Assembly: GCA_947623825.1 (NCBI GenBank)
Contig: CANQHQ010000003.1
Span: 4,220 to 68,219, forward strand
Source of the DNA: an uncultured Bacilli bacterium
GTDB taxonomy: Bacteria; Bacillota_I; Bacilli_A; RF39; UBA660
Direction: 5' to 3'
Length of the DNA stretch: 64,000 bases
Shown here: in pieces, positions 1 to 64,000 of the stretch
Layout of the letters: every line of letters starts with the position of its first letter
Position numbering within the stretch: the first letter of the stretch is position 1
The notes under the pieces: model-generated
Databases searched by the model: none
The model's input: the letters and a program-made list of their open reading frames with translations, nothing else
Told to the model about the DNA's origin: nothing
Position numbers and translations under genes: made by a program

Positions 1-1306
1 CCGCCGGTACTTCGTAGGTTGTACTCTTTGTCGGTTTCCAATCTAAATTTCCACGGTCTGGCATGGTTCCTTCCAATAATTTCCCATTGACCCATGCGTT
101 TTTCCCTTTTAAAATATTTCCTTCTGCAGCTGTTGCCTTCGTATTAGCATCTAAAGTTGTAACTGTAATCTTTCCCGTTCCGTCGTGATATCCTTCCGGT
201 ATCATGTATATATCTCCTGGATTCATGGTTTTTTGCACGCCATGATTGTTTGGCATACTTCCTATCACTTTTGTTCCATTTACCCAGGCTTCTTTCCCAG
301 TTAGAATCTCCTTTGCTTTCGCTGTTCCCTGTGTTCCATTCTTTAGGGCTGTCGAAGTACAAGCATGGAGCGTTTGAGTTGTCACGATACTTATATTTCC
401 TAGATGGTCTTTCGCATAAATTGGAGTTTCAGTTCCTACTGCTAATACCTTACTTGTATCTCCCACCCAACTTTCTCCTTTATCAAAGGAATAGATTTCT
501 CCATTTACATCCACTCCTACTCCGTTATCTTTCACACTATTCTTGTCGATGGATACTTCTAATTCGTCTTTCGATAAAAGTACATCTTCATTCGCAACTA
601 AACGAAACTCTGGCCCTAAACTATCTCCTTTTATCAAATGTCTAGTGGCTTCACTAATGTTTTCTCCTTCATCGACCGCTCTTACAAAGATATTTCCATT
701 ATAATTTGTATACGTATGTTCCTCATTTTCCATTTTTATCCAATTGATAAAATCCAAACTATATTCCATGTCTTTTATTGGTAAATTATAAGGACTACTA
801 CTGTTGTATTTCGCATAGATATGCTTTGCCCACTCTCCTTCTTTGTAAGGTTCCCCATTTTCGTTATCTTGCTTCAATGTGTATTCTACTTTGAACTTTC
901 CGTTGACTCCTTTACAAGCGAGTGGAATGGGATCAGACTCATGCATCAATGTTCCTGCTTCATCATGACAGTTCAAATAATATTCATAGTTATATCCATC
1001 ACTGATTCTCTTTCTTACAATCACACTTCCACTACAAGTAATTCCCTCTTCCTCTACTAATTCTTCATCCAATAAGGCTTGATAGGGAATATTAAAACAA
1101 TCCGCTGTTTCATTATTAAATTCTCCTCGATAATTCTTAACATACAATTTCACTGCCTCATCCACAATTTTTTCATGAATACGATATTTCTTTTGCGAAT
1201 TATTATACGTTAAATTTCGAACAGAAGGAATGGCAATTACCATGACCAACCCCATAATAATTACTACTGTCAACAACTCGATTAATGTAAAACCCTTATT
1301 CTTATT
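1..1306 (-). CDS. Type IV pilin-like / prepilin N-terminal domain protein, large (>430 aa). Partial: it runs past the window start. GTG start.
   Basis: I translated the minus strand by hand. After an in-frame TAG, a GTG at 1306..1304 begins MKNKGFTLIELLTVVIIMGLVMVIAIPSV, the classic prepilin peptidase site G|FTLIE followed by a hydrophobic helix. I spot-checked the frame at about seven places down to nt 60 and it stays open. There is no stop inside the window, which explains why it is missing from the ORF track. A TATAAT -10 lies about 30 nt upstream of the GTG. An approximately 20-aa motif (ILxGKxAWVNGxxxxGxMP) occurs twice, about 60 aa apart. Confidence 0.6.
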
Positions 1307-1402
1307 CTTCACTCTATCACTCTACTTTCTAGTAAGATTATACCCTTTTTTTCTTCGATTTGGCAATACCTTTCGACGGATTGATATGCAAAAAAAGAAC
1401 GA

Positions 1403-2611
1403 TCACTCGCTCTTTTTATGTTTTTTTAATTCTTGGTTCACTAGTTTTTTATAAGCCTCTACTCCTGGCTGATTAAAAGGATTCACATCTAGTAAATATC
1501 CACCAATTGCCGCAGCCATTTCTTCAAAGTAAATCCATTTTCCTATTTCCATAGGAGAAAGTTCCGAAAGCGTAAAGAGGATACTTGGCGTATTTCCACT
1601 TTCATGGGCTTCCATTACTTTTTCCAAAACCAAATGATTTAATTCATTCATCGAAAGGTCATAATTTTCTAGCGTCAGATCTTCGGTTTCTTCTATCTTC
1701 CATACGGTTTCAAAAACATTTTTCGTGCCCTCTTGAAGATATTGTCCAATCGAATGAAGATTAGTTGTATTTTCATTTACGATGGGAAGAATTCCCTTTC
1801 CTTCTTTCCCTTGTGTTTCCGCGAACAATTGTTGTGCCCAAGCCGCAAAAGAAGATAATTTTTCTTCATAAATCGTATTGGCTTCTATCGTATAACCATC
1901 TTCTTCCAAATGTTTTCTTACTAGTGCGTATTGGGCGGCCTCGTCGAAACAGTTACGATTGAAGTTAGCACCCGTTAAAAGAGAAAGAAAATCGATTCCT
2001 GCCACAGCGATTGGAAATAACCCTACTGGAGATAATACGGAATACCTTCCTCCAATTTGTCTTGGGACAGTCAATGTCTCCAAATGATTTTCGGTCGCAA
2101 ATTTTCTTAGTTTTCCTTCTTCTTTATCGGTAGTTACAATGATTCTTTTCTCATAATCAGAAAAATGTTCTTTCATATACTTGTAAATTTTTTCAAAGGC
2201 AATCGATGGTTCTAGAGTTCCTCCCGATTTGGAGATGACATTGACATAGACACTTTTTCCTTCGAGATACATTAAAAGTTCTTTCAAGTAACTCGAAGAT
2301 AAGTGGTTCCCAGCGAAAAGAATTTCTGGCTTGTTCTTTTGAAAATAAGGTTGAAGTGCTTCGATTACAGCCCTACTACCTAAATAAGATCCTCCGATAC
2401 CAATGACAACGAAAACATCGGCTTGATTTCGAATCTCGCTCGCAAGAAGGGAGATCTTTTTCTTCTCCTCTTCCTCGATACAAGTTTCTACATCTAGCCA
2501 GTCTAACATCTCTTGCTTTTGGTTCATCTTCTCTTTGATTTCTTCTAATTTTTTTCTTTCTTCTTCCGAACATGTATTCCATTTTTTTGCATGTGTGAAA
2601 TCTATTTTCAT
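1403..2611 (-). CDS. pgi: Glucose-6-phosphate isomerase (Gram-positive type)
   Basis: 402 aa. Contains the GIGGSYLG and GGRYSVLSPVGL motifs typical of PGI. The start overlaps the stop of the upstream giant gene (coupled). Confidence 0.9.
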   Translation of the reverse strand: MKIDFTHAKKWNTCSEEERKKLEEIKEKMNQKQEMLDWLDVETCIEEEEKKKISLLASEIRNQADVFVVIGIGGSYLGSRAVIEALQPYFQKNKPEILFAGNHLSSSYLKELLMYLEGKSVYVNVISKSGGTLEPSIAFEKIYKYMKEHFSDYEKRIIVTTDKEEGKLRKFATENHLETLTVPRQIGGRYSVLSPVGLFPIAVAGIDFLSLLTGANFNRNCFDEAAQYALVRKHLEEDGYTIEANTIYEEKLSSFAAWAQQLFAETQGKEGKGILPIVNENTTNLHSIGQYLQEGTKNVFETVWKIEETEDLTLENYDLSMNELNHLVLEKVMEAHESGNTPSILFTLSELSPMEIGKWIYFEEMAAAIGGYLLDVNPFNQPGVEAYKKLVNQELKKHKKSE

Positions 2612-5600
2612 TCTTCTTTCACCTCGATTTGAACTTCGTGTACCTTCTTATCATTTACTAATCGAATTTCTTTTGCTTCTACTCCATCGATTAGAATTCG
2701 TTTTTCCTTTTTCTTTTGTACTTGGATATGGTATTCTGTTTCCTCATAGTGATAAGTTAATTCTATGGTACTCCATTCTTTTCCCATTTGTGGATGAATT
2801 TCTAGTTTGTCTTTTCGTTTCTGGAAACCTAGTAGATTTTCTAATCCAATTCGATAAAACCATCCACTCGATCCTGTATACCAAGTCCATCCTCCTCGTC
2901 CACGATGATTTGGATTCGAATAGATATCCGCCGCAATGACATATGGTTCGGTCCTATACGTCTTTGTATCTTTTTCTGTTTTGGTACGGTGAATTGGGTT
3001 TACCATCTGGAAGATTTTTAAGGCTTCCTCTTCTCTCTTTAATTTTAAGAGCGATAAGATATACCAAGAAACGGCATGAGTATATTGTCCTCCATTTTCT
3101 CTTACCCCTATCGGATAATCCATAATATAACCCGCATAATTTCTACTGTTTTTAAAGGCTGGAGTTAACAATTTTACAATTTTGATATTTTTATCGACCA
3201 ATTGGTCTTCGACACAACGAAGAACACTTTCGATTCTTTCTTTTGGAATCACTTCTGATAAGATAGAAAAACTTTGCGATATTAAATCGATTTTACATTC
3301 TTCGCTTTCTTTGCTTCCTACTTTGGTTCCATCATCGAAGAAAGCACGTAAATAATATTCTCCATCCCATGCCTGTTCATTGATATTTTTCTTTAATTCT
3401 TCCCGCGCCTTTTCATATTTTTCGGTAGAAAGGTTCTTATCGTATTTTTTGGTTAACTGAATGAACTTCTCTAAGACGTCGTAGAAGAAGAAGGCAAGCC
3501 AAACACTTTCTCCTTTTCCTTGGATTCCGATTTGGTTCATTCCATCGTTCCAATCTCCTCCACCCATATGAGGAAGTCCGTGTTCTCCTAAATCATTCAA
3601 TGTCCGTTCGATAGCGAGACGGCAGTGTTCATACAAGGAAGCGGTTTCTTCACTCAAAGTAAAGTCTTCTCCTCGTTCTTCCTCAAAATCTTGAAGAAGA
3701 CTTCCTTGGGCAAAAGGAATTTGTTCTTTCAAAATAGAAGTATCTTCGGTGACTTCGATATAATCATTCGTTGCGTAGACAAGCCATAAATAGTCATCTT
3801 TGAAGCGACTTCGCAATCCAAAATTCTTTGGTTCTAACCACCAGTGAAGTACGTCTCCTTCCTGGAATTGATGACTGGCATTTTTCAAAATTTGTTTTCT
3901 AGCCAATGCCGGATAGATACTACGAAGATTCATCGTATCTTGTAATTGGTCTCGATATCCAAAAGCCCCACTTACTTGATAGAATCCAGCCCGAGCGAGA
4001 ATTCGTCCGACAATCGTTTGATATAAGTACCAACCATTCATCATGTAATCGAAACTTGGGTCATTGGTTTTTACTTGTACTGTTTCGAGTGTTTTCTTCC
4101 AGAAGGCTTTGACTTTCGATAATTCTTTTTCATACTCTTTCGTGGAAGCGTACTTTTCTTTGATTTCTTTAATTTCTTCTAGATTTCCGCCCACTCCCAG
4201 GATAAATCCGATCTTCTTCTTTTCTTTTCCTTTGAGTTCGATAAAAGTTTGAACAGATTTCACAAGAATTTTATCACCGTTCATTTCGTTAATCGGTTCC
4301 GTCGAAGTTACAAAGATAAGGTTCTCTCGATATTCTTTACTATAAACGTTTCGAAGGGTCATCCAGTTTTCTTCTGGATAGGTTTCCGTTAGTAAGTATC
4401 GACTGGTTTTCTCTTCTAGATTTCCTAAAACAGGATTCAACCAATAAGCAACGTCATATTGTTTGGTTTCTTCTGTTAAATTTTCTATCTCGAAAAGATA
4501 AAATTTTACTTTTTCTTCGGTCGCTACAAATTCCGTCAAAGTCTCTTTCAACTCTTTGGTTTGACTTTCAAAAATGGTATATCCGAATCCATGTCTTGCG
4601 ATACTTGGGTAAAAACTTTCTTGATTGATGCGAATTCCTTCCGACTGATCGAAGGAAACGATATCATTCGTCCAAGAAGTAAGCTTGAATTCTTGACTGT
4701 TATAGGCATAGGTAAAGCCACTCGCATTATTACTTACCAACGTACCAAATTGGGCATTCGCAAGGATATTGAACCATGGAGTTGGCGTATCTGGTGTCGT
4801 GATGACATATTCTTTTCCTTCGTTCGCAAAACCACCAAAGCCATTGGCAAAGGCAAGATTTTTTTCTGGTGGAGCGGGAAGATTCTTTTGTTTTTGAATC
4901 GGTTGATACGTACTCGCACTGTTTTGGGCTTGTAGTGCTTCAATATAAGAATGCATCGAATCATGTTCCCTACTATCCAAACGAAGACGAGCGACCACAT
5001 TAAATAACAATTGTTCTTCCTTGGTCATATCATCAGAATGAATATAGAAAATCTTTCCAGGACGATTGCCAAAAGAATTCGTCTTATAGATTTGATAAAT
5101 CGTAAAATCAATTTCTTCTTTGATTCGTTTTTCGTACTGCTTCTTTTCATCGTTGATGATAATGACATCAACAAAAATTCCCTTCGTTTTAAAATATTCG
5201 TAGGCCTTCAATAGTTGTTTTGCCAAACTGATGGCACTCAGATCATGGATTGTTAAAGTAATCATCGGTCGATCACCAGAGACTCCAAACTTCCAGAGAG
5301 AATCTTGCGCTAGAACATTTCTCTTCAAGAGTTCTTTTCTTTCTTCATTGATGTTCATTTTACTTGTCTGATACAAATAATTTAACATGATATTGTAAAG
5401 TCTCATATCTCGACCTGTAATGTTTAGTTTTTTACAGTTCGAAAGATTCGTGATGGTGGCAAGTTCAAATTCTTCTTCGATTGAAGATTCATTCTCATAG
5501 AATTTCGCAATATCAATGACTTGATTTCGACTCGTTCCAAAGCAGTTCAAAATATAAATTTCTCTGGATTCTTCTGGGGCAAGAGAAATGGTGTTTCTCA

Positions 5601-8600
5601 TACTCATGACAGGATCAATTGGGGTCGCTGCTTCATTGGAAAGTTTTCCTTCAAGGGCAATTGGATTCGTCGCCGTACGATTTCTTCCGATAAATTGAAC
5701 TCGTTGCGTCTCGTATTCGTAATCTTTTTCTGTATCTGGAATATAAAGGCGATGAAGCAAATAATAACGATCGGGACGATTTCGTAAAGTTCGTTTCATA
5801 ATTAAAGCATTGACATTCGTATCGTATTCACTCTCTAAGAAAAGATTATTGAACGTTCGATGCGTTACATCGTTAATATTCTCCGTAATGGTTGGTTCTA
5901 GATACGTGGTAAGTTCTAGTGTTTTCTTTGTCTTGGCATTGTTTTTGATGGTTACTTTTCGAATTTCGGCATTATACATCGTACTGACAATGATTTCCGT
6001 CGTCGTCGCAACCTCGTTTTCAACCAAAACATATTTCAAACGATCGGAAGCAAAAACTACTTCATATTTTTCTGGTTTCCGGTTGATTGGGGCATAAGTA
6101 TTACTCCAAATTTTGCCATTTTCGGTATCTTTGAGGTAAAGAAAGGTTCCATAATCTTGTTCCGTTACCTTGCGATACCGATTTAATTGAATTTCTTTAT
6201 AACGACTGAATCCATTTCCTCTATCGTTCATCAATACTGTATACTTCGAATTTGAAATCGCACTCACTTCTGGTAAATCGGAAGGACAAGTAAAGTAACG
6301 CATATCATTTTCAATGACTTCTTTTTCATAGTTAAATCGTTTGTACTTCGCAATCTTCCAATCGATGACAGGATTTAATTGAATCTTTTCTTTTGTCAAA
6401 ATCTCAAAAGCCCGATTATTGGTATCTTCCATAAAATAGTCTTGGATGATTCCATTCTTTAGATAATTGGTAAGCGAAGAAAGAATCATTCCCTGATGAT
6501 GAGAGAAGAACGCCCGAACTGGTTTTTTGGTCTTTGTATCATACGATTCATAGAATCCGTAAGGGGTTTCTAATCCCAATTTTCTTAGTTTATGAATGTT
6601 TTTATACACTTCTTTTGGTTTTTCGATCGTCACAAGAATCGAACTATAAGGAGAAATAACAAGATGCGTATCGTTTACTTCTTGTAATTTTAGATAAGGG
6701 ACAGAGAACGTTTTATATTTATAATTGACTCCATTATCTAATTCGTCATAGGCACATTCACTAATTCCCCATGGTAAATGACGATTTCTTTCCTGCATAT
6801 AAGCTCTTTGACAGAAATAAGCAAAATCGTAACTTTCATCTAAGAGAGTGTTTGGATAACTCTTCATAAAGATGAGAGGCATGTAGTATTCAAAAAGAGA
6901 CCCAGCCCAAGAAGCAACTCCTTTATGATGTCGAAATTTCGTTAGTGTTTTATCGAGGCAAAACCAATGTTTACTTGGTACATCTCCTTTCGCTATCGCT
7001 ACATAACTGAGTAGACGACTTTCACTAGCGAAGCGGTTGTATTTATAAACGGAACATTCATTTTCAAAATCGTTGTATCCCACACTGAAGACTTCTTCTT
7101 TCGTATATAATTTTGAAAAATCTGTTTGTTGAATCAAAAGACGACAACGATTCGCTAATCTTTCTTCCCCTATTTTTTTGAGAAATTCTTTGGTTACGAT
7201 GAGACAAGCAACAAAATTTCCACTATCTACCGAAGAGACAAAGTGTGGGAATAATACTTTCAATGTTTCTGTTTGATACCAGTTATATAAATGTCCATTC
7301 CATTTGTCTAGTTTCTCTATCGTTTCTAGAATTTTTTCCATATAGAAAGTGGCTTCATTCTTTTTGATGAAACCAAGTTCATAGGCAGAAACAACCGCAA
7401 GGAAAGAAAATCCGATATCGGTAGGAGAAGTTTTATTATCCCGTGCATAAGCGCGATTTTCTTGATAGTTATCAGGAATTAAGTAATGGTATTCTTCCGT
7501 TAAATTTTCTTCAAAGAACTTCCATGTCTTATGGGCGATAGCTTCTATATCTTTTGTTTCTTCTTTCGAAAGTTCCTGTGTCCGATTTCTTCTTGTTTCC
7601 TTACTGATGTAATACGTGATATAAGGCGCAAGAGAGAACGTTAAACTGATACACAAAGCAGAAATAAAGTTAGAATTTTGTCCAAATAGATAAGTGAAGA
7701 GAAGAAGGATAAAAATGATAAAGTAATTGGCTTTGAAGTTTTCAATATAATTCGTTAACGTATTTTTTATAGTCTTCTCTGCTTCTTCCGCGGTTAGCCA
7801 ACTGAGCAAATGTTTTTTACTGATGATCATCCGATATAAAGAGCGAAAAATCGCATCTAAATAAAGCGCGGCTTTATAAGGAAGGGTCGTAAAAGAAATA
7901 ATGGTTCTTAAAATGACCGCTTCTCCACTTTTAATGATATTCGTATATGGTTTTACTTTTACTTTTCTTGTGAATTGATGACTCAACTTTTCTGTTATAT
8001 AGAAAATGAGTGGCATCGCGATAACGAATAATACATAGATACTCCATCCCGTTAAATAACTGTGCGAACTGAAGTAAGCAAATAATAAGATAACAAGTAA
8101 GAAAAACTCGATGAGGCAACGTCGTAAGTTATCAAAAATTTTCCATCTTTCTAAAAGCGTCAACGGATTTTTATACTTTTTCCCTTGTTCATCTTTTACG
8201 TATGGGAAGAGCCATGGTAAGACCTGTGTATCGCCACGCATCCAACGATGATGCCTTGTCATATCCGTCAAATATTGACTACAAAAATCATCGAATAATT
8301 CAATATTGGAAGTGTATCCACTATGAAGATAGTTGCTTTCTACCAAATCGTGGGAAAGAATGAGTCCTGTTGGGAAACGATGGTCAATGACTTCGTCGTA
8401 CACTTTTAAGTGATAAATTCCTTTTCCCATAAAGCTTCCTTCGTGGAACACATCTTGATAGAAATTCGAAATTAACGTGTTGTATACGTCAAATCCACCG
8501 AGTCCAGCGAAGAGTTCTGCATAAAGAGAACGATTGGATGATTCGACATCGACACTTAGTTTCGGTTGCAAAATTCCATATCCTTGTACTACTTTATTTC

Positions 8601-10299
8601 TTTCTTTATTCAACACGGGTTGATTGAGAGGATGCGCCATTGTTCCAACTAAATCCGCTACACTACCAACGACAAGTTTGGTATCGGCATCTAGTGTAAT
8701 CACATATTTTATCTTTTCTTTTAAACTGTGTAACGTCTCTACTTTAAAAAATTTTTGTACTTCTTCTTTCGGCATTTTATTTAAGAGAAGCCGGTTAAAA
8801 TGAATCAAAGCTCCTCTTTTTCTTTCCCAACCGAGATAAGAATCTTCTGTCTCGTGATATACGCGATTTCGGTAAAGGAAAAAGAAACGTTCTTCTTGAT
8901 ATTTTTCGTTTAATTCTTTGCATTTTTGGATTCCATAAGCGGCTACTTCTTCATCGTGAGGAACCGCTTCTTGCTTTTGTTCACTACAATCTCCTAATAA
9001 AGCAAAATAGAGATGGTCCATCCGGTTTGCAAGAAATCCTGATTCTAAATTCGAGAACATAGCATCGATTTTTTTCTTATCCTTCAAAATGGTTGGAATC
9101 ACTACCATCGTTGCTTCACTTTCGCGAATTCCTTTTGAAAAATCTAATTTAGGAAGGGCTTTCGGTTTTAACTCTGTCGTTAAAATTCGATTCAAAATGG
9201 TAATGACAATTTCACTCGAAGGAATCCATAAAATGAGAAATCCAAGAAGTTTCTGTTCGGTCAGATAAGGGGCAAGTCCATAACTGATGGCACTCGTAAA
9301 CAAGAGAATAATGGTAAAATACAAGAATTCTCTTCTTTTTCGATTGGGCTCTTTTAAAAGATAGAAACCAATATGCTTCTTTTCTCTAGTACTTTGCGCA
9401 ATCAATCTTCGGACATAAATTAATTCACTCACCTTTTGTTTTTTGGCAAGTTTTACAATTCTTTCCCGATACATATTTTTAGAATCGGCATCCATCATTC
9501 GATAGGTACGATCACTATTCAATTCTTCTTCGGTTTCACTAATTTCTTCATAAATCGATTCGAGTTTGAGATGCTCATTCATCTTTAAAATGAGGAATAA
9601 ATTACTGATGACTAAATTCTTTTTGATTCTGTCTTCATAGACTTCATTTAATACCCTTTTTAGATTGGTATTATTTCTTTCTAAGTTTTCGTTTAATTCG
9701 TAAAATACTTGACTAGCCCCGCGATTTAAACGGTAAAGATTTTCATTTAGATATTCGATATAGATAGGATAATTGATGATATCTTCCTTAATTGTGATAT
9801 ATTTATGGATATCATCTTCCGGATGTTTCAAAAGTTTTTTTCCAAGAAAGACAATATCACTTTCTGCCCTTTTTCTTTCTAACATGGCACTTTTTTCAGC
9901 TACACATAATTCTTTTACTTTGTGAATAATTACCATAGATAGAATTGGACGAATTCGTTGAAGTCCTTGATAGGTAAAACTGATTTTATTATTCTTTTGA
10001 TAATATTTCAAATGACGAAACATACTTCTTTTCGTCATTTTATAATTGTTATTTTCCAAATAGTTCGTTAAAACATTCCAAAGTAGTTCACTCGTTTCTT
10101 TGGTATTACGAATCAACTTTTCATCGGCATAGATTTCTTCAATCATATTTTGATGCTCTAATAAGGTGGCATAGTTATCCAAAATCCACTCATTTAAGGC
10201 CCCGATGGGTTGATGGTTTTTTGTCTTCTTTACCAAAAAATTATAATATTTGGAAATGATTCTTAAATCCTTTTTAAACTCTCTATATCTTTTATACAT
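2608..10299 (-). CDS. Cyclic beta-1,2-glucan synthase-like giant protein (Cgs/NdvB/ChvB architecture). It has a membrane-embedded GT84 glycosyltransferase domain and a C-terminal GH94 glycoside phosphorylase-like domain.
   Basis: The N-terminal half has multiple transmembrane segments and a GT84 block: ITLDADTKLVVGSVADLVGTMAHPLNQPV ... GYGILQP ... LSHDL ... HHRWMRGDTQVLPW. These match the Cgs motifs TLDADT, MAHPLN, GYGILQP and HRWxRGDWQ. The C-terminal half carries GH94 signatures: GYRDQLQD, HWW, GGDWNDGMN, ENGGQYTHAVSW and GRGGWTWYTGSSGW. The ORF-track start (10332) is a TTG. The ATG at 10299 (MYKRYREFKK) has a GGGTGA Shine-Dalgarno 6 nt upstream and is preferred; it gives 2563 aa. Confidence 0.8.
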   Translation of the reverse strand: MYKRYREFKKDLRIISKYYNFLVKKTKNHQPIGALNEWILDNYATLLEHQNMIEEIYADEKLIRNTKETSELLWNVLTNYLENNNYKMTKRSMFRHLKYYQKNNKISFTYQGLQRIRPILSMVIIHKVKELCVAEKSAMLERKRAESDIVFLGKKLLKHPEDDIHKYITIKEDIINYPIYIEYLNENLYRLNRGASQVFYELNENLERNNTNLKRVLNEVYEDRIKKNLVISNLFLILKMNEHLKLESIYEEISETEEELNSDRTYRMMDADSKNMYRERIVKLAKKQKVSELIYVRRLIAQSTREKKHIGFYLLKEPNRKRREFLYFTIILLFTSAISYGLAPYLTEQKLLGFLILWIPSSEIVITILNRILTTELKPKALPKLDFSKGIRESEATMVVIPTILKDKKKIDAMFSNLESGFLANRMDHLYFALLGDCSEQKQEAVPHDEEVAAYGIQKCKELNEKYQEERFFFLYRNRVYHETEDSYLGWERKRGALIHFNRLLLNKMPKEEVQKFFKVETLHSLKEKIKYVITLDADTKLVVGSVADLVGTMAHPLNQPVLNKERNKVVQGYGILQPKLSVDVESSNRSLYAELFAGLGGFDVYNTLISNFYQDVFHEGSFMGKGIYHLKVYDEVIDHRFPTGLILSHDLVESNYLHSGYTSNIELFDDFCSQYLTDMTRHHRWMRGDTQVLPWLFPYVKDEQGKKYKNPLTLLERWKIFDNLRRCLIEFFLLVILLFAYFSSHSYLTGWSIYVLFVIAMPLIFYITEKLSHQFTRKVKVKPYTNIIKSGEAVILRTIISFTTLPYKAALYLDAIFRSLYRMIISKKHLLSWLTAEEAEKTIKNTLTNYIENFKANYFIIFILLLFTYLFGQNSNFISALCISLTFSLAPYITYYISKETRRNRTQELSKEETKDIEAIAHKTWKFFEENLTEEYHYLIPDNYQENRAYARDNKTSPTDIGFSFLAVVSAYELGFIKKNEATFYMEKILETIEKLDKWNGHLYNWYQTETLKVLFPHFVSSVDSGNFVACLIVTKEFLKKIGEERLANRCRLLIQQTDFSKLYTKEEVFSVGYNDFENECSVYKYNRFASESRLLSYVAIAKGDVPSKHWFCLDKTLTKFRHHKGVASWAGSLFEYYMPLIFMKSYPNTLLDESYDFAYFCQRAYMQERNRHLPWGISECAYDELDNGVNYKYKTFSVPYLKLQEVNDTHLVISPYSSILVTIEKPKEVYKNIHKLRKLGLETPYGFYESYDTKTKKPVRAFFSHHQGMILSSLTNYLKNGIIQDYFMEDTNNRAFEILTKEKIQLNPVIDWKIAKYKRFNYEKEVIENDMRYFTCPSDLPEVSAISNSKYTVLMNDRGNGFSRYKEIQLNRYRKVTEQDYGTFLYLKDTENGKIWSNTYAPINRKPEKYEVVFASDRLKYVLVENEVATTTEIIVSTMYNAEIRKVTIKNNAKTKKTLELTTYLEPTITENINDVTHRTFNNLFLESEYDTNVNALIMKRTLRNRPDRYYLLHRLYIPDTEKDYEYETQRVQFIGRNRTATNPIALEGKLSNEAATPIDPVMSMRNTISLAPEESREIYILNCFGTSRNQVIDIAKFYENESSIEEEFELATITNLSNCKKLNITGRDMRLYNIMLNYLYQTSKMNINEERKELLKRNVLAQDSLWKFGVSGDRPMITLTIHDLSAISLAKQLLKAYEYFKTKGIFVDVIIINDEKKQYEKRIKEEIDFTIYQIYKTNSFGNRPGKIFYIHSDDMTKEEQLLFNVVARLRLDSREHDSMHSYIEALQAQNSASTYQPIQKQKNLPAPPEKNLAFANGFGGFANEGKEYVITTPDTPTPWFNILANAQFGTLVSNNASGFTYAYNSQEFKLTSWTNDIVSFDQSEGIRINQESFYPSIARHGFGYTIFESQTKELKETLTEFVATEEKVKFYLFEIENLTEETKQYDVAYWLNPVLGNLEEKTSRYLLTETYPEENWMTLRNVYSKEYRENLIFVTSTEPINEMNGDKILVKSVQTFIELKGKEKKKIGFILGVGGNLEEIKEIKEKYASTKEYEKELSKVKAFWKKTLETVQVKTNDPSFDYMMNGWYLYQTIVGRILARAGFYQVSGAFGYRDQLQDTMNLRSIYPALARKQILKNASHQFQEGDVLHWWLEPKNFGLRSRFKDDYLWLVYATNDYIEVTEDTSILKEQIPFAQGSLLQDFEEERGEDFTLSEETASLYEHCRLAIERTLNDLGEHGLPHMGGGDWNDGMNQIGIQGKGESVWLAFFFYDVLEKFIQLTKKYDKNLSTEKYEKAREELKKNINEQAWDGEYYLRAFFDDGTKVGSKESEECKIDLISQSFSILSEVIPKERIESVLRCVEDQLVDKNIKIVKLLTPAFKNSRNYAGYIMDYPIGVRENGGQYTHAVSWYILSLLKLKREEEALKIFQMVNPIHRTKTEKDTKTYRTEPYVIAADIYSNPNHRGRGGWTWYTGSSGWFYRIGLENLLGFQKRKDKLEIHPQMGKEWSTIELTYHYEETEYHIQVQKKKEKRILIDGVEAKEIRLVNDKKVHEVQIEVKEE

Positions 10300-10398
10300 C
10301 GATATCACCCTACTCCTACTATAGTATATCAAAAATTCCCCTCATTCGGAAGTCAAAGTAGGAAAAAAATAAAAGGAAGGGGAAGTTTTTTCCCTTTC

Positions 10399-11331
10399 CT
10401 ACATACTGGCAATAAAAATTTCGAAGGCGAGTTCGGCATTTCCATTCCCGCTTTTCATATCATAATCTACTTGGGCAAGTTTTTCTAAATATTCTAGTAG
10501 CATCTCCTCTGTATAACCATAGGATGCTTCTCTTGCTAATTTTACTGGATAAGGATGCATTCCTAGTTTGGTGCCGATTTCTTGATCACTCCATCCTTTT
10601 TGAAGGAGAATTTTTGTCTGATAAATTAAGCGAATTTTATTTGCTAATTTGGTTAAAACACTAGAAGACTGTTCTCCATGAAGCAATAAATCCTGATACA
10701 TTTCGAAGGCTTCTTTCTTTTTTCCCGTTAGAATCGCATCTACTAAAGAATAGATATTTTCTTCCCAATTCTTGCGGACGATTTCTTTGATATCATTCGC
10801 GGTAATTTTCTTTTCTTCGACTCGATACAATTTTAATTTCTCTAATTCGTTTAGGACAATACTCGGATTTTGTCCACAATATTCTATTAGGAAGTCGATG
10901 GTTCTCGTATCCATTTCATACCCATCCAATCTCTGTTTGACCATTTCTTTGATTGATTCTTCTTTTTGGATGAGTGTTCCTTTTTCACATAGTTTTGTTA
11001 CAATTTTTTTTCGTTTATCGATTTCTTCTGCGACTAAAATCAAAATGTTTTCAGGACTAGGATGATCGAGATATTTTTCTAATCGTTCTAAGTGATGTGT
11101 GACTTCTTTCAGCGAACTATCTTTCGCTAAAAAAGTGGCGTTCCAACCAAGAATTACTTTCTTAGAGGAAAGAAAATTATAGGTATCTAAGTCCTCAATT
11201 AAACGATCGATAGGTGTTTCTAGTAAATCGTAACTTACTTTTTCGATTTCTTTTTCTTTTGAAAGAATTTGATTAATCTGAAATTCTGTGACTTGCGGAT
11301 CTTTTGAAACAATTAGGTAGACGTTACTCAT
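10399..11331 (-). CDS. holA: DNA polymerase III delta subunit
   Basis: 310 aa. Its size, its position immediately downstream of alaS and its HolA-like N-terminus (MSNVYLIVSKD...) support the call. Domain-level assignment only. Confidence 0.7.
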   Translation of the reverse strand: MSNVYLIVSKDPQVTEFQINQILSKEKEIEKVSYDLLETPIDRLIEDLDTYNFLSSKKVILGWNATFLAKDSSLKEVTHHLERLEKYLDHPSPENILILVAEEIDKRKKIVTKLCEKGTLIQKEESIKEMVKQRLDGYEMDTRTIDFLIEYCGQNPSIVLNELEKLKLYRVEEKKITANDIKEIVRKNWEENIYSLVDAILTGKKKEAFEMYQDLLLHGEQSSSVLTKLANKIRLIYQTKILLQKGWSDQEIGTKLGMHPYPVKLAREASYGYTEEMLLEYLEKLAQVDYDMKSGNGNAELAFEIFIASM

Positions 11332-14008
11332 TGGCTTGTTCCCTTATTTTGGCAAAAATTTCCTCGATGTGAGCCGTCGTTTTTCCTCCTCCTTGTGCAA
11401 AAGTTTTACTTCCTCCTCCATTGCCATCGGATAGTTGACTTGCCATCTTGACGATGCTTCCTGCTTCAATTTGACAGTTACTACGAGCGATAAAATTTAC
11501 ATTTTCATTCTTACAATTGGCGAAAAGGATGAATCCTTTTTCCATTTTATTCAATAAATCATCAATAATATTTTTTAAGACATTGGAATCGGCATCGTTT
11601 AACTTCATTAAAAGAAGTTTTACTCCACCCACTTCTTCGATATTTTTTTCGTACATCGATGTGTCTTTCAAAGCTAGATTTTGTTTTTCTTGTTGATACC
11701 GTTTCTCTAGTTCTTTGACTTCTGTTTGGGTATATTCTAATTCATTTCTTTCCGAAACAAGATCTGCATAACTCATCGGTTCTTTGTTATCAATTTGAAT
11801 ATCAAAGTCTAGTTCGATTCCTTCGCATTTGGCTTTCGAAATGATGTTTCTTGCCTTCATTAAAAGTTTGATTTTTTCGTCATTATATGGTTTGATGACT
11901 TCCATTAGTTTATCTTCAATTTTGTCATTGGTTACTGCTTCGATTCGGTAAACGTTACTTCCCTTTGATTCAACAGAGAAAATCGCAATCCGACGAATTT
12001 CATTCGTGTTATGAATGTGCGTTCCTCCACACAATTCTTTGGAGTCTCCAATCGTCACAACTCTTACTTTTTCTTTATACTTTTCACCGAATAAAGCCAT
12101 TGCGCCCGTTTTCTTTGCTTCTTCCAAATCCATAATCTCTGTCTTGGCATCGATTTTATTCTGTACATAGTCATTTAGGAAATTCTCTACTTCGATGATC
12201 TTGTCGTCTAATAATTTTCCTGTATAAGTGAAATCAAAGCGGAGAGAATCTTCATCGACTCTACTTCCGGCCTGATGAATGGTATCACTCACTAATTTTT
12301 GAAGAGCGTATTGAAGTAAATGGACAGAAGAATGGTTGGCTTCAATTTCATGTCGTTTTTCAATGTCTAGTGTTTCATTGACTGTGTCTCCTACGGATAA
12401 CGTTCCATTTAAAATTTTGACACGATGAAGATTTTGACCATTTGGAGCCTTGATGGAATCTAACACTCTCGCCGTCACATTATGGTTCGTCAACATTCCT
12501 GTATCGCTTACCTGTCCTCCACTTTCGGCATAGAAACAAGTTTTATCTAGGACGACATAGCCTTCTTTTTTTAATTCATCGACTTGTTTTTCTTCTTTGA
12601 ATAGGCCTACGATTTTTCCTTTGGTTGTATACGTATCATATAAGAACTCACTCGTTTCATGAAAGTTTAATAAGGCCTCATTTTGAATATTCATGTTGGC
12701 TTCCTGCTTGCGAGAAGATTTCGCCAAATTCTTTTGTTCTTCCATGTAGTGATCAAATTCTTCTTTCGAAGTCGTGAATCCTTTTTCCTCGAGATATTCC
12801 ATTGTCAACTCGTAAGGAAATCCATACGTATCATATAATTTAAATACTTCTATCGCTGGGATTTCTTTTGTTTCGGCATTTTTCATTAAGTCTAGTAAAC
12901 GACGTTCTCCAGAAGATAACGTTTTATGGAAAAGTTGTTCCTCTTCATAAACGAGTGTTTCTACTTGTCCTTGGGTATCTTTCAATTCTGGATAGGATTC
13001 TTCCATGATTTGTACGACGGTATGGACCAGTTTATACATGAATGGTTCTTCCATTCCTAGTTTCTTTCCCATACGGACACTTCGTCTTAAAAGACGTCTT
13101 AGAACGTATCCTCTTCCGACATTTTCAAAAATTGCCCCGTCGGAAAGCGCTACGGTGATGGCCCGGATATGATCGGCAATAATTTTAAAGGCAGAATCTC
13201 CGTTATAGAGAACGCCACTCAATTCTTCAATTTTTTGGATAATTGGGACAAATAAATCGGTATCGAAATTGGAATCGACATCTTGAAAGATACAAGCCCA
13301 ACGTTCTAGCCCTGCCCCTGTATCGATATTTTTACTTGGTAATTCTTTATATTCTTCGCGAGGAACTCCTTCTTTGGAATTGAATTGACTAAATACATTA
13401 TTCCAGATTTCAACATAACGATCTTGGTCTTCGTCGTTACGGAATTTTTCTAGTGCGTCTTTCTTTGGATCGTACTTTTCTCCTCGATCATAGAAAATTT
13501 CTGAATCCGGTCCGCAAGGTCCTTCTCCAATTTCCCAGAAGTTTCCCTCTAATTTCGCTATATGGTCTGGCGTTACTCCTAAACTTAACCATTTCTCGTA
13601 AGCATCTCTATCATTTTTATAGACCGTAAAATAAAGTTTTTCTTTCGGAATCGCAAACCAGTCTGGACTCGTTAGTAATTCGAAAGCATACTCGATGGCT
13701 TCTTCTTTGAAATAGTCTCCAATCGAAAAATTTCCCATCATTTCAAAAAAGGTTTGATGTCTTGCGGTCATTCCTACGTTTTCAATATCGTTCGTACGAA
13801 TGCATTTTTGAATATTGACAATTCGACGATTTTCAGGCACTTCTCTTCCATCAAAATATTTTTTTAATGGGGCTACTCCTGCATTAATCCATAATAAACT
13901 TTTATCATCCTGAGGAATTAAAGGAGCACTCTTCATTTTCTTGTGTCCTTTTTGTTCAAAGAATTGATACCACATATTTCTAATTTCTGTTGATGTCATC
14001 TTTTTCAT
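11324..14008 (-). CDS. alaS: Alanine--tRNA ligase
   Basis: 894 aa. Begins MKKMTSTEIRNMWYQFFEQKGHKKMKSAPLIPQDDKSLLWINAGVAPLKKYF, the canonical AlaRS N-terminus. Has the C-terminal DHHA1-type tail with GGGK. Confidence 0.95.
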   Translation of the reverse strand: MKKMTSTEIRNMWYQFFEQKGHKKMKSAPLIPQDDKSLLWINAGVAPLKKYFDGREVPENRRIVNIQKCIRTNDIENVGMTARHQTFFEMMGNFSIGDYFKEEAIEYAFELLTSPDWFAIPKEKLYFTVYKNDRDAYEKWLSLGVTPDHIAKLEGNFWEIGEGPCGPDSEIFYDRGEKYDPKKDALEKFRNDEDQDRYVEIWNNVFSQFNSKEGVPREEYKELPSKNIDTGAGLERWACIFQDVDSNFDTDLFVPIIQKIEELSGVLYNGDSAFKIIADHIRAITVALSDGAIFENVGRGYVLRRLLRRSVRMGKKLGMEEPFMYKLVHTVVQIMEESYPELKDTQGQVETLVYEEEQLFHKTLSSGERRLLDLMKNAETKEIPAIEVFKLYDTYGFPYELTMEYLEEKGFTTSKEEFDHYMEEQKNLAKSSRKQEANMNIQNEALLNFHETSEFLYDTYTTKGKIVGLFKEEKQVDELKKEGYVVLDKTCFYAESGGQVSDTGMLTNHNVTARVLDSIKAPNGQNLHRVKILNGTLSVGDTVNETLDIEKRHEIEANHSSVHLLQYALQKLVSDTIHQAGSRVDEDSLRFDFTYTGKLLDDKIIEVENFLNDYVQNKIDAKTEIMDLEEAKKTGAMALFGEKYKEKVRVVTIGDSKELCGGTHIHNTNEIRRIAIFSVESKGSNVYRIEAVTNDKIEDKLMEVIKPYNDEKIKLLMKARNIISKAKCEGIELDFDIQIDNKEPMSYADLVSERNELEYTQTEVKELEKRYQQEKQNLALKDTSMYEKNIEEVGGVKLLLMKLNDADSNVLKNIIDDLLNKMEKGFILFANCKNENVNFIARSNCQIEAGSIVKMASQLSDGNGGGSKTFAQGGGKTTAHIEEIFAKIREQANE

Positions 14009-14543
14009 TGTTCTCTACCTCACTTACTATTCTCTTTACTTCTTTCTTTAGCCCTTCTAAACTTTCATTGATTACTTCATAATCAAAATTTTTATAGTCC
14101 GCTAAAGCCACTTCCGTATAATGCACTTGTTCCTCTTGGGATAAGGAACTTTCGTATTCTTTTCTGATGATATTGATACTGATACTTCCTGGAAATCGTT
14201 CTTTCAATGTCTCAATTTCTAAAGGAAGACGCACATCCGTCACCAAAAATACATCGTAATACTTTTCTAGAATATGGATATTTTCCGTCAATCGATCGAT
14301 GAAATAATAAGGCATACCCAATTCTTGACGAATCAATTCTGTTCCCATTTTTTGAAGTTTTTCGCGCGGTTTGGTTTCTTCGGAACCATCCCAACCAAAG
14401 TAATCTTTTAGTAACCATTTTAAAGGGCGCATCAATTGAATAAAACAAACTCTTTTTCCAAGAATCTCATATTCTTGTTGCATCATTTGACTCATCGTAT
14501 CTTTTCCATTGCGTGCTCTTCCACTGATTAGATATAACCTCAT
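13980..14543 (-). CDS. P-loop NTPase, nucleotide/deoxynucleotide-monophosphate-kinase-like small protein. First gene of the T-box-controlled alaS operon.
   Basis: 187 aa. Walker A-like ISGRARNGKDT near the N-terminus. Strong Shine-Dalgarno AAAGGAGGAG. Its 3' end overlaps the alaS start by 29 nt, so the two are co-transcribed. Confidence 0.4.
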   Translation of the reverse strand: MRLYLISGRARNGKDTMSQMMQQEYEILGKRVCFIQLMRPLKWLLKDYFGWDGSEETKPREKLQKMGTELIRQELGMPYYFIDRLTENIHILEKYYDVFLVTDVRLPLEIETLKERFPGSISINIIRKEYESSLSQEEQVHYTEVALADYKNFDYEVINESLEGLKKEVKRIVSEVENNEKDDINRN

Positions 14544-14775
14544 ATTTCTCCTCCTTTTTGGTAAATTAAAAGACCTAAACAGGAGCGAACAGGTCGCGGT
14601 ACCATCCTCATTAGATCTCTTTTTTGATAACGGAATTTTTTCTTCCGGAATTTCTTCACTCCAAAGTAGCTTCCCATACTCTTTTTATCAAGTTCCACCT
14701 ACCCTTGACTCTCTAGTAAAAAGGTCGTATCGTACTCATCTTCTTCAACGTTTTCTCTTGCTTTCCTAAGCAACT
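14544..14775 (-). promoter_or_regulatory. T-box riboswitch leader (presumed Ala specificity) with upstream sigma-A-like promoter
   Basis: On the minus strand the T-box consensus AGGATGGTACCGCG sits at plus 14595..14609. It is followed by a GACCU...AGGUC hairpin and UUUUAAUUU (terminator/antiterminator switch). The promoter is TTGCAT, a 17-nt spacer, then TATAAT at about 14815..14780. The leader is about 230 nt. Confidence 0.7.
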
Positions 14776-14851
14776 TCATTATACCAAAGATAGAAAAGAT
14801 ATGCAATAAAATTGTTTCTTTTTCAAGACTTTTTTCCTTTCTCTTTTAAAT

Positions 14852-14884
14852 AAGAAAAAATCCAAGAAGTTTTCCTCTTGGATT
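14852..14884 (-). terminator. Rho-independent terminator of the surface-protein gene
   Basis: Minus strand: AATCCAAGAGGAAAACTTCTTGGATT (9-bp stem) followed by TTTTTCTTATTT, immediately after the stop at 14887. Confidence 0.6.
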
Positions 14885-14886
14885 TC

Positions 14887-17800
14887 TTATTCATCATAAT
14901 TAGGAATGATGGTTGCTTTGAACCCATAATAGTCGCTACCACTACTATCTGTATGAAACAAGATTTTAAGATAATTTCCAGGGATAAGAATCGTTTCTGT
15001 TGTCTTGGTACTTCCTCCATACTTTCCATACTGTTTCTCATTAGAATCATATAGATAAATATAATCCCAACTTGGGCCTTCTGTTTGATACTCCAATATA
15101 ACTGTTAAAGAAGTCGCATTGTCAAAAGTATGTTCATATTCTTCGTTCAGATCACTATCATATGGATTATGTTTAGACTCCATGATAGTTCCCTCAACCA
15201 CTGTTACATTCGTAATGATGACATCTTCATTCGGCATAACAAAGGTATTTCCTTTCATTTTCGTTCCATTCATGTCAAACGAAGTAACTACACAATTATC
15301 TTGAGTTGATGTTAATGTAATTTTGGTAGTTATAATTCCACCAGATGGAGTCGCAATAATATCTTCTCTATCTTGAATCGTTACCGAATGTTCCACACAC
15401 GGACCGCTTGCTTTTACTACATTCGATTTTTCAGATCGGGTTGCAATCATTTGATCTACTAACGCTTCCGATTCAGTTGTATAATTGACTGTGATTTGAG
15501 CATTATTTTGGGTAGCAGCGCTAGAAAACATATAATCATAACTAGTCACCGAATTATTTAAAATACTGATTGTTGTGGTTAAAGTACTACAACCAGAAAA
15601 CATGGAACTCATATCCGTTACTTTACTTGTGTCCCAACCACTTATATCTAAACTGGTTAAGGATTTACATCCATAAAACATACGACTCATATTGGTTACT
15701 TGTTCGACGTTCCATCCACTTAGATTACCCACATTAGTTAAAGCGTGACAGTTAAAAAACATCTCATTCATATCCGTTACTTTACTTGTGTCCCAACCGT
15801 TTAAATTCCCAATACTGGTTAAGGAATAACAATTAGAAAATATGTAATGCATGTCGGTTACTTGACTCGTGTTCCAGCTGCTTAAATCTAAACTGATTAA
15901 GCGTTGGCACCAGTAAAACATGTAATGCATATCCGTTACTTTACTGGTATCCCAACCACTTATATCTCCGACACTAGTTAAGTCATAACACCCCTCAAAC
16001 ATGTTGCACATATTCGTTACCTGACCGGTGTTCCATTTACCTAAGTTTAAACTAGTTAAACTTAAACAATTATGAAACATCTGACTCATATTAGTTACTT
16101 GACTTGTGTCCCAGTCACTTATATCTCCCATATTGATTAAATCTTGACAACTAGAAAACATACTCCTCATACTAGTTACTTGATTTGTGTGCCAGTTACT
16201 CAAATCCTCTAAACTAGTTAACCGAATACAATCTTTAAACATATAACTCATATCAGTTACATGACTCGTGTCCCAGTTTTTTAAACCTTCTAAACTAGTT
16301 AATTGACTACAACCATTAAACATACTAGCCATATCGGTTACTTGACTTGTGTCCCAGCCACTTAAATCTAAACTGGTTAAAGCTTTACAACCAGAAAATA
16401 CCTGACTCATATTGGTTACTCGACCCGTGCTCCAGCCACTTAAATCTAAACTGGTTAAAACTTTACAATTATCAAACATCCCACTCATATTGGTTACTTG
16501 ACTCGTGTCCCAGTCACTTAAGCCCTCTAAACTGGTTAAGACGTAACAATTATAAAACACCATACTCATATTGCCTACATGACCTGTGTCCCAGCCACTT
16601 AAATCTAAACTGATTAGGGAAGTGCAATAGTAAAACATCTGCCTCATACTAGTTATCAGGCTTATGTCCCAGCCACTTAAATCTAAACTGATTAGGGAAC
16701 TACAATAGTAAAACATCTGCATCATATTCTTTAGTTGACTAGTATTCCAATCACTTAAACCCTCCAAACTAGTTAAGGTGCTACAATTATAAAACATACA
16801 ATCCATATTGGCTACTTGACTGGTGTCCCAGCCATTTAAATCTAAAGTGGTTAAGGAATAACAATTATAAAACATCTCATACATATTGGTTACTTTTCTT
16901 GTATCCCAGCTACTTAAATCCAAACCTGTTAAAGCTCTACAACGAGAAAACATTTCACTCATATCGGATACTTGGCTCGTATCTAATAATTCTAAATCTT
17001 CTATCGCCTTTAATTTTGAAAAGGAAGAAAAATAATCGCCACCAAATAAGTAAGAACTATCTGAATTCGCAATGACTCTCCCTTCCAAGCCTTGAATATA
17101 GGCAGTATAAGTCGAAGAATCATCAGAATTCGGTACCAATAATCCTCGTACGGATCCATCTTTAGCTTCTGAAATATCCCATGTAAGTTCATCAGTAGCA
17201 CCTTCTTTTAATGTCTGTTCCCCTTCAATTACTATCTTTGTAATAGATTCTTTATATTGCCATAGTTCTCCATTATAACTACTAGAATCTATTTCTTGAA
17301 GAACTGGATCTTTTTGGACGTAAACCTCTCCTTCCACCGACTTCGATAATCCCATTCTTCCCCATTCTGCTCGTAATGTTACATCCTTCTCAGGCATTGT
17401 AAAGTAGTCATCATTCAGTTTCTTCACTCCTCCTGTAACAATCTTCCATCCTTTGAATTGATATCCTTGGCAGGTAGGGGTCTCACTACTTTTCTCTACC
17501 GTTTCAAAGACTCGGTAACTAGATTTCTCCGGTACCCCACTCACACTACATCCACTTGGGGCATTTCCATCATAAGTAACATTATAATGACTTGCTAAAA
17601 TAGGAGTTTCTTTGGTCGTAACATCTTCTCTATCTTCTTCTATTTGAGAAACCACTTCACTACTCTTGTTAGTCAGGTAAAGTCCTCCTTCTTCAAGATA
17701 TGCTTCCTTTAAATCAATATCAATTGTTAAGGTAGCACTTCTTCCTGCACCTAACCCACTTAAATCCCATGTGACTTTTGATACTCCATTATCATCTTCT

Positions 17801-18714
17801 AATTTTACTTTTCCAATAGAAGACTGAATATTCGAAACATTCTTTAAATCAAAATATTCATTATTAATCCAATCCGTTAATATAAAGTTCTCATAAGGAG
17901 TTGGCACAACCGAAGCATCAAACAAAATATTATTCAACGTAGTCATATCAGCGATGAACTGACTATCACTAATTTCTTTGATGGGATCTAGAATTTCTTC
18001 TCCCATTTCATACTGAACTCCATGAATGTTTAACCATGGATATTCACTCTTTAAATATTTGTATTCTCCTATTTGATTCGGAATATCTTCATTCGGGTAT
18101 CCATCCGTTAAAAATAAAACAACGCATTCTGTATCTTTCTCCTTGGAATAGTTTTTCAAAATCTCATCCACATGGACAAGTGGTTGATAATAATTCGTAC
18201 TACCTTGATCAGAAAGAGAAGAAATTTTCTCTGTTAAACTACTCTTATCATTAGTAAAACCAGATACCAATTCTGACCCTGTATCAAATGTAATCAATGC
18301 TGCTTGATTGTTAGGATTAGATAATAATGTATTCAATAAACTGATGGAATCTTCTTTGACTCGGTCTAATTTTTCTCCTGCCATAGAACCTGAAATATCA
18401 AGGACTAAAATGACATCCGTATTTGGATTTCCCGTCCTTAAAACTGTATCTACTTGGAAAGTAATTCTCGCTTTTCCCAATCCAATCCATTCGGCACTCT
18501 TCTCTATCTTCCAACTCCCTGAATTCTTCTTTTCATAACTTAACGTTTTTGAAAAAAAAGAAATCTTGGGAACTGGTTCATTTAAGGCATATGAGTTCAT
18601 CAAAAGCCCTATTCCAATCATAAAAAAGCCTAGTAGTCCAAGAGATACAAACTTTAAATTCTTATGAATCTTTAAAAACAACCAGTTCATAAATTTTCCT
18701 CCATCAAAAAACAA
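14887..18714 (-). CDS. Large surface protein. N-terminal signal/anchor, von Willebrand factor A domain, Listeria-Bacteroides repeat, about 19 tandem DUF285-type repeats, and a C-terminal beta-rich domain.
   Basis: 1275 aa. Begins with the hydrophobic MNWLFLKIHKNLKFVSLGLLGFFMIGIGLL. The VWA MIDAS motif is DVILVLDISGSMAG. YNVTYDGNAPSG...GYQFKGWK...TLRAEWG is a Listeria-Bacteroides repeat (PF09479). A long array of 25-aa units follows, of the form LSxWDTSxVTxMxxMFxxCxxLTSLD, which matches DUF285 (PF03382). A GGAGG Shine-Dalgarno sits 8 nt upstream. Confidence 0.8.
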   Translation of the reverse strand: MFFDGGKFMNWLFLKIHKNLKFVSLGLLGFFMIGIGLLMNSYALNEPVPKISFFSKTLSYEKKNSGSWKIEKSAEWIGLGKARITFQVDTVLRTGNPNTDVILVLDISGSMAGEKLDRVKEDSISLLNTLLSNPNNQAALITFDTGSELVSGFTNDKSSLTEKISSLSDQGSTNYYQPLVHVDEILKNYSKEKDTECVVLFLTDGYPNEDIPNQIGEYKYLKSEYPWLNIHGVQYEMGEEILDPIKEISDSQFIADMTTLNNILFDASVVPTPYENFILTDWINNEYFDLKNVSNIQSSIGKVKLEDDNGVSKVTWDLSGLGAGRSATLTIDIDLKEAYLEEGGLYLTNKSSEVVSQIEEDREDVTTKETPILASHYNVTYDGNAPSGCSVSGVPEKSSYRVFETVEKSSETPTCQGYQFKGWKIVTGGVKKLNDDYFTMPEKDVTLRAEWGRMGLSKSVEGEVYVQKDPVLQEIDSSSYNGELWQYKESITKIVIEGEQTLKEGATDELTWDISEAKDGSVRGLLVPNSDDSSTYTAYIQGLEGRVIANSDSSYLFGGDYFSSFSKLKAIEDLELLDTSQVSDMSEMFSRCRALTGLDLSSWDTRKVTNMYEMFYNCYSLTTLDLNGWDTSQVANMDCMFYNCSTLTSLEGLSDWNTSQLKNMMQMFYYCSSLISLDLSGWDISLITSMRQMFYYCTSLISLDLSGWDTGHVGNMSMVFYNCYVLTSLEGLSDWDTSQVTNMSGMFDNCKVLTSLDLSGWSTGRVTNMSQVFSGCKALTSLDLSGWDTSQVTDMASMFNGCSQLTSLEGLKNWDTSHVTDMSYMFKDCIRLTSLEDLSNWHTNQVTSMRSMFSSCQDLINMGDISDWDTSQVTNMSQMFHNCLSLTSLNLGKWNTGQVTNMCNMFEGCYDLTSVGDISGWDTSKVTDMHYMFYWCQRLISLDLSSWNTSQVTDMHYIFSNCYSLTSIGNLNGWDTSKVTDMNEMFFNCHALTNVGNLSGWNVEQVTNMSRMFYGCKSLTSLDISGWDTSKVTDMSSMFSGCSTLTTTISILNNSVTSYDYMFSSAATQNNAQITVNYTTESEALVDQMIATRSEKSNVVKASGPCVEHSVTIQDREDIIATPSGGIITTKITLTSTQDNCVVTSFDMNGTKMKGNTFVMPNEDVIITNVTVVEGTIMESKHNPYDSDLNEEYEHTFDNATSLTVILEYQTEGPSWDYIYLYDSNEKQYGKYGGSTKTTETILIPGNYLKILFHTDSSGSDYYGFKATIIPNYDE
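15540..16990. repeat. Intragenic tandem repeat array with a period of about 75 bp, about 19 copies, encoding the DUF285 units
   Basis: A 75-nt periodicity is visible in the DNA. The recurring core is gttacttgactcgtgtcccagccacttaaatctaaactggttaa, with copy-to-copy divergence. Confidence 0.7.
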
Positions 18715-18804
18715 GGAATCTTATTTTTTTACTAAAAAAGAAAAAGGAACACGTATTACAAAATATTTTAGGGATTGTATTTGTGGTTCCTATCTTATCT
18801 CTAT

Positions 18805-18845
18805 TCTTAGTATACCCCCCCCCCACCTTGAAAAGTCAATAAAAA
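18805..18845 (-). promoter_or_regulatory. Promoter of the surface-protein gene with a homopolymeric G10 tract in the -35/-10 spacer (candidate phase-variation switch)
   Basis: Minus strand reads aTTGACTtttcaaggtGGGGGGGGGGTATACTaag. The -35 TTGACT is at plus 18839..18834. The -10 TATACT is at plus 18814..18809. The spacer is 19 nt and includes 10 consecutive G (plus C-run 18815..18824). With 8 G the spacer would be the optimal 17 nt. The Shine-Dalgarno/ATG lies about 90 nt downstream. Confidence 0.55.
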
Positions 18846-18862
18846 AGAGGCAACTGCCTCTA
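18841..18862 (-). terminator. Rho-independent terminator of the AI-2E transporter gene
   Basis: Minus strand: GAGGC AGTT GCCTC then TTTTTTATT, directly after the TAG stop. The T-run abuts the -35 of the downstream promoter. Confidence 0.5.
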
Positions 18863-20005
18863 GTTTGTCATCTTTTCCATGAGGGAAAATTTTTGATTGA
18901 AAAATTGCCAAATCGTCTTTACTAACGCAATGATTGGAGTCGATAAAATCATTCCTATGATGCCAAAGAAGTTTCCAAATACTAGTAAACCAAGCATAAT
19001 TGTTACTGGATGAAGTTTCATTGTTTTTCCCATGACTAATGGTTGTAGGAAATAACTTTCCAATAATTGGGCAATGACTACGGCAATAAAAGTACAAAGT
19101 CCTGTCATCGGATTCATAGAGAATCCTACTAATACGGCAGGGATTCCTCCGATATATGGTCCAATATAAGGAATAATATTGGTTACGGCACAGAATAGTC
19201 CAAATACCATTGGGGCTTTTAATCCAGCGATGGCTAAAGCAACCGATTGGAATAGGAAGAGAATTGCCATAATACGCAAGGTTCCTTCGACATAACTTCG
19301 TAAATTTCCATTTAACTTGTCGACGAGTTCCCTTGTATCTGCGCGATATCTCTTTGGTAGAAGATTCAATAAGTGTTCTTTCACATTTCCAAAATCAAAC
19401 AACATATAGAATCCAACCAAAAGTCCAATTAGAAGATTGACTCCTCCTGTAAGAATATTACTAACCATCGACATGATTTTGGTTGGAAGTCCGACGGTTA
19501 ACGAATTTCCTAATTTATTAATTGAATCATAGAATCCTACTTGTACTTCCTTTAGATCATATCCTGTGGAACTTGTTAATTCATCAAAAATACCATCTGC
19601 CCACTCTTTAATATCATTGAAAAATCCTGGGGCTGAAGCAATTAAGTCATTTAATTGTTGTCCAATCATCGGAATCATCATGTATAAAATTAAAATAATC
19701 AATGCGATTAAAATTACATAAATGAAAATGACTCCTAAGGTTCGATTGACTCCTTTTTTCTCTAATGTTTTTACCATCGGATCAAATAACCATGCGAGAA
19801 ATAATCCAATGAAAAACGGAGAAATGATTTTTAAAATTCTTCCTATTATCCCAAAAATTTTCAATTCTCCCATCAATTTGATTGTAATGTATGCCAGTAA
19901 AGCGATGGAAAGAAAAAGAATAATTTTTAATAAGGAAACACCAATACTGATTCCTTCGTTTAATTTTTTATAGTCGACGGAATCGTCTTTTCGTTTGACA
20001 AACAT
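18860..20005 (-). CDS. AI-2E family transporter (PerM/YdiK/UPF0118-type membrane protein)
   Basis: 381 aa with about 8 transmembrane segments. The family-typical C-terminal region reads PYIGPYIGGIPAVLVGF...ALVKTIWQFF. Shine-Dalgarno GAGGTGG. Confidence 0.75.
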   Translation of the reverse strand: MFVKRKDDSVDYKKLNEGISIGVSLLKIILFLSIALLAYITIKLMGELKIFGIIGRILKIISPFFIGLFLAWLFDPMVKTLEKKGVNRTLGVIFIYVILIALIILILYMMIPMIGQQLNDLIASAPGFFNDIKEWADGIFDELTSSTGYDLKEVQVGFYDSINKLGNSLTVGLPTKIMSMVSNILTGGVNLLIGLLVGFYMLFDFGNVKEHLLNLLPKRYRADTRELVDKLNGNLRSYVEGTLRIMAILFLFQSVALAIAGLKAPMVFGLFCAVTNIIPYIGPYIGGIPAVLVGFSMNPMTGLCTFIAVVIAQLLESYFLQPLVMGKTMKLHPVTIMLGLLVFGNFFGIIGMILSTPIIALVKTIWQFFNQKFSLMEKMTN

Positions 20006-20103
20006 TTTTCCACCTCGTTCGAGTTCATTATATCATAGTTTATGTCTTTTGGTTTTGAAATGACAATTTTCCAAGGTGCCTTGTCTTTATTTTACAGTTT
20101 TTT

Positions 20104-20135
20104 TCAAAAAAAGAGATACTTTTTTCGTATCTCTT
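20104..20135 (-). terminator. Rho-independent terminator after the small CDS
   Basis: AAGAGATAC / GTATCTCTT, a 9-bp stem. On the minus strand it is followed by TTTTTGAAAAAAA. Confidence 0.5.
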
Positions 20136-20153
20136 TCGCTCTAGATAGAGCCT

Positions 20154-20324
20154 TTACATCATATTTTCAATACTTTTTTCCATATCTTTTGTCATGTTTT
20201 TCATGCCCTTTTTCATGTCATCTGCACAATCTGGGCACATTTTCTTATACATGCACCAAGCACCGTATCCACTAAGTGCAAGCCCTAACATAACTCCGCC
20301 GATGATACTTCCTTTTTTCATCAT
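20154..20324 (-). CDS. Small hydrophobic Cys-containing protein (56 aa). Not in the ORF track.
   Basis: Hand translation of the minus strand: MMKKGSIIGGVMLGLALSGYGAWCMYKKMCPDCADDMKKGMKNMTKDMEKSIENMM. Shine-Dalgarno AAAGAGGTGATA directly upstream. A terminator hairpin lies downstream. Confidence 0.45.
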   Translation of the reverse strand: MMKKGSIIGGVMLGLALSGYGAWCMYKKMCPDCADDMKKGMKNMTKDMEKSIENMM

Positions 20325-20405
20325 TATCACCTCTTTATTAAAAATATGATCAGTATATTTCTATACCATTTGTAGTATGTTCTCTTTTTCTTTTTTTATG
20401 TAATT

Positions 20406-22598
20406 TTAAGTTATATTTTCAATGATTCTTTCTTTTAGTGTCGTTCTTCGCTCTGCGGAATCATTATTTCGAATGGCTAATTCTAAAGCTTCTAATTCGC
20501 CAATTAAATATAACTTTTTTTTGCATCGCGTTACGGCAGTATAAATAAGTTTTCGATAAAGCATTTTTCCATAGCCTTTTACAATTGGAAGAATCACTGT
20601 ATCGAATTCACTTCCTTGACTTTTATGAATACTGATGGCATACGCATGTTTAAATTTGTTAAAATTGGCACTGGTATAGCGAACGAGATTGCCATCAAAG
20701 TCAATTACAATTTCTTTTTTCGTTCCATTTTCAATCGATTCAATGATACCGATATCTCCATTAAATACGTTCTCTTCTGGAAGATTTGTCAATTGAATGA
20801 CTTTGTCCTTTTCTCGGAATAATACATCGTTGATAAGAAGTTCTTTTTTCTTCTTTTCTTTGGGATTGAATACTTCTTGTAAGCATACATTGAAGGCATC
20901 GATGCCATGAATGGTTTTATACATCGGGATTAATACTTGAAACGATTCCGTTTGATTTTTATAGGCTTCACTTACCTCTAAAATTTTATTTTTTAAATTG
21001 TTACTTGGAACAGGAATAAAAGTCAAATCCTCGTTTTTATTAAAAATGGTTGGGTCGAGACGATCCTCGTTAATTTGATAGGCAAGAGAAATGATATTTG
21101 AATTTTCTTTTTGACGATAGAGTTCCTTGAGACGAATGACATGTAGTTTTTCGCTTTCAATCATATCCTTTAGTATTTGCCCGGTTCCTACACTTGGTAA
21201 TTGATTATAGTCTCCTACTAAAATCAATTTGGTGTCGTATCGTAATCCTTTCAACAAATGATCAAAAAGCAAGGTATCTACCATACTAAATTCATCGATG
21301 ATTACCATCTTGGCCTCGCTTTTAGAAAATTCATTGACCGCAAACTTGTTGTTTTCTTTGTTCCATTTCAAGAAGCGATGAATGGTTAAGGCTGGTAGAT
21401 GAGTCGATTCACTGATTCGTTTACTTGCTCTTCCGGTAGGCGCTAACAAAGCGATTTCTTTGATAAGACTTTCATAGGATAACTTTTTGGTTCGTTGATA
21501 CATTTCACAAATCGCCCGAATGATGGTGGTTTTTCCAGTACCTGGTCCTCCTGTGATGATTAAAATATTTTTTGAGAACGATTCTTGGATGGCTTTTTGC
21601 TGTTCTTGATTGTAGGTACAATGGAACACCTCTGCTACTTCGGGAAGCAATTTTTCGATTTTCTTGTCGTACGTTTCCTCTTTTCGCATTAGGTAGCCAC
21701 ATCGTCTAGCGATATTTTCTTCGGCTTCATAAAATTCTTTTAAATAATAGAGATGATTTTTTTCAATGACTTTGATCTCTTGAATTAATTCTTCTAAGGC
21801 GGTATCAAAATCATGGTTACCAATCTCATTTCCTAAGAGGCGAATCACATAGGAAAAAATCTCTTGGGCTTCTAGGCAACTGTGACCATAGAGGTTACAA
21901 ACTTCTCCCATGACATAGAGGATAGCTGCCATAATTCTTCGGTGATCATCTCGTTTACTATCTTCTTGTTTTAAAAAGATGGTATCTACTTTACGGAAAG
22001 TAATTTCTTCAATTTCTTCCATGAAACGATAAATATTCTCCTGAAGAATGGTTTCTGTTTGACTTTTATATTTGTTGTAAATGATGAGACTATCTTTGGT
22101 AGTGAACCCTAATTCGTTTAATTTTAATACCGTTTGATAACTGGATTCATACTCGACTAAAGTATCATGAAGCGTCATGATTTGTTTCTTGGTTATTGAG
22201 GGAACGAGAAGTAAATTACTCGGATTTTCTAGAATCACAGAAAAGGTATCCTTTCCTAGACAATCGACGATGTTTTTCGCAGTTTTCTCTCCGATTCCTT
22301 TGAATAACCCACTACATAAAAAATCAACCATGGAATCTTTTTCTTCTGGAAGGACACGTTCGTAATTTTCTACTTGAAATTGTTCTCCATACTTTTCATG
22401 TTCCACTAGTTTTCCATAAAAAAGATAGTTGTCTTCTTCTTTGAGTTCATGAAAATAACCGGTAAAGGGAATGGTGTGATTGATGTAGAATTCTAATTCT
22501 TCTCGATTGGTTTCTTTTACTTTGAAAAGACCGACGATATATCCTTTGTCTGTCTTATAAATTGTCTTTTTAAAGGTCCCTTTGATGTAAGTTTCCAT
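20406..22598 (-). CDS. recD2: RecD2-type ATP-dependent DNA helicase (YrrC family)
   Basis: Walker A ITGGPGTGKTTIIRAI. Walker B LILVGDYNQLPSVG. C-terminal SIHKSQGSEFD motif. The ORF-track start (22631) is a GTG. The ATG at 22598 (METYIKGT...) has an AAAGGAGAA Shine-Dalgarno and is preferred. Confidence 0.85.
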   Translation of the reverse strand: METYIKGTFKKTIYKTDKGYIVGLFKVKETNREELEFYINHTIPFTGYFHELKEEDNYLFYGKLVEHEKYGEQFQVENYERVLPEEKDSMVDFLCSGLFKGIGEKTAKNIVDCLGKDTFSVILENPSNLLLVPSITKKQIMTLHDTLVEYESSYQTVLKLNELGFTTKDSLIIYNKYKSQTETILQENIYRFMEEIEEITFRKVDTIFLKQEDSKRDDHRRIMAAILYVMGEVCNLYGHSCLEAQEIFSYVIRLLGNEIGNHDFDTALEELIQEIKVIEKNHLYYLKEFYEAEENIARRCGYLMRKEETYDKKIEKLLPEVAEVFHCTYNQEQQKAIQESFSKNILIITGGPGTGKTTIIRAICEMYQRTKKLSYESLIKEIALLAPTGRASKRISESTHLPALTIHRFLKWNKENNKFAVNEFSKSEAKMVIIDEFSMVDTLLFDHLLKGLRYDTKLILVGDYNQLPSVGTGQILKDMIESEKLHVIRLKELYRQKENSNIISLAYQINEDRLDPTIFNKNEDLTFIPVPSNNLKNKILEVSEAYKNQTESFQVLIPMYKTIHGIDAFNVCLQEVFNPKEKKKKELLINDVLFREKDKVIQLTNLPEENVFNGDIGIIESIENGTKKEIVIDFDGNLVRYTSANFNKFKHAYAISIHKSQGSEFDTVILPIVKGYGKMLYRKLIYTAVTRCKKKLYLIGELEALELAIRNNDSAERRTTLKERIIENIT

Positions 22599-22668
22599 GT
22601 CGTTCTCCTTTCTCTTGATAAAGAAAGGCACCTTAGTTTTCTAAAGTGCCCCTTTTTCTTTTTTTGTT

Positions 22669-22914
22669 TTAAGATTTTAAGTTCTTTTCTATTAATAAGT
22701 TCAACGCATGATCGACTTCTCCCTCATCCTTTAAAGGAACGAGGTAGTTTTCATCATTTTCGGCATTCTGTTTGGTTACTTCTTTGCGAATGCAAATATC
22801 TTCGTTGTCCTTGATATTCGAAAGATATACGTAGAAGCCACCTTCGGTTTCAATTTTGTCAATTACCGCATAGTTTTCATTATCTTCTAAAGGAATAATC
22901 GTATTATTTACCAT
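22669..22914 (-). CDS. DUF1292 (YrzB-like) family protein
   Basis: MVNNTIIPLEDNENYAVIDKIETEGGFYVYL...EDENYLVPLKDEGE matches the pattern of the YrzB/DUF1292 family. I trimmed the start to the ATG that has a GGAGGAAAG Shine-Dalgarno; the listed 22986 start lacks one. Confidence 0.65.
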   Translation of the reverse strand: MVNNTIIPLEDNENYAVIDKIETEGGFYVYLSNIKDNEDICIRKEVTKQNAENDENYLVPLKDEGEVDHALNLLIEKNLKS

Positions 22915-22915
22915 T

Positions 22916-23464
22916 TTACTTTCCTCCTTTACTGTTGGCTTCATCCATATCGATATTTTGAGATACAACTTGACGTACCGCATCATCCGTTAAGCGACGA
23001 TAATTTCCATTTTCATCCGGTCCTGCCCCTACATTAATTCCTAAAAAGTAATCTTCTGGATTTTCTTGGACAAGGGTTTCTTTTGTCTCTTTGATTTGAC
23101 CTAATGTTTCGGCATCCTGTTTGACTTTTTCCATCCAACTCATTTCGTCGGAATGACTCGACTCTCCGGTTTCTTGGGCGTAAACTTGATGATACGTATC
23201 TAGGGCATTCATATCGGAAGCACCTTTGATTGTTACTGCACCCATGGCAATTAATAGAGCGACCGCAAGAGCATTCTTTCTAAATTCCGCCATTTTCGAA
23301 CTTTTCCCTACTCTCGTCTCTCCATGAACTCGGATTTCTTGCCCTTGAGTAGAACGATTCACGATACGGGCTTTTAATCCATCTAAATCTCTTCCATTCA
23401 AATAATCTTCTACGTGCTTTCTCGCAATTTCTTCTTTTGTCATGTTTACTAAAGATTCATCCAT
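22916..23464 (-). CDS. Hypothetical single-pass membrane protein
   Basis: 182 aa. One transmembrane segment (ALAVALLIAMGAVTI). Shine-Dalgarno GGTGAT. I recognised no domain. Confidence 0.45.
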   Translation of the reverse strand: MDESLVNMTKEEIARKHVEDYLNGRDLDGLKARIVNRSTQGQEIRVHGETRVGKSSKMAEFRKNALAVALLIAMGAVTIKGASDMNALDTYHQVYAQETGESSHSDEMSWMEKVKQDAETLGQIKETKETLVQENPEDYFLGINVGAGPDENGNYRRLTDDAVRQVVSQNIDMDEANSKGGK

Positions 23465-23521
23465 TGATTATCACCATTATCATTATAAGATATTTTTTTT
23501 GAGAAAACAAGACAGTTTTCA

Positions 23522-24790
23522 TCATTTTGCGATACAGTATGGATATTTTATGTCTTGAATTGTGACAGAAACCACTTCTTCTTGTTGATGTCGTTCTGGT
23601 ATTTTTACGAGAAGAAAATTACTCGTGTGACCGATGCTTTCTTTTTCTTCTCCTCGTTCTATCAATACTTCTACTTCTTTTCCTAACGATTGTCTCATAT
23701 AGGCTTCTTCCAATTCTTTTGACAATTCGACAAGGCGATTGACTCGTTCCTTTTTTGTTTTTCCATCTATTTGATTTGGCATTTTAGCAGCCGCCGTTCC
23801 CTTTCTCATCGAATAAGGAAACACGTGGATTTTAGAAAAAGCCATCTCTTTACAGAAATCGTAACTTTCCTGAAACCATTCTTCTGTTTCTCCTGGAAAT
23901 CCGACAATCACATCCGTCGAAATCGAAATTTGAGGGCGGATGGCACGAATTTCCGCGATTTTCTTTCGATAATCCTCTTTGTGATATTTTCGATTCATCC
24001 GTTTCATGATTTCTTCGCTTCCTGATTGAAGTGGAACGTGGAGATGATCCGCAATGATTTTGGAATTTTTTAAAATTGCCAACACCCGGTCATTTAGTTC
24101 TGTAATTTCAATCGAAGAAATTCGAACGCGATACAAATTTGGGATTTGAATGATACGTTCTAATAAGTCGGCAAAATCGGTATCTAAATCTCTCCCATAA
24201 TTTCCTGTATGAATTCCCGTCAAGACAATTTCTTTGTAGCCATTTTGAACCAAACTTGTAATCTCTTCGATGACACGATCCGGGTCCTTGCTTCGACACT
24301 TACCACGGACATACGGAATGATACAGTACGTACAGTAATTTTCACATCCGTCTTGAATTTTGACAAATGCTCTCGTCTTACTCGAAAAAGAATGAATCTC
24401 CATATTTTCAAATTTGGTACCTAAATCTTCGTACAAATCGCGAATCTCGTTTCGTTCGCGAAAGAAGGTTTCGACCAAATCTACGATTTTACTTTTATCC
24501 TTGTTTCCGACCAGAATATCTACTCCCTCGATGGAAAGGTCTTTATTGGCCTCGATAAAACATCCCATCGCCACGACACAAGCATCTTTTTTTCGACGAA
24601 TGGCTTGATGAATCATCTTTCGACTTTTGACATCGGCCATATTGGTGACACTACAGGTATTGATAATGTAGACATCACAAGAATCGGTAAAAGGAACGAT
24701 TTCATATCCTCGTTCTTGAAACAAGTTCATTACATATTCACTTTCATACGCGTTGACTTTACAACCTAAGGTCATCATTCCTACTTTCAT
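23522..24790 (-). CDS. mtaB: MiaB-family radical SAM tRNA methylthiotransferase (MtaB/YqeV-like)
   Basis: N-terminal MTTase domain TLGCKVNAYESE. Radical SAM segment CENYCTYCIIP, which matches the CxxxCxxC triad. C-terminal TRAM-like segment. 422 aa. Confidence 0.8.
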   Translation of the reverse strand: MKVGMMTLGCKVNAYESEYVMNLFQERGYEIVPFTDSCDVYIINTCSVTNMADVKSRKMIHQAIRRKKDACVVAMGCFIEANKDLSIEGVDILVGNKDKSKIVDLVETFFRERNEIRDLYEDLGTKFENMEIHSFSSKTRAFVKIQDGCENYCTYCIIPYVRGKCRSKDPDRVIEEITSLVQNGYKEIVLTGIHTGNYGRDLDTDFADLLERIIQIPNLYRVRISSIEITELNDRVLAILKNSKIIADHLHVPLQSGSEEIMKRMNRKYHKEDYRKKIAEIRAIRPQISISTDVIVGFPGETEEWFQESYDFCKEMAFSKIHVFPYSMRKGTAAAKMPNQIDGKTKKERVNRLVELSKELEEAYMRQSLGKEVEVLIERGEEKESIGHTSNFLLVKIPERHQQEEVVSVTIQDIKYPYCIAK

Positions 24791-24818
24791 GTTCTCACCT
24801 CAAAGCCCTCTTATTGTA

Positions 24819-27800
24819 TCATAACTTTTGAAATTTTTCATCTAAAACCGAGTATAAATAGATGTTTGTTTTCTTTCCTGTCTGGCTTTCTACATAGGTC
24901 CGATATCCTTCCAATTGTTTTTGATAAGCCATATCTGTCATCTGTTTTAATTTGTAATCGATGATATCCGCATGATTTTCATAGACGAGGAGTAAATCGA
25001 TAATCCCATGTTTGGTACTTTCTTTTTGATCGATAAATTCGTATTCTTTATAGATTTCTGCATCTTGGATTTGATCCAATAGTGGTTGTCCTAAGAAGGC
25101 TTGGATTTTCTTCGTAAGGAAAGGAGAAAGTCCTTCATAATTCGGATTTTTAAAGTCGATGGATTCCAAAACTTCGTGAACTTGCGTTCCAAATTTCATC
25201 TTGTTTTGGGTTTCTTTTGATAATAAGGTTGCAACTTCTTTCGAGAATTTTTCCTCTTTCTCTTCCTCTTCTTTGATTTCAATGTCTTCGAAGGAAACTT
25301 TTTCGTTCTTTTTTTCTATCCAATCCGCGAGATTTTTACTATTTCTTTTTTTGTAATCGAGGGACATAGGAATCGTAGAAAGATCGATAGGTACGCGATA
25401 GTCGGATATCTCTTCATAGATACTTTTCAAGAATTCTAGGAAAGAGTTATATTTTAATCTTCTCGTATCATCGACTTTGCCACTAGAAACATGAGAAGTT
25501 TCTTCCTTTAAATCGACCACAAAAATCATCTTTTCTTTGCTTCTCGTTAGGGCGACATAAAACAAACGAATCTTTTCACTAATTTCATCCGCATCATACT
25601 TTTCTTTATAAAGAGTCTTATAGATGGTTTCTCCATACCCCTCTTTAAAATAAGGGGTCATGATGCCATACGTTTCATCAAAAAGAATTTTTTCTTTAAG
25701 TTCTTTGACGTTAAACTTCTCATAAAGTCCGGTAAAATAACAAATCGGATACTCGAGTCCTTTCGATTTATGAATGGTCATAATTTTGACACTGTCGTTC
25801 GATTCTTTGTTGGCTGGTATCTTGATTGGTTCTTCACTGTCGATGGTTTCCACCAAATAATTTTGGAAGTCTTCGAGCGAATACCCTGCCTTCTTCAAAG
25901 TAGCGGCATTTTGAATGATATATTCTAGGTTATTCGTAGCGAGTTCTACATTCCCTGTTTTCATTCCTTTTTTATAAAATCCAAAGGCATCGATGATGTG
26001 CGATAAAAAGTTTTCAATATCCAAAGAATTGAGTAGAGGAAGAAGCGATACTACTTGTTGATACAATGCGGTTTCTTGATAGTTTTTTTCTTTCATTACT
26101 GAGAAAAGTTCTCGATCGGTCATTTCAAAAAGATAACTTCTTCCGATACTGAAAAAGGCATAACGAAATTCTTCGTCTAATTCTTTCTTTTCTATTTTTA
26201 AGAATAACGTAATTAAGTTTTTAATGAGATAGATTTCGATTTGATCTTTGATATTTTCATCTTTCCAAATCGTAAGAGGAATTTGTTCGTATTCAAAGAT
26301 CTTTTTATATAATTCAAATTTACTTCCTCGATCCATTAAAATTACAAAGTCTTCGTATTTCACATCTCTTAAAATTTTTTCTTCTTTGTCAAAGATTTGG
26401 TAGTGGCTTTCTACTTTTTTCTTAATATCGTTCGCTACGATAAACGCTTCGATTTCAGGCCTTGTAAATTCACTTTCTTTTTCGTAGGTATAGTCGTACA
26501 TTTCCATGTCGTATTTCTGGGTTGTCTTCCCTTCTTCGAGATAGGATTGATTTCCAAACACCATGCGATGACTAATCGAGTAGTCTGCTCCTCCAAACTG
26601 ATTATCCATAATGTAATCAAAGATATAATTGATATTTTCTAGGACTTCTTTTCGACTACGAAAGTTTTTGACTAAATCGATTTTGTAACCATCGGCTCCG
26701 TTCGCATAATGGTCGTATTTTTCTTTGAAGATATAAGGGTTGGCATTACGAAAGCGATAGATGGATTGTTTGATATCCCCCACCATATAGACATTTTGAT
26801 TTCCAATGAGGCGAATCAAATCTTCCTGTAAGTCACTGGTGTCCTGGTATTCATCAATCATAATTTCAGAGAAGGTATTTTTTAATTCTTCTCGAATTGA
26901 AGCATTTTCTTTCACGAGACGAATGGCCAATTTACTGATATCGACAAATTCGTAAACATCTCGTTCTTGTTTGTATGCCTGAATTTGAGTATCGAGTTGT
27001 TGAATGATTTGAATGATGACTTCGACGTCTTCTTTGGTCGAAAGAATCGTCTCTTTGATTTCTTGTCGATCTTGATAAATGGTTTTTTCATTGATTTCCT
27101 TTAGAATTTCTCCGATTCGTTCTTTGGCTTTTTTGGCAATCTCTCCACTTCCTCGTTCGATATTCGGCATAGAGACTTCACAACGATCATGAAATTCTTC
27201 ATACGTTTTCGCTTCGAGGATTCCTTGAAGAAGGTCTTCTAAATTTGCATAGTAGTCGCCACTTACCTCCGGCTTGATTTTCGCTAGTTCTTCCGGAATT
27301 TGATCTCGTAATCTTCCTAGATACTTTTCAAATTCCATAATGACTTTCTCTAGATTGTCTTCTTCAAAGCGGACGAAATAATGATTCAAGTAATCTTCTT
27401 TTTCATATTTCATATCTAACTTGTCGTTGATTTTTAAAATAGCCTTGCGGAGTTCTTTATCATCTTTGGTACAAAATTTACTGATGAAACGATCAAACTT
27501 GGCATCTTTTTTTTGATAAAACATTTCGAAAATGGCATCTAGTTTTTTCTTTTTGACAAGAGAAATGACATTTTCATCGATGATACTTACTTCTTTACGA
27601 ATATTTAAAACGGCATGGTATTTCCTTACAATCGCTAACGCAAAGGAATCAAAAGTAGTGATATAGGCTTTATCAATTTTCTCGACTTCTCGATCTAGAT
27701 GATGTTCCTTTATTTTTTTTCGAATTCGCATCATCATCTCATAAGCAGCGGCTTTGGTAAAAGTTAAAATGAGAAGAGAATCGACCGAAGTACCTCCTAA

Positions 27801-27923
27801 TACTTTGCGGAGGGCCCGTTCAGAAAGAACCGCCGTTTTTCCGCTTCCGGCTCCTGCGCTCACAATGATATTGGTTCCTTCTTTGTCAATGGCTTCTTGT
27901 TGTTCTTTGGTCCAATCAGGCAT
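24819..27923 (-). CDS. addA: ATP-dependent helicase/nuclease subunit A (AddA/RexA)
   Basis: UvrD-like N-terminus MPDWTKEQQEAI...SAGAGSGKTAVLSERA. 1034 aa with a C-terminal nuclease region. Adjacent to and overlapping addB. Confidence 0.9.
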   Translation of the reverse strand: MPDWTKEQQEAIDKEGTNIIVSAGAGSGKTAVLSERALRKVLGGTSVDSLLILTFTKAAAYEMMMRIRKKIKEHHLDREVEKIDKAYITTFDSFALAIVRKYHAVLNIRKEVSIIDENVISLVKKKKLDAIFEMFYQKKDAKFDRFISKFCTKDDKELRKAILKINDKLDMKYEKEDYLNHYFVRFEEDNLEKVIMEFEKYLGRLRDQIPEELAKIKPEVSGDYYANLEDLLQGILEAKTYEEFHDRCEVSMPNIERGSGEIAKKAKERIGEILKEINEKTIYQDRQEIKETILSTKEDVEVIIQIIQQLDTQIQAYKQERDVYEFVDISKLAIRLVKENASIREELKNTFSEIMIDEYQDTSDLQEDLIRLIGNQNVYMVGDIKQSIYRFRNANPYIFKEKYDHYANGADGYKIDLVKNFRSRKEVLENINYIFDYIMDNQFGGADYSISHRMVFGNQSYLEEGKTTQKYDMEMYDYTYEKESEFTRPEIEAFIVANDIKKKVESHYQIFDKEEKILRDVKYEDFVILMDRGSKFELYKKIFEYEQIPLTIWKDENIKDQIEIYLIKNLITLFLKIEKKELDEEFRYAFFSIGRSYLFEMTDRELFSVMKEKNYQETALYQQVVSLLPLLNSLDIENFLSHIIDAFGFYKKGMKTGNVELATNNLEYIIQNAATLKKAGYSLEDFQNYLVETIDSEEPIKIPANKESNDSVKIMTIHKSKGLEYPICYFTGLYEKFNVKELKEKILFDETYGIMTPYFKEGYGETIYKTLYKEKYDADEISEKIRLFYVALTRSKEKMIFVVDLKEETSHVSSGKVDDTRRLKYNSFLEFLKSIYEEISDYRVPIDLSTIPMSLDYKKRNSKNLADWIEKKNEKVSFEDIEIKEEEEKEEKFSKEVATLLSKETQNKMKFGTQVHEVLESIDFKNPNYEGLSPFLTKKIQAFLGQPLLDQIQDAEIYKEYEFIDQKESTKHGIIDLLLVYENHADIIDYKLKQMTDMAYQKQLEGYRTYVESQTGKKTNIYLYSVLDEKFQKL

Positions 27924-30318
27924 CTTCTTCCCCTCCTAAAAAACTAAGTTTCGTGTATTTTTTGTATGAAACGATATTTTCTTCTTTATGGAAACAAATA
28001 TCTTTGTATCGACAGAACTCACATCCCACCAAATCTTTGCCAATCCGTTTGGGATTAATTGAGAAATCTCCCTCTCGAATTTTTTCGTCGGCTTCTGCAA
28101 TTCGTTCTTTGACGATTTCTTCCATTTTTTTCATTTTCTCTTTCGAGAGAACTTTCGAATAAGCATAAAATCCATTCTTACCTTTTTTCAATCCTTGAAT
28201 GAGGTGACTATCTTGATACGTCTCATCCAATTTCTCTAATAGTTCTTCCTCTTCTCTCGCATAACCAACCAATCTCAAATTTTTCTCTTTTTCTGTTTTA
28301 TAATCCTTTCCTTTTTGACGAGGAATTTCTTTATTGATAATTTTTTGGAGAAAAATTCCGATAACGATCGGATCTTCAAAATGGTGACTTTCTTCAATTA
28401 AATAAAGATAAACAGGTAACTGCATTCCAATTCCGTAAGGGATATGATTCAAATTATCTGGTAAGGTTCCTGTCTTATAATCGATGACCGAGAGATACGT
28501 TTTTCCCTCTTGTTGGGTATATAAAATCTTATCGACGATTCCCATAAAGGTAGTTTCTACATTTTCTTTCTTTGAGACAGGTAAATAAAATTTCTTTTCA
28601 TGCAGTTCTTCGGTAAGATCTGTCAGTTTCTTTTGCTTTTTCAATACAGCAATATCAAACAACAATTCCTCTCGTAACTTGTTTAATAGAACGATTTCAC
28701 TCGGTTCTAGGGAGTATTTTTCCTTTTCTTCCTGATAAACTCGGTCAAAATCAAAATCTTCTTTGAGGCACTGTTCTAAGACGGCATGAAAAATGGTTCC
28801 TACTCGAGTCGCAAAAGTTTCTTCAAACGAATCCAATTTTAAAATATTGGATAGATAATAACGGAATTGACAACGGAAGAAATGATCAATCGATGAATAT
28901 GATAATAGTAGTTTATGATTTAAGAATGTTTGAAACTCTTCTTTATCGATTCCTTTGAATTGATTATCAAAAGTCATATAAGGAATGGAATAAGATTGAT
29001 ATAAAGTAGGAAGTTCTGCTTCCACGACTCCATATTTATTTAATTTGTCTAGGTATCGCGAAAGAAGCACTTCATTGAAATCATTCGATGGTGCGATGCC
29101 ACTTTCTTTTTTAACGATTTGAAATCCCAGTTCTTCGATTAAAAGAGAAGGATTCCATTCATCAAAAGCACTCTTTTTCTTATATGTAATGGTTAGTTGT
29201 GGTATCCGAAAGAGAGAATTTTGGAGTGTTTCTTTTTCAATTTTATTTTTTTCATCACTGGTCCATAGACCTAATTCTTGCTTTTCTTTATCGGTTAGAA
29301 AGTCTTCATCTTTGTGAACTACTGGGAAATTTTCTTTATTGAATCCCAAAAGAAAACAGATATCCTCGTCTTGGACTTCCTCTAGACGAATGAGAGAAAC
29401 TTTGTTTTTGCGATGCGGAAGAGCTACTTTTTTCTTTTCGAACGAACGAGCGAGCAGTTCCGATATTTCGCTGATTTTTCCTTCGTACCAAGCATATTCG
29501 TTGAACACTTGGATCACGGATTCCATTTGTTGTTCCGAGGTCATTTCTTCCGTTAACTCATCGATGACTTCTTGAAACGTCTCTTTTTCTTTGATAAGTT
29601 CTAAGGCGCGTCTTCCGACACGAAGTTCTCCAAGAGATGGTTCTTCCTCTGTTTCGACAGGGATATGAAGAAGAGAAAAAAGACGATGAAGCGGATATTT
29701 GTATTCTTTACTTAAATTCACAATTTTAATGTTTTGAATAGGAACTCCCGAACGAAGCGTCTCGATGATTTTCCCACCTACGGCACCAATTTCCTGTTCT
29801 ATATCAGGAAACTCATACACTTCGCGTTGTCTTGGTGAAACTGGTTCTTCTTCGATTACTTCTACTTCCCAATTTTGAAACAATTTTTGATAAAACGGAT
29901 CGAGAACGTATCCATAAACCAAGATTTTCCGATTTTTCAAGAGAAAAGGAAAGAAAGCATCTTTTTCAATCCATCCTCGTTCTTCTAGTTCCTCTTTTAA
30001 ATGAACTAGATGCATGAGTTTTTCACTTTCATACGTCTTTTTTTCTAAGTACGGCAATATAGAAAGTTCTTCTTCGATAATGGAAACTTTTTTCTGTTCT
30101 CGTTTTAATAAATAAGGCATTGCTTCTCTCGAAACCACACCAAAATAACGAGAAAGAAATTCTTCTAAACTCATGATTTTGACTGGATAGAGTCTTTGTG
30201 ATTCGGCCATTTCTAGAAGAATTTTCTTTTTTCTTTCTCGCGATGTGATCAGTAAGGTTGGTTCTTTGATTTTTTCTAATATGTTCATAGTTCCATAAGG
30301 TATGTCCTTATGATTCAC
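27916..30318 (-). CDS. addB: ATP-dependent helicase/nuclease subunit B (AddB/RexB)
   Basis: 800 aa. C-terminal Fe-S/nuclease cysteines CEFCRYKDICFHK. Gene order is addB-addA. The exact start is ambiguous: the listed start is a GTG and an ATG lies 10 codons in. Confidence 0.8.
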   Translation of the reverse strand: MNHKDIPYGTMNILEKIKEPTLLITSRERKKKILLEMAESQRLYPVKIMSLEEFLSRYFGVVSREAMPYLLKREQKKVSIIEEELSILPYLEKKTYESEKLMHLVHLKEELEERGWIEKDAFFPFLLKNRKILVYGYVLDPFYQKLFQNWEVEVIEEEPVSPRQREVYEFPDIEQEIGAVGGKIIETLRSGVPIQNIKIVNLSKEYKYPLHRLFSLLHIPVETEEEPSLGELRVGRRALELIKEKETFQEVIDELTEEMTSEQQMESVIQVFNEYAWYEGKISEISELLARSFEKKKVALPHRKNKVSLIRLEEVQDEDICFLLGFNKENFPVVHKDEDFLTDKEKQELGLWTSDEKNKIEKETLQNSLFRIPQLTITYKKKSAFDEWNPSLLIEELGFQIVKKESGIAPSNDFNEVLLSRYLDKLNKYGVVEAELPTLYQSYSIPYMTFDNQFKGIDKEEFQTFLNHKLLLSYSSIDHFFRCQFRYYLSNILKLDSFEETFATRVGTIFHAVLEQCLKEDFDFDRVYQEEKEKYSLEPSEIVLLNKLREELLFDIAVLKKQKKLTDLTEELHEKKFYLPVSKKENVETTFMGIVDKILYTQQEGKTYLSVIDYKTGTLPDNLNHIPYGIGMQLPVYLYLIEESHHFEDPIVIGIFLQKIINKEIPRQKGKDYKTEKEKNLRLVGYAREEEELLEKLDETYQDSHLIQGLKKGKNGFYAYSKVLSKEKMKKMEEIVKERIAEADEKIREGDFSINPKRIGKDLVGCEFCRYKDICFHKEENIVSYKKYTKLSFLGGEEDA

Positions 30319-30392
30319 CTCCCTTTTATTATACCATTCTCCTTTGCTTCTTGGACGAAAGTCTTGAAAAAAGAAGAAAAGATTGGGCTTTT

Positions 30393-30421
30393 TATAAAAA
30401 AATAGGCATCTTTATGCCTAT
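30393..30421 (-). terminator. Rho-independent terminator of pyk
   Basis: Minus strand: ATAGGCAT AAAG ATGCCTAT then TTTTTTATAAAAAG. Confidence 0.6.
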
Positions 30422-30434
30422 CCTTTTCGTTCCT

Positions 30435-31841
30435 TTATTGACCAATTTCTTCAATTTTAAGAAAATTGGTATGGGCTTCGATTGGAAAACCTCCAATAAT
30501 CGCAACGATTTCTTTTTCTTTTAAATTCATAAATTCCCGGGCAGCCTTCATTGCAGTTTGGACGATATCGTCCGTATCTTGAAAAACAGGAACCACTTTC
30601 GTATAGACACCCCATTTGAGAGAAAGACTTCTTGCGACTTTTTCATCGGTTACCGTCGCTAAAATGAACGCATCCGGCCGCAACGAAGAAATGTCGAGAG
30701 CTGTTTTTCCAGTCAATGTTGATACGACTACTACTTGGATAGGAAGACAAGTCGTTGCTTTCACGGCACATTCCGCAATGGTATTATGAATTTTCGTTCC
30801 CTTCAATTTGTATTCACTTAAGTTATATTTCGTAATTTTTTCGACTTTTTCGCAGATAGAGGTCATCATTTGGATGGTTTCAATTGGATAGGCACCAATG
30901 GTCGTTTCATCGCTTGTCATGATGGCATCACAACCTGCCAAAACGGCATTGGCCACATCCGTTACTTCTGCATTGGTCGGGCGAATGTTTGTTTTCATAC
31001 TATACATCATTTGCGTCGCCATGATGACTCCTTTTCCATTCGCATGACAGGCATCAATCATTCGTTGTTGATGAAGTGGTAAATTTTCTACTCCTGTTTC
31101 AATTCCTAAATCTCCACGTGCGACCATGATGTAATCCGAAACTTCGACAATTTCCTCGAGATTATCCATCGCATACTGTGTTTCCACTTTCGAAATAATA
31201 GGCATCTCTTTACGACCGAACTTTTCACATAGGGCTTTAACTGCCAACACATCTTCCTTACTATTGACGAACGAAATCGCTAAATAGTCTCCATCATGTT
31301 CACAAGCATAACGAATATCTTCTAAATCTTGCGGAGAGATATAAGGAACATCTAGTTTCATTCCTGGTATGCAGACTCCTCTTCGACTCTTGATTTTTCC
31401 AGAGTTTTTGATTTCACAGGTAACCCCGTCTTCCTCTTTCGAAAGAACTTCTAAGCGATAAAATCCATCGTCAATTAAGATAGTTGCGCCAACAGGAACT
31501 TTTTGAACTACTCCTCGATAATTCAAGGAAATTCTCTCCTGATTTCCTACTACTTCTTCTTCAACGATGCGAATGCGGTTTCCTGCGACTAATTCTATTT
31601 CTTCTGTTTCAAAACCGCAAGTTCTTAAATCTGGCCCTTTTGTATCATAAAGAATTCCAATATTGGCTCCCAATTCTTGGTTGGCTCTTCGAACTAAAGC
31701 AAGATCTTTTTCGATTTCCTCGACCGTGGCATGAGAAAAATTGATTCTTGCCACATTCATTCCGGCTTCCACTAATCCTCGAAATTTCTCCCAAGGTTCA
31801 CTGGCAGGTCCAATACTACAAATAATTTTTGTTTTCTTCAT
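30435..31841 (-). CDS. pyk: Pyruvate kinase
   Basis: MKKTKIICSIGPAS...ARINFSHA...MVARGDLGIE, the canonical PK motifs. 468 aa with no PEP-utilizer C-terminal extension. Confidence 0.95.
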   Translation of the reverse strand: MKKTKIICSIGPASEPWEKFRGLVEAGMNVARINFSHATVEEIEKDLALVRRANQELGANIGILYDTKGPDLRTCGFETEEIELVAGNRIRIVEEEVVGNQERISLNYRGVVQKVPVGATILIDDGFYRLEVLSKEEDGVTCEIKNSGKIKSRRGVCIPGMKLDVPYISPQDLEDIRYACEHDGDYLAISFVNSKEDVLAVKALCEKFGRKEMPIISKVETQYAMDNLEEIVEVSDYIMVARGDLGIETGVENLPLHQQRMIDACHANGKGVIMATQMMYSMKTNIRPTNAEVTDVANAVLAGCDAIMTSDETTIGAYPIETIQMMTSICEKVEKITKYNLSEYKLKGTKIHNTIAECAVKATTCLPIQVVVVSTLTGKTALDISSLRPDAFILATVTDEKVARSLSLKWGVYTKVVPVFQDTDDIVQTAMKAAREFMNLKEKEIVAIIGGFPIEAHTNFLKIEEIGQ

Positions 31842-31922
31842 CTTTCTTCTCCCTCTTCCTACTTCCTATATTTTCAAGATGATTATATAACGAGATGACA
31901 ACGAATGCAAGGAACGGTTCCC

Positions 31923-32744
31923 TTACTTTTGACACTTTGGACAATAATAGGTTCCCCTTCCCCCTACTTCGATTTTGCGAATGCTCTCTCCACAAAGAGG
32001 ACATGGTTCTTTCTGTTTTCCATGAACTTTCAAATGTTGTTGAAACAGACCATGTACACCTTCTTCTGAAGTGTAACTTCGAATGGTGGTTCCTCCCTCT
32101 TGAATGGCTTCCATTAGAATTTCACGCGTATGCGTAAGGATGTCTTCCCGATTTTTCTTTGTCAATCGAGAAGCCTTTTTTAATGGTGAAATCCCCGACG
32201 CAAAAAGAATTTCATCCGCATAAATATTTCCGATTCCGGCGATAATTCTTTGATCTAACAACACGGTTTTAATCGGTAAATTGCTTTTTCGTATCTTTTC
32301 TTTTAGGTAGGCTTCGGTTAATTTTTTATCATTGAATTCTAACCCCAGTTCACTGAGTGGCTTTTGCGTCTCCATTTCCTTTTTCGGAAGCAAAACCATT
32401 TTTCCAAATTTACGGACATCATGAAAACGTAATTCTTCGTCATGATCTAGTGTAAAAATAACATGTTCATGTTTTCCTCTTGGCTCGTTTTTGTCACGAT
32501 AGAAGAATTTTCCTTCCATCCGAAGATGAACGAGAAGACACTTTTCTCCTAGATCAAAGACAATCCATTTTCCTCTTGTCATAATATCGTAAATCTTCTG
32601 ATTTTGAATTTGTTCTTTCCATTCGGAAACACTGGGAGAAAGAATGATATTTTCATGAAACACTTCTGCACTTTCAATCGTTCTTTGTAATAAATGTTTT
32701 TTTAATTTTTTCGCCGTGGTGACTACTTCTGGTTTTTCTGGCAT
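31923..32744 (-). CDS. mutM: Formamidopyrimidine-DNA glycosylase
   Basis: The N-terminus MPEKPEV carries the catalytic Pro2 and Glu3. The C-terminal zinc finger is CPLCGESIRKIEVGGRGTYYCPKCQ. Confidence 0.9.
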   Translation of the reverse strand: MPEKPEVVTTAKKLKKHLLQRTIESAEVFHENIILSPSVSEWKEQIQNQKIYDIMTRGKWIVFDLGEKCLLVHLRMEGKFFYRDKNEPRGKHEHVIFTLDHDEELRFHDVRKFGKMVLLPKKEMETQKPLSELGLEFNDKKLTEAYLKEKIRKSNLPIKTVLLDQRIIAGIGNIYADEILFASGISPLKKASRLTKKNREDILTHTREILMEAIQEGGTTIRSYTSEEGVHGLFQQHLKVHGKQKEPCPLCGESIRKIEVGGRGTYYCPKCQK

Positions 32745-32753
32745 CGTTTTCTC

Positions 32754-33605
32754 CTATTCTACTACTTCGATGGTGACATATCGAATTCGAAATTTTTTCT
32801 TTCTCATTTTTTTGGTCATTCTTTTTTCTAATTTTAACAATCGATGAATCTTGATATTTTCATCGATTCGAACTTTGATTTCGGCTTGGTAATACGTCCC
32901 GTACTTCACTAAGGTTACTTGTTTCACATCGACGAGAGGAATTGTTTCCAATTCTTTCTCAATCTCTTTTTGAAGTTCTTCATCCTCCTCGTTTTCTCCA
33001 ATCAACGCAATGATATTTTCTTTCAATACTTGAAATGCCATTTGTAAAACCAAAAAGGCAATGATTATGCTTCCTACTTGGTTGGCGTAGCGAAAGATTT
33101 GGACTTGATTAGAAAACAACATGAGAATGTTTGCTAAGAAAACAAGAACGGAAGAAGCAACGTCTGCAAACGATTCTTTTGACGAAGCAATCAAGACGTT
33201 ACTTTTTAATTTTTTTCCTTCTTTACTTAGAATGAGACAAGCACCCATTTTTAGAAGAAAGCAGAAGAAAATCATACCAAAAATCCATGGTTCTGGTGTT
33301 TGGGGTGTTCCTAGAAAACTTTCAACTAAAAGAAACATGCCAAGACAAAAGATGATGATTCCTACAAAGGAATTTGTTACATATTCAATTTGTCCATAAC
33401 CAAAAGGATGAATTTTATTTGGTTTTTTCTTCGACAACTTCGCCCCGATGAGAGCGACGATATCCGTCACAAAATCACTGAAAGTATGAATTCCATCTGA
33501 GATTAAGGAAGAATTCTTTCCGAGTATCCCGCTTCCTATTTTGATTGTGGCAAGAAACGCGTTGTTTATCATACTTAGACGTAATATGTTTTTTTCTCTA
33601 TTCAT
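32754..33605 (-). CDS. Cation diffusion facilitator family transporter
   Basis: 283 aa. The N-terminal transmembrane domain has the CDF signature (SDGIHTFSDFVTDIVALIG). C-terminal cytoplasmic domain. Confidence 0.8.
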   Translation of the reverse strand: MNREKNILRLSMINNAFLATIKIGSGILGKNSSLISDGIHTFSDFVTDIVALIGAKLSKKKPNKIHPFGYGQIEYVTNSFVGIIIFCLGMFLLVESFLGTPQTPEPWIFGMIFFCFLLKMGACLILSKEGKKLKSNVLIASSKESFADVASSVLVFLANILMLFSNQVQIFRYANQVGSIIIAFLVLQMAFQVLKENIIALIGENEEDEELQKEIEKELETIPLVDVKQVTLVKYGTYYQAEIKVRIDENIKIHRLLKLEKRMTKKMRKKKFRIRYVTIEVVE

Positions 33606-33613
33606 TTTTTCGC

Positions 33614-36226
33614 CTACTTTGCTTCATACCAGTCATTTCCCATTTCAATATCTACTAATAATGGAACATTTAATCGATACGTATTTTCCATGATTCTCTT
33701 GACAATTTCTTTTACTGTATCTAGTTCCTCTAATACGACATTGAAGACTAATTCATCGTGTACCTGAATTAACATTTTACTTTTGAGATTCTTTTCCTTA
33801 AATTCTTGATAAATCTCAATCATGGCTTTTTTTAATATATCGGCACTACTTCCTTGAATCGGTGTATTGAGAGCGATTCTTTCTCCTTGGCTACGAATCA
33901 AATAATTCTTATTTTGCAATTCTTCGATTTTTCTTTTTCGGTTCATAACAGTTTTTACATACCCTGTTTCATAGGCCTTTTGAATCGATTCATCCATATA
34001 TTTTTTTATTTCGGGATAACTTTCTAGATATCCATCAATAAAATCTTTCGCACTAGCAATATCAATTCCTAAATCTTCCGATAGGCCAAAACTACTGATT
34101 CCATACAAAATACCAAAATTGACTGCTTTGGCCGTTCTTCTCATGTCCTTTGTCACATTTTCTAGAGGTACATGGAAAATATCAGAAGCGGTTTTCGCGT
34201 GGATGTCTTTTTCTTCATGAAAGGCTTTAATGAGATTATCTACGCCTGCCAAAGAAGCAAAAATACGTAATTCAATTTGCGAGTAATCGCTCGATAAAAT
34301 GAGACTGTTTGGTTCTGGAACAAAGGCTTTCCGAATCAATCTTCCCTCTTCTGTGCGAATTGGAATGTTTTGAAGATTCGGAGAAATACTAGAAAGTCTT
34401 CCTGTTCTCGTCAACGTCTGATTAAAAATCGTATGAATTTTTCCATCTTCGGCTACTTCTGCGAGTAATCCAATAATATAAGTGGCTTTTAGTTTGGTTA
34501 ACATTCGGTATTCTAAAATATCTTCGATAATCGGATAGTGAGGGGCTAATTTATCCAAAATATCTTTGCTTGTGGAATAGTTTCCGTCTTTGACCTTTTT
34601 TGGATAAGGAATGTTTAATTTTTCAAAAAGAATCGTACCCAATTGTTTTGGAGAGGAAATATTAAAACTTTCCCCCGCAATGGTTTCAATTTCTTTTTCT
34701 AGTTTCTCAATTCGGGCATCCAAATCTTTTCCCATCTGAATTAGATAATCACAATTGACTGAGATTCCGGTTTGTTCCATATCTCGTAAAACATCTACTA
34801 GAGGCATTTCAATATCATTAAATAAAGTAAGGTCTCCTTCTTCTTCTAACTCTTTTAAGAAGCGTTCTTTGGTTTCATAAATAAATTTTGCTTTAGAGAC
34901 AATCACTTTTGCGTAATCTTCTTTTTCCGGTAATTTCTCTTTTCCTGGTTTTCCAAAGAATTCTTCGTAGAAAGGAATCGATTCTTTTTGTGTGTTTGCC
35001 AAATAAGCGATATCATCTTTGATATTGTAATTTAAAAGATAAGTCGCTATCATCGTATCGAAATGACAATTCTTGATATTGCACCCTTCTCGGATGAGAA
35101 CATACCATAATTTCTTTAAATCATATGTGTATTTTTCTTCTTTTCCCATTAAAAATTCTGGATTTTTCTTCAATACTTCCATCGGAATAAAGGCACTGAG
35201 ATTTTCCCCATAGAGTCCTACTCCAATTGCTTCAGCCTTATGATAATTTTCTCCTAATACTTCTAGATAAATGGCAAACTTTTCGGGAAGAGAGACTTGA
35301 TTTACGTCATCTATTTTTTCGTACGTCCATTCTTTCTTCTCTTCTTGGCGAATGTCTTCTTGCGGAATATCTAGTTTTTTTATTAAGGAGAAAAACTCTA
35401 ATTCTTCTAACAATTTGACATATTGTAAGGCATCGATTCCATGATATTGAATATGATTTAAATCGGTATCGATTGGAACTTCTCGATAGATGGTGGCAAT
35501 TTCTTTACTCATGTAGGCATTTTCTTTATCCATCAATAATTTTTCTTTGGTTTTACCCTTAATATCCTCAATATGGGCATACAAATTATCTAAGGTTTGA
35601 TATTCCGAAAGTAAAGAGATGGCTGTTTTTTCTCCGATTCCTTTGACTCCAGGAATATTATCACTCGCGTCACCCATTAAGGCTTTTAAATCAATCATAC
35701 CGATGGGTTCTACTCCATACGTTTCTTTGAACGTTTCTCGGTTCATACGCACAAAACCAGTCTGCTTTAATAGTTTCACATCGACTTCGTCACTGATTAA
35801 TTGTAATAAATCTTTGTCACTACTGATAATCGTCGCATTGAAAGTTGGATCTTCCTCTACCTTTTTGGCAAACGTTCCGATAATATCATCGGCTTCGTAA
35901 TTGTCGATTTCAAAATAATGAATTCCCATCGCCTCACATAGTTCTTTGGCGACAGGAAATTGTAATTTTAAATCATCCGGAGTCTCATTTCTTCCGCCTT
36001 TGTAGTCTTTATATTTTTCGTGACGAAAGGTTTTTCCTTTATCGAACGCAATCATGATATATTCTGGCTTCTCTTCGTGAATGATTTTATTTATCATATT
36101 GATAAAGCCATAGATGGCATTGGTCGGGAACCCTTTTGAGTTTCTCATGATATTCCCTGTGTAACTCGTCGCAAAATAACTTCGAAACAATAAATTATTT
36201 CCATCTACTAAAATGACTTTTTTCAT
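33614..36226 (-). CDS. polA: DNA polymerase I
   Basis: 5'-3' exonuclease N-terminus MKKVILVDGNNLLFRSYFA. Polymerase motifs RRTAKAVNFGILYG and QVHDELVF at the C-terminus. I moved the start to the ATG at 36226 (GGAGG Shine-Dalgarno); the listed start is over-extended. Confidence 0.9.
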   Translation of the reverse strand: MKKVILVDGNNLLFRSYFATSYTGNIMRNSKGFPTNAIYGFINMINKIIHEEKPEYIMIAFDKGKTFRHEKYKDYKGGRNETPDDLKLQFPVAKELCEAMGIHYFEIDNYEADDIIGTFAKKVEEDPTFNATIISSDKDLLQLISDEVDVKLLKQTGFVRMNRETFKETYGVEPIGMIDLKALMGDASDNIPGVKGIGEKTAISLLSEYQTLDNLYAHIEDIKGKTKEKLLMDKENAYMSKEIATIYREVPIDTDLNHIQYHGIDALQYVKLLEELEFFSLIKKLDIPQEDIRQEEKKEWTYEKIDDVNQVSLPEKFAIYLEVLGENYHKAEAIGVGLYGENLSAFIPMEVLKKNPEFLMGKEEKYTYDLKKLWYVLIREGCNIKNCHFDTMIATYLLNYNIKDDIAYLANTQKESIPFYEEFFGKPGKEKLPEKEDYAKVIVSKAKFIYETKERFLKELEEEGDLTLFNDIEMPLVDVLRDMEQTGISVNCDYLIQMGKDLDARIEKLEKEIETIAGESFNISSPKQLGTILFEKLNIPYPKKVKDGNYSTSKDILDKLAPHYPIIEDILEYRMLTKLKATYIIGLLAEVAEDGKIHTIFNQTLTRTGRLSSISPNLQNIPIRTEEGRLIRKAFVPEPNSLILSSDYSQIELRIFASLAGVDNLIKAFHEEKDIHAKTASDIFHVPLENVTKDMRRTAKAVNFGILYGISSFGLSEDLGIDIASAKDFIDGYLESYPEIKKYMDESIQKAYETGYVKTVMNRKRKIEELQNKNYLIRSQGERIALNTPIQGSSADILKKAMIEIYQEFKEKNLKSKMLIQVHDELVFNVVLEELDTVKEIVKRIMENTYRLNVPLLVDIEMGNDWYEAK

Positions 36227-36303
36227 CTGTTCTTCCTCCTCTGTTATTTTTCTTCTCCTTTTTATTATATCATGACCCAATGAAGATACCAAGAAATTCA
36301 GGC

Positions 36304-36459
36304 TTAGATTTTTTGAAATGCTACTACTTGATTCGGATACACATTTCTTTCTTTACTTTCTAAAAAATTCAATCGTTTCATCACAAATACACTGAAAAGG
36401 ATGACAATAATATACATTGCGATTAAATATTTCCCTTCGTTTTTTTCTAATTGATCCAT
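36304..36459 (-). CDS. Small single-transmembrane protein (51 aa), divergent from lexA. Candidate SOS-induced cell-division inhibitor (YneA/SosA-like by position).
   Basis: MDQLEKNEGKYLIAMYIIVILFSVFVMKRLNFLESKERNVYPNQVVAFQKI. GAGGAGG Shine-Dalgarno 7 nt upstream. Its promoter is TTGACA, 17 nt, then TACAAT, and the spacer is itself a Cheo box (see next feature). Confidence 0.5.
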   Translation of the reverse strand: MDQLEKNEGKYLIAMYIIVILFSVFVMKRLNFLESKERNVYPNQVVAFQKI

Positions 36460-36489
36460 ATTATCCCTCCTCATGATTCCATTGTATTT

Positions 36490-36503
36490 CAAACAATTGT
36501 TCG
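36490..36503. promoter_or_regulatory. LexA (Cheo) box 1, lying inside the spacer of the minus-strand promoter of the 51-aa gene
   Basis: The minus strand reads CGAACAATTGTTTG. The Bacillus SOS-box consensus is CGAACRNRYGTTCG; there is one mismatch. It sits between TTGACA (plus 36509..36504) and TACAAT (plus 36486..36481). Confidence 0.55.
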
Positions 36504-36517
36504 TGTCAATTATTTTT

Positions 36518-36531
36518 TGAACATTTGTTTG
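36518..36531. promoter_or_regulatory. LexA (Cheo) box 2, overlapping the -35 of the lexA promoter
   Basis: TGAACATTTGTTTG has a good GAAC half-site and a GTTT half-site. The lexA promoter is TTGACA (36529..36534), 17 nt, then TAAGAT (36552..36557). Shine-Dalgarno AAAGGAGG. Confidence 0.45.
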
Positions 36532-36579
36532 ACATTTGACGTCATATGTGTTAAGATGACATTAAAGGAGGCATAGGAT

Positions 36580-37197
36580 ATGGGAGATTTAACCAATCGA
36601 CAAGCAGAAATTTTAAAAGCATTGAAAATTTTTTTAGCCAAGAAAGGGTTCCCACCTACAGTACGGGAACTTGGACAAGCAGTCGGGCTTTCTTCCCCTG
36701 CAACCATTCAATTTCATTTAAATAAACTGGAAGAAAAAGGATATATTCGAAAAGATCCATCCAAAAATAGAACCATCGAATTATTAGTAGAGAATGAATA
36801 TTTAGAAAAGGATGAAAAAGCCGTAGATATTCCTCTTCTCGGAAAGGTAACTGCTGGAAATCCCATCGAGGCCATCGAGATGCCAGATGAATTTTTCTGT
36901 CTACCTGTCAATTTACTTCCTAATAAAAAAGAAGTTTTTGCGCTTCGTGTCAGTGGAGAATCCATGATTAATGTCGGAATTTATGACGGGGATATCATTA
37001 TTGTCGAAAGAAAAGCAACGGCTAATAATGGAGAAACAGTTGTGGCGATGACAGAAGATAATAAAGTAACTGTAAAGACTTTCTATAAAGAGAAAGATCA
37101 TATTCGCCTACAACCAGAAAATGATTTCATGGAGCCGATTCTTTTACCGAATGTCACTATTTTGGGAAAAGTGGTTGGTCTCTATCGTCAATTATAA
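36580..37197 (+). CDS. lexA: LexA repressor
   Basis: N-terminal winged helix-turn-helix. Cleavage-site region VTAGNPIEAI. S24 peptidase segment GESMINVGIYDGDIIIVE. 205 aa. Confidence 0.9.
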   Translation: MGDLTNRQAEILKALKIFLAKKGFPPTVRELGQAVGLSSPATIQFHLNKLEEKGYIRKDPSKNRTIELLVENEYLEKDEKAVDIPLLGKVTAGNPIEAIEMPDEFFCLPVNLLPNKKEVFALRVSGESMINVGIYDGDIIIVERKATANNGETVVAMTEDNKVTVKTFYKEKDHIRLQPENDFMEPILLPNVTILGKVVGLYRQL

Positions 37198-37220
37198 TTC
37201 TGATTGTGATTCTTTTCTTA

Positions 37221-37252
37221 AAAAGACCAGTTCTACTCTGAACTGGTCTTTT
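37221..37252. terminator. Bidirectional rho-independent terminator between the convergent lexA and tcdA genes
   Basis: Perfect 13-bp inverted repeat AAAAGACCAGTTC tactct GAACTGGTCTTTT. It has A-runs and T-runs on both sides. Confidence 0.7.
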
Positions 37253-37925
37253 ATTTTATCGTTTGACGAATGATATAACTAGCGATTAAAAGTCCCGCTG
37301 CGGGTGGGACAAAACTACTGGATGGAATCGTTTTTCCTTCCCTCTTTTGAGGAGGTTCTGTACTACAAACGACCGGAATCTTACCTCGGATCCGATTGTC
37401 TTTTACGTATTTTCTTAATCTTCTGGCCAAAGGATCATTGGAGGTTTTTCGAAGATCCATGATTTCCAATTTACTTGGATCCAATCTCTTACCTGTTCCC
37501 ATACTAGAAATCAAAGGAATCTGATGGTCTAAACTATAAGATAAGAGTGTTTCTTTGGTAGAAATGGTGTCACAAGCATCGACGATAAAATCCAAGGGAT
37601 AGGAATTTAGTTTTTCGATATTCTCTTTCTTTAAGCAAAGGTCAATGGCTTCTACCTGACAATTTGGATTGATCTTTCGAATTCTTTCTTGGAATGCGGA
37701 TACTTTCTTTTGACCTATGGTATCATCCGTGGCAATAATTTGGCGATTTTTATTGCTTTCAGAAACAACATCGTAATCTATAAGGTAAAGGTGTTCTACT
37801 CCTGAACGAGTCAATGCTTCAACTACTGCTCCTCCGACACCTCCGACACCAACAATCAAAACATGGAGTTGTTTCACTCTTTCTAAGTTCTCTTGGCCAA
37901 TGAAAAGTTCCCATCGTTCTAGCAT
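37251..37925 (-). CDS. tcdA: tRNA threonylcarbamoyladenosine dehydratase (ThiF/MoeB E1-like; TcdA/CsdL family)
   Basis: The Rossmann motif VLIVGVGGVGGAVVEALTRSGV, its 224-aa size and the downstream conserved acidic residues fit the TcdA subfamily of E1-like enzymes. Promoter TTGACA, 18 nt, then TACAAT, directly upstream. Confidence 0.75.
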   Translation of the reverse strand: MLERWELFIGQENLERVKQLHVLIVGVGGVGGAVVEALTRSGVEHLYLIDYDVVSESNKNRQIIATDDTIGQKKVSAFQERIRKINPNCQVEAIDLCLKKENIEKLNSYPLDFIVDACDTISTKETLLSYSLDHQIPLISSMGTGKRLDPSKLEIMDLRKTSNDPLARRLRKYVKDNRIRGKIPVVCSTEPPQKREGKTIPSSSFVPPAAGLLIASYIIRQTIK

Positions 37926-38464
37926 ACCTATTCCTCTTTTCTTGCCCTATTGTATCATTTTCTTTTTTCTAGTGTCAACGTTGTACGTCGTAAAGGATAC
38001 TTGTCATCCTACCTTGTTTTTTATTACTGACCATTTAATCAGTACAGTAAAAGGAGTTTTGATTTTAAAGATTCCGTTCTACCAAACACTAGACTTTTGG
38101 AAATGGTTCTCATATAAAAAAGATTTCCTATTCACAAGGAAACCTTCTCTTCTTTCTTGTGTCCAGAAGACCGTTTCGGTCGGCGATAAAACCTGCATTT
38201 TTACAGGTGGGTGTCCATACGAAGTTCTTAGGATTCCTTCCTATCACCGGAAGGCATTCAACACAAACTTCTTGATCCGAACTCCCGTATCGTCACTTTA
38301 GTCGGTTTTATATGTGACCTATCTCGTATCTCCTAGACAATTTTAGTATATCATACTTTTTCATTTTTCAAAGAGTTTTTCTTTCTTTTTCAAAAAATCT
38401 AGGCTTGTACTCTTTTTTTGGAAACTATTTCTTTCTTTTCTCATAAATTATCATAGGTGATTCT

Positions 38465-39271
38465 ATGGTTTATCCTTATCAAGATATTTCACTTTTTTAT
38501 GAAAAATATGGAGACAAAGAAAAATCGATTGTGATTTTACCTGGTTGGGGTGATACCAGGCCCACTTTTGATTTGCTTATTTCTTGGCTCAGTCAAGAGG
38601 CTTCCGTTTACATTGTCGACTTTCCCGGATTTGGGAACACTCCCTTTCCGAATCGCACTCTTACCATCTACGATTATGCAGATATGATTCATTCTTGGGT
38701 TTTAGATTGTCATTTGGAGGATGCGGTTTTTCTAGGCCATTCGTTTGGAGGAAGAGTTTTAATTTTATTAAATGGATACTACCACTATCCTTATCAAAAT
38801 TTTATTCTGATGGATAGTGCGGGTATTCTTCCTAGAAAGACGTTTGTTCAAAGAATAAAATCATTCGGATATCACTTTTTGAGAAAGATGAGATGTTTGT
38901 TACCGAAAAAAGTAAGAAAAAAATATGATCATTTTCTTTTTCAGAAGTTTGCATCGAGTGATTATGCAGCCCTTCCTGTTTCGATGCGACAAACTTTCCA
39001 AAATATTGTTCGTACGGATTTATCTTTCTATCTTCAAAAAATGACAGCGCGAGTTCTTCTCTTGTGGGGCGAAAAAGATGATGCGACTCCTCTTGCGGAT
39101 GGATTACGGATGCGAAAAGAAATTCCTCAATCCGAACTAATTATCTTAGAACAGTTAGGACATTTTCCTTATTTAGAGAAACCGTGGCTCGTTTATCAAA
39201 TTTTACTTGCGCATCTAAAAGAAATTGGCTTCTTTTCAGAAGAAAAAGATAAGGAATCTCCTAGTCTTTGA
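38465..39271 (+). CDS. Alpha/beta-hydrolase fold protein
   Basis: 268 aa. Nucleophile elbow LGHSFGGRV (GxSxG) and a C-terminal His region EQLGHFPY. Shine-Dalgarno AGGTGA. Confidence 0.7.
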   Translation: MVYPYQDISLFYEKYGDKEKSIVILPGWGDTRPTFDLLISWLSQEASVYIVDFPGFGNTPFPNRTLTIYDYADMIHSWVLDCHLEDAVFLGHSFGGRVLILLNGYYHYPYQNFILMDSAGILPRKTFVQRIKSFGYHFLRKMRCLLPKKVRKKYDHFLFQKFASSDYAALPVSMRQTFQNIVRTDLSFYLQKMTARVLLLWGEKDDATPLADGLRMRKEIPQSELIILEQLGHFPYLEKPWLVYQILLAHLKEIGFFSEEKDKESPSL

Positions 39272-39286
39272 TTTCCTTATCTTTTT

Positions 39287-40663
39287 TTAGAATTTGATTT
39301 TTTCTTGAATGGTTTGGATGGCTTCTTCTATCGGAAGCGTAATTTGTTCCATTGTATCACGGTCACGGATGGTGACAGTTCCCTTTGTTAGGGTATCATC
39401 GTCGATGGTAACACAGAAAGGAGTTCCTGCCACATCTTGACGGCGATATCTTTTTCCGATGTTTCCACTTTCATCATAAGTCGTCATCATCTCTTTGGCA
39501 AAAGCTTGATAAACTTCTTCTGCTTTTTCACTATGATACTTTTTAATTAAAGGAAGAACCGCTACTTTGTATGGGGCAAGAAACGGAGGAAAATGCATGA
39601 CTTCTCGAGTCGTATTATCTTCTAGCGTTTCTTCTTCGTAAGCATGATCCAAGATAGCGAGAACCAAACGATCACATCCTACCGTAGATTCGACAATGTA
39701 AGGAATGAATTTTTCGTTTGTCTCTGGATCTAAATATTCTTGAGAAGTTTTAGAATATTCTTGATGACGCGACAAATCATAATTTGTCCGATTATGAGTT
39801 CCATTGATTTCTCCCCATCCAAAACAGAATTCGTATTCAATATCACAGGCTTCTTTGGCATAATGCGCTAATTTTTCATGATCATGAAAACGTAGTTTTT
39901 CGGAAGGAAGTCCTAAATCCATAAAATATTGTTTGGCATATTCTTTAAAATATTGATATTGGTCACTATCGGTTCCTTCTTTACAGAATGTTTGGTATTC
40001 CATCTGTTCAAATTCGATGGTTCGAAAAGTAAAGTTTCCAGGAGTGATTTCATTTCGAAAAGCCTTTCCGATTTGGCCGATACTAAATGGTAATTTGGTT
40101 CTGGTCGACCGGGCAACATTCAAGAAATTTACATATTCTCCTTGGGCATTTTCTGGGCGAAGATAAATTTTACTTTTGGCGTCCTCCGTCACTCCACGAT
40201 ACGTTTCAAACATCAAATTGAATTCACGAATTCCTGTAAAATCGGACTTTCCACATTTCGGACAAGGAATCTTCTTTTTTTGAATGTAGGCAATCATTTC
40301 TTCTCTCGTCATGCCATCAGCGTGAGCCGTCGGATCGTATTCGTCAATTAATTGGTCTGCGCGATGACGCATTTTACAATTTTTACAATCGATTAACGGG
40401 TCAGAAAAACTTGCGACGTGTCCACTGGCTTCCCATACGCGAGGATGCATTAAGATAGCGGCATCTACTTCGTACGCATTCGGACGTTCTTGAATGAATC
40501 GTTTTCTCCAAGTATCCTTGATATTATTCTTTAATCTTGCTCCTAAAGGACCATAATCCCAAGTATTGGCAAGTCCTCCATAAATTTCACTTCCCTGAAA
40601 AATAAATCCATACTGTTTACAGAGATTGACTAATTTTTCCATCGTTAATTTTTTTTCTTCCAT
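39287..40663 (-). CDS. glyQS: Glycine--tRNA ligase (alpha2 homodimeric type)
   Basis: 458 aa. N-terminus EKLVNLCKQYGFIFQGSEIYGGLANTWDYGPLGARLKNNIKDTW is a GlyRS signature. Confidence 0.95.
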   Translation of the reverse strand: MEEKKLTMEKLVNLCKQYGFIFQGSEIYGGLANTWDYGPLGARLKNNIKDTWRKRFIQERPNAYEVDAAILMHPRVWEASGHVASFSDPLIDCKNCKMRHRADQLIDEYDPTAHADGMTREEMIAYIQKKKIPCPKCGKSDFTGIREFNLMFETYRGVTEDAKSKIYLRPENAQGEYVNFLNVARSTRTKLPFSIGQIGKAFRNEITPGNFTFRTIEFEQMEYQTFCKEGTDSDQYQYFKEYAKQYFMDLGLPSEKLRFHDHEKLAHYAKEACDIEYEFCFGWGEINGTHNRTNYDLSRHQEYSKTSQEYLDPETNEKFIPYIVESTVGCDRLVLAILDHAYEEETLEDNTTREVMHFPPFLAPYKVAVLPLIKKYHSEKAEEVYQAFAKEMMTTYDESGNIGKRYRRQDVAGTPFCVTIDDDTLTKGTVTIRDRDTMEQITLPIEEAIQTIQEKIKF

Positions 40664-40850
40664 TGTTTTCCTCTCTCTTTCTTTTCTTCTTTGTCAATGC
40701 GTTTTCATGAAAAGAAAAAACTTCTAGAATTTCCTAGGGACGAAAATGAATTCCGCGGTTCCACCCTATTTATTCTAGAAGAATCCCTCTTTGATATATT
40801 GCTCCGACTTTTCCAAGGTCATCATCACATTGATATCTAGAATTTTACTC
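40664..40850 (-). promoter_or_regulatory. Glycine T-box riboswitch leader (short glyQS type) with promoter
   Basis: On the minus strand the T-box sequence AATAGGGTGGAACCGCGG lies at plus 40753..40770. The flanking 10-nt complementary arms CTTCTAGAAT ... ATTCTAGAAG are followed by TTTTTT (terminator). The promoter is TTGACA, 17 nt, then TAAAAT at about 40878..40845. Confidence 0.7.
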
Positions 40851-40883
40851 ATTCTTTTGTCATCTGTCAAGCCCTTTTTTATT

Positions 40884-43535
40884 CTAAAAATGATGGAAAA
40901 AGGAAAGGATGAATATCAGTGTAAATCCGATATAGCCGATTCCTACTACTAGGAAGAAAAGAAGATGGTAAAGGAATGAGGCTACTTTTTGACCTAATTT
41001 CCAATCGCATAGTTTGTCGTACCAGTTACAACGTAACATCACAATAAGAGCGATTAGAGAAAGAAAACTAATCAGTGCTGTCTCTTTTAATTTCGGTGGT
41101 ACATACGTAAAGACAATTTCATTTTCTCCCTTCTCTACTTCTGCCCCTAAGAACGAAGAAAATACTTTTTTTATCGGTTGTTCTTTTCCATTGACCTTTA
41201 ATTGATATCCCTCGTCGTAAAACATCGGTAAAAAGAAAGTTTGTTTTTCTTCTGAATTCATCTTTACCACGATTTGATTCCGATGAAAGCGAATTTCTCT
41301 TTCTGCTTGTGTTTTGGAGATAAACTCTTCATATCGTTCATTCTCCATCGTTGCCAAAGTGAGATTATGAAGTGAGATATCTTTTAAAAATTCAATTTTG
41401 ATATTTACTTCTGTATTTTCATATGTTCCTAGATTGATTACTCCGTTGTCGTTTTCTTTTAATCCATTTTCTCGGAATAATTGGTCATTGACATAAATAT
41501 GGAATGCCTCAAACGTTTCTTCATTCACGAGATTATTTAAATCTTTTAGAATTTCTAAGTAAACGACTTGTTTCTTTCCTATCTGAAGCGTCTGTTCTAG
41601 ACTGTTAAAGGCTTCTTTATCGATGATTTCATAATTTTCTTCGTCTTTTTGAAGATTATTCTTTATCCAATCTTCATGAATTTCAAATAAGGTTTCTTTC
41701 TTTCCTAGAATGGATTGATACATTTTATTTTGAATTTCAAACGAATTGTTACTTTTCTCTATCGATGGATTGGTTTGAATGAAATATCCAAATGCTGGTT
41801 TTTGCTTGATTTTGTAAAACTCGACATTTTGGAAGTTTTCTACGTATTGATAATACTCTTTCTCTTCTTTTGGATTGGTAATGAGGTATCCCGTTCCTAG
41901 GATGGCATCACTAAATAAGGTTCCCCCTTTCCCGTAGGTTTTGACCCAAAAAGAAGAATAACCAAGGCGTCGTAACGTTTCGATATTTAATTGTGGGGTT
42001 AAAGACGTAAAATGATCCAATGTCGCATATTTCATAATCGGTCCTGTGTTCATCATATAGGTTGGCATATCATTTTTTAGGCGATAGATTTCTCCTTTCG
42101 GATAGGTTTTCGCTAAAGCCGTCATATTTTCATACTGAGAAGTTAACATTTCTTGGGCAAAATCTATACCGAAATAAAGATAAGCAGTCGCTCCTAATTG
42201 GGTTATGGTAATAAGTCCTATCGCTAAAATTCTTGTTTTTTTCCAACCGTCCGTCATTCGGTAGACGAGCCCATACCCTAAAACGGCAAATAAAGTAGTC
42301 GCAAATAAAACGAGTAAGAGCAAATGATCCGATGAAATGGTAAGGCGAAAATAGGCTTTCTGAAAAGAATCATATTTTACGAAAACAGAGAAAGCAATAA
42401 GAAGTGAGCTGACTACTGAAACAACCAAGGCTCCCACTTTCTTCTTGTTTGTTTCTTCTTTCTTTTCCTCTTTTTCTTTTGAGAAACCATAGCATGCCCC
42501 TAACATGAGTAAGAAAATCGTAATAAAACCAAAACGATATGGGAAAAAGGCATAAGAGCCAAAATGCCATAGTTTATTGATTGGTTCAATGACAAGAGGA
42601 ATGAAAGCAATCAAACAAGTCGCTACATACCATACACAAAAATTTTTTTCTTTCTTCCAATTTTTTAGTAATAAAAGTAAACCAAAGTAGAAAATACCTC
42701 CGAGAATTACTAAAGCCAATTTATCTGTTAGAGGTCCTGCTTTCGAATTTAACAGCGTTTGAAAGTTGGAAGCAAAACGAGAAGATTGAGAAATCTGATG
42801 AAAGGCAGGAACGACGACAAACAAAGATAAAAGAATACTAAAAATAGTCGAAATCCCTAAAGATAACATGGCTTTTTTGCGATGTTCTTTGTCGTGGTAA
42901 ACCAATAAATATAAGTATGAAGATAAAAAGATAAAAATGATAATCATGAAAGAAACGTAAAAAGAACATATCAAGGACATCGTTAGGAAGAATAGATACA
43001 TCTGTGGTTTTTCTAAATCCAATACTTTCTTGAGTCCTATGACAACAAGAGGAAATAAGTACACGGCATCCATCCATGATGTAATTTGATACATACACAA
43101 AACATAGCCAGAAAAAGCATAACTAAGGGCAAGGAAAATTGCTAAAGCGGAAGGCAACTTTTTGAAATAACTACGAATAAAATAAAGGGCAGTCAAACTA
43201 GAAAGCCATACTTTACAAGCAATCAAGAGGGAAGCTGCTAAATAAAGGTCGTCTCTTGGAAAAAGCAATAACAAAAAGTTCACGGGGCTCATGATGTAGT
43301 ATGCTAAAATTCCAATAAAGTTGATTCCTCCACCTGCTTGAAACGTAACGAGGAAGGATGCGTCACCATGAAAAATGTCATAAAAATGATAGTAAAAAGC
43401 GGTGACTTGGTCGTGCATATCCCCCCATATCAGAGAATTTTTACCAAAGGGATAAATTCCTTTTCCAAGGAAAATTCCTAAAAATATGGCAAAAACCATG
43501 CATGAGATTACGATATATGGTCTTTTCTTTTTCAT
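40884..43535 (-). CDS. YfhO-family polytopic membrane protein (glycosylation-associated)
   Basis: 883 aa. The N-terminal 400 aa hold about 12 transmembrane segments and the extracytoplasmic C-terminal half is large, matching YfhO topology. The N-terminus reads IYPFGKNSLIWGDMHDQVTAFYYHF. Confidence 0.7.
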   Translation of the reverse strand: MKKKRPYIVISCMVFAIFLGIFLGKGIYPFGKNSLIWGDMHDQVTAFYYHFYDIFHGDASFLVTFQAGGGINFIGILAYYIMSPVNFLLLLFPRDDLYLAASLLIACKVWLSSLTALYFIRSYFKKLPSALAIFLALSYAFSGYVLCMYQITSWMDAVYLFPLVVIGLKKVLDLEKPQMYLFFLTMSLICSFYVSFMIIIFIFLSSYLYLLVYHDKEHRKKAMLSLGISTIFSILLSLFVVVPAFHQISQSSRFASNFQTLLNSKAGPLTDKLALVILGGIFYFGLLLLLKNWKKEKNFCVWYVATCLIAFIPLVIEPINKLWHFGSYAFFPYRFGFITIFLLMLGACYGFSKEKEEKKEETNKKKVGALVVSVVSSLLIAFSVFVKYDSFQKAYFRLTISSDHLLLLVLFATTLFAVLGYGLVYRMTDGWKKTRILAIGLITITQLGATAYLYFGIDFAQEMLTSQYENMTALAKTYPKGEIYRLKNDMPTYMMNTGPIMKYATLDHFTSLTPQLNIETLRRLGYSSFWVKTYGKGGTLFSDAILGTGYLITNPKEEKEYYQYVENFQNVEFYKIKQKPAFGYFIQTNPSIEKSNNSFEIQNKMYQSILGKKETLFEIHEDWIKNNLQKDEENYEIIDKEAFNSLEQTLQIGKKQVVYLEILKDLNNLVNEETFEAFHIYVNDQLFRENGLKENDNGVINLGTYENTEVNIKIEFLKDISLHNLTLATMENERYEEFISKTQAEREIRFHRNQIVVKMNSEEKQTFFLPMFYDEGYQLKVNGKEQPIKKVFSSFLGAEVEKGENEIVFTYVPPKLKETALISFLSLIALIVMLRCNWYDKLCDWKLGQKVASFLYHLLFFLVVGIGYIGFTLIFILSFFHHF

Positions 43536-43544
43536 ACGCTACCT

Positions 43545-44282
43545 CTACCCTACTTTACTAATACTTTGAAGGAAACTTTTACTTTTTAAATATAATCCGG
43601 CATATCGATCGTAGTAATCATCAATAAATTCGTTGAGTTCTTTTTGTACTTCTTCTTTGACATCTAATTTTGTTATTTTAGCAATGTCTACATAGTAGAA
43701 CATCCTTACCAATTTTACCATTTTGTCGCTAAAAATTCGCTCATTTTGATAACAGTCTTTACAGAGGTACCCCCCTGCCCTGGCGTCGATAGTAACGATT
43801 GCTTTTTGACTTCCACAGACACTACATCCGTCTAGGACTGGGCGAATTCCTAAAAAATCTAAATATTTGAGTTCAATAATATTCGTTAAGACTTTGCAGT
43901 CGTACGAGTCATTGATTTTTTCTAAGGCTGCTATCAAAAGAGGGTATACTTCCTTGGCTTCGGTGTGTTTGTATACCTGTTCGGTCAAATCCAACAAGTA
44001 ATCGGCATAACTGATTTTTTCTATATCCTTTTGTAATGGTAAAAAACTGTTTTTGATGTCCACCGCGCACAAAGTAGAAATTCCGTTTTCTTTGTAGTAG
44101 ATATGAAAAATTCCATAACTCATCGGCATACTGACTCCCCGCAGTTTGCTTTTTAAGGACCGACATCCCTTAGACATTATGCTAATCATTCCGTATTCCT
44201 TTGTCAAGACTTTTAAAATCTTACTTGATTCGCTATAATTGGTCGCTCGAAGGACGATGCCTTCCGTTTTGGTCAGATTCAT
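43545..44282 (-). CDS. recO: DNA repair protein RecO
   Basis: 245 aa. C-terminal zinc motif CSVCGSQ...CKDC. Follows era and yqzL as in Bacillus. Confidence 0.85.
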   Translation of the reverse strand: MNLTKTEGIVLRATNYSESSKILKVLTKEYGMISIMSKGCRSLKSKLRGVSMPMSYGIFHIYYKENGISTLCAVDIKNSFLPLQKDIEKISYADYLLDLTEQVYKHTEAKEVYPLLIAALEKINDSYDCKVLTNIIELKYLDFLGIRPVLDGCSVCGSQKAIVTIDARAGGYLCKDCYQNERIFSDKMVKLVRMFYYVDIAKITKLDVKEEVQKELNEFIDDYYDRYAGLYLKSKSFLQSISKVG

Positions 44283-44283
44283 A

Positions 44284-44373
44284 TCATCCCTTCTTTTCTT
44301 TGATTCGCTTTGCTAGTACATAATAATTGATTTTTCCTGTTTTTTGAAACAAGTCCCATAATAGTTGATTCAT
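44284..44373 (-). CDS. YqzL-like micro-protein (29 aa) between era and recO. Not in the ORF track.
   Basis: Hand translation: MNQLLWDLFQKTGKINYYVLAKRIKEKKG. It matches the YqzL family pattern W-F-TG-I-Y-L-K and the family's conserved era/recO position. Shine-Dalgarno AGGTGAAG. Its TGA stop sits 1 nt before the recO ATG. Confidence 0.55.
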   Translation of the reverse strand: MNQLLWDLFQKTGKINYYVLAKRIKEKKG

Positions 44374-44431
44374 TTTTCTTCACCTATTTTAGTCTTGTCA
44401 AAAATGGCACCTTTTTATTCAAAAAATTTTT

Positions 44432-45322
44432 TTATTCTTCATTCGATGATTCGAAACCAAGCTCTTTCAAGTATTTTTCTCTATCTCTCCAACGCTCTAT
44501 GGTTTTCACAAACGTCTCAAGATACACTTGTTTTCCGAAATATTCTTCTAAATCTTTTCGGGCTTCCATTCCAATTTGTTTTAACATCGTTCCATTCTTT
44601 CCGATGATGATTTTTTTGAGACTATCTCGGTCTACAATAATGACCGCTTGAATGATGACTTTTTTCTTGGCATATTCTATTTTCTCGACGAGGCAAGTCA
44701 CGGCATGAGGTACTTCTTCTTTGGTAAGACGTAAAATTTTTTCACGAATGATTTCACTGACATAGTAATCCGTAGACAAATTGGTAAACGTCTCATCTTC
44801 AAAAATTTTTCCTTCATTTGGAAGATAGCGTTTGATGGCGGTTACTAACTCTCGCACGTTTACTTCTTTCAAGGCAGAGATAGGAAAAATCTCCTCGAAG
44901 GGATATTTGTCTTTGTACTCATTGATTTTCTCTAATAGTTGTTCTTTTTTCATCACATCGACCTTATTGAGTAAGAGAAAAATCGGTAGTTGTTCTTCTT
45001 TTAACCGTTCTAGAATCCACTCGTCTCCCTTGCCAAATCCGGTACTCGCATCGATGACAAATAGAATCAAATCGACATGATCCGTACTGGCATAGGCTTG
45101 CTTATTTAAAACGTTTTCCAACTTATGAATCGGTTTATGAATTCCTGGTGTATCGACAAAAATAATTTGACTGTCTTCGTCTTCATACACACCTTGAATG
45201 ATAGCTCTTGTCGTTCCAGCTTTGTCAGAAGTAATGGCTAATTTGGTTTCTAAAATACAATTGAGTAAGGTACTTTTTCCTACGTTGGGGCGCCCTACGA
45301 TGCTTACAAATCCACTTTTCAT
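44432..45322 (-). CDS. era: GTPase Era
   Basis: The G1 motif VSIVGRPNVGKSTLLN and the DTPG and NKVD motifs are all present. C-terminal KH domain. Confidence 0.95.
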   Translation of the reverse strand: MKSGFVSIVGRPNVGKSTLLNCILETKLAITSDKAGTTRAIIQGVYEDEDSQIIFVDTPGIHKPIHKLENVLNKQAYASTDHVDLILFVIDASTGFGKGDEWILERLKEEQLPIFLLLNKVDVMKKEQLLEKINEYKDKYPFEEIFPISALKEVNVRELVTAIKRYLPNEGKIFEDETFTNLSTDYYVSEIIREKILRLTKEEVPHAVTCLVEKIEYAKKKVIIQAVIIVDRDSLKKIIIGKNGTMLKQIGMEARKDLEEYFGKQVYLETFVKTIERWRDREKYLKELGFESSNEE

Positions 45323-45717
45323 TTTAAGTTATCCTCTCCGAATCCGTAGGGAGTGAGTTCTCCTACTGTGTGTATTTCTTTTTCTCCTTGTCGGTTATAG
45401 CTAACGATTTCTACCTCTTTGTTACAGTAATCCACTAAGGCTTGGCGACAGATAAAACAAGGAGTGATCTTCTCCTCTGTCTCGTTCAAAAGATAAATTC
45501 TTTTGATATCTTTCTTTTGATACCCATTCGCAAGGGCAGAAAAAAGGGCATTTCGTTCCGCGCAAATTCCTGCTTGGGGAGAACTTGTTTCAATGTTCAC
45601 ACCAGGCCACCTCGTCTCGTCACTACACTCCACTATGGCAGCGACCGGATAGTGATAATAGTGACTATGGGTATTTTTTAGAATATTTTTTAATTGTTCG
45701 TATACTTGATCTTTCAT
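45319..45717 (-). CDS. cdd: Cytidine deaminase
   Basis: Zinc ligands CAERNA and PCFICRQ. 132 aa. Confidence 0.9.
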   Translation of the reverse strand: MKDQVYEQLKNILKNTHSHYYHYPVAAIVECSDETRWPGVNIETSSPQAGICAERNALFSALANGYQKKDIKRIYLLNETEEKITPCFICRQALVDYCNKEVEIVSYNRQGEKEIHTVGELTPYGFGEDNLK

Positions 45718-45732
45718 AAACTTCTACTCTTT

Positions 45733-46128
45733 CTAACAGAATTTCGTAATGATTTTCGGAATAAAGATAATTCCAACTACACAAATTGTGATAATAAGGG
45801 ATAGGAAAATTGCTCCATTCGCGGTATCTTTAGCGATTTTGGCAAGTTTGTTTTCTTCGGTCGTAATCAAATCTGTCACTGCTTCCACAGCGGTATTTAT
45901 CATCTCTGTTATCATAAAAAGGCCTGTACAAATTACAATCGATGTCAATTCATACGTATCTACTGGGAAGAGAAAGCAGAGAACTAGGATTAGTACAATT
46001 CCCAGCATAATCCATAATAAGTTTTTCTCTTTCTCAATCGCATAATTGATTCCGTCGAGGGCATGTCCCACACTTTTTCCGTAACGTTTTACCATATTTC
46101 CTTGATCTTTTCTTCTTTTCTTTTCCAT
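45733..46128 (-). CDS. dgkA: Diacylglycerol/undecaprenol kinase DgkA family
   Basis: 131 aa with 3 transmembrane segments. A conserved N-terminal amphipathic region. Sits in the ybeY-dgkA-cdd-era operon context. Confidence 0.75.
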   Translation of the reverse strand: MEKKRRKDQGNMVKRYGKSVGHALDGINYAIEKEKNLLWIMLGIVLILVLCFLFPVDTYELTSIVICTGLFMITEMINTAVEAVTDLITTEENKLAKIAKDTANGAIFLSLIITICVVGIIFIPKIITKFC

Positions 46129-46130
46129 TT

Positions 46131-46583
46131 TTATTCTCCTCTTCTAATTCCATATTCATTCAAGATTTCTTCTTGAAGGGCAAACATTTTTTCTTCTTCT
46201 TCCTTTTCCATGTGATCATAACCCAAAAGGTGAAGTAACCCATGAATGGTTAAGAAAGCCAGTTCTCGTAAGAAACTATGTCCGTATTCCTCGGCCTGTT
46301 CTTGGGCTTTTTCGACGCAGATATAAATATCTCCTAACAGTCGTATTTCGGTCGGAATATCGATTTGATCTTCCAATGCAAAACTGATGACATCCGTCAC
46401 TCGATCGACATGGCGATAAGTACGATTGAGTTCATGAATGGTCCTTTTATCGACGAAAACTACATCGAAGACTACTTTTTCTAATTTCATTTTTTGACAG
46501 GCAAAATCGAGTAATTTCTTAATTTCTTTGCTTTCCTTCTGGATATCGATTTCTGTTTGGTTGGTTAATTCATAATGATTCAT
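46131..46583 (-). CDS. ybeY: Endoribonuclease YbeY (rRNA maturation)
   Basis: HGLLHLLGYDH zinc-binding motif. 150 aa. Confidence 0.9.
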   Translation of the reverse strand: MNHYELTNQTEIDIQKESKEIKKLLDFACQKMKLEKVVFDVVFVDKRTIHELNRTYRHVDRVTDVISFALEDQIDIPTEIRLLGDIYICVEKAQEQAEEYGHSFLRELAFLTIHGLLHLLGYDHMEKEEEEKMFALQEEILNEYGIRRGE

Positions 46584-46595
46584 TTTTTCACCTCT

Positions 46596-47219
46596 TTATA
46601 CGATGATATACCATAGGTAGAATATAAAAATTCCCGTTAATAGTAAGGATAGAATATTTAAAAACCACCGGTTATGGAACACTTTGGGTAAGGACTCTCC
46701 AATCTTATTTAAAACGGCATAAATTCCATATCCTATCATTCCTCCTACTATATTTAAGATGATGTCATCGATATCAAAAACTCGTCCGATGGCAAGTTGT
46801 GTCGTTTCAATGGTCACGGATGCAAACGCGATGAGAGAAAACGCATAAAATTTGCGATCGAGTTTTGTTAAATAGGAAGCAAAAAAACCGTAAGGCATAA
46901 ATAAGACTAAATTTCCTATGACATTTTTAAAGAACAAGCGACTTCCCCAAGAATATCTCATAATCTCTCGGAAAGGAATTAGATTAAAGTGTCCTTCATA
47001 TCCCAACAGATAACTGTCTTCAAAGGTGACGACTTGGAATAGACACAAGATATAAATCATAAAAAACAACATCAATATTTCTTTATAGAAGACAACTTCT
47101 TTGTGATTCTTTAAAATATCCGCAATGCGAAGGGACGATATAATCAAAACGCAAATGACTACCATAGGCCATGTAAATTCCATGACTCCTTTAATCGTAT
47201 GATCCAGTGGTGTTATCAT
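46596..47219 (-). CDS. VanZ-like family membrane protein
   Basis: 207 aa with 4-5 transmembrane segments. The motifs FREI and NVIGNLVLFMPYGFF resemble VanZ-like (PF04892). Confidence 0.55.
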   Translation of the reverse strand: MITPLDHTIKGVMEFTWPMVVICVLIISSLRIADILKNHKEVVFYKEILMLFFMIYILCLFQVVTFEDSYLLGYEGHFNLIPFREIMRYSWGSRLFFKNVIGNLVLFMPYGFFASYLTKLDRKFYAFSLIAFASVTIETTQLAIGRVFDIDDIILNIVGGMIGYGIYAVLNKIGESLPKVFHNRWFLNILSLLLTGIFIFYLWYIIV

Positions 47220-47228
47220 CTAGCTCAC

Positions 47229-48389
47229 CTAATTTCCTTCTTTTTGTGGTTCTTCTTTGATTTCTTGATAAGCTGTAATGTTTTCCTTGACGGTAAAGAA
47301 GATTTCTATCTCTATTTTACTATCTTCTTCGGTAATTTTCAAACTTTTTTCATACAATATTGAGGCATCTTCTCCTAGACTAGATAAAAGTTTTTCTCTC
47401 GCAATCATAGAGGCTTCGACTAAAGCCAAGTCTTTGGTATAGATTTTTTCAATTTGCTCGACTTCTTCTTCCTCTTCCCAGGCGATTCGGATTGGTAGGA
47501 AAGAGTTTTTGATTTCAAATAGTGGATGACTTTCTTTTTTCTCATACGGATGACGGTCGAACCAATGCCAACTTTTTCCGAAGAAATCGATAACGAGTGT
47601 TTTCTTTTTTCTTCCTGTCTTCGTTTTTTCTTCGTAATGATACGGAAGAGACACATCGATGGTGTACCAGGTTGTGGCATACACTTTTCCTTGGGCTTCG
47701 ACTAGGGCCATTACGGTATCTTTATTTTTAATTTGTCCCGAGATTAAAATATCTCCTTTTTTGACATATTGATCTTTGGCAGCCACAATGGTTCCCTGGG
47801 CTGCTTCTATTTCGAGGATACGTCCCTCTTTTCTCGCAACAATATCACGAGGTGTTTCACTCTTTTCTTCTGAATTTCTTTTTCTTTCTTCTACTTTGGC
47901 GATGTATTTCGTTCCGATTCTTTCAATTTCTAACCACTCAATTTGATCCCGATTTCGTTCAATAATCGTTTTTACAATCCGTTCTTGGTCATCAAAAGAA
48001 CGAATCCAATGATATCGATCAATTCCCTCTTTTTTTAGTTCTTCGCGAACGAGAGAACGAATCGATTCTTTGGTATGAACCACTTCGACCGAAAAAATGA
48101 GATGAGAAAGGAAGAAAATCAAGAGAAGACTAAGGGAAAAGGCACATAAAAAAAGACGATACATGCGAATCCAGTAAAGGAATTTCCAAGGTCCTCGATA
48201 CCCAATCACACGTATGGTATCTATCGTCTTAATTTCCAGCAATTTTTGATATCCTTGAGGAGAAAGACAAAGAATGACTTTTTTCGGTTCTTCTATAATC
48301 GATTCCATCTCTATCTTATGAAGAGATAACGTTCGAAGTAAACGTTTACTGTCTTTTCCGGTGATTTCGACAACGTAGAAATTACGCAT
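47229..48389 (-). CDS. yqfD: Sporulation protein YqfD (stage IV)
   Basis: About 386 aa. An N-terminal cytoplasmic region, a single transmembrane segment (LFLCAFSLSLLLIFFLSHLIF) and a C-terminal domain. It follows yqfC as in Bacilli and Clostridia. I moved the start to the internal ATG (MRNFYVV) to avoid a 44-nt overlap with yqfC. Confidence 0.65.
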   Translation of the reverse strand: MRNFYVVEITGKDSKRLLRTLSLHKIEMESIIEEPKKVILCLSPQGYQKLLEIKTIDTIRVIGYRGPWKFLYWIRMYRLFLCAFSLSLLLIFFLSHLIFSVEVVHTKESIRSLVREELKKEGIDRYHWIRSFDDQERIVKTIIERNRDQIEWLEIERIGTKYIAKVEERKRNSEEKSETPRDIVARKEGRILEIEAAQGTIVAAKDQYVKKGDILISGQIKNKDTVMALVEAQGKVYATTWYTIDVSLPYHYEEKTKTGRKKKTLVIDFFGKSWHWFDRHPYEKKESHPLFEIKNSFLPIRIAWEEEEEVEQIEKIYTKDLALVEASMIAREKLLSSLGEDASILYEKSLKITEEDSKIEIEIFFTVKENITAYQEIKEEPQKEGN

Positions 48390-48624
48390 CGGGACTCTTC
48401 CATTCGATGGCTTGAATGGTGCCATCTAATAAAATTTCATGATCTAACAGTTTTTGAACGCGTAGATTTTGTCCCGTGATTAGAATGGTACCATCCACTT
48501 TTTCTAACGATATTTTTTCTTTTTCCATCCACTCAATTTTTGTATAGTTGATGATATTTAATTTTCCCTTTACGTAGTGCATCTCAAAGTTTTGATTGAA
48601 AATAGAATCCCTAAGAAAAGACAT
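48382..48624 (-). CDS. yqfC: Sporulation protein YqfC
   Basis: 80 aa. Its size and its YqfC-like sequence (IEWMEKEKISLEKVDGTILITGQNLRVQKL), directly upstream of yqfD, support the call. Confidence 0.65.
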   Translation of the reverse strand: MSFLRDSIFNQNFEMHYVKGKLNIINYTKIEWMEKEKISLEKVDGTILITGQNLRVQKLLDHEILLDGTIQAIEWKSPDA

Positions 48625-48662
48625 AGAATCACCTACTCTAATCTATGAAAAAAAAGGCACTA

Positions 48663-49052
48663 TCATGCGCCTTTTCCCTTGCTTTTCGTTTTTTCTTTCG
48701 GAAGATTCTCTTCGCTCTCTTCTTCTTCCATTGGAAATTGTTCTTTTTTCTTCTGTTCGAGTTTTTCAATCAGTGTCGATAATTCTCCTTCATCGAGCGA
48801 CTCGATATACTCTTGGGTAAATCCTAACCGATTCATCGCTCCTTCAAATTCACTAGAACCTACTTCCAACATCGTGATTCCTGTTCCTAACAAAGAGGCT
48901 CCTACCATGTCTTTTGGATAGTCCTTTTGTAAAAGAAACGTTCCTGTCAAAGAGGTCGTTCCTGCTCCTAAGGTCATCGTAACAGGAGAAATACCTAGTT
49001 TTAAAAGTCCCTCTCCTAAACTACCTAAAATTATCTTTATTCCATTTGTCAT
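48663..49052 (-). CDS. Hypothetical glycine-rich protein with an acidic C-terminus
   Basis: 129 aa. Glycine-zipper-like stretches (LGAGTTSLTGTFL, GASLLGTGITML) are followed by an EEEESEE tail. ATGA-coupled to the upstream gene. Confidence 0.4.
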   Translation of the reverse strand: MTNGIKIILGSLGEGLLKLGISPVTMTLGAGTTSLTGTFLLQKDYPKDMVGASLLGTGITMLEVGSSEFEGAMNRLGFTQEYIESLDEGELSTLIEKLEQKKKEQFPMEEEESEENLPKEKTKSKGKGA

Positions 49053-49987
49053 TTTCTTTCACCTATTTTCTTTTGTATTGGTTTTGCTTCCTCGGCTTGT
49101 TGTTCTTTTAATGATTGGAGAAAGCATAATTGTTCTTTGGCATATTCCAGTAGTTGTGTCACTTCTTCTTTGGTCGTCATCTTGTCAAGCACTTCTTCGA
49201 TAGTTGGAATTTCTTCTTTTTCTTGGACAAGAGTCGCAATGGGCGTATATACCTCGGATAGTTTTTGAAGATTTTCTTTTGTCTTATGAATTTCTTCTTT
49301 CTCCAAACGCTGTTTTAGCTTCTTGTTTTCTAATCGACAAAGATGATAGTTTTGGAGATTGACACATTCGAAATCAACCAACAAAGAAACCGAACTAATC
49401 GCAAGACATAATCCACCGATCCAAGTAGGTCCCATAAGGACGATACTCATTCCTGAACCTCCTAGAAATAAGAGATCTCTTCTCATCCCTTGTAGATGAA
49501 TTTGTTTATTTTTTCGGAGATACATTTCTAATTCTGTCGGATGATTACGGTCGTAATGATAGTTTCGATTTTGACGATAATTCCGTTCTTTTCGAAAACG
49601 CAATTTTTCTAATTGTATTTCTCTTTTGATTTCTTCTTCATTTGGAAACGAGATTGTTTCTTTCTTCTCTAGATTATGACGAAACTGTTCGATTCTTTCG
49701 GGTTTTTCTTGAGAAAATACTTTATCCAAGAAAAAAATTTGAGTTCTAATCCCCTTGAGACGAATTTTCTGATAGATTTGATACCCTTTTGCGTTTTTTC
49801 TCCAAGCGATTTGGCGATATCTTTTTTTTAATATTTGATTACAGCGGTTTTCATACCATGTTTCTATGTTTGGAAAAAAGGTATCCATGATTTGATATTT
49901 CTTTTTCTCCGCCCAAAAGACAATTTTTTGAAATTGGGTTGCCCCAAGGCAACGATACATGGCTTCTTTCCTCTCTTGTGTTTGCAT
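49049..49987 (-). CDS. Hypothetical protein with a basic N-terminal half and a central hydrophobic segment
   Basis: 312 aa. The N-terminal 190 aa are R/K-rich. One or two transmembrane segments (LLFLGGSGMSIVLMGPTWIGGLCLAISSVSLLV). C-terminal coiled-coil-like region. No domain recognised. Confidence 0.4.
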   Translation of the reverse strand: MQTQERKEAMYRCLGATQFQKIVFWAEKKKYQIMDTFFPNIETWYENRCNQILKKRYRQIAWRKNAKGYQIYQKIRLKGIRTQIFFLDKVFSQEKPERIEQFRHNLEKKETISFPNEEEIKREIQLEKLRFRKERNYRQNRNYHYDRNHPTELEMYLRKNKQIHLQGMRRDLLFLGGSGMSIVLMGPTWIGGLCLAISSVSLLVDFECVNLQNYHLCRLENKKLKQRLEKEEIHKTKENLQKLSEVYTPIATLVQEKEEIPTIEEVLDKMTTKEEVTQLLEYAKEQLCFLQSLKEQQAEEAKPIQKKIGERK

Positions 49988-50068
49988 AAAATGTCATTCC
50001 TTTGTGGTTCGTTTTTCTACTTTTGGACATGGAAAAAGAACTTCATCGTTCTTTTTTTGTTCTGTTTT

Positions 50069-50506
50069 TTATCCAAGACGACCTTTTACCATTTTCGAAA
50101 CGGCACCCATATCGGCTTTTCCTTTGAACATAGGAGTTAAGATTCCCATAATTTTTCCCATCTCTTTCAAAGAAGTTGGGTTCTCTTTCGCAAAGACCTC
50201 GTCGATGGTCTTTTCAATTTCTTCTTGAGATAAAGGCTCTGGTAAATATTTTTCTAATATGTCGATTTCAAACTGAGTCTTATCTATTAAATCTTGACGA
50301 TTTCCCTTTTCGAATTCAGAAATCGATTCTTTCCGAGACTTAATTCCTCGACTCACTACTTCGATTAGTAATTCTTCATTCATTTCTTTTTTTTGATCGA
50401 TATGGGCTTGCTTCATTCCTGATTTGATTTCTCGGATAACGGCTAACCGTTCCTTTTCTTGGGCTTTTAATGCTTCCACCATATCTTTGTCTAATTGATC
50501 TATCAT
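50069..50506 (-). CDS. yqeY: GatB/YqeY domain protein
   Basis: 145 aa. C-terminal motif NPTSLKEMGKIMGILTPMFKGKADMGAVSKMVK. Immediately downstream of rpsU as in Bacillus. Confidence 0.8.
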   Translation of the reverse strand: MIDQLDKDMVEALKAQEKERLAVIREIKSGMKQAHIDQKKEMNEELLIEVVSRGIKSRKESISEFEKGNRQDLIDKTQFEIDILEKYLPEPLSQEEIEKTIDEVFAKENPTSLKEMGKIMGILTPMFKGKADMGAVSKMVKGRLG

Positions 50507-50541
50507 CTTTCTTCCTCCTCTAATAGAAAAAGACTAACAAC

Positions 50542-50742
50542 TTAGTCTTTCATATTTCTAGCTTTATTTCTTCTACGCGTATTTTTGATGCCCTCTTTTT
50601 TCGCATTTCTTCTTCTTACGCCCGGTTTATCATAACCCTCACGTTTTTTACATTCAGAAGGGACTCCGTCTCTAGCAACTTTTTGTTTAAACTTCTTCAA
50701 TGCAAATTCTAGATTTCCATTTTTTACTGCCACCTGTGTCAT
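50542..50742 (-). CDS. rpsU: 30S ribosomal protein S21
   Basis: 66 aa. The pattern AVKNGNLEFALKKFKQKVARDGVPSECKKREGYDKPGVRRR matches the S21 family and the protein is highly basic. Confidence 0.85.
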   Translation of the reverse strand: MTQVAVKNGNLEFALKKFKQKVARDGVPSECKKREGYDKPGVRRRNAKKEGIKNTRRRNKARNMKD

Positions 50743-50832
50743 TTTTTCCCCTCCTTCCGCGTTTTCTATGAATGATTATAACGCACTATTCCTTATATTT
50801 CAACAATTTTTTTCATCTTTTTGTGATTTTTT

Positions 50833-51210
50833 TTACATTTTTTGTGTAGAAGTCAAGGGGATTTCTGGATCTTCATACAAATGGTGAGAGGAAACGGTTC
50901 CACTTTCAATTCTTTGAATGAGTTGAAGGTTCCAACCGTGAATGGTTTCAAGGAGTGTTCTTTCTTGTGGATAGTTCTTTGCGATGGTCATTTCTACTCC
51001 TCGAAGAATTTCATTGGTATCCAATAACAGTTCTTTATTGGTGATGATTTCCCTAATAAAATCGATTGTTTCTTCGTCTTGGTAGAATTTATCCAACGTT
51101 TCTCGTTCCTCTGAATCCAGAATTTCTCGCTCTTCTCCTCCTTGCCTTAAGGCGGTTTCTAAATCTCTTTTGATTACAAGTACGCGCAAATCATGATTGG
51201 TTGTAGCCAT
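50833..51210 (-). CDS. Hypothetical acidic cytoplasmic protein. Possibly an accessory or immunity component of the adjacent peptide locus.
   Basis: 125 aa, predicted helical, with no transmembrane segment. It has its own promoter, TTGACT, 17 nt, then TATAAT. The -35 is embedded in a 25-bp direct repeat. Shine-Dalgarno GGAAGGTGGAAGG. Confidence 0.5.
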   Translation of the reverse strand: MATTNHDLRVLVIKRDLETALRQGGEEREILDSEERETLDKFYQDEETIDFIREIITNKELLLDTNEILRGVEMTIAKNYPQERTLLETIHGWNLQLIQRIESGTVSSHHLYEDPEIPLTSTQKM

Positions 51211-51253
51211 ATCCTTCCACCTTCCTGTACTTTCATTATATAATTGTGACTTC

Positions 51254-51305
51254 CATAAGTCAAATTGAAAATTCTTTTCTCATAAGTCAAATTGAAAGTT
51301 CTTTC
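51254..51305. promoter_or_regulatory. Two 25-bp direct repeats (period 27 bp). The proximal copy overlaps the -35 of the 50833..51210 gene.
   Basis: cataagtcaaattgaaaattctttt (51254..51278) and cataagtcaaattgaaagttctttc (51281..51305), 24/25 identical. On the minus strand the TTGACT -35 lies within the proximal copy. Confidence 0.5.
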
Positions 51306-51485
51306 TACAACAAAAAAGAAACCGAAGTTTCTTTTAGGAAATCCATTGGGCTAAGTTGCGACAAAAAATACCGACCCCTCTTCCCAATTGGAATAAGAAA
51401 AGGAACAAATACGTTCCAAGGTAACATCCAAACGTTCCTTCTATTATCAAGAGTAGTCCTTTTCTTATTGTTTCTTTTTTTGTTT

Positions 51486-51650
51486 TTATAGTGGGCATAG
51501 TTGATCACTTGCCACTCTACGTATCGCAGAACCGAAGTTTCGTCCGAGTGAACTGATGGTTTTTAGAATGGTTGAAACGGCATTGATTAATGTTCCTGAA
51601 ATCGTTCCTCCCGTGATTTCCATCAATTCTTGATTTTCTAGTTTTTTCAT
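51486..51650 (-). CDS. Double-glycine-leader peptide B (54-aa precursor, 39-aa cationic amphipathic mature peptide). Bacteriocin-like. Not in the ORF track.
   Basis: Hand translation: MKKLENQELMEITGG|TISGTLINAVSTILKTISSLGRNFGSAIRRVASDQLCPL. Perfect Shine-Dalgarno TAGGAGGGTAGA then ATG. The leader fits ELxxIxGG. A terminator hairpin (GGAAC gtattt GTTCC then TTTTCTT) lies about 70 nt downstream. Confidence 0.7.
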   Translation of the reverse strand: MKKLENQELMEITGGTISGTLINAVSTILKTISSLGRNFGSAIRRVASDQLCPL

Positions 51651-51659
51651 TCTACCCTC

Positions 51660-51803
51660 CTATTCCTGACAACCTAGAGGACGTGCAATCCCATCAAAGA
51701 CGCCGACAAGAAAGGCCCCTAAGGCAATGAGTCCAGCAATTCCTAAGGCACTAAGTCCTCCTCCTTCGACCTGTTTTAATTCTTGTTCTTCCATTTTTTT
51801 CAT
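51660..51803 (-). CDS. Double-glycine-leader peptide A (47-aa precursor, 32-aa hydrophobic mature peptide). Bacteriocin-like. Not in the ORF track.
   Basis: Hand translation: MKKMEEQELKQVEGG|GLSALGIAGLIALGAFLVGVFDGIARPLGCQE. Its ATG overlaps the TGA of the upstream gene (ATGA coupling). It contains GxxxG and AxxxA motifs, as in class IIb two-peptide bacteriocins. Confidence 0.7.
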   Translation of the reverse strand: MKKMEEQELKQVEGGGLSALGIAGLIALGAFLVGVFDGIARPLGCQE

Positions 51804-52219
51804 TGAATCTTCTCCTCCCAAATTGTTTTTATTTTTTGAAATATTGTATCTTTCGAAATCATAAACTTTCCAGATAAAATAGGAAAAGGAATTTCTTCTT
51901 CTAATTGAAAAGTCACCAAATAAAACAATTGATTCTCTGCTGCCATCGGTACTTCTTCTACTTTGGAAATGTGATAGGAAAATTCTTGTTCCCCTTGGCG
52001 AAATATCGTTCCCCTACTAATTTTGGTTAAGGTAAGAGAAGAAAGATAAGTCTCGTATTCGGTTCCTTGTTTTTGAATCAATTTTCCAGGATAACTATCT
52101 TCCATTTTTAGGTTCAAAACACCTAGAAAGAAAAGAAGACTGCATCCTAGAAGAACGATATACCTTCTAGATGAAAAAGTCGGTTCTAGATTGTCGTCAT
52201 ACTCCCATCGTCTCTTCAA
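51800..52219 (-). CDS. Small membrane-anchored protein co-operonic with the C39 ABC transporter (accessory or immunity candidate)
   Basis: 139 aa. A single N-terminal transmembrane segment (YIVLLGCSLLFFLGVLNL) and a soluble domain of about 100 aa. It overlaps the ABC transporter gene by 23 nt and peptide A by ATGA. Confidence 0.5.
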   Translation of the reverse strand: MKRRWEYDDNLEPTFSSRRYIVLLGCSLLFFLGVLNLKMEDSYPGKLIQKQGTEYETYLSSLTLTKISRGTIFRQGEQEFSYHISKVEEVPMAAENQLFYLVTFQLEEEIPFPILSGKFMISKDTIFQKIKTIWEEKIQ

Positions 52220-54284
52220 AAATCATCCCTTCCTTTACTTTCATTTTTCTTGTAAATAGATCTTGGTTGCTTTCGCGGTGAGAAATGACAATAAATGTCT
52301 TATCCGGAAACATCGTAAATATGTTTTCTAAAATCAATCGTTCCTTGTAGACATCTAATTCACTAAAACTCTCATCAAAGATGTAAATCGACGCTTGTTT
52401 CCATAAGGCTCTCGCAATTAAAATACGATCTCGTTCTCCTCCACTTAAATTTTGACCATTTTCTTCTAGTGGAAATTGATACCCTTCTTTTTTCGTCGTA
52501 ACGATCTCATCTACATAACACAGTTTTCCTAGATCGAGTGCCCGTTCCATATTTTCTTCTCCCCATGTCATATTTTCCATGACACTGTCACTGAAGAGAT
52601 AACTGTTTTGTGCTAGATAAAGGATGTTTTGACGAATAAAAGTTAAGGGATACTCTTTTTGATTTTTTCCATTCCATCGCACTTGTCCTTCCTCTGGTTC
52701 TAGAATTCTCGCTAGAATACGAGAAAGGGTACTCTTTCCTCCTCCACTCTTCCCAGTTAATAAAATTCGATCATGCTTGTAAATGGTAAGAGAAAGATTT
52801 TTTAGAACTGGGGTTTTGCCATCATAACTATAACTAACATTTTCTAAGGCGAGTGTTTGTAAAGGAGAAAATTGTTTCTTTTTATATGGAAGAAATTTTT
52901 CTTTCGGTAGTTGTAATACTTCTCTAATATTTTCCCATATCTGTTGGGCTTCTTCTTTTTCTAGTAATAAAGAAAAGAATGGTTGGACTAGTTGAAGAAT
53001 GTAGCCCGCAATGGCGTGAATAAATAAAATATTTCCTAGAGGAATTTCTTGATTCACTACCTCATAGATTCCACGAACCAATAGAAGAAATAATCCGATA
53101 TCATGTACCGCCTTTTCCCAAAGAATTTGAAAATTCCAATTTCGTAAGAGATGACTCTCTAACGTTTGATATTCCTTCTCTTCTCTTTCGAATTGTCTTT
53201 GAAACTTTCTTTGTACTTGGAAGGCTTGAATGGTTTCTATCCCTAAAAAGCTTTCCGTCAATAAAGAATTTACTTTCTCCTGTTGCCTTTTTCCTTTGGC
53301 TAAAATCGACTGAAAAGAACGTTTCCCTAACCAATGCATTCCTCCTTCTAGACAAAAGATACCAAATAGAAAGAAAACAATCTTTATCTCTTGACTACCT
53401 AAAAAGAGAAGTAGAAAACAAACGATTGGCAAATGAATCAAAAATAAAAGAAGACTCTTCGAGAATAAGTTCGCTATTTTTTCGACTTCTAACATTTTGG
53501 TTAGAAGTTCTCCTGGTTTATGATTTCGATAATATAAATAAGGAAGTGATGTTAGATGCGTAAAGACCAAACGGTTCAATTCTCTATTCAAAGATTGATC
53601 TAAGTGTGTCGTTAAATGAAATTGAAATCCGGATAAGAAATATTTCCATACGTACGTAAACAGGAAGACTCCTAGAAAAAGGAACAAATTGGTTTTCGAG
53701 GAAATTTCTATGACATATTCTAATAAACATTTCCATGAAAAAGAAAGGATTAATTCCAAAAGGACTAAGACGATGGAAATACCAAGTAGAAAAAGCCATT
53801 CTTTCTTATGTTTGGTCAAAAAAGAAAGTAACATATCGTAAAAAAGGGGTTCTTCTTTGTTTTTCTCTAATTTCTTTTTTGGCACCAAAAGAAGGAAAAC
53901 TTGACTACTGATTTTTTCAAATTCTTCTCTCGTTATCTGCATGAGGGAACTAGAAGGATCCGCAATTAAGAGTCGTTTTTCATTCATTTTATAGATGACG
54001 ACGTAATGGTGATACTTTTCTTCTACTACTACATGCGCAATACAAGGAAGATCTTCCTCTTTCAATTCTTCTAGTGGACCTTTTACTCCATAGGCCGAAA
54101 ACTGTAATTTTTTCGCTGTTTGGATTAAGTCGTAGGCACTGGTTCCTTGGTCGGTTGTATGTGTCATATGACGCAAAGTTTCTTTCGAAATATTTCCCCG
54201 ATAATAGCGAAGAATCATCAGTAAACAACAGACACCACAATCTTTGCTGGACTCTTGTTTCACGAATGGTAATCGCACAAACAT
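52197..54284 (-). CDS. Bacteriocin-type ABC transporter with an N-terminal C39 peptidase domain (ComA/LagD/SunT family)
   Basis: The C39 catalytic region is QESSKDCGVCCLLMILRYYRG ... HYVVIY. A 6-transmembrane domain follows. Walker A LLTGKSGGGKSTL, signature LSGGERDRILIARAL, Walker B IYIFDE. The start is GTG/ATG at 54287/54284. Confidence 0.85.
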   Translation of the reverse strand: MFVRLPFVKQESSKDCGVCCLLMILRYYRGNISKETLRHMTHTTDQGTSAYDLIQTAKKLQFSAYGVKGPLEELKEEDLPCIAHVVVEEKYHHYVVIYKMNEKRLLIADPSSSLMQITREEFEKISSQVFLLLVPKKKLEKNKEEPLFYDMLLSFLTKHKKEWLFLLGISIVLVLLELILSFSWKCLLEYVIEISSKTNLFLFLGVFLFTYVWKYFLSGFQFHLTTHLDQSLNRELNRLVFTHLTSLPYLYYRNHKPGELLTKMLEVEKIANLFSKSLLLFLIHLPIVCFLLLFLGSQEIKIVFFLFGIFCLEGGMHWLGKRSFQSILAKGKRQQEKVNSLLTESFLGIETIQAFQVQRKFQRQFEREEKEYQTLESHLLRNWNFQILWEKAVHDIGLFLLLVRGIYEVVNQEIPLGNILFIHAIAGYILQLVQPFFSLLLEKEEAQQIWENIREVLQLPKEKFLPYKKKQFSPLQTLALENVSYSYDGKTPVLKNLSLTIYKHDRILLTGKSGGGKSTLSRILARILEPEEGQVRWNGKNQKEYPLTFIRQNILYLAQNSYLFSDSVMENMTWGEENMERALDLGKLCYVDEIVTTKKEGYQFPLEENGQNLSGGERDRILIARALWKQASIYIFDESFSELDVYKERLILENIFTMFPDKTFIVISHRESNQDLFTRKMKVKEGMIFEETMGV

Positions 54285-54344
54285 CACTTCCTACTTACAT
54301 TATTTACAAAAGTCCCCATTGAGGTAAAAAAAAGAAGATTTTTT

Positions 54345-54665
54345 TTAATCTTCTTTTCCTAAACTTTGAAGTTGTTTTTCTAAACATTGAATTTTTTCAT
54401 CAATTTTTTGTTGGTCTTCCTCTTCTAAAGAGTACCATCCAAGACGAAAGGATACATCATAACATTCTCTCGCAGCATCTTTGGTATCTTCTAATAAAGT
54501 AAAAATATCTTCATATAAGTAAGAGTTACTAGCTTCGTCTAAGGCAATCGCATAATTATTGGACATGTTCTTTTCGAGGGAGAGAATGACTCCTAACCTG
54601 TCTTTGTCATTCATTTCCATTCCTTCAGGAACTTCTGTTTTCGGATTCTCAATCTTCTTGTTCAT
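54345..54665 (-). CDS. Spore coat protein F-like (Coat_F domain) protein
   Basis: 106 aa. NDKDRLGVILSLEKNMSNNYAIALDEASNSYLYEDIF ... GWY matches the CotF-family pattern. A terminator hairpin (AAGAAGATT ... ATCTTCTT then T8) lies downstream. Confidence 0.55.
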   Translation of the reverse strand: MNKKIENPKTEVPEGMEMNDKDRLGVILSLEKNMSNNYAIALDEASNSYLYEDIFTLLEDTKDAARECYDVSFRLGWYSLEEEDQQKIDEKIQCLEKQLQSLGKED

Positions 54666-54957
54666 CTTCGTCCTCGTCCTCCTCTTCTTCTTCGTCTTCT
54701 TCTATTTCTTCTTCGTCATCTTCGTCTATTTCTTCTTCCTCATCGGATTCTTCGTCTTCTTTGTTTAAAATCGCAAGAATCCATTCCATATGTTGGTAAT
54801 GCATTTCTTTTAAAGTTTCCATTACTTCTTTCACTTCTTCATTTTGTACTTCTTTTTCGAAATGATGAATTTCTTTCCATGCTTCAAAATTCCAATGAAA
54901 CATGTCTTCTAAATAAAGTAAATCTTTGGTTGTAATGATTTTAGGTACTGTTTCCAT
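54649..54957 (-). CDS. Hypothetical protein with a poly-acidic (E/D) C-terminal tail, paired with the CotF-like gene
   Basis: 102 aa. The last 40 aa are almost entirely E/D, encoded by a GAA/GAG/GAT-rich stretch at 54660..54760. It overlaps the CotF-like gene by 17 nt. Confidence 0.45.
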   Translation of the reverse strand: METVPKIITTKDLLYLEDMFHWNFEAWKEIHHFEKEVQNEEVKEVMETLKEMHYQHMEWILAILNKEDEESDEEEEIDEDDEEEIEEDEEEEEDEDEDEQED

Positions 54958-55050
54958 ATTTTTTCCTCCTCAGTTTTATTTTGACCAAAGAGCGAGACTT
55001 TCATACAAAAATATGCTTCTTTTTTCATAAAAAAAGAGCTCTTGCGAACT

Positions 55051-56406
55051 CTATTTACTATTTTCATACATGATTCCCTTGTAATATTTCCAAGAGAGAA
55101 TTCTTTGTACGTGATCATTGATTTCTTCTTCGGTAATGGTTCCATCTTCTACGGCCTGTTTGATTTCTTGAAAACTTTTATCGTAACCAGTTGTCATGAT
55201 TAAATCATTCCCTGCCTGGAAAGCTTTCAAGGAAGCATTAGGGATGGAAGCGACCGCACCCATATCGAGATCATCTGTCATAATTACACCGGTAAAGTTC
55301 AATTCTTGGCGCAACAACTCGTGAATTTTACTCGACAAAGAGGCTGGATTTTCACTATCTACTTGTGTCACTGTATTGTGGCTAACCAAAACTGCTTCCG
55401 CTCCTGCATTGATTCCTGCTTCGAACGGAAGAAAATCATTTTGCCGTAATTGCTCTAGGGTTCGATTATCCTCTGAACTTCCTTTATGGGTATCTACGTT
55501 GTTCCCATATCCTGGAAAATGTTTCAAAGTATAAGAAACTTGCGTTCCTTTACTAGCGGAAATGACTGCCTGGGCATACTGGGATGTTTCGGTCTTATCT
55601 TTTCCGATGGTTCTCGCATACATATAATCACTAGGACTTTCAGAAACATCGACGACAGGGGCTAAATTGACATTGAGACCCAAATCGTTTAATAAAGCAC
55701 TTTTCTTTATCGTATCGTTTTTTACTTCCTCGATTCCTTTTTCATAAACGGTTCGTGGTGATTCAAAACGTTTTTCTGCTAAATTGGGATTCGAACTGAC
55801 TCTCACAATTGAACCACCTTCTTCATCCACAGCTGTTAAAAGAGGAATTTTCGCCTTCTCCTGCAAATCCGAAATCATTTTTCTTACTGCTTCTCGGTCT
55901 TTTCCTGTAAAGTCTTTTTCAAAAAAGACAAAACCACCAAACTGATACTTTTGTAAATCTTGTTCTACTGTAGCAGGATCGTAACGAACGAGTAGTAATT
56001 GCCCTATTTTTTCATCTAATGTCATCGTCTTCAATTTGTTTTCAGCTAAAATTTTATATTGACTAAATAGACCATTCTCTTCTGGTGGGGCTGTTGTGTC
56101 ATCTTTTTCCATCGCGACGGGATTCAAACGACAGCGAACAAAATTTTCTTCCATTATTTCGTCGGAATTTAAGACTCCCGTATATTCAATAATGATACTT
56201 TCTCCTACGTCACACATCGTATCTTCTGCTTCAAAAGTATACGTAGTTTTGTTTTCGTCTTCAATACGAATGGTTGTTTCCGTTTTCTCTATTACGGTTC
56301 CATAGAGTTCATTTACTTCTTGGTCCTTGTACCATACTTTCGTCGTGGTCACGACCACAAGTAAAAGGAGAAAACATCCAATCCAAATCCAATTCTTTTT
56401 CTTCAT
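55051..56406 (-). CDS. Glycoside hydrolase family 3 protein (beta-N-acetylhexosaminidase/NagZ-like), secreted or lipid-anchored
   Basis: Signal peptide MKKKNWIWIGCFLLLLVVV. The GH3 N-terminal domain shows MTLDEKIGQLLLV ... KHFPGYGN ... D-rich catalytic region. 451 aa. Confidence 0.8.
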   Translation of the reverse strand: MKKKNWIWIGCFLLLLVVVTTTKVWYKDQEVNELYGTVIEKTETTIRIEDENKTTYTFEAEDTMCDVGESIIIEYTGVLNSDEIMEENFVRCRLNPVAMEKDDTTAPPEENGLFSQYKILAENKLKTMTLDEKIGQLLLVRYDPATVEQDLQKYQFGGFVFFEKDFTGKDREAVRKMISDLQEKAKIPLLTAVDEEGGSIVRVSSNPNLAEKRFESPRTVYEKGIEEVKNDTIKKSALLNDLGLNVNLAPVVDVSESPSDYMYARTIGKDKTETSQYAQAVISASKGTQVSYTLKHFPGYGNNVDTHKGSSEDNRTLEQLRQNDFLPFEAGINAGAEAVLVSHNTVTQVDSENPASLSSKIHELLRQELNFTGVIMTDDLDMGAVASIPNASLKAFQAGNDLIMTTGYDKSFQEIKQAVEDGTITEEEINDHVQRILSWKYYKGIMYENSK

Positions 56407-56472
56407 CTTATCACCTATTACTTCATTATATTTTTTTTCTATTTAAATATTCAACTTCGCTGATTTTCTTTT

Positions 56473-58650
56473 TTAAGTTCCTTGATTTTCTTGATATTTT
56501 GGTTGAAAGACGAGACTCAGTGTCGTCTCTTCTGTGATAGGTGTATTTTCAGGAAGACTTTGACTTGTTAGGTAGCCGGTTCCCTCTATTTCATACGGAA
56601 TTTTCAGGATATCTAGATAAGTAAGAACGTCTTTTTTACTCCATCCTGTAAAGTTTGGGAGAAGTTTTTCTTGTCCATTCGTAAGAAGAAAGACCCGACT
56701 TCCTTCTGTCAATGTTACATTTTCTTTTGGTACTTGGTCAACGACGATACCGCCATTTCCCAACGTGACTACTTGTAATCCTGCTGTTTGAAGAGCGGTT
56801 TTTACTTTTTCCGTTCCTTGGTTTACGTAATTTTCTAATTTTACAGAAGGCATCGTTGTCGTTTCTTCGGTTTCATTATAAATATTGTAATATTTACTCG
56901 TGTTTTCTACTACTTCTTTGACAACCGAAGCCAAAGCGCTAGGACTGTTGGGATTCGGTCTTTTTAAATTGGCATAAATAATAATCTGAGGGTCTTCTTT
57001 AGGAAACATACCCGCAAAGCCACGAATTACGTCGTAAGGTCCTTTCAAATATCCGGTTCCATTTTCACTCGCAATTTGAGCGGTTCCTGTTTTGGCAATG
57101 AGGTTGTAACCTTCCATGTAATAGGTACTACCTGTACCATTCAAAACCACTTGTTCCATTAATTCTTTCATTTTATCGGTGGTCGCTTTACTAGCCACTC
57201 TTCCTAGTTCCTGTCTCGTATTTTGACGAATGATATTTCCATCCTTATCGACAATCTTATCGACGATGTAAGGTTGAAGAAGAATTCCATCATTCGCTAT
57301 TGAAGTTAAGGCCTTGATATTTTGAATCGAAGTCGTCATAATTCCTTGTCCAAATCCTGCATTCAACACTTCTGTTTCGTATTGGAAATCTAGTTTTCCA
57401 GAGACTTCTTTACTTAATTCGATTCCCGTTCGAGAACCAAATCCTAATTTCTTATAATAATCTTTTAAAATATCTCGATTCATGTACTTATCAATTAAGT
57501 TTACGACACCTATGTTACTAGATAAAGCAAATCCTCGATCATACGTGATATAACCCCAACCATTTCGGTTGTAGTCTCCTAATTCGGTTCCATCCTTGGT
57601 CACAAAAGTTCCGGATTTGAATGTTTCCTCTCCATTATAGGTTCCATTTTCCATCGCTGCCATGTACGAGAAGATTTTCATCGTACTACCTGGTTCTACC
57701 GCAACAGAAATATTGGGATCGAGGTACGACGTGATATTACGCACGTTCGGATCAAAAGAAGGAGTCGTACTTAGACCTAGAATTTTTCCGGTTTTCGCAT
57801 CCGCTACAATGATGTTTAACTGGTCAAATTTATAACGATTCGAAGCATTTTCTAAGGCTTGTTCAATAAAGAACTGAACATTGGAATCGACGGTTAAATA
57901 GATGTCATTTCCATCTTTGGCTTCGACAATTTGTTCTGGTGTATTGGCAATTTTATATCCACGTAAATCTTTTTGATATTTTTTATAACCATCGGTACCA
58001 GTCAACTCTTCATTAAATAAGGCTTCGATTCCCAATTCTCCAATAATTTTTCCATTTTCATCTAGTTTGGCATACCCTAACGTGTAAGATAAAAAATCTC
58101 CTTTTGGATAGTATCTTTTCTGCGTTTCGATAAAATCAATTCCTGGTAGATTCAACGAAACGATATCATCCTTCATCAATTCTGTTAGACCTTTTCCTTT
58201 ACTACCAAATTCCACTTGATAAGGAGTTCTTCCATCATTCATCTTTCGATTTAAAAAGTTGAGAATTTCTTCTTTACTTAAGTCGATTACGGTAGATAGT
58301 TTTTCAGCTGTCATTTCTTTGTCTTGGACGTATTCCCCTTCTCCACGACTTTCTGCGAGGTAAGCAATCAAGGTATAAGAGTATACATTTTGCGCTAAAG
58401 GTTCTCCAAATACGTCGTAAATGGTTCCTCTTTTCGCAAGAAGTGTATCTGTCGCGATGGTTCTCGTCGCTGCGAATGCTTTTAGATTTCGTCCATCGAT
58501 TTCGCTAGACATGGTCAACACTCCTGCCCGATACAGTAAAATTGATAGAAGAAGAAACGACACTAAGAGAAGAAGATTGGCATTTCTTCTCGATGGGTTA
58601 CTCTTATTTTTTTGTTTTTTCTTATTTCTTTTTTCTTTCTTCAAAGTCAT
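56473..58650 (-). CDS. Class B penicillin-binding protein (FtsI/PBP2B/SpoVD type) with two C-terminal PASTA domains
   Basis: Transmembrane anchor, dimerisation domain, and transpeptidase motifs (STMK in EPGSTMKIF, SSN, KTGT). Two PASTA repeats at the C-terminus. I moved the start to the ATG at 58650 (MTLKKEK), which has an ACGAGGTGA Shine-Dalgarno. Confidence 0.85.
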   Translation of the reverse strand: MTLKKEKRNKKKQKNKSNPSRRNANLLLLVSFLLLSILLYRAGVLTMSSEIDGRNLKAFAATRTIATDTLLAKRGTIYDVFGEPLAQNVYSYTLIAYLAESRGEGEYVQDKEMTAEKLSTVIDLSKEEILNFLNRKMNDGRTPYQVEFGSKGKGLTELMKDDIVSLNLPGIDFIETQKRYYPKGDFLSYTLGYAKLDENGKIIGELGIEALFNEELTGTDGYKKYQKDLRGYKIANTPEQIVEAKDGNDIYLTVDSNVQFFIEQALENASNRYKFDQLNIIVADAKTGKILGLSTTPSFDPNVRNITSYLDPNISVAVEPGSTMKIFSYMAAMENGTYNGEETFKSGTFVTKDGTELGDYNRNGWGYITYDRGFALSSNIGVVNLIDKYMNRDILKDYYKKLGFGSRTGIELSKEVSGKLDFQYETEVLNAGFGQGIMTTSIQNIKALTSIANDGILLQPYIVDKIVDKDGNIIRQNTRQELGRVASKATTDKMKELMEQVVLNGTGSTYYMEGYNLIAKTGTAQIASENGTGYLKGPYDVIRGFAGMFPKEDPQIIIYANLKRPNPNSPSALASVVKEVVENTSKYYNIYNETEETTTMPSVKLENYVNQGTEKVKTALQTAGLQVVTLGNGGIVVDQVPKENVTLTEGSRVFLLTNGQEKLLPNFTGWSKKDVLTYLDILKIPYEIEGTGYLTSQSLPENTPITEETTLSLVFQPKYQENQGT

Positions 58651-58813
58651 GTTACTCACCTCGTATTCTCTTTCATTATAACAAGTTCCCGTTGGGTTTT
58701 CAATTTTTTTGGGAAATTCCAAAGGGATTTGACAGGAGTACAATGAAAAGAACCAACTTTGTCTTTAGAAAACAAAACTGGTTCTTTTCTGTATTTTATG
58801 GAGGTCGTAGTCC

Positions 58814-59110
58814 CTAATCTTCTGTAATTGAACGAATATTATGGTTGTTGTAAGTCAATCCTTGTTCTTTGGCAATTTCTTGGATTTTTTCCAAAGAAGC
58901 AAGTTCGTTGATTTTCATCGTTAAACTCTCATTTTTCTTTTCTTGTGTGTCGATTTGTTTGTTTAATTTCTCGACTTCAAAGTTAACTTCGGATAGCGTT
59001 GCCTGAGAAAATACTAAAGCAAAAGGACTTAAGGCAAGCATAAAAACAGTGAACACGTATACTAAGCGTTCAAACTTTGACATTTTTAGTCTTCTCTTTA
59101 CCTTTCTCAT
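58814..59110 (-). CDS. ftsL: Cell division protein FtsL
   Basis: 98 aa. Bitopic: basic N-terminus, a single transmembrane segment (LVYVFTVFMLALSPFALVF) and a coiled-coil. Lies between rsmH and the PBP gene. Confidence 0.7.
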   Translation of the reverse strand: MRKVKRRLKMSKFERLVYVFTVFMLALSPFALVFSQATLSEVNFEVEKLNKQIDTQEKKNESLTMKINELASLEKIQEIAKEQGLTYNNHNIRSITED

Positions 59111-59126
59111 TTTCGCATCTTCCTTT

Positions 59127-60050
59127 CTATTTGATTCTTTCCAACACTCTTAGTTTGGCCGAACGACTCCGATTATTTTCTATTTGTTCTTCTTCTGATG
59201 GAACGATAGCCTTTGTGGTTACGAGTTTAAAATCTGGTAAATAAGATTCTGGAATTTCCGGTAACCCTTTGACTCTGGCATCGATTTCTGTTAAATGTTT
59301 GAATACATTTTTAATGATTCTATCTTCTAAGGAATGAAAGGTAATGACACACAATCTTCCTCCTACTTTCAAGATACTGCTGGCATCCAACATCGTATCT
59401 TCGAGAATTTCTAGTTCTTGATTGACTTCAATGCGAATGGCCTGAAAGACTTTCCTTGCCGGATGTTTTTCTCGACTATACTTTTCAGGTACAGAATGTT
59501 TGATGATGTCAACCAATTGGAATGTCGTTTCGATGGGTGCTTCCTTTCGGGCATTTACGATGTTGCGAGCGATAGGATTGGCATACTTTTCTTCTCCATA
59601 TTGGAAGAAAATTCTTGCTAATTCTTTTTCTTCGTATGTATTCACCACTTCGTAAGCCGAGAGGGCTTGTTCCTGATCCATGCGCATATCGAGTCTCGCA
59701 TCTTGATGATAACTAAATCCTCGATCTGCTTGATCTAACTGTGGAGAACTAACTCCTAAATCGAAGAGAATGCCATCGACTTCGGTCACCCCTTGTTCCT
59801 CTAGTTTTTCTTTTAAGTAACGAAAATTACTCTTGATAATCGTAAAATTAGAATCGATGCTTTCTAGTTTCTTTCTTGCATAGTCAATGGCTTCTTGGTC
59901 TTGGTCAAAGGCGAAAAGTGAACCCCTTTTTATTCTTTTCAATATTTCACCCGAATGGCCAGCATACCCTAACGTACCATCGACATACACTCCGTCTTCC
60001 TTTATTTGAAGATTTTCGATGGATTCTTCTAGTAAAACACTTACATGCAT
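59127..60050 (-). CDS. rsmH: 16S rRNA (cytosine1402-N4)-methyltransferase
   Basis: MHVSVLLEESIENL...VDGTLGYAGHS...DLGVSSPQLD, the canonical MraW motifs. 307 aa. Confidence 0.9.
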   Translation of the reverse strand: MHVSVLLEESIENLQIKEDGVYVDGTLGYAGHSGEILKRIKRGSLFAFDQDQEAIDYARKKLESIDSNFTIIKSNFRYLKEKLEEQGVTEVDGILFDLGVSSPQLDQADRGFSYHQDARLDMRMDQEQALSAYEVVNTYEEKELARIFFQYGEEKYANPIARNIVNARKEAPIETTFQLVDIIKHSVPEKYSREKHPARKVFQAIRIEVNQELEILEDTMLDASSILKVGGRLCVITFHSLEDRIIKNVFKHLTEIDARVKGLPEIPESYLPDFKLVTTKAIVPSEEEQIENNRSRSAKLRVLERIK

Positions 60051-60058
60051 ATTTCCAC

Positions 60059-60499
60059 CTACTCTTGGTCTAGTTCTTGGGAAAATAAATTCTCAGCAAT
60101 GATAGACATATCATCTATATTGGCATTTAAGAATTCGTTCCAAGTCTTTTCATTCCATATTTCTAGACGTTCTCCCACTCCGATGACAATACATTCTTTT
60201 GTGAGATTTGCATAGGAAGTAAGAGAGGATGCGAGATTGATTCGTCCCTGCTTGTCCAATTCTACAATCGTAGCACCTGATAAAAAGAAGCGGGAAAAGT
60301 TTCTAGCGTCTTTCTTTGTGAAAGGGAGGCGATTTAATTTGTCGACGATTTTTTGCCATTCTGGAAGAGAATAAACAAATAGGCACTGTTCGAGTCCTCT
60401 CGTTACAACAAATTCTTTTCCTAACTCCTGACGAAATTTTGCGGGAAGGATGATTCTTCCTTTTTCGTCAATGGTATGATGATATTCACCCATGAACAT
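60059..60499 (-). CDS. mraZ: Transcriptional regulator MraZ
   Basis: [27 protein letters not shown]... shows the double SpoVT-AbrB fold pattern. The start is set at MFMGEY, which has a GGGGGA Shine-Dalgarno. Confidence 0.85.
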
Positions 60500-60504
60500 A
60501 GGCA

Positions 60505-60545
60505 TCCCCCACTTTTCACCATTATCAACCACTACTTACCATAAT
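60505..60545 (-). promoter_or_regulatory. MraZ operator: four direct TGGK repeats at 10-bp spacing in the mraZ 5' region
   Basis: Minus strand: TGGTAAGTAG TGGTTGATAA TGGTGAAAAG TGGGGGATGC. It lies downstream of the promoter TTTACA, 18 nt, then TATGAT. Confidence 0.5.
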
Positions 60546-60658
60546 CATACTATAGAATCTTTTTTTGTGTAAACAAAAAGAAGCTTTTTATTTTCTTTTA
60601 TTGTCAACCAATGTAAAGTCAACAAAAAAAAGAAAGTAATTTACTTCCTTTTTTCTTT

Positions 60659-62410
60659 CTAGAGTTCTTCGTTTCTCTTCTTTGTATTGATGACATCCGT
60701 CAAGTAGTTCACGAATTCCTCTTGAGAAACAGTCGTTGTCTCTTCCTTCTTATATAAACGATAACTGATGGTCTTGTCTTCGACTTCTTTGTTTCCAAGG
60801 ATTATTGTGAATGGAATCTTTTTCATTTGACTTTCTCTCATCTTGTATCCAAGTTTCTCGTTTCGATCATCTAGTTCCACACGAATATTTTCCTTTTCTA
60901 AGAGTTCTTTGATTTCTTGAGCATACTCTAAATGATATTCATTATTGACTGGAATGATATTGACTTGTACTGGGGCTAACCATGTTGGGAAAGCACCTGC
61001 ATAGTGTTCAATTAAGATTCCGATGAAACGTTCAATCGAACCGAAGATGACGCGGTGAAGCATGATTGGGCGTTTCTTTGAACCATCTTTATCGATATAG
61101 GTTAAATCAAAGCGTTCTGGCAAGTTGGCATCTAGTTGAATGGTTCCACATTGCCATACTCTTCCTAGAGAATCACGGATGTGGAAATCGAGTTTTGGTC
61201 CATAGAAAGCACCATCTCCTGGATTAATTTTACAATCATGACCCGCTTTGTGACAGGCTTCTTGCAAAATGGCTTCACTACGATTCCATGATTCAATTGT
61301 ACCAATATATTTTTCTTCCGGTCTGGTCGATAACTCAATATCGTACGTTAATCCAAAAATACGATAAATACGATCAATGAAAGCAATCAAACGGATGATT
61401 TCTTCTTCAATTTGATCATCTCTCATAAAAATATGGGCATCATCTTGGGTAAAGGTACGAACGCGGAATAAACCATTCAAGGCACCACTGGCTTCGTGGC
61501 GATGTACTTGTCCTAATTCTCCGCAACGAATCGGCAAATCTTTGTAAGAATGAAGAGAGTTCTTATACACCAACATTCCTCCTGGACAGTTCATCGGTTT
61601 AATCGCAAATTCTTTCTCATCGATTGTCGAAGTATACATATTTTCTCGATAGTTTTCCCAGTGCCCTGAAACTTCCCATAATTCACGGCTAAGCATGATT
61701 GGCGTTTTTACAAACACATACCCTTCTTTGGTATGCTCTTGATACCAGAAATTTTCCAAGATGTTTCGAATAATCATTCCTTTTGGTAGGAAGAATGGAA
61801 ATCCTGGTCCGTACTCACTGATCATGAATAGTTCGAGTTCTTTTCCTAGTTTCTTATGATCTCTTTGTTTGGCTTCTTCTAGGAATTGAAGATGCTCTTG
61901 TAATCCTTCTTCTGTATCGAAACATACTCCATAGATTCTCTGAAGCATTTTGTTGTGAGCGTCTCCTTTCCAGTAAGCACCACTCACTTTTAGTAGTTTA
62001 AAGTATTTTAATTCTTTGGTGGTCTCTACGTGTGGTCCACGACATAAGTCAGTAAAATCTCCTTGTGTATAGCAAGAAATGGTAGTGGTTTCTTCATCCA
62101 TACGTTGAATTAAATCCAATTTATAGGGATCATCTTTGAACTTGTCTAGGGCTTCCTGTTTCGAAATCTCTTCTCGAATGATTCTCTTTCCGTCTTTGGC
62201 ACATTTTTTCATTTCTCGTTCGATTTTTTCTAAGTCTTCTTCTTTGATGACTTCGTCTCCTAAGTCGATATCATAATAGAAACCTTCTTCGATGACGGGT
62301 CCCACCCAAAATTTTGCCTGTGGGTATAAGTGTTTCACAGCTTGCGCTAAAAGATGGGCACAAGAATGATTCAAAATACTTAATTTTTCATTTTCTTTCA
62401 TGTTTATCAT
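60659..62410 (-). CDS. thrS: Threonine--tRNA ligase (lacks the N-terminal TGS domain)
   Basis: The editing-domain motif HSCAHLLAQAV is near the N-terminus. Class II catalytic core and anticodon-binding domain follow. The ORF-track N-terminal extension is read-through of the T-box leader. I set the start at the ATG at 62410 (MINMKENEK), giving 583 aa. Confidence 0.9.
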   Translation of the reverse strand: MINMKENEKLSILNHSCAHLLAQAVKHLYPQAKFWVGPVIEEGFYYDIDLGDEVIKEEDLEKIEREMKKCAKDGKRIIREEISKQEALDKFKDDPYKLDLIQRMDEETTTISCYTQGDFTDLCRGPHVETTKELKYFKLLKVSGAYWKGDAHNKMLQRIYGVCFDTEEGLQEHLQFLEEAKQRDHKKLGKELELFMISEYGPGFPFFLPKGMIIRNILENFWYQEHTKEGYVFVKTPIMLSRELWEVSGHWENYRENMYTSTIDEKEFAIKPMNCPGGMLVYKNSLHSYKDLPIRCGELGQVHRHEASGALNGLFRVRTFTQDDAHIFMRDDQIEEEIIRLIAFIDRIYRIFGLTYDIELSTRPEEKYIGTIESWNRSEAILQEACHKAGHDCKINPGDGAFYGPKLDFHIRDSLGRVWQCGTIQLDANLPERFDLTYIDKDGSKKRPIMLHRVIFGSIERFIGILIEHYAGAFPTWLAPVQVNIIPVNNEYHLEYAQEIKELLEKENIRVELDDRNEKLGYKMRESQMKKIPFTIILGNKEVEDKTISYRLYKKEETTTVSQEEFVNYLTDVINTKKRNEEL

Positions 62411-62660
62411 TTTTTCTATCCTTCTTTCTTCTTTTCCAATGAAAAAGCTCCTTACATTTCTGTAAGGAGCGAATATTTCCGCGGTACCATCCTGGTTTTT
62501 CACTTGATTTTGATAACGGTATCTCTACCGGAAATCCGATTAAGGTTCTACTTAAGAGTAGTAACAAATCTAAGACTCATTCTGTTCTCACCAACCACAG
62601 ACTCTCTTGCTTGCTTTTTAGATTTGTCGTGTCTCTATCTTCGCTTTCATTGATTTGTAC
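62411..62660 (-). promoter_or_regulatory. T-box riboswitch leader of thrS, with promoter and terminator
   Basis: On the minus strand the T-box AGGATGGTACCGCGG lies at plus 62480..62495. It is immediately followed by a 10-bp terminator stem GCTCCTTACA gaaa TGTAAGGAGC then TTTTTC (plus 62447..62470). The promoter is TTGACA, 16 nt, then TATGAT at about 62700..62665. Confidence 0.75.
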
Positions 62661-62854
62661 TTCTATCATACCACTTTTTTTCCTTTTGTCAATGAAAAGA
62701 AAAAGGGAAACCGACCGATTTTATTTTTCTCTTCTTCTCGTGTTCATCCCTATTCGCCATACTTTTTTGGTCTTCTTTTCGCTAGATATTCTTTCTTTTG
62801 ATGATTATTAAAAGAACAGAATCAAATGGTTCTGTTCTTCTTATTCCTTATTTC

Positions 62855-63301
62855 CTATTTTTTTATTTTCTCACATGAATAATCAAGAGATTCCATCATG
62901 GATAAATATTTTTCGATACTGTATTGTTTTTTGTCATTATATTCAAACATCTTGTTCCATAAAAAGGTAATCGTTAATTCTTCATCATCGGTTTCAATCC
63001 GATCTGGTTTAAAATTCTCTGTCCAATCATATTCTTCTTTTGCTTCTGCATATTTTTTTTCATCCTTATAAGATATAGATAACTTTTGTTCTCCTTTTGT
63101 TACTTTCTGTTCTTTTGTTGAATACTCAAAGTCATATTTTTGACCTAGATCAGAAAATTCATTTTCGCTACCATTCTTCTTATTACAACTATAATAACTG
63201 ATTTTTTCTTGTTGATAAAAAGAATAATATAATCCAATTACGCATAGACAGCAACCTAAGATTCCAAGGATTCCTACTACATACTTTATTTTTTTACTCA
63301 T
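62855..63301 (-). CDS. Hypothetical membrane-anchored protein
   Basis: 148 aa from the ATG at 63301, which has a TAGGAGG Shine-Dalgarno. N-terminal anchor KYVVGILGILGCCLCVIGLYYSF. A terminator hairpin AGAACAGAA ... TTCTGTTCT lies downstream. Confidence 0.45.
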   Translation of the reverse strand: MSKKIKYVVGILGILGCCLCVIGLYYSFYQQEKISYYSCNKKNGSENEFSDLGQKYDFEYSTKEQKVTKGEQKLSISYKDEKKYAEAKEEYDWTENFKPDRIETDDEELTITFLWNKMFEYNDKKQYSIEKYLSMMESLDYSCEKIKK

Positions 63302-63311
63302 CTTCAACCTC

Positions 63312-64000
63312 CTAATTATAATAACAAGTGGTTCCACTCAAATTTCCGCCTTGTGGGCAGGTATAGTATGAGCAATCATAATCATATGTACGGTGATCAC
63401 AGACCCGTTGTGTTCCATGTTGGCAATTGGTTGCTTCACAACACAAATTACACTTAACATCTCCAGGTCCACATGCACTACCAACTACATTTTCATTGGC
63501 ATTTCCATAACACCATACGTAATTGCATTCGCATCCATAAGTATAGTCTTGATTTCGGCAATTATATTCTTCTGTTCCTTGGCAAGTACGTGGATTTCTT
63601 GTCGCAGGATAATTATGTTTTACATCAAAAGTCGTTGTGGCACTTTTTCCTGTTGTAGCAGAAGTTATGGTACAGGTAACAGAATAAGTTCCTGACTTTT
63701 TACTTTGAGCTGGGTCACAAGTTACCGTTCCTTCTCCTGGTCCCCATCCCGGGTCTACGTTATCTTTGAAATCGTAATCTCCGTTTCCTAACGTTTTAGG
63801 ATTATCTTTTGGTGATGGGGTTGGTGTCTTATTATCTTTCTTGACTGTTATCGTACAAGTATTCGTTCTTCCAACATCATCTGTCACCGTTCCTGTTACG
63901 ACGATAGCTTTTCCATCTTCGGTTACGAGTGATTTATCAATCTCTGTCTTCTTGACTCCACTTCCTTCGATTTTATCATCTTCTAAATCACTTGTAGTAT
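63312..64000 (-). CDS. Cysteine-rich secreted protein. Partial: its N-terminus lies beyond the window end.
   Basis: The C-terminal 120 aa hold more than 20 Cys in C-x-C / CC patterns (CECNYVWCYG ... CNLCCEATNC). The Thr/Ser-rich and Pro-rich linker (KTPTPSPKDNPK) precedes it. The frame stays open upstream of the listed Met to nt 64000. Confidence 0.45.
   Translation of the reverse strand, partial: TTSDLEDDKIEGSGVKKTEIDKSLVTEDGKAIVVTGTVTDDVGRTNTCTITVKKDNKTPTPSPKDNPKTLGNGDYDFKDNVDPGWGPGEGTVTCDPAQSKKSGTYSVTCTITSATTGKSATTTFDVKHNYPATRNPRTCQGTEEYNCRNQDYTYGCECNYVWCYGNANENVVGSACGPGDVKCNLCCEATNCQHGTQRVCDHRTYDYDCSYYTCPQGGNLSGTTCYYN

What the first reader, a model, noticed from the sequence alone, without database searches (positions are those of the whole stretch)
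36304..36534. lexA is divergent from an SOS-box-controlled 51-aa transmembrane gene that leads into polA
The minus-strand promoter TTGACA-17-TACAAT has the sequence CGAACAATTGTTTG as its entire spacer. That is one mismatch from the Bacillus Cheo box, so LexA binding would occlude RNA polymerase. The gene it drives encodes a 51-aa single-pass membrane protein. It has the size and the divergent-from-lexA position of the SOS cell-division inhibitors YneA (Bacillus, Listeria), SosA (Staphylococcus), DivS and ChiZ, although there is no sequence similarity. It lies only 77 bp upstream of polA in the same orientation with no intervening terminator, so polA may be partly SOS-inducible here. A second, weaker box overlaps the lexA -35.
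Basis: partly seen in the sequence, partly recalled or inferred. Interest (0 to 1): 0.65.

Follow-up and report, generated by a model that had tools for sequence, protein, structure and literature searches.

The report
SOS-controlled small membrane gene beside lexA
A 51-residue membrane-protein gene sits back-to-back with the DNA-damage repressor gene lexA and carries a LexA binding site inside its promoter; it belongs to an unnamed family found in about three quarters of related uncultured gut Bacilli and is most likely their damage-induced brake on cell division, an expected kind of gene in a form not described before.

Summary
On the minus strand, TTGACA-17-TACAAT drives a 51-aa single-helix membrane ORF (36459-36304). 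The box CGAACAATTGTTTG fills 14 of the 17 spacer bases. A weaker box overlaps the lexA -35.

The ORF is a real gene. About 64 of 81 related genomes and 51 of 72 metagenome contigs carry a 38-64 aa homologue at the same place, divergent from lexA. A canonical box accompanies the gene (odds ratios 35 and 24). It is missing from most loci without the gene, including all six where polA directly abuts lexA.

The family has 156 clusters among 1.84 billion representatives. It matches no Pfam, NCBIfam or PHROG model, has no LysM domain and shows no detectable similarity to other proteins. Shared features are a basic N-terminus, a helix with a conserved Tyr, a juxtamembrane R-[IV]-E-x-L motif and a short tail.

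Best reading: a LexA-repressed checkpoint protein analogous to YneA and SosA. The regulation is strongly supported by sequence evidence. The division-inhibiting function is inferred.

polA has its own conserved extended -10 promoter in the 77-nt gap. No terminator precedes it, so any SOS effect on polA would come from read-through added to a constitutive promoter.

Verdict: a new member of a known kind, of moderate interest.

The parts
36304..36459 (-). Small gene: 51-aa single-pass membrane protein (MDQLEKNEGKYLIAMYIIVILFSVFVMKRLNFLESKERNVYPNQVVAFQKI). It is a divergent member of an unnamed family.
   Evidence: ORF and translation. A profile built without this protein picks it as the only significant hit among 1365 six-frame ORFs of the window (E = 6.9e-6). 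It keeps the three near-invariant family residues Y16, R29 and L33. AlphaFold2 models a helix over residues 6-40.
36465..36472 (-). Shine-Dalgarno sequence GAGGAGGG, 5 nt before the ATG.
   Evidence: Read directly from the sequence. A strong SD is present at the homologous position in the relatives.
36481..36509 (-). Sigma-A-type promoter of the small gene: TTGACA, 17-nt spacer, TACAAT.
   Evidence: Matches 11 of 12 consensus positions and is the best site in the region. The -35 and -10 are conserved in 60 of 63 loci.
36490..36503 (.). LexA operator (Cheo-type box 1), CGAACAATTGTTTG. It occupies spacer positions 1-14 and abuts the -35.
   Evidence: One mismatch to CGAACN4GTTCG. Top PWM score in the window, 20.5 bits. 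The same placement is seen in relatives. Such boxes are more than 1000-fold enriched upstream of lexA. A canonical box co-occurs with the small gene.
36518..36531 (.). Second, weaker box TGAACATTTGTTTG, overlapping the lexA -35. It is the presumed autoregulatory operator.
   Evidence: Read directly from the sequence. PWM score 14.3 bits. The core GTCAAACAAATGTTT is invariant or nearly so in 63 of 63 relatives.
36529..36557 (+). lexA promoter: TTGACA, 17-nt spacer, TGtTAAGAT (extended -10).
   Evidence: Promoter scan.
36580..37197 (+). lexA, 205 aa. Cleavage site Ala92-Gly93, Ser128 in GESM, Lys166.
   Evidence: Pfam LexA_DNA_bind 2e-23 and Peptidase_S24 6e-32. Best solved relative is PDB chain 3k2z_A, named 'LexA repressor' by its depositors, at 1e-33. 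Motif positions were located; their catalytic roles are assigned from general knowledge of LexA.
37221..37252 (+). Intrinsic terminator of lexA.
   Evidence: 13-bp stem followed by a T-run.
36264..36292 (-). polA's own promoter in the 77-nt gap: TTGGTA, 17-nt spacer, TGaTATAAT (extended -10).
   Evidence: Promoter scan. TGnTATA[AC]T is present in 53 of 57 homologous gaps against 1.3% of random 75-nt windows. It is kept in the six relatives where polA directly abuts lexA.
33614..36226 (-). polA (DNA polymerase I, 870 aa), downstream of the small gene with no terminator between them.
   Evidence: Pfam domains 5_3_exonuc_N, 5_3_exonuc, DNA_polI_exo1 and DNA_pol_A. No terminator.

Best explanation
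The 120-bp lexA/small-gene spacer is a back-to-back SOS control region.

In undamaged cells LexA would bind box 1, which lies between the -35 and -10 of the small gene. That would shut the promoter by excluding RNA polymerase. LexA would bind the weaker box 2 over its own -35 for autoregulation.

After DNA damage, RecA-stimulated LexA self-cleavage would release both promoters. The cell would then make a roughly 50-aa bitopic membrane protein with its N-terminus inside, one helix, and a short outside tail. I propose that this protein is the lineage's SOS checkpoint effector. Through its helix and the conserved juxtamembrane R-[IV]-E-x-L segment it would bind a late divisome component and delay septation until repair is done. 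FtsW or the class B PBP is the likeliest target, by analogy with YneA and SosA.

Transcripts from the SOS promoter probably also run into polA, because no terminator intervenes. That would add to polA's own constitutive promoter.

Shown by sequence evidence: the gene is real and conserved, its linkage to lexA, the operator-in-promoter architecture, and the absence of a terminator. Inferred: LexA binding, damage induction, topology, the divisome target and the division block.
For: **A real, selected gene.**
- A 38-64 aa homologue with a strong SD starts about 111-140 nt upstream of lexA, divergently, in about 64 of 81 genomes. The same holds in 51 of 72 independent metagenome loci.
- Searching the other way, 4 of 4 family members sit in the order lexA (divergent), small gene, polA, fpg.
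- Close pairs show pN/pS of 0.2-0.45.
- The family has 192 hits among 5.8 billion proteins and 156 clusters among 1.84 billion representatives, essentially all short proteins.

**Linkage is to lexA, not to polA.** L009 and L016 keep the gene and its box although a different gene follows.

**The operator.**
- TTGACA followed directly by CGAACAnnTGT[TA][TC]G and then TATAAT occurs in 60 of 63 loci.
- Sites with at most 1 mismatch to the literature consensus number 32 in 16 kb upstream of lexA, against 1 in 830 kb elsewhere.
- A box with at most 2 mismatches co-occurs with the small gene, with odds ratios of 35 and 24 (p about 1e-7).
- LexA itself is canonical.

**Protein features match the known class.**
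- Flank charges fit N-in, C-out topology in 61 of 64 members.
- Conserved G9, Y16, R29, E31 and L33 argue for a specific partner.
- The model shows one continuous helix running past the membrane.
- SosA likewise has a helix at residues 10-30, an outside C-terminus and its strongest conservation just after the helix. Synteny with lexA was the clue used to find SosA (PMC6851548).
- YneA's helix binds TM7 of FtsW. SosA and ChiZ are predicted to do the same (PMC13396833).

**The target machinery exists.** The window encodes mraZ, rsmH and a PASTA-bearing class B PBP.
Against: - There are no expression, binding or phenotype data.
- No sequence similarity to any proven inhibitor was found.
- The protein has no LysM domain, which YneA needs for activity (PMC13396833).
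- At 51 aa, with a tail of about 21 residues, it is smaller than any proven Gram-positive inhibitor.
- The window's copy is a divergent member. It scores 21.9 bits against the family profile. Its N-terminus is acidic, so charge-based topology is ambiguous.
- About 20-30% of related genomes lack the gene, so it is dispensable.
- The motif could not be checked upstream of recA or uvrAB in this lineage, because none of those genes lies in the DNA held.
Confidence: 0.55

Rival explanations
1. An SOS-induced membrane-perturbing peptide of the TisB or DinQ type. Once LexA is cleaved, the small hydrophobic peptide would depolarise the membrane and promote dormancy or persistence, rather than target the divisome.
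For: It shares the size class, a single helix and a LexA box. E. coli DinQ is an SOS-regulated toxic single-transmembrane peptide (PMC3567139, listed).
Against: No antisense promoter or RNA signal lies over the ORF, and there is no Rfam match. The fixed position next to lexA is not typical of type I toxins (my own knowledge). The conserved Tyr in the helix and the conserved juxtamembrane R-x-E-x-L motif suggest a specific partner rather than bulk membrane damage. Strong tight repression would fit both readings.
Confidence: 0.12
2. An SOS-regulated membrane protein with some other role, for example modulating a membrane protease, cell-wall remodelling, sporulation entry or DNA uptake, with no direct effect on division.
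For: The regulation is well supported but the function is not tested. The family is new. The window encodes the sporulation protein YqfD.
Against: In every Gram-positive case studied, the small single-pass membrane gene divergent from lexA proved to be the division inhibitor (PMC6851548).
Confidence: 0.17
3. A precursor of a secreted peptide. The basic N-terminus and hydrophobic stretch would act as a cleavable signal peptide, releasing an acidic peptide of about 22-25 aa as a damage signal.
For: The layout of basic residues, about 20 hydrophobic residues and then small residues (A-S, A-T or V-S) before D/N-R resembles a Gram-positive signal peptide. One family member weakly matches Phr_nterm at E = 0.18.
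Against: Position -3 is usually L, F or M, which makes a poor signal-peptidase I site. There is no helix breaker, and the model is one continuous helix through the putative cleavage site. The best-conserved residues straddle the membrane boundary.
Confidence: 0.08
4. A leader or regulatory ORF for polA. The small ORF would exist to control polA expression and the peptide itself would have no function.
For: The ORF lies 77 nt upstream of polA on the same strand with no terminator. This order is kept in most relatives.
Against: The peptide sequence is conserved under purifying selection. The gene stays with lexA when polA is elsewhere, as in L009 and L016. polA keeps its own extended -10 promoter whether or not the small gene is present.
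Confidence: 0.03
5. The box is a chance or relic match and the small gene is not under LexA control.
For: Within this single window the number of boxes is not above chance. LexA binding was not measured.
Against: Placement in the spacer is conserved in 60 of 63 loci. Enrichment upstream of lexA is more than 1000-fold. A canonical box co-occurs with the gene.
Confidence: 0.03

Closest known systems
SosA (Staphylococcus aureus SOS-induced division inhibitor, 77 aa)
   Same: It is divergent from lexA, LexA-controlled and has a single N-terminal helix with a short outside C-terminal part. It has no LysM domain. Its strongest conservation lies just after the helix. [quoted passage not shown] This is the closest analogue in architecture.
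   Different: No sequence similarity to it was detected: the exhaustive profile search returned only this family. Our protein is a third shorter, at 51 aa with a tail of about 21-24 aa. The function of SosA is proven, whereas ours is inferred.
YneA (Bacillus subtilis, Listeria)
   Same: It is divergent from lexA, carries LexA boxes and is a bitopic N-in, C-out membrane protein. Its helix alone targets FtsW TM7 and the division site (PMC13396833).
   Different: YneA needs a C-terminal LysM peptidoglycan-binding domain for activity. This family has none and is about half the size. There is no sequence similarity.
ChiZ (Rv2719c, Mycobacterium) and DivS (Corynebacterium)
   Same: They show the same synteny with lexA and have a single helix (PMC6851548).
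   Different: They are actinobacterial and much larger (my own knowledge). ChiZ has a LysM domain. Their LexA box type differs (my own knowledge).
SidA and DidA (Caulobacter crescentus)
   Same: They are very small, damage-induced membrane peptides that act on FtsW or FtsN late in division (PMC13396833).
   Different: They are not adjacent to lexA. DidA is SOS-independent. They are proteobacterial and unrelated in sequence.
TisB and DinQ (E. coli SOS-regulated type I toxins)
   Same: They are LexA-regulated, tiny, single-helix membrane peptides (PMC3567139).
   Different: They come with antisense RNA antitoxins and long processed leaders, and they are not linked to lexA. No antisense signal is seen here.

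Membership tests
Functional class: Gram-positive SOS-induced membrane division inhibitors (YneA, SosA, ChiZ, DivS) | The gene lies adjacent to lexA and is divergently transcribed from it. | tested here: met
   The two start codons are 120 nt apart on opposite strands. The arrangement is conserved in about 64 of 81 genome loci and 51 of 72 metagenome loci. Reverse synteny holds in 4 of 4 cases.
Functional class: Gram-positive SOS-induced membrane division inhibitors (YneA, SosA, ChiZ, DivS) | A LexA operator sits in the promoter (sequence level). | tested here: met
   Box 1 lies in the -35/-10 spacer. It is conserved, enriched upstream of lexA, and co-occurs with the small gene.
Functional class: Gram-positive SOS-induced membrane division inhibitors (YneA, SosA, ChiZ, DivS) | LexA binds the site and the gene is induced by DNA damage. 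| not testable with these tools
   This needs EMSA or ChIP and RT-qPCR or RNA-seq after mitomycin C.
Functional class: Gram-positive SOS-induced membrane division inhibitors (YneA, SosA, ChiZ, DivS) | A single N-terminal transmembrane helix with the C-terminus outside. | tested here: inconclusive
   One helix is clear. Flank charges fit N-in, C-out topology in 61 of 64 family members. The window's copy is one of three ambiguous ones, with net flank charges of -1 against 0.
Functional class: Gram-positive SOS-induced membrane division inhibitors (YneA, SosA, ChiZ, DivS) | Over-production blocks septation. | not testable with these tools
   The organism is uncultured, so a heterologous expression test would be needed.
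YneA / ChiZ families (homology) | A C-terminal LysM domain and sequence similarity. | tested here: not met
   None of 59 family members matches LysM or any other Pfam model at significance. There is no NCBIfam match. The exhaustive profile search returned proteins of 38-84 aa plus one weak 603-aa match, and every sequence I read belongs to this family.
SosA family (homology) | Detectable sequence similarity to staphylococcal SosA. | tested here: not met
   The profile search of 1.84 billion representatives gave 156 hits. Every one I read shares this family's own motif. A direct pairwise comparison with a SosA sequence was not run, because no SosA sequence was available to me.
LexA repressor | An N-terminal LexA winged-helix DNA-binding domain, an S24 peptidase domain, the Ala-Gly cleavage site and the Ser/Lys dyad. 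| tested here: met
   Pfam E-values of 2e-23 and 6e-32. A92-G93, S128 and K166 are present. The best solved-structure match is chain 3k2z_A, 'LexA repressor', at 1e-33.
Type I toxin-antitoxin (TisB/DinQ-like) | A cis- or trans-encoded antisense RNA antitoxin overlapping or adjacent to the toxin mRNA. | tested here: inconclusive
   No promoter-like site lies antisense to 36304-36459 and there is no Rfam match. An undescribed RNA cannot be excluded.

The most novel reading that the evidence does not exclude
This would be a previously unrecognised, minimal SOS checkpoint effector family of about 50 aa without a LysM domain, specific to uncultured gut Bacilli (NCBI 'Bacilli incertae sedis', formerly labelled Tenericutes or Mollicutes). 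It would block septal synthesis using only a transmembrane helix plus a conserved juxtamembrane R-[IV]-E-x-L helix extension acting on FtsW or the class B PBP. Its terminator-less SOS promoter would also bring polA (and fpg in relatives) into the damage response by read-through. That would differ from B. subtilis, where polA is constitutive (PMC13335488).
Probability: 0.3. Interest if true: 0.55.

Novelty: new member of a known kind. Interest (0 to 1): 0.4.

Why it matters
If correct, this identifies the DNA-damage checkpoint gene of a large, uncultured and poorly annotated group of gut Bacilli found in humans, rabbits, poultry and ruminants. In these genomes the gene is annotated only as 'hypothetical' or not called at all.

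It would add the smallest Gram-positive member to the set of non-homologous SOS membrane inhibitors. With only a helix and about 10 conserved juxtamembrane residues, it would be a compact natural probe of how FtsW and its PBP partner are inhibited. That question is under active study (PMC13396833).

It also gives a clean example of operator strength being split within one intergenic region. A strong box lies inside the promoter of the presumed toxic effector, and a weak, invariant box lies on lexA.

The practical value is mainly better annotation and a testable candidate. The finding does not overturn any concept.

Tried and rejected
- **Single-sequence search.** Searching with the 51-aa protein found only identical copies. 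The family emerged only from synteny-guided ORF extraction and a profile search.
- **Other SOS boxes in the window.** The next-best PWM hits, at 1822, 63852 and 38999, lie inside coding regions and within the range of shuffled controls. I rejected them.
- **Checking the motif at other SOS genes.** I tried tblastn with RecA, UvrA, UvrB, DinB and RuvB sequences written from memory against all DNA held. Only one ruvB turned up, in L068, with no box nearby. The regulon check could not be done.
- **dN/dS over all pairs.** This is saturated and uninformative (median 0.81). Only close pairs are usable.
- **Viral contigs.** The alignment was too variable for the scan. A single representative found nothing. 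There is no sign of phage origin.
- **Closer relatives of the window's divergent copy.** The metagenome scan found none above 78% LexA identity. I used that set as an independent replication instead.
- **Library searches.** Pfam, NCBIfam and PHROGs gave only sub-threshold noise. Rfam gave nothing.
- **Upstream start codons.** The TTG start (62 aa) lies upstream of the -10 hexamer. The in-frame ATG five codons upstream (56 aa) lacks an SD, because the SD lies within those codons. The family alignment supports ATG 36459.
- **polA directly under LexA.** Rejected. Relatives in which polA abuts lexA lack box 1.

Full report
**1. What is in the sequence**

Between 36226 and 36580 the window has two divergent genes.

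On the plus strand is lexA (36580-37197, 205 aa). It matches Pfam LexA_DNA_bind at 2e-23 and Peptidase_S24 at 6e-32. The Ala92-Gly93 site, Ser128 and Lys166 are present. Its best solved relative is PDB chain 3k2z_A, named 'LexA repressor', at 1e-33.

On the minus strand the elements run as follows:
- -35 TTGACA at 36509-36504;
- a 17-nt spacer, CGAACAATTGTTTGAAA;
- -10 TACAAT at 36486-36481;
- SD GAGGAGGG at 36472-36465;
- ATG at 36459;
- a 51-codon ORF ending at 36304.

The Cheo-type box CGAACAATTGTTTG (36490-36503) has one mismatch to CGAACN4GTTCG. It matches exactly the GAACN4GTTT form used for clostridia (PMC4234289). It fills 14 of the 17 spacer bases and abuts the -35.

A second box, TGAACATTTGTTTG (36518-36531), overlaps the lexA -35 at 36529-36534.

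polA starts at 36226, 77 nt after the small ORF. No terminator is predicted there. The gap RNA folds worse than shuffled versions (z = +2.2).

**2. The small ORF is a conserved gene tied to lexA**

The 51-aa protein alone finds only identical copies among 5.8 billion proteins and matches no Pfam family.

I fetched 80 loci around LexA relatives of 66-80% identity. All come from uncultured gut Bacilli variously labelled Bacilli, Tenericutes or Mollicutes. NCBI places named members in 'Bacilli incertae sedis'.

In 63 of the 81 genomes (window included), a 38-64 aa ORF with a strong SD and one hydrophobic helix starts about 111-140 nt upstream of lexA on the other strand (about 190 nt in two loci). 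One more case, L041, was missed by my filter.

The family pattern is M-K-K-x-h-K-(K)-G, then a helix with a near-invariant Tyr, then S/T-[DN]-R-[IV]-E-[RK]-L-[ED], then a short polar tail that often ends in an alternating, strand-like pattern.

Further support:
- A profile built without the window's protein picks the window ORF as the only significant hit among 1365 six-frame ORFs (E = 6.9e-6; the next best is 0.09).
- Close pairs show pN/pS of 0.2-0.45.
- A profile search finds 192 members among 5.8 billion proteins. All listed hits are 45-69 aa, and the only names any source gives them are 'hypothetical protein'.
- An exhaustive HMMER scan of 1.84 billion cluster representatives finds 156 clusters. 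The listed hits are 38-84 aa, apart from one weak 603-aa match (E = 5e-4), and every sequence I read carries the family motif.
- Starting from four family members not in the first set, each lies in the order lexA (divergent), small gene, polA, fpg.
- In an independent set of 72 metagenome loci, 51 carry the gene at the same place.
- The gene stays with lexA when polA is elsewhere, as in L009 and L016.

**3. The operator**

In 60 of 63 loci the small gene's -35 is followed directly by CGAACAnnTGT[TA][TC]G and then a TATAAT-like -10.

I tested the literature consensus rather than a self-trained matrix. Sites with at most 1 mismatch number 32 in the 16 kb lying 200 nt upstream of lexA, against 1 in the other 830 kb.

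A box with at most 2 mismatches tracks the small gene. In the genome set the counts are 59 of 63 loci with the gene against 5 of 17 without it (odds ratio 35, p = 1.4e-7). In the metagenome set they are 45 of 51 against 5 of 21 (odds ratio 24, p = 2e-7). Two of the exceptions, L011 and L075, keep the promoter and box but have a broken small ORF.

The lexA-side element GTCAAACAAATGTTT is invariant or nearly so in 63 of 63 loci, although it is a poorer consensus match.

The inference is that a strong operator inside the effector's core promoter gives tight repression. A weaker one over the lexA -35 gives autoregulation. LexA binding itself was not tested. I also could not check recA or uvr promoters of this lineage, because none lies in the DNA held.

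**4. polA**

The gap between the small gene and polA is short in relatives (median 50 nt). Only 3 of 57 gaps have a terminator-like hairpin.

53 of 57 gaps contain an extended -10, TGnTATA[AC]T. That compares with 1.3% of random 75-nt windows.

In the six relatives where the small gene is absent and polA abuts lexA, polA keeps this promoter. Box 1 is gone and only the lexA box remains.

So polA is not a direct LexA target. SOS-driven read-through on top of a constitutive promoter is plausible but unproven. In B. subtilis polA is reported as constitutive (PMC13335488).

**5. Likely mechanism**

In every studied Gram-positive, the small single-pass membrane gene divergent from lexA is the SOS division inhibitor. 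This synteny is how SosA was found (PMC6851548).

SosA has a helix at residues 10-30, an outside C-terminus, no LysM domain, and its strongest conservation just after the helix. The present family has the same layout.

YneA's helix binds TM7 of FtsW. SosA and ChiZ are modelled to do the same, and SosA's 'extended helix' is implicated in its activity (PMC13396833).

For the protein here:
- AlphaFold2 gives one helix over residues 6-40. It runs through the membrane span into the conserved motif (pLDDT above 90 for residues 11-30).
- Flank charges fit N-in, C-out topology in 61 of 64 members. The window's copy is ambiguous.
- The window encodes mraZ, rsmH and a PASTA-bearing class B PBP, so a wall-building divisome exists.

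I therefore read the gene as a LexA-repressed checkpoint effector acting on the late divisome. My rough confidence is about 0.9 for LexA control, about 0.95 for a real membrane protein, and about 0.55 for division inhibition.

**6. Rivals**

- A TisB- or DinQ-like membrane toxin (0.12). No antisense signal is seen, and the conserved specific residues argue against it.
- Another SOS-linked membrane role (0.17).
- A secreted-peptide precursor (0.08). The cleavage site is poor and the helix is continuous.
- A polA leader ORF (0.03). It is refuted in practice by the gene's independence from polA.
- A chance box (0.03).

**7. Membership and novelty**

The gene works like YneA and SosA but is not a member of either family. 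It has no LysM domain, matches no Pfam, NCBIfam or PHROG model, and has no detectable homologue outside its own family. No phage copies were found.

It is a new, unnamed family within a known functional kind. A specialist would find the result expected in outline. The useful points are the unusually small size, the clean operator architecture and the clade it annotates.

Interest score: 0.4.

Noticed in passing
L017, L023 (5021-5851, minus strand), L030, L054 (5042-5854, minus strand), L061, L066, L081: In a sister subclade the slot divergent from lexA holds a 266-285 aa ORF (MSMATLVYT... or MSIAILG...) instead of the small membrane gene. It has no significant Pfam match. Two tandem boxes (ACAAACGTTTGTTT and GTCAAACAACTGTTC) lie next to lexA. 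It may be a different SOS-linked gene.
   Followed up: partly
L011 and L075, about 100-300 nt upstream of lexA: The promoter and canonical box are intact but the small ORF is broken. L011 has a frameshift and L075 has an in-frame TAA after codon 4. These are either pseudogenes or assembly errors.
   Followed up: partly
window 36518-36534, and the same element in 63 loci: The lexA-side element AAACATTTGTTTGACA is invariant or nearly so across relatives, although it has 2-3 mismatches to CGAACN4GTTCG. The conservation extends about 10 nt upstream of the -35, which is more than a promoter alone would explain.
   Followed up: partly
window 36264-36272 and homologous gaps: polA has a strongly conserved extended -10, TGnTATA[AC]T. 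In most relatives it ends only about 18 nt before the ATG, which implies a very short leader.
   Followed up: yes
window 56473-60532: Start of a division and cell-wall cluster: mraZ, rsmH (MraW), an unannotated gap at 58743-59127 that could hold ftsL, and a class B PBP with PASTA domains. YqfD, a sporulation protein, lies at 47229-48425. The organism is therefore walled and possibly forms spores, despite the 'Tenericutes' labels on some relatives.
   Followed up: partly
window 20406-30318, 31923-32744 and 43545-44282: The window is dense in DNA-repair genes: recD2, addA-like and addB-like nucleases or helicases, fpg and recO. No SOS box precedes any of them.
   Followed up: partly
window 2608-10332 and 14887-18714: Two giant ORFs are present. 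One is 2574 aa and was not searched against any library. The other is a 1275-aa protein with VWA domains and six DUF285 ('Mycoplasma') repeats.
   Followed up: no
window 52197-54287 and 62855-64000: A C39-peptidase ABC exporter of the bacteriocin-export type. Near the window end there are two ORFs without Pfam matches, one of them Cys-rich (63312-63887).
   Followed up: no
window lexA 36580-37197: No LexA more than 80% identical was found among representatives of 185,579 species, and none above 78% in the metagenome collection. Only three short ENA contigs carry the identical small protein. The lineage is poorly sampled.
   Followed up: yes

Follow-up and report, generated by a model that had tools for sequence, protein, structure and literature searches.

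We propose that five genes from an uncultured member of the Bacilli form an operon whose products make a membrane-active, class IIb-type unit of two peptides, process it and send it out of the cell (Table 1). This is our preferred reading, and we hold it with moderate confidence. It had been predicted that this DNA encodes two adjacent, unannotated small ORFs with double-glycine leaders. Both are present, and we confirm them as genuine genes of a five-gene operon that lies on the minus strand, according to the ORF listing of the window (the whole 64-kb stretch of DNA that was analyzed). The dN/dS ratios of the two ORFs and their recurrence in about 30 loci, which is far beyond chance, argue that both encode peptides.

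Table 1. Features of the operon, with positions in the window.
Feature	Position	Strand	Description
Promoter-like region	54299..54328	-	TTTACC-18-AATAAT, 5' of the exporter gene (consensus scan)
PCAT exporter gene	52197..54287	-	C39 peptidase, six-helix membrane domain and ATPase domain (Pfam)
139-aa single-pass membrane protein gene	51800..52219	-	Between the exporter and peptide 1 genes
Peptide 1 precursor, 47 aa	51660..51803	-	15-aa double-glycine leader and 32-aa hydrophobic mature part
Peptide 2 precursor, 54 aa	51486..51650	-	15-aa double-glycine leader and 39-aa amphipathic mature part
Third small ORF, 54 aa	51334..51498	-	Basic N-terminus, one membrane helix, peptide 2-like C-terminal segment
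Intrinsic-terminator-like hairpin	51308..51335	-	9-bp stem, UUCG loop, U-rich tail (RNA fold); operon end

The genes for peptide 1 and peptide 2 are separated by 9 nt, and they share a single promoter-like box at one end of the operon and a single terminator at the other. The promoter-like sequence is enclosed by a box, TTTTGTAAATAAT, which hardly varies in an alignment of seven upstream regions from the near clade. This box lies right behind the terminator that ends the CoatF gene upstream, and the Shine-Dalgarno sequence 3' of it (AGGAAG at 54287-54292) is conserved in the same seven regions. We compared the box by eye across loci to see if it could be a sporulation or sigma-H type promoter, but the spacings do not fit, so the box is not assigned to a sigma factor. 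At the other end, the terminator hairpin is directly 3' of the third small ORF and has a counterpart at the equivalent place in the syntenic relative L002. The next gene past the terminator has its own strong promoter (TTGACT-17-TATAAT at 51263-51235, from a consensus scan). A search of Rfam across the locus gave nothing meaningful. With L002 as the reference, all five genes are under purifying selection: dN/dS is 0.09 for the exporter, 0.17 for peptide 1, 0.044 for peptide 2, and 0.40 for the third small ORF (dS was 0.8-1.8 for the peptides).

Some details of the original prediction need correction. The peptide genes were placed directly downstream of the exporter, but the gene for the 139-aa protein intervenes. 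The gene junctions were described as ATGA overlaps, which is true only for the 139-aa gene and peptide 1; the exporter and the 139-aa gene overlap by 23 nt, with a TTG start. The predicted GGAGGG Shine-Dalgarno sequence is indeed found 5' of peptide 2.

The exporter was correctly predicted to have an N-terminal C39 peptidase domain. Its 696-aa ORF matches Peptidase_C39 (E = 1.7e-38), ABC_membrane (E = 7e-23) and ABC_tran (E = 3e-26) from Pfam, all above the curated cutoffs. Its closest relative with a solved structure is PCAT1 (4ry2), which aligns over the full length (E = 1e-88), and the peptidase residues Gln, Cys (in DCG), His (in HHYVVIY) and Asp (in ADP) align with those of PCAT1. The protein thus has the three parts that define the PCAT/AMS group: an N-terminal C39 domain with the catalytic Cys, His and Asp, a type I membrane domain, and an ATPase. 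It scores 337 bits against TIGR01193, which is under the cutoff of 524, so it is a divergent member of this group. From the alignment of relatives, the true start is most likely the GTG at 54278 (MRLPFVKQ...). Scanning reference genomes with the exporter sequence found only an unrelated ABC fragment.

The precursors are MKKMEEQELKQVEGG|GLSALG...GCQE for peptide 1 and MKKLENQELMEITGG|TISGTL...LCPL for peptide 2, where the bar marks the end of the leader. Both leaders are 15 aa long and finish with GG. Their hydrophobic residues at -4, -7, -12 and -15 fit the recognition positions that have been described for such leaders (PMC7018657). When we scanned the whole window for the leader pattern, these were the only credible peptides.

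Mature peptide 1 is hydrophobic (GRAVY of 1.30), resembles a membrane helix, and has a net charge of -1 in the window. It had been described as rich in GxxxG and AxxxA motifs, which is an overstatement: there are two AxxxA motifs and just one strict GxxxG (GVFDG), along with an RPxxC motif. The pattern G..[DE]G...P..C is found in all 24 of its relatives, and also in the loci L039 and L040. Mature peptide 2 was expected to be cationic and amphipathic, and this holds: its charge is +3 and its hydrophobic moment is 0.78, a value that none of 2,000 shuffled sequences matched. It also contains an invariant GxxxG (GRNFG) that had been overlooked. Across relatives, GxxxG is invariant in both peptides (24/24 for peptide 1 and 26/26 for peptide 2). 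The single cysteine that was noticed near each C-terminus is invariant as well. In every locus, each peptide has one lone Cys at most 4 residues from its end (26/26 for peptide 2, where in the window it is three residues before the end). Neither the GxxxG nor the near-terminal Cys was part of any search pattern that we used to recruit loci.

Matches of these peptides to known families come from the leaders. The original prediction suggested a comparison to Bacteriocin_IIc (Pfam PF10439), which does not support membership: peptide 1 scored 20.6 bits (the cutoff is 27.1) and peptide 2 had no match. Against TIGR01847, peptide 1 scored 16.0 bits (cutoff 15.7) and peptide 2 was slightly under at 13.2 bits. 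The full precursor of peptide 1 also matches TIGR03949 (lactobin A/cerein 7B) at 25.6 bits, above the cutoff of 21.5. However, mature peptide 1 alone matches no family, and neither of the full-length precursors from two relatives matches TIGR03949 (0/2), so this match depends on the leader, and for this reason we decided against placing peptide 1 in that family. With the leaders removed, neither mature peptide matched any known bacteriocin family. A word-indexed homology search with peptide 2 found only itself, a search of plasmids with both peptides found no match, and a full-text search of the literature for six peptide motifs found nothing relevant.

The cassette, with both peptides, recurs in about 30 related metagenomic loci, which we reached by three independent routes (homology to the 139-aa protein, a peptide 2 motif, and homology to the exporter). 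Wherever both positions could be read, peptide 1 and peptide 2 occur together and keep their order. The cassette usually lies just 5' of rpsU (rpsU-yqeY-yqfC-yqfD), even as the exporters diverge down to 31% identity, and the composition of the locus is that of its flanks. In distant relatives, the mature peptides are 60-74% identical, as compared to 45-49% for the exporter and 28-36% for the 139-aa protein. Rather than a bacteriocin island of sporadic occurrence, this is a chromosomal cassette that has been passed down vertically within a whole lineage of spore-forming, uncultured Bacilli.

The third small ORF had been overlooked. The original prediction noted no obvious CAAX or Abi immunity gene, but this conserved membrane ORF is a candidate. 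It starts at an ATG within the peptide 2 gene, so that the two overlap by 13 nt, and it is found in 17 loci with conserved length and motifs (15 were aligned). In a profile-profile comparison with hhalign, it aligns to mature peptide 2 over the C-terminal two-thirds of that peptide (probability of 88%, E = 2.8e-6). Its C-terminal segment contains LGRxxGxxxR, and it shares the GxxxG, the Arg and the Cys with peptide 2. The N-terminal flank has a net charge of +4, which suggests that the N-terminus is inside. It did not match any known immunity family. Because it resembles the C-terminal part of peptide 2, it is likely to be an immunity or partner protein. Both this ORF and the 139-aa gene are absent from one subclade (L031-L037), so if the pair is toxic to its producer, those bacteria would have no adjacent immunity gene.

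For the 139-aa protein, we relied on an AlphaFold2 model that was built from ten sequences (a model from two sequences had a pLDDT of 56 and was discarded). In the model, a membrane helix (about residues 17-37) and a C-terminal helix flank a single beta-barrel-like domain that lies outside the membrane. The predicted barrel resembles the barrel domain of the membrane-fusion adaptors BesA, MacA, MexA, EmrA and Spr0693, but it is equally close in structure to the unrelated N-terminal domains of HerA and F1, to flavin-reductase split barrels, and to Gar1 and RimM. Unlike the adaptors, it has no lipoyl or alpha-hairpin domain. The original prediction was that there is no HlyD- or LcnD-type accessory protein and that the 139-aa protein stands in its place. 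At the level of sequence this is right: the protein had no match to models of adaptor families, and searching the sequences in the PDB with a profile found nothing. It lacks the features of LcnD, ComB or HlyD (a match to the HlyD family, lipoyl and coiled-coil hairpin domains, and about 450 aa), although the modeled barrel does resemble that of the adaptors. A word-indexed homology search with the protein gave just two matches, and we recruited its relatives by exhaustive HMMER search. The gene is missing from several lineages, some of which keep the third small ORF. Because of this, and because of the tight translational coupling, the 139-aa protein is more likely to be a partner of the exporter than an immunity protein.

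If our preferred reading is correct, then the C39 domain would recognize both precursors by their double-glycine leaders and cut after Gly-Gly, and the exporter would pump the mature peptides out, as expected from its strong homology. Outside the cell, peptide 1 and peptide 2 would pair helix to helix via the invariant GxxxG motifs. This would put the invariant C-terminal cysteines on the same side, where they may form a disulfide, and the pair would act on a membrane or on a membrane protein. The third small ORF could be a relative of peptide 2 (of its C-terminal part) that has no leader, is anchored in the membrane, and occupies the pairing surface of peptide 1; most likely, it would protect the producer or partner with the peptides. 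Going by the resemblance of its fold, the 139-aa protein may be a non-essential partner of the exporter that is coupled to it in translation and places a single adaptor-like barrel on the outer face of the membrane.

In class IIb systems, two different peptide genes sit side by side in one operon, both precursors have a double-glycine leader of 15-30 residues, a dedicated ABC exporter carries a peptidase that cleaves the leaders, the peptides have GxxxG motifs, and the operon includes an immunity gene (PMC2850506). Here we find the adjacent gene pair, the leaders, the dedicated exporter, and GxxxG in both peptides. As in the loci for lactococcin G, plantaricin EF/JK and enterocin 1071 (PMC2850506), the adjacent peptide genes are in one operon with a dedicated C39 ABC exporter, the double-glycine leaders are 15 aa, each peptide has a GxxxG, one partner is amphipathic and cationic, and a gene for a small membrane protein lies directly 3', which is the usual place of the immunity gene. 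Unlike in those loci, the mature peptides are not similar in sequence to any known member, each peptide has an invariant Cys near its C-terminus, the 3' ORF is related to peptide 2 itself, the exporter gene comes first, the 139-aa protein replaces an LcnD-type accessory of about 450 aa, and the cassette is inherited with the core genome across a lineage, with cargo that is more conserved than the exporter. The architecture (adjacent leader peptides, GxxxG motifs, and a C39 exporter) supports the predicted class IIb character, while the fixed site in the core genome and the conservation of the cargo above the exporter weaken its simple reading as a weapon.

Among known systems, CibAB of pneumococcus is a chromosomal, species-conserved two-peptide bacteriocin with double-glycine leaders that is used against siblings (fratricide), and CibC, a hydrophobic immunity protein of about 65 aa, is encoded just 3' of it. 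CibABC belongs to the competence regulon, and its exporter (ComAB) is encoded elsewhere. Our cassette is like CibABC in having a conserved chromosomal peptide pair with a gene for a small protein 3', and unlike it in the regulon and in the location of the exporter; similarity in sequence would not be expected. The cargo of PCAT1, CtA, is a single and larger polypeptide of about 90 aa. PCAT1 from Clostridium thermocellum (4ry2; PMC8794836, PMC6959990) has the same peptidase catalytic residues as our exporter, but neither a two-peptide cargo nor a small membrane partner has been described for it. The gene order, with the exporter first and the peptides last, had been considered unusual. In fact, there is a precedent in the rtg locus of Streptococcus pneumoniae (PMC7018657), where rtgA, rtgB and the double-glycine peptides follow each other in one operon as exporter, accessory and peptides, with the same leader positions (-15, -12, -7, -4). 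The rtg locus varies greatly from strain to strain and is frequently disrupted, whereas our cassette is conserved; the rtg locus is controlled by a neighboring Rgg/SHP pair, whereas no regulator adjoins our cassette; and RtgB is full-length and similar to ComB or BlpB, whereas the accessory protein here has a single domain (PMC7018657).

Several observations count against a bacteriocin: the cargo has diverged less than the exporter, which is the opposite of the usual arms-race diversification; the site by rpsU is fixed in the core genome and has a flank-like composition; the mature peptides are outside the known families; mature peptide 1 is slightly anionic rather than cationic; and L031-L037 have no adjacent immunity candidate. 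A non-antagonistic role is possible given the core-genome inheritance. The exported pair, as a heterodimer that is possibly linked by a disulfide, could have a conserved role on the cell's own envelope or on siblings (such as sporulation-linked lysis, cannibalism, or a developmental signal), and the bacteriocin-like architecture would be repurposed ancestral hardware. We take this as a real possibility, although not the one we expect. Vertical inheritance at the same site, housekeeping-like conservation of the mature peptides, and the subclade without an immunity candidate all fit it. So does the presence of sporulation genes (CoatF, YqfC/YqfD, YlbD_coat, SpoIIIAH, GerM) near the cassette in every carrier lineage that we examined, but in spore-formers such proximity can be due to chance. 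Also, we could not assign a receptor, a regulator or a sporulation-type promoter, the peptide 2-like third ORF is more easily read as self-protection against a toxic pair, and conservation is also known for some chromosomal bacteriocins. As a tentative and more specific idea, which we doubt somewhat, a disulfide-linked, GxxxG-paired heterodimer would have a conserved physiological role in spore-forming Bacilli, and the third ORF, as a mimic of peptide 2 anchored in the producer's membrane, would control or neutralize it there. That role may be sporulation-linked lysis of siblings or of the mother cell, or a function in the envelope, rather than warfare between species.

The two peptides might instead be independent one-peptide bacteriocins (similar to class IId) that merely share an exporter. 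Loci with such exporters often encode several unrelated double-glycine peptides (PMC7018657), and peptide 1 and peptide 2 are very different in character. However, both genes are present and in the same order wherever both positions are readable, and GxxxG and the near-terminal Cys are kept in each. This strict co-inheritance and the matched features indicate a functional pair, so we consider independent peptides to be unlikely. It is even harder to believe that the peptides serve as ComC/BlpC-type pheromones in quorum sensing. Pheromones of this type have double-glycine leaders, and there were sub-threshold matches to ComC (E = 0.07) and to the EntF induction factor (E = 0.018), but these family matches are confined to the leader. 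A cognate histidine kinase nearby had been named as the sign of a pheromone; neither a histidine kinase nor a response regulator turned up in the ORFs of the window that we scanned, or next to the cassette in a dozen related loci with annotation. Furthermore, the mature peptides are 31-41 aa long, one of them resembles a membrane helix, and both are highly conserved, whereas diversification into pherotypes is usual for pheromones.

On our preferred reading, the two peptides represent a new family of double-glycine peptide pairs from uncultured Bacilli, for which we found no description in the literature. If the bond between the cysteines forms, it would be the first inter-peptide disulfide in an unmodified two-peptide bacteriocin. 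The kinship of the third ORF and peptide 2 suggests a simple form of immunity, in which a membrane-anchored decoy sits on the pairing surface of the partner; if true, this mimic would be the first immunity by paralogy in an unmodified two-peptide system. The 139-aa protein, going by its predicted fold, would be the smallest adaptor-like partner of such an exporter, and it offers a way to study the function of these accessory proteins in single-membrane bacteria. More broadly, the housekeeping-like inheritance and the conservation of the cargo above the exporter raise the question of whether certain "bacteriocin" systems serve a conserved role in physiology. If the heterodimer does have such a role, then bacteriocin machinery would here be put to housekeeping use.

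The original prediction of two tandem double-glycine peptide genes and a C39-peptidase exporter was confirmed, with small corrections, by the ORFs, the leaders, dN/dS, and the recurrence of the locus elsewhere. The GGAGGG Shine-Dalgarno that it described does precede peptide 2. The operon, or cassette, also includes a third small ORF, and its GC content (0.34-0.36) is the same as in its surroundings.

Features of the cassette and nearby genes, with positions in the window
Feature	Position	Strand	Remarks
Promoter-like box	54328-54299	minus	TTTACC-18-AATAAT; 5' end of cassette
Exporter, 696 aa	52197-54287	minus	
139-aa ORF	51800-52219	minus	TTG start; 23-nt overlap with preceding exporter gene
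Peptide 1 ORF, 47 aa	51660-51803	minus	ATGA overlap with preceding gene
Peptide 2 ORF, 54 aa	51486-51650	minus	GGAGGG ahead of gene
Third ORF, 54 aa	51334-51498	minus	ATG 13 nt inside peptide 2 end
Hairpin and U-rich tail	51335-51308	minus	3' of third ORF
Strong sigma-70-type promoter	51263-51235	minus	TTGACT-17-TATAAT, near consensus; serves next, unrelated gene
125-aa protein	50833-51210	minus	no family match
102-aa and 106-aa proteins	54345-54957	minus	overlapping genes upstream of cassette
Very large ORF, 2574 aa	2608-10332	minus	
Very large ORF, 1275 aa	14887-18714	minus	

Of the two overlapping upstream genes, one encodes a protein with a long acidic tail (102 aa) and the other a CoatF domain (106 aa, E = 4e-11). 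This pair lies upstream of the exporter across the whole near clade and has its own terminator at its end. The gene for the 125-aa protein, which is driven by the near-consensus promoter at 51263-51235, is conserved in several loci of the near clade (L002, L011, and L016), where it separates the cassette from rpsU; at this position, L012 has a 185-aa gene, and L006 and L009 have no such gene.

The leaders of both precursors are 15 residues long, with GG as the last two residues and hydrophobic residues at -4, -7, -12, and -15; exporters of this type recognize leaders at these positions (PMC7018657). When all six frames of the window were scanned for the pattern, no other credible double-glycine peptides were found. 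Relative to L002, a syntenic contig of a related organism that carries the same genes, dN/dS was 0.044 (peptide 2), 0.09 (exporter), 0.17 (peptide 1), 0.23 (139-aa protein), and 0.40 (third ORF), at a dS of roughly 0.8-1.9. Both small peptide ORFs are real genes.

In its mature form, peptide 1 has 32 aa, a GRAVY of 1.30, and a net charge of -1, and it is predicted to be essentially a single membrane-spanning helix. Mature peptide 2 has 39 aa and a net charge of +3; its hydrophobic moment across 18 residues (0.78) was equalled by none of 2,000 shuffles. The single cysteine that had been noticed near each C-terminus is a constant feature. In peptide 1, the pattern G..[DE]G...P..C (one GxxxG, then Arg/Asn-Pro, then Cys one or two residues from the end) is present in all 24 sequences that were gathered before loci L039 and L040 were added, and those two fit as well. 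The 26 sequences of peptide 2 all share G[RKQ]xxG and a Cys that is zero to three residues away from the C-terminus. L039 and L040 also keep the GxxxG and a near-terminal Cys in peptide 2; in L040, His follows the first Gly, and in L039 there are two Cys, of which the one closer to the end is two residues away from it. Neither GxxxG nor Cys was used in any search pattern that recruited loci.

Gene calls for peptide 1 in most relatives begin at an upstream ATG that reads MEGG.... The regions concerned here are L011 (about 3527-3700), L016 (about 8357-8554), and L006 (6396-6557). The GGAGG within this start is also a Shine-Dalgarno, inside the conserved WKEE end of the accessory (139-aa) gene. 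L011 has no ATG, GTG, or TTG at the proper site (…KGGDIIKSL…), which suggests that peptide 1 may start with ATT or ATA in some lineages.

The exporter contains Peptidase_C39 (E = 1.7e-38), ABC_membrane, and ABC_tran domains. Its nearest solved relative is PCAT1 (4ry2; E = 1e-88, full length), and the peptidase site (Gln, the Cys of DCG, His, and Asp) aligns with PCAT1 at each residue. It scores 337 bits against the subfamily model TIGR01193, below the cutoff of 524, so it is a divergent member of its kind. By homology, it is close to certain that it would process and export both peptides. Aligning the upstream regions of relatives points to the GTG at 54278, eight bases past AGGAAG, as the probable true start. 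In L031, L033, L034, and L037 (also L036), which belong to a subclade without the accessory gene or the third ORF, a shared box, AAAGGAAAT, precedes the exporter start by about 40-60 nt and an AATAAT-like element by roughly 25 nt; this element is itself just ahead of the Shine-Dalgarno. We considered a sigma-H or sporulation sigma promoter for this box, and the spacing misfits the consensus sequences that we tried.

The 139-aa protein has no match in Pfam, NCBIfam, or PDB sequences. An AlphaFold2 model from ten family members (pLDDT 78) predicts a membrane helix (17-35), a beta domain (38-125), and a final helix (126-138). Distant loci encode 135-152-aa proteins at this position, and an alignment of four of them (147-152 aa) has a weak but colinear match to the family (hhalign E = 1e-4, Prob 56%). 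In all checked loci but one, the accessory gene starts before the exporter gene has ended, so their translation may be coupled. Several lineages (L018, L026, L028, and L031-L037) lack the gene, so the protein is not essential for export in general, which agrees with the published statement that such exporters in Gram-positive bacteria work either by themselves or with a single accessory protein (PMC7018657).

When 1.84 billion representative proteins were searched exhaustively with HMMER, the 139-aa protein had only 11 matches. Ten are real, counting one identical fragment, and the eleventh looks spurious; the real homologues have 129-138 aa, except for two truncated copies of 91 and 101 aa. 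Every match that could be placed has the order exporter, small membrane protein, peptide 1, peptide 2, and contigs long enough to show the flanks read mraZ-rsmH-ftsL-pbp2B ... CoatF, cassette, rpsU-yqeY-yqfC-yqfD-ybeY-dgkA-cdd-era-recO. Scanning metagenomes for a short motif of peptide 2 added 21 more divergent loci. Two exporter relatives (36% and 31% identity) that were picked solely for their long contigs have the same cassette, again just upstream of rpsU. Thus, the cassette is widespread and vertically inherited. Neighboring genes in distant loci include YlbD_coat, SpoIIIAH, and GerM, so the carriers are spore-formers. The cassette adjoins spoIIIAH-like and gerM (Germane) genes in L032 (1800-3547) and L040 (1866-3304), and L025 has a YlbD_coat gene nearby.

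Because of the identities to four relatives, we conclude that the peptide cargo equals housekeeping proteins in conservation and exceeds its own exporter.

Amino acid identity to the window's proteins
Protein	L012, L016, L006 (exporter 45-49% identical)	L002 (closer relative)
Mature peptide 2	67-74%	92%
Mature peptide 1	60-73%	66%
Exporter	45-49%	74%
139-aa protein	28-36%	59%
YqeY	67-71%	79%
Era	77-79% (L012, L016 only)	84%

The window and 16 related loci have an ORF of 46-63 aa that starts within or just past the end of peptide 2; it is absent from all gene calls shown for those contigs except L039. It has a basic N-terminus, a single membrane helix, and then the motif G...G[ST]..R, which is present in 13 of 15 aligned sequences and in 0.1% of shuffled sequences. 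A profile of 15 third ORFs matches a profile of 21 mature peptide 2 sequences (Prob 88%, E = 2.8e-6, 27 columns) across the GxxxG, Arg, and terminal Cys, and smaller profiles give the same register (E = 0.011). By the positive-inside rule, the peptide 2-like segment is predicted to be on the outside of the membrane, where the exported peptides are. We read this ORF as a putative leaderless, membrane-anchored relative of peptide 2. Our hypothesis is that it most likely acts in immunity or control, in that it would occupy the surface through which peptide 1 pairs. The original prediction saw no obvious CAAX or Abi immunity gene; the third ORF, which it did not list, matches no known immunity family and is now a candidate.

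In the subclade L031-L037, the third ORF is missing and peptide 2 ends in ...KC. In L035 (6284-6529), peptide 2 is followed by an unrelated ORF of at least 81 aa, cut by the contig end, with several predicted membrane spans; this could be an alternative immunity gene. In L038 (121-468), a reading frame of 115 aa joins the N-terminal part of peptide 2, via an unrelated stretch, to the third ORF. This contig has 1x coverage, and the fusion or deletion may be genuine or may come from faulty assembly.

The proposed assignment to the class IIb two-peptide bacteriocins is partly supported. The cassette has the sequence-level features of that class: adjacent genes, double-glycine leaders, a dedicated exporter, and GxxxG motifs (PMC2850506). 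Membership of the peptides in a known family is not established. The full peptide 1 precursor scores 25.6 bits against TIGR03949 (cutoff 21.5), but we rejected this assignment, as the match is gone once the leader is removed and neither of two related precursors matched. The suggested comparison to Bacteriocin_IIc (PF10439) was below threshold, and peptide 2 matched no family. The plasmid collection gave no match to either peptide, and none of six motifs from the two occurred in a relevant paper of the literature collection that was searched. The exporter-first order, which had been described as unusual, is indeed present and has a precedent in the rtg locus of pneumococcus (PMC7018657).

That the two peptides act together is well supported by their strict co-inheritance and matched invariant features, and two independent one-peptide bacteriocins are unlikely. 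Pheromones, which the original prediction had considered as the alternative if a cognate histidine kinase were nearby, are also unlikely: the ORFs scanned in the window and the annotated flanks of the related loci include neither a histidine kinase nor a response regulator. A bacteriocin would fit the architecture of the cassette and the peptide 2-like third ORF. On the other hand, the cassette's fixed position in the core genome, the unusual conservation of its cargo, and a subclade without any adjacent immunity candidate count against a bacteriocin, and because of these there is real room for a conserved, non-antagonistic role of the exported peptide pair.
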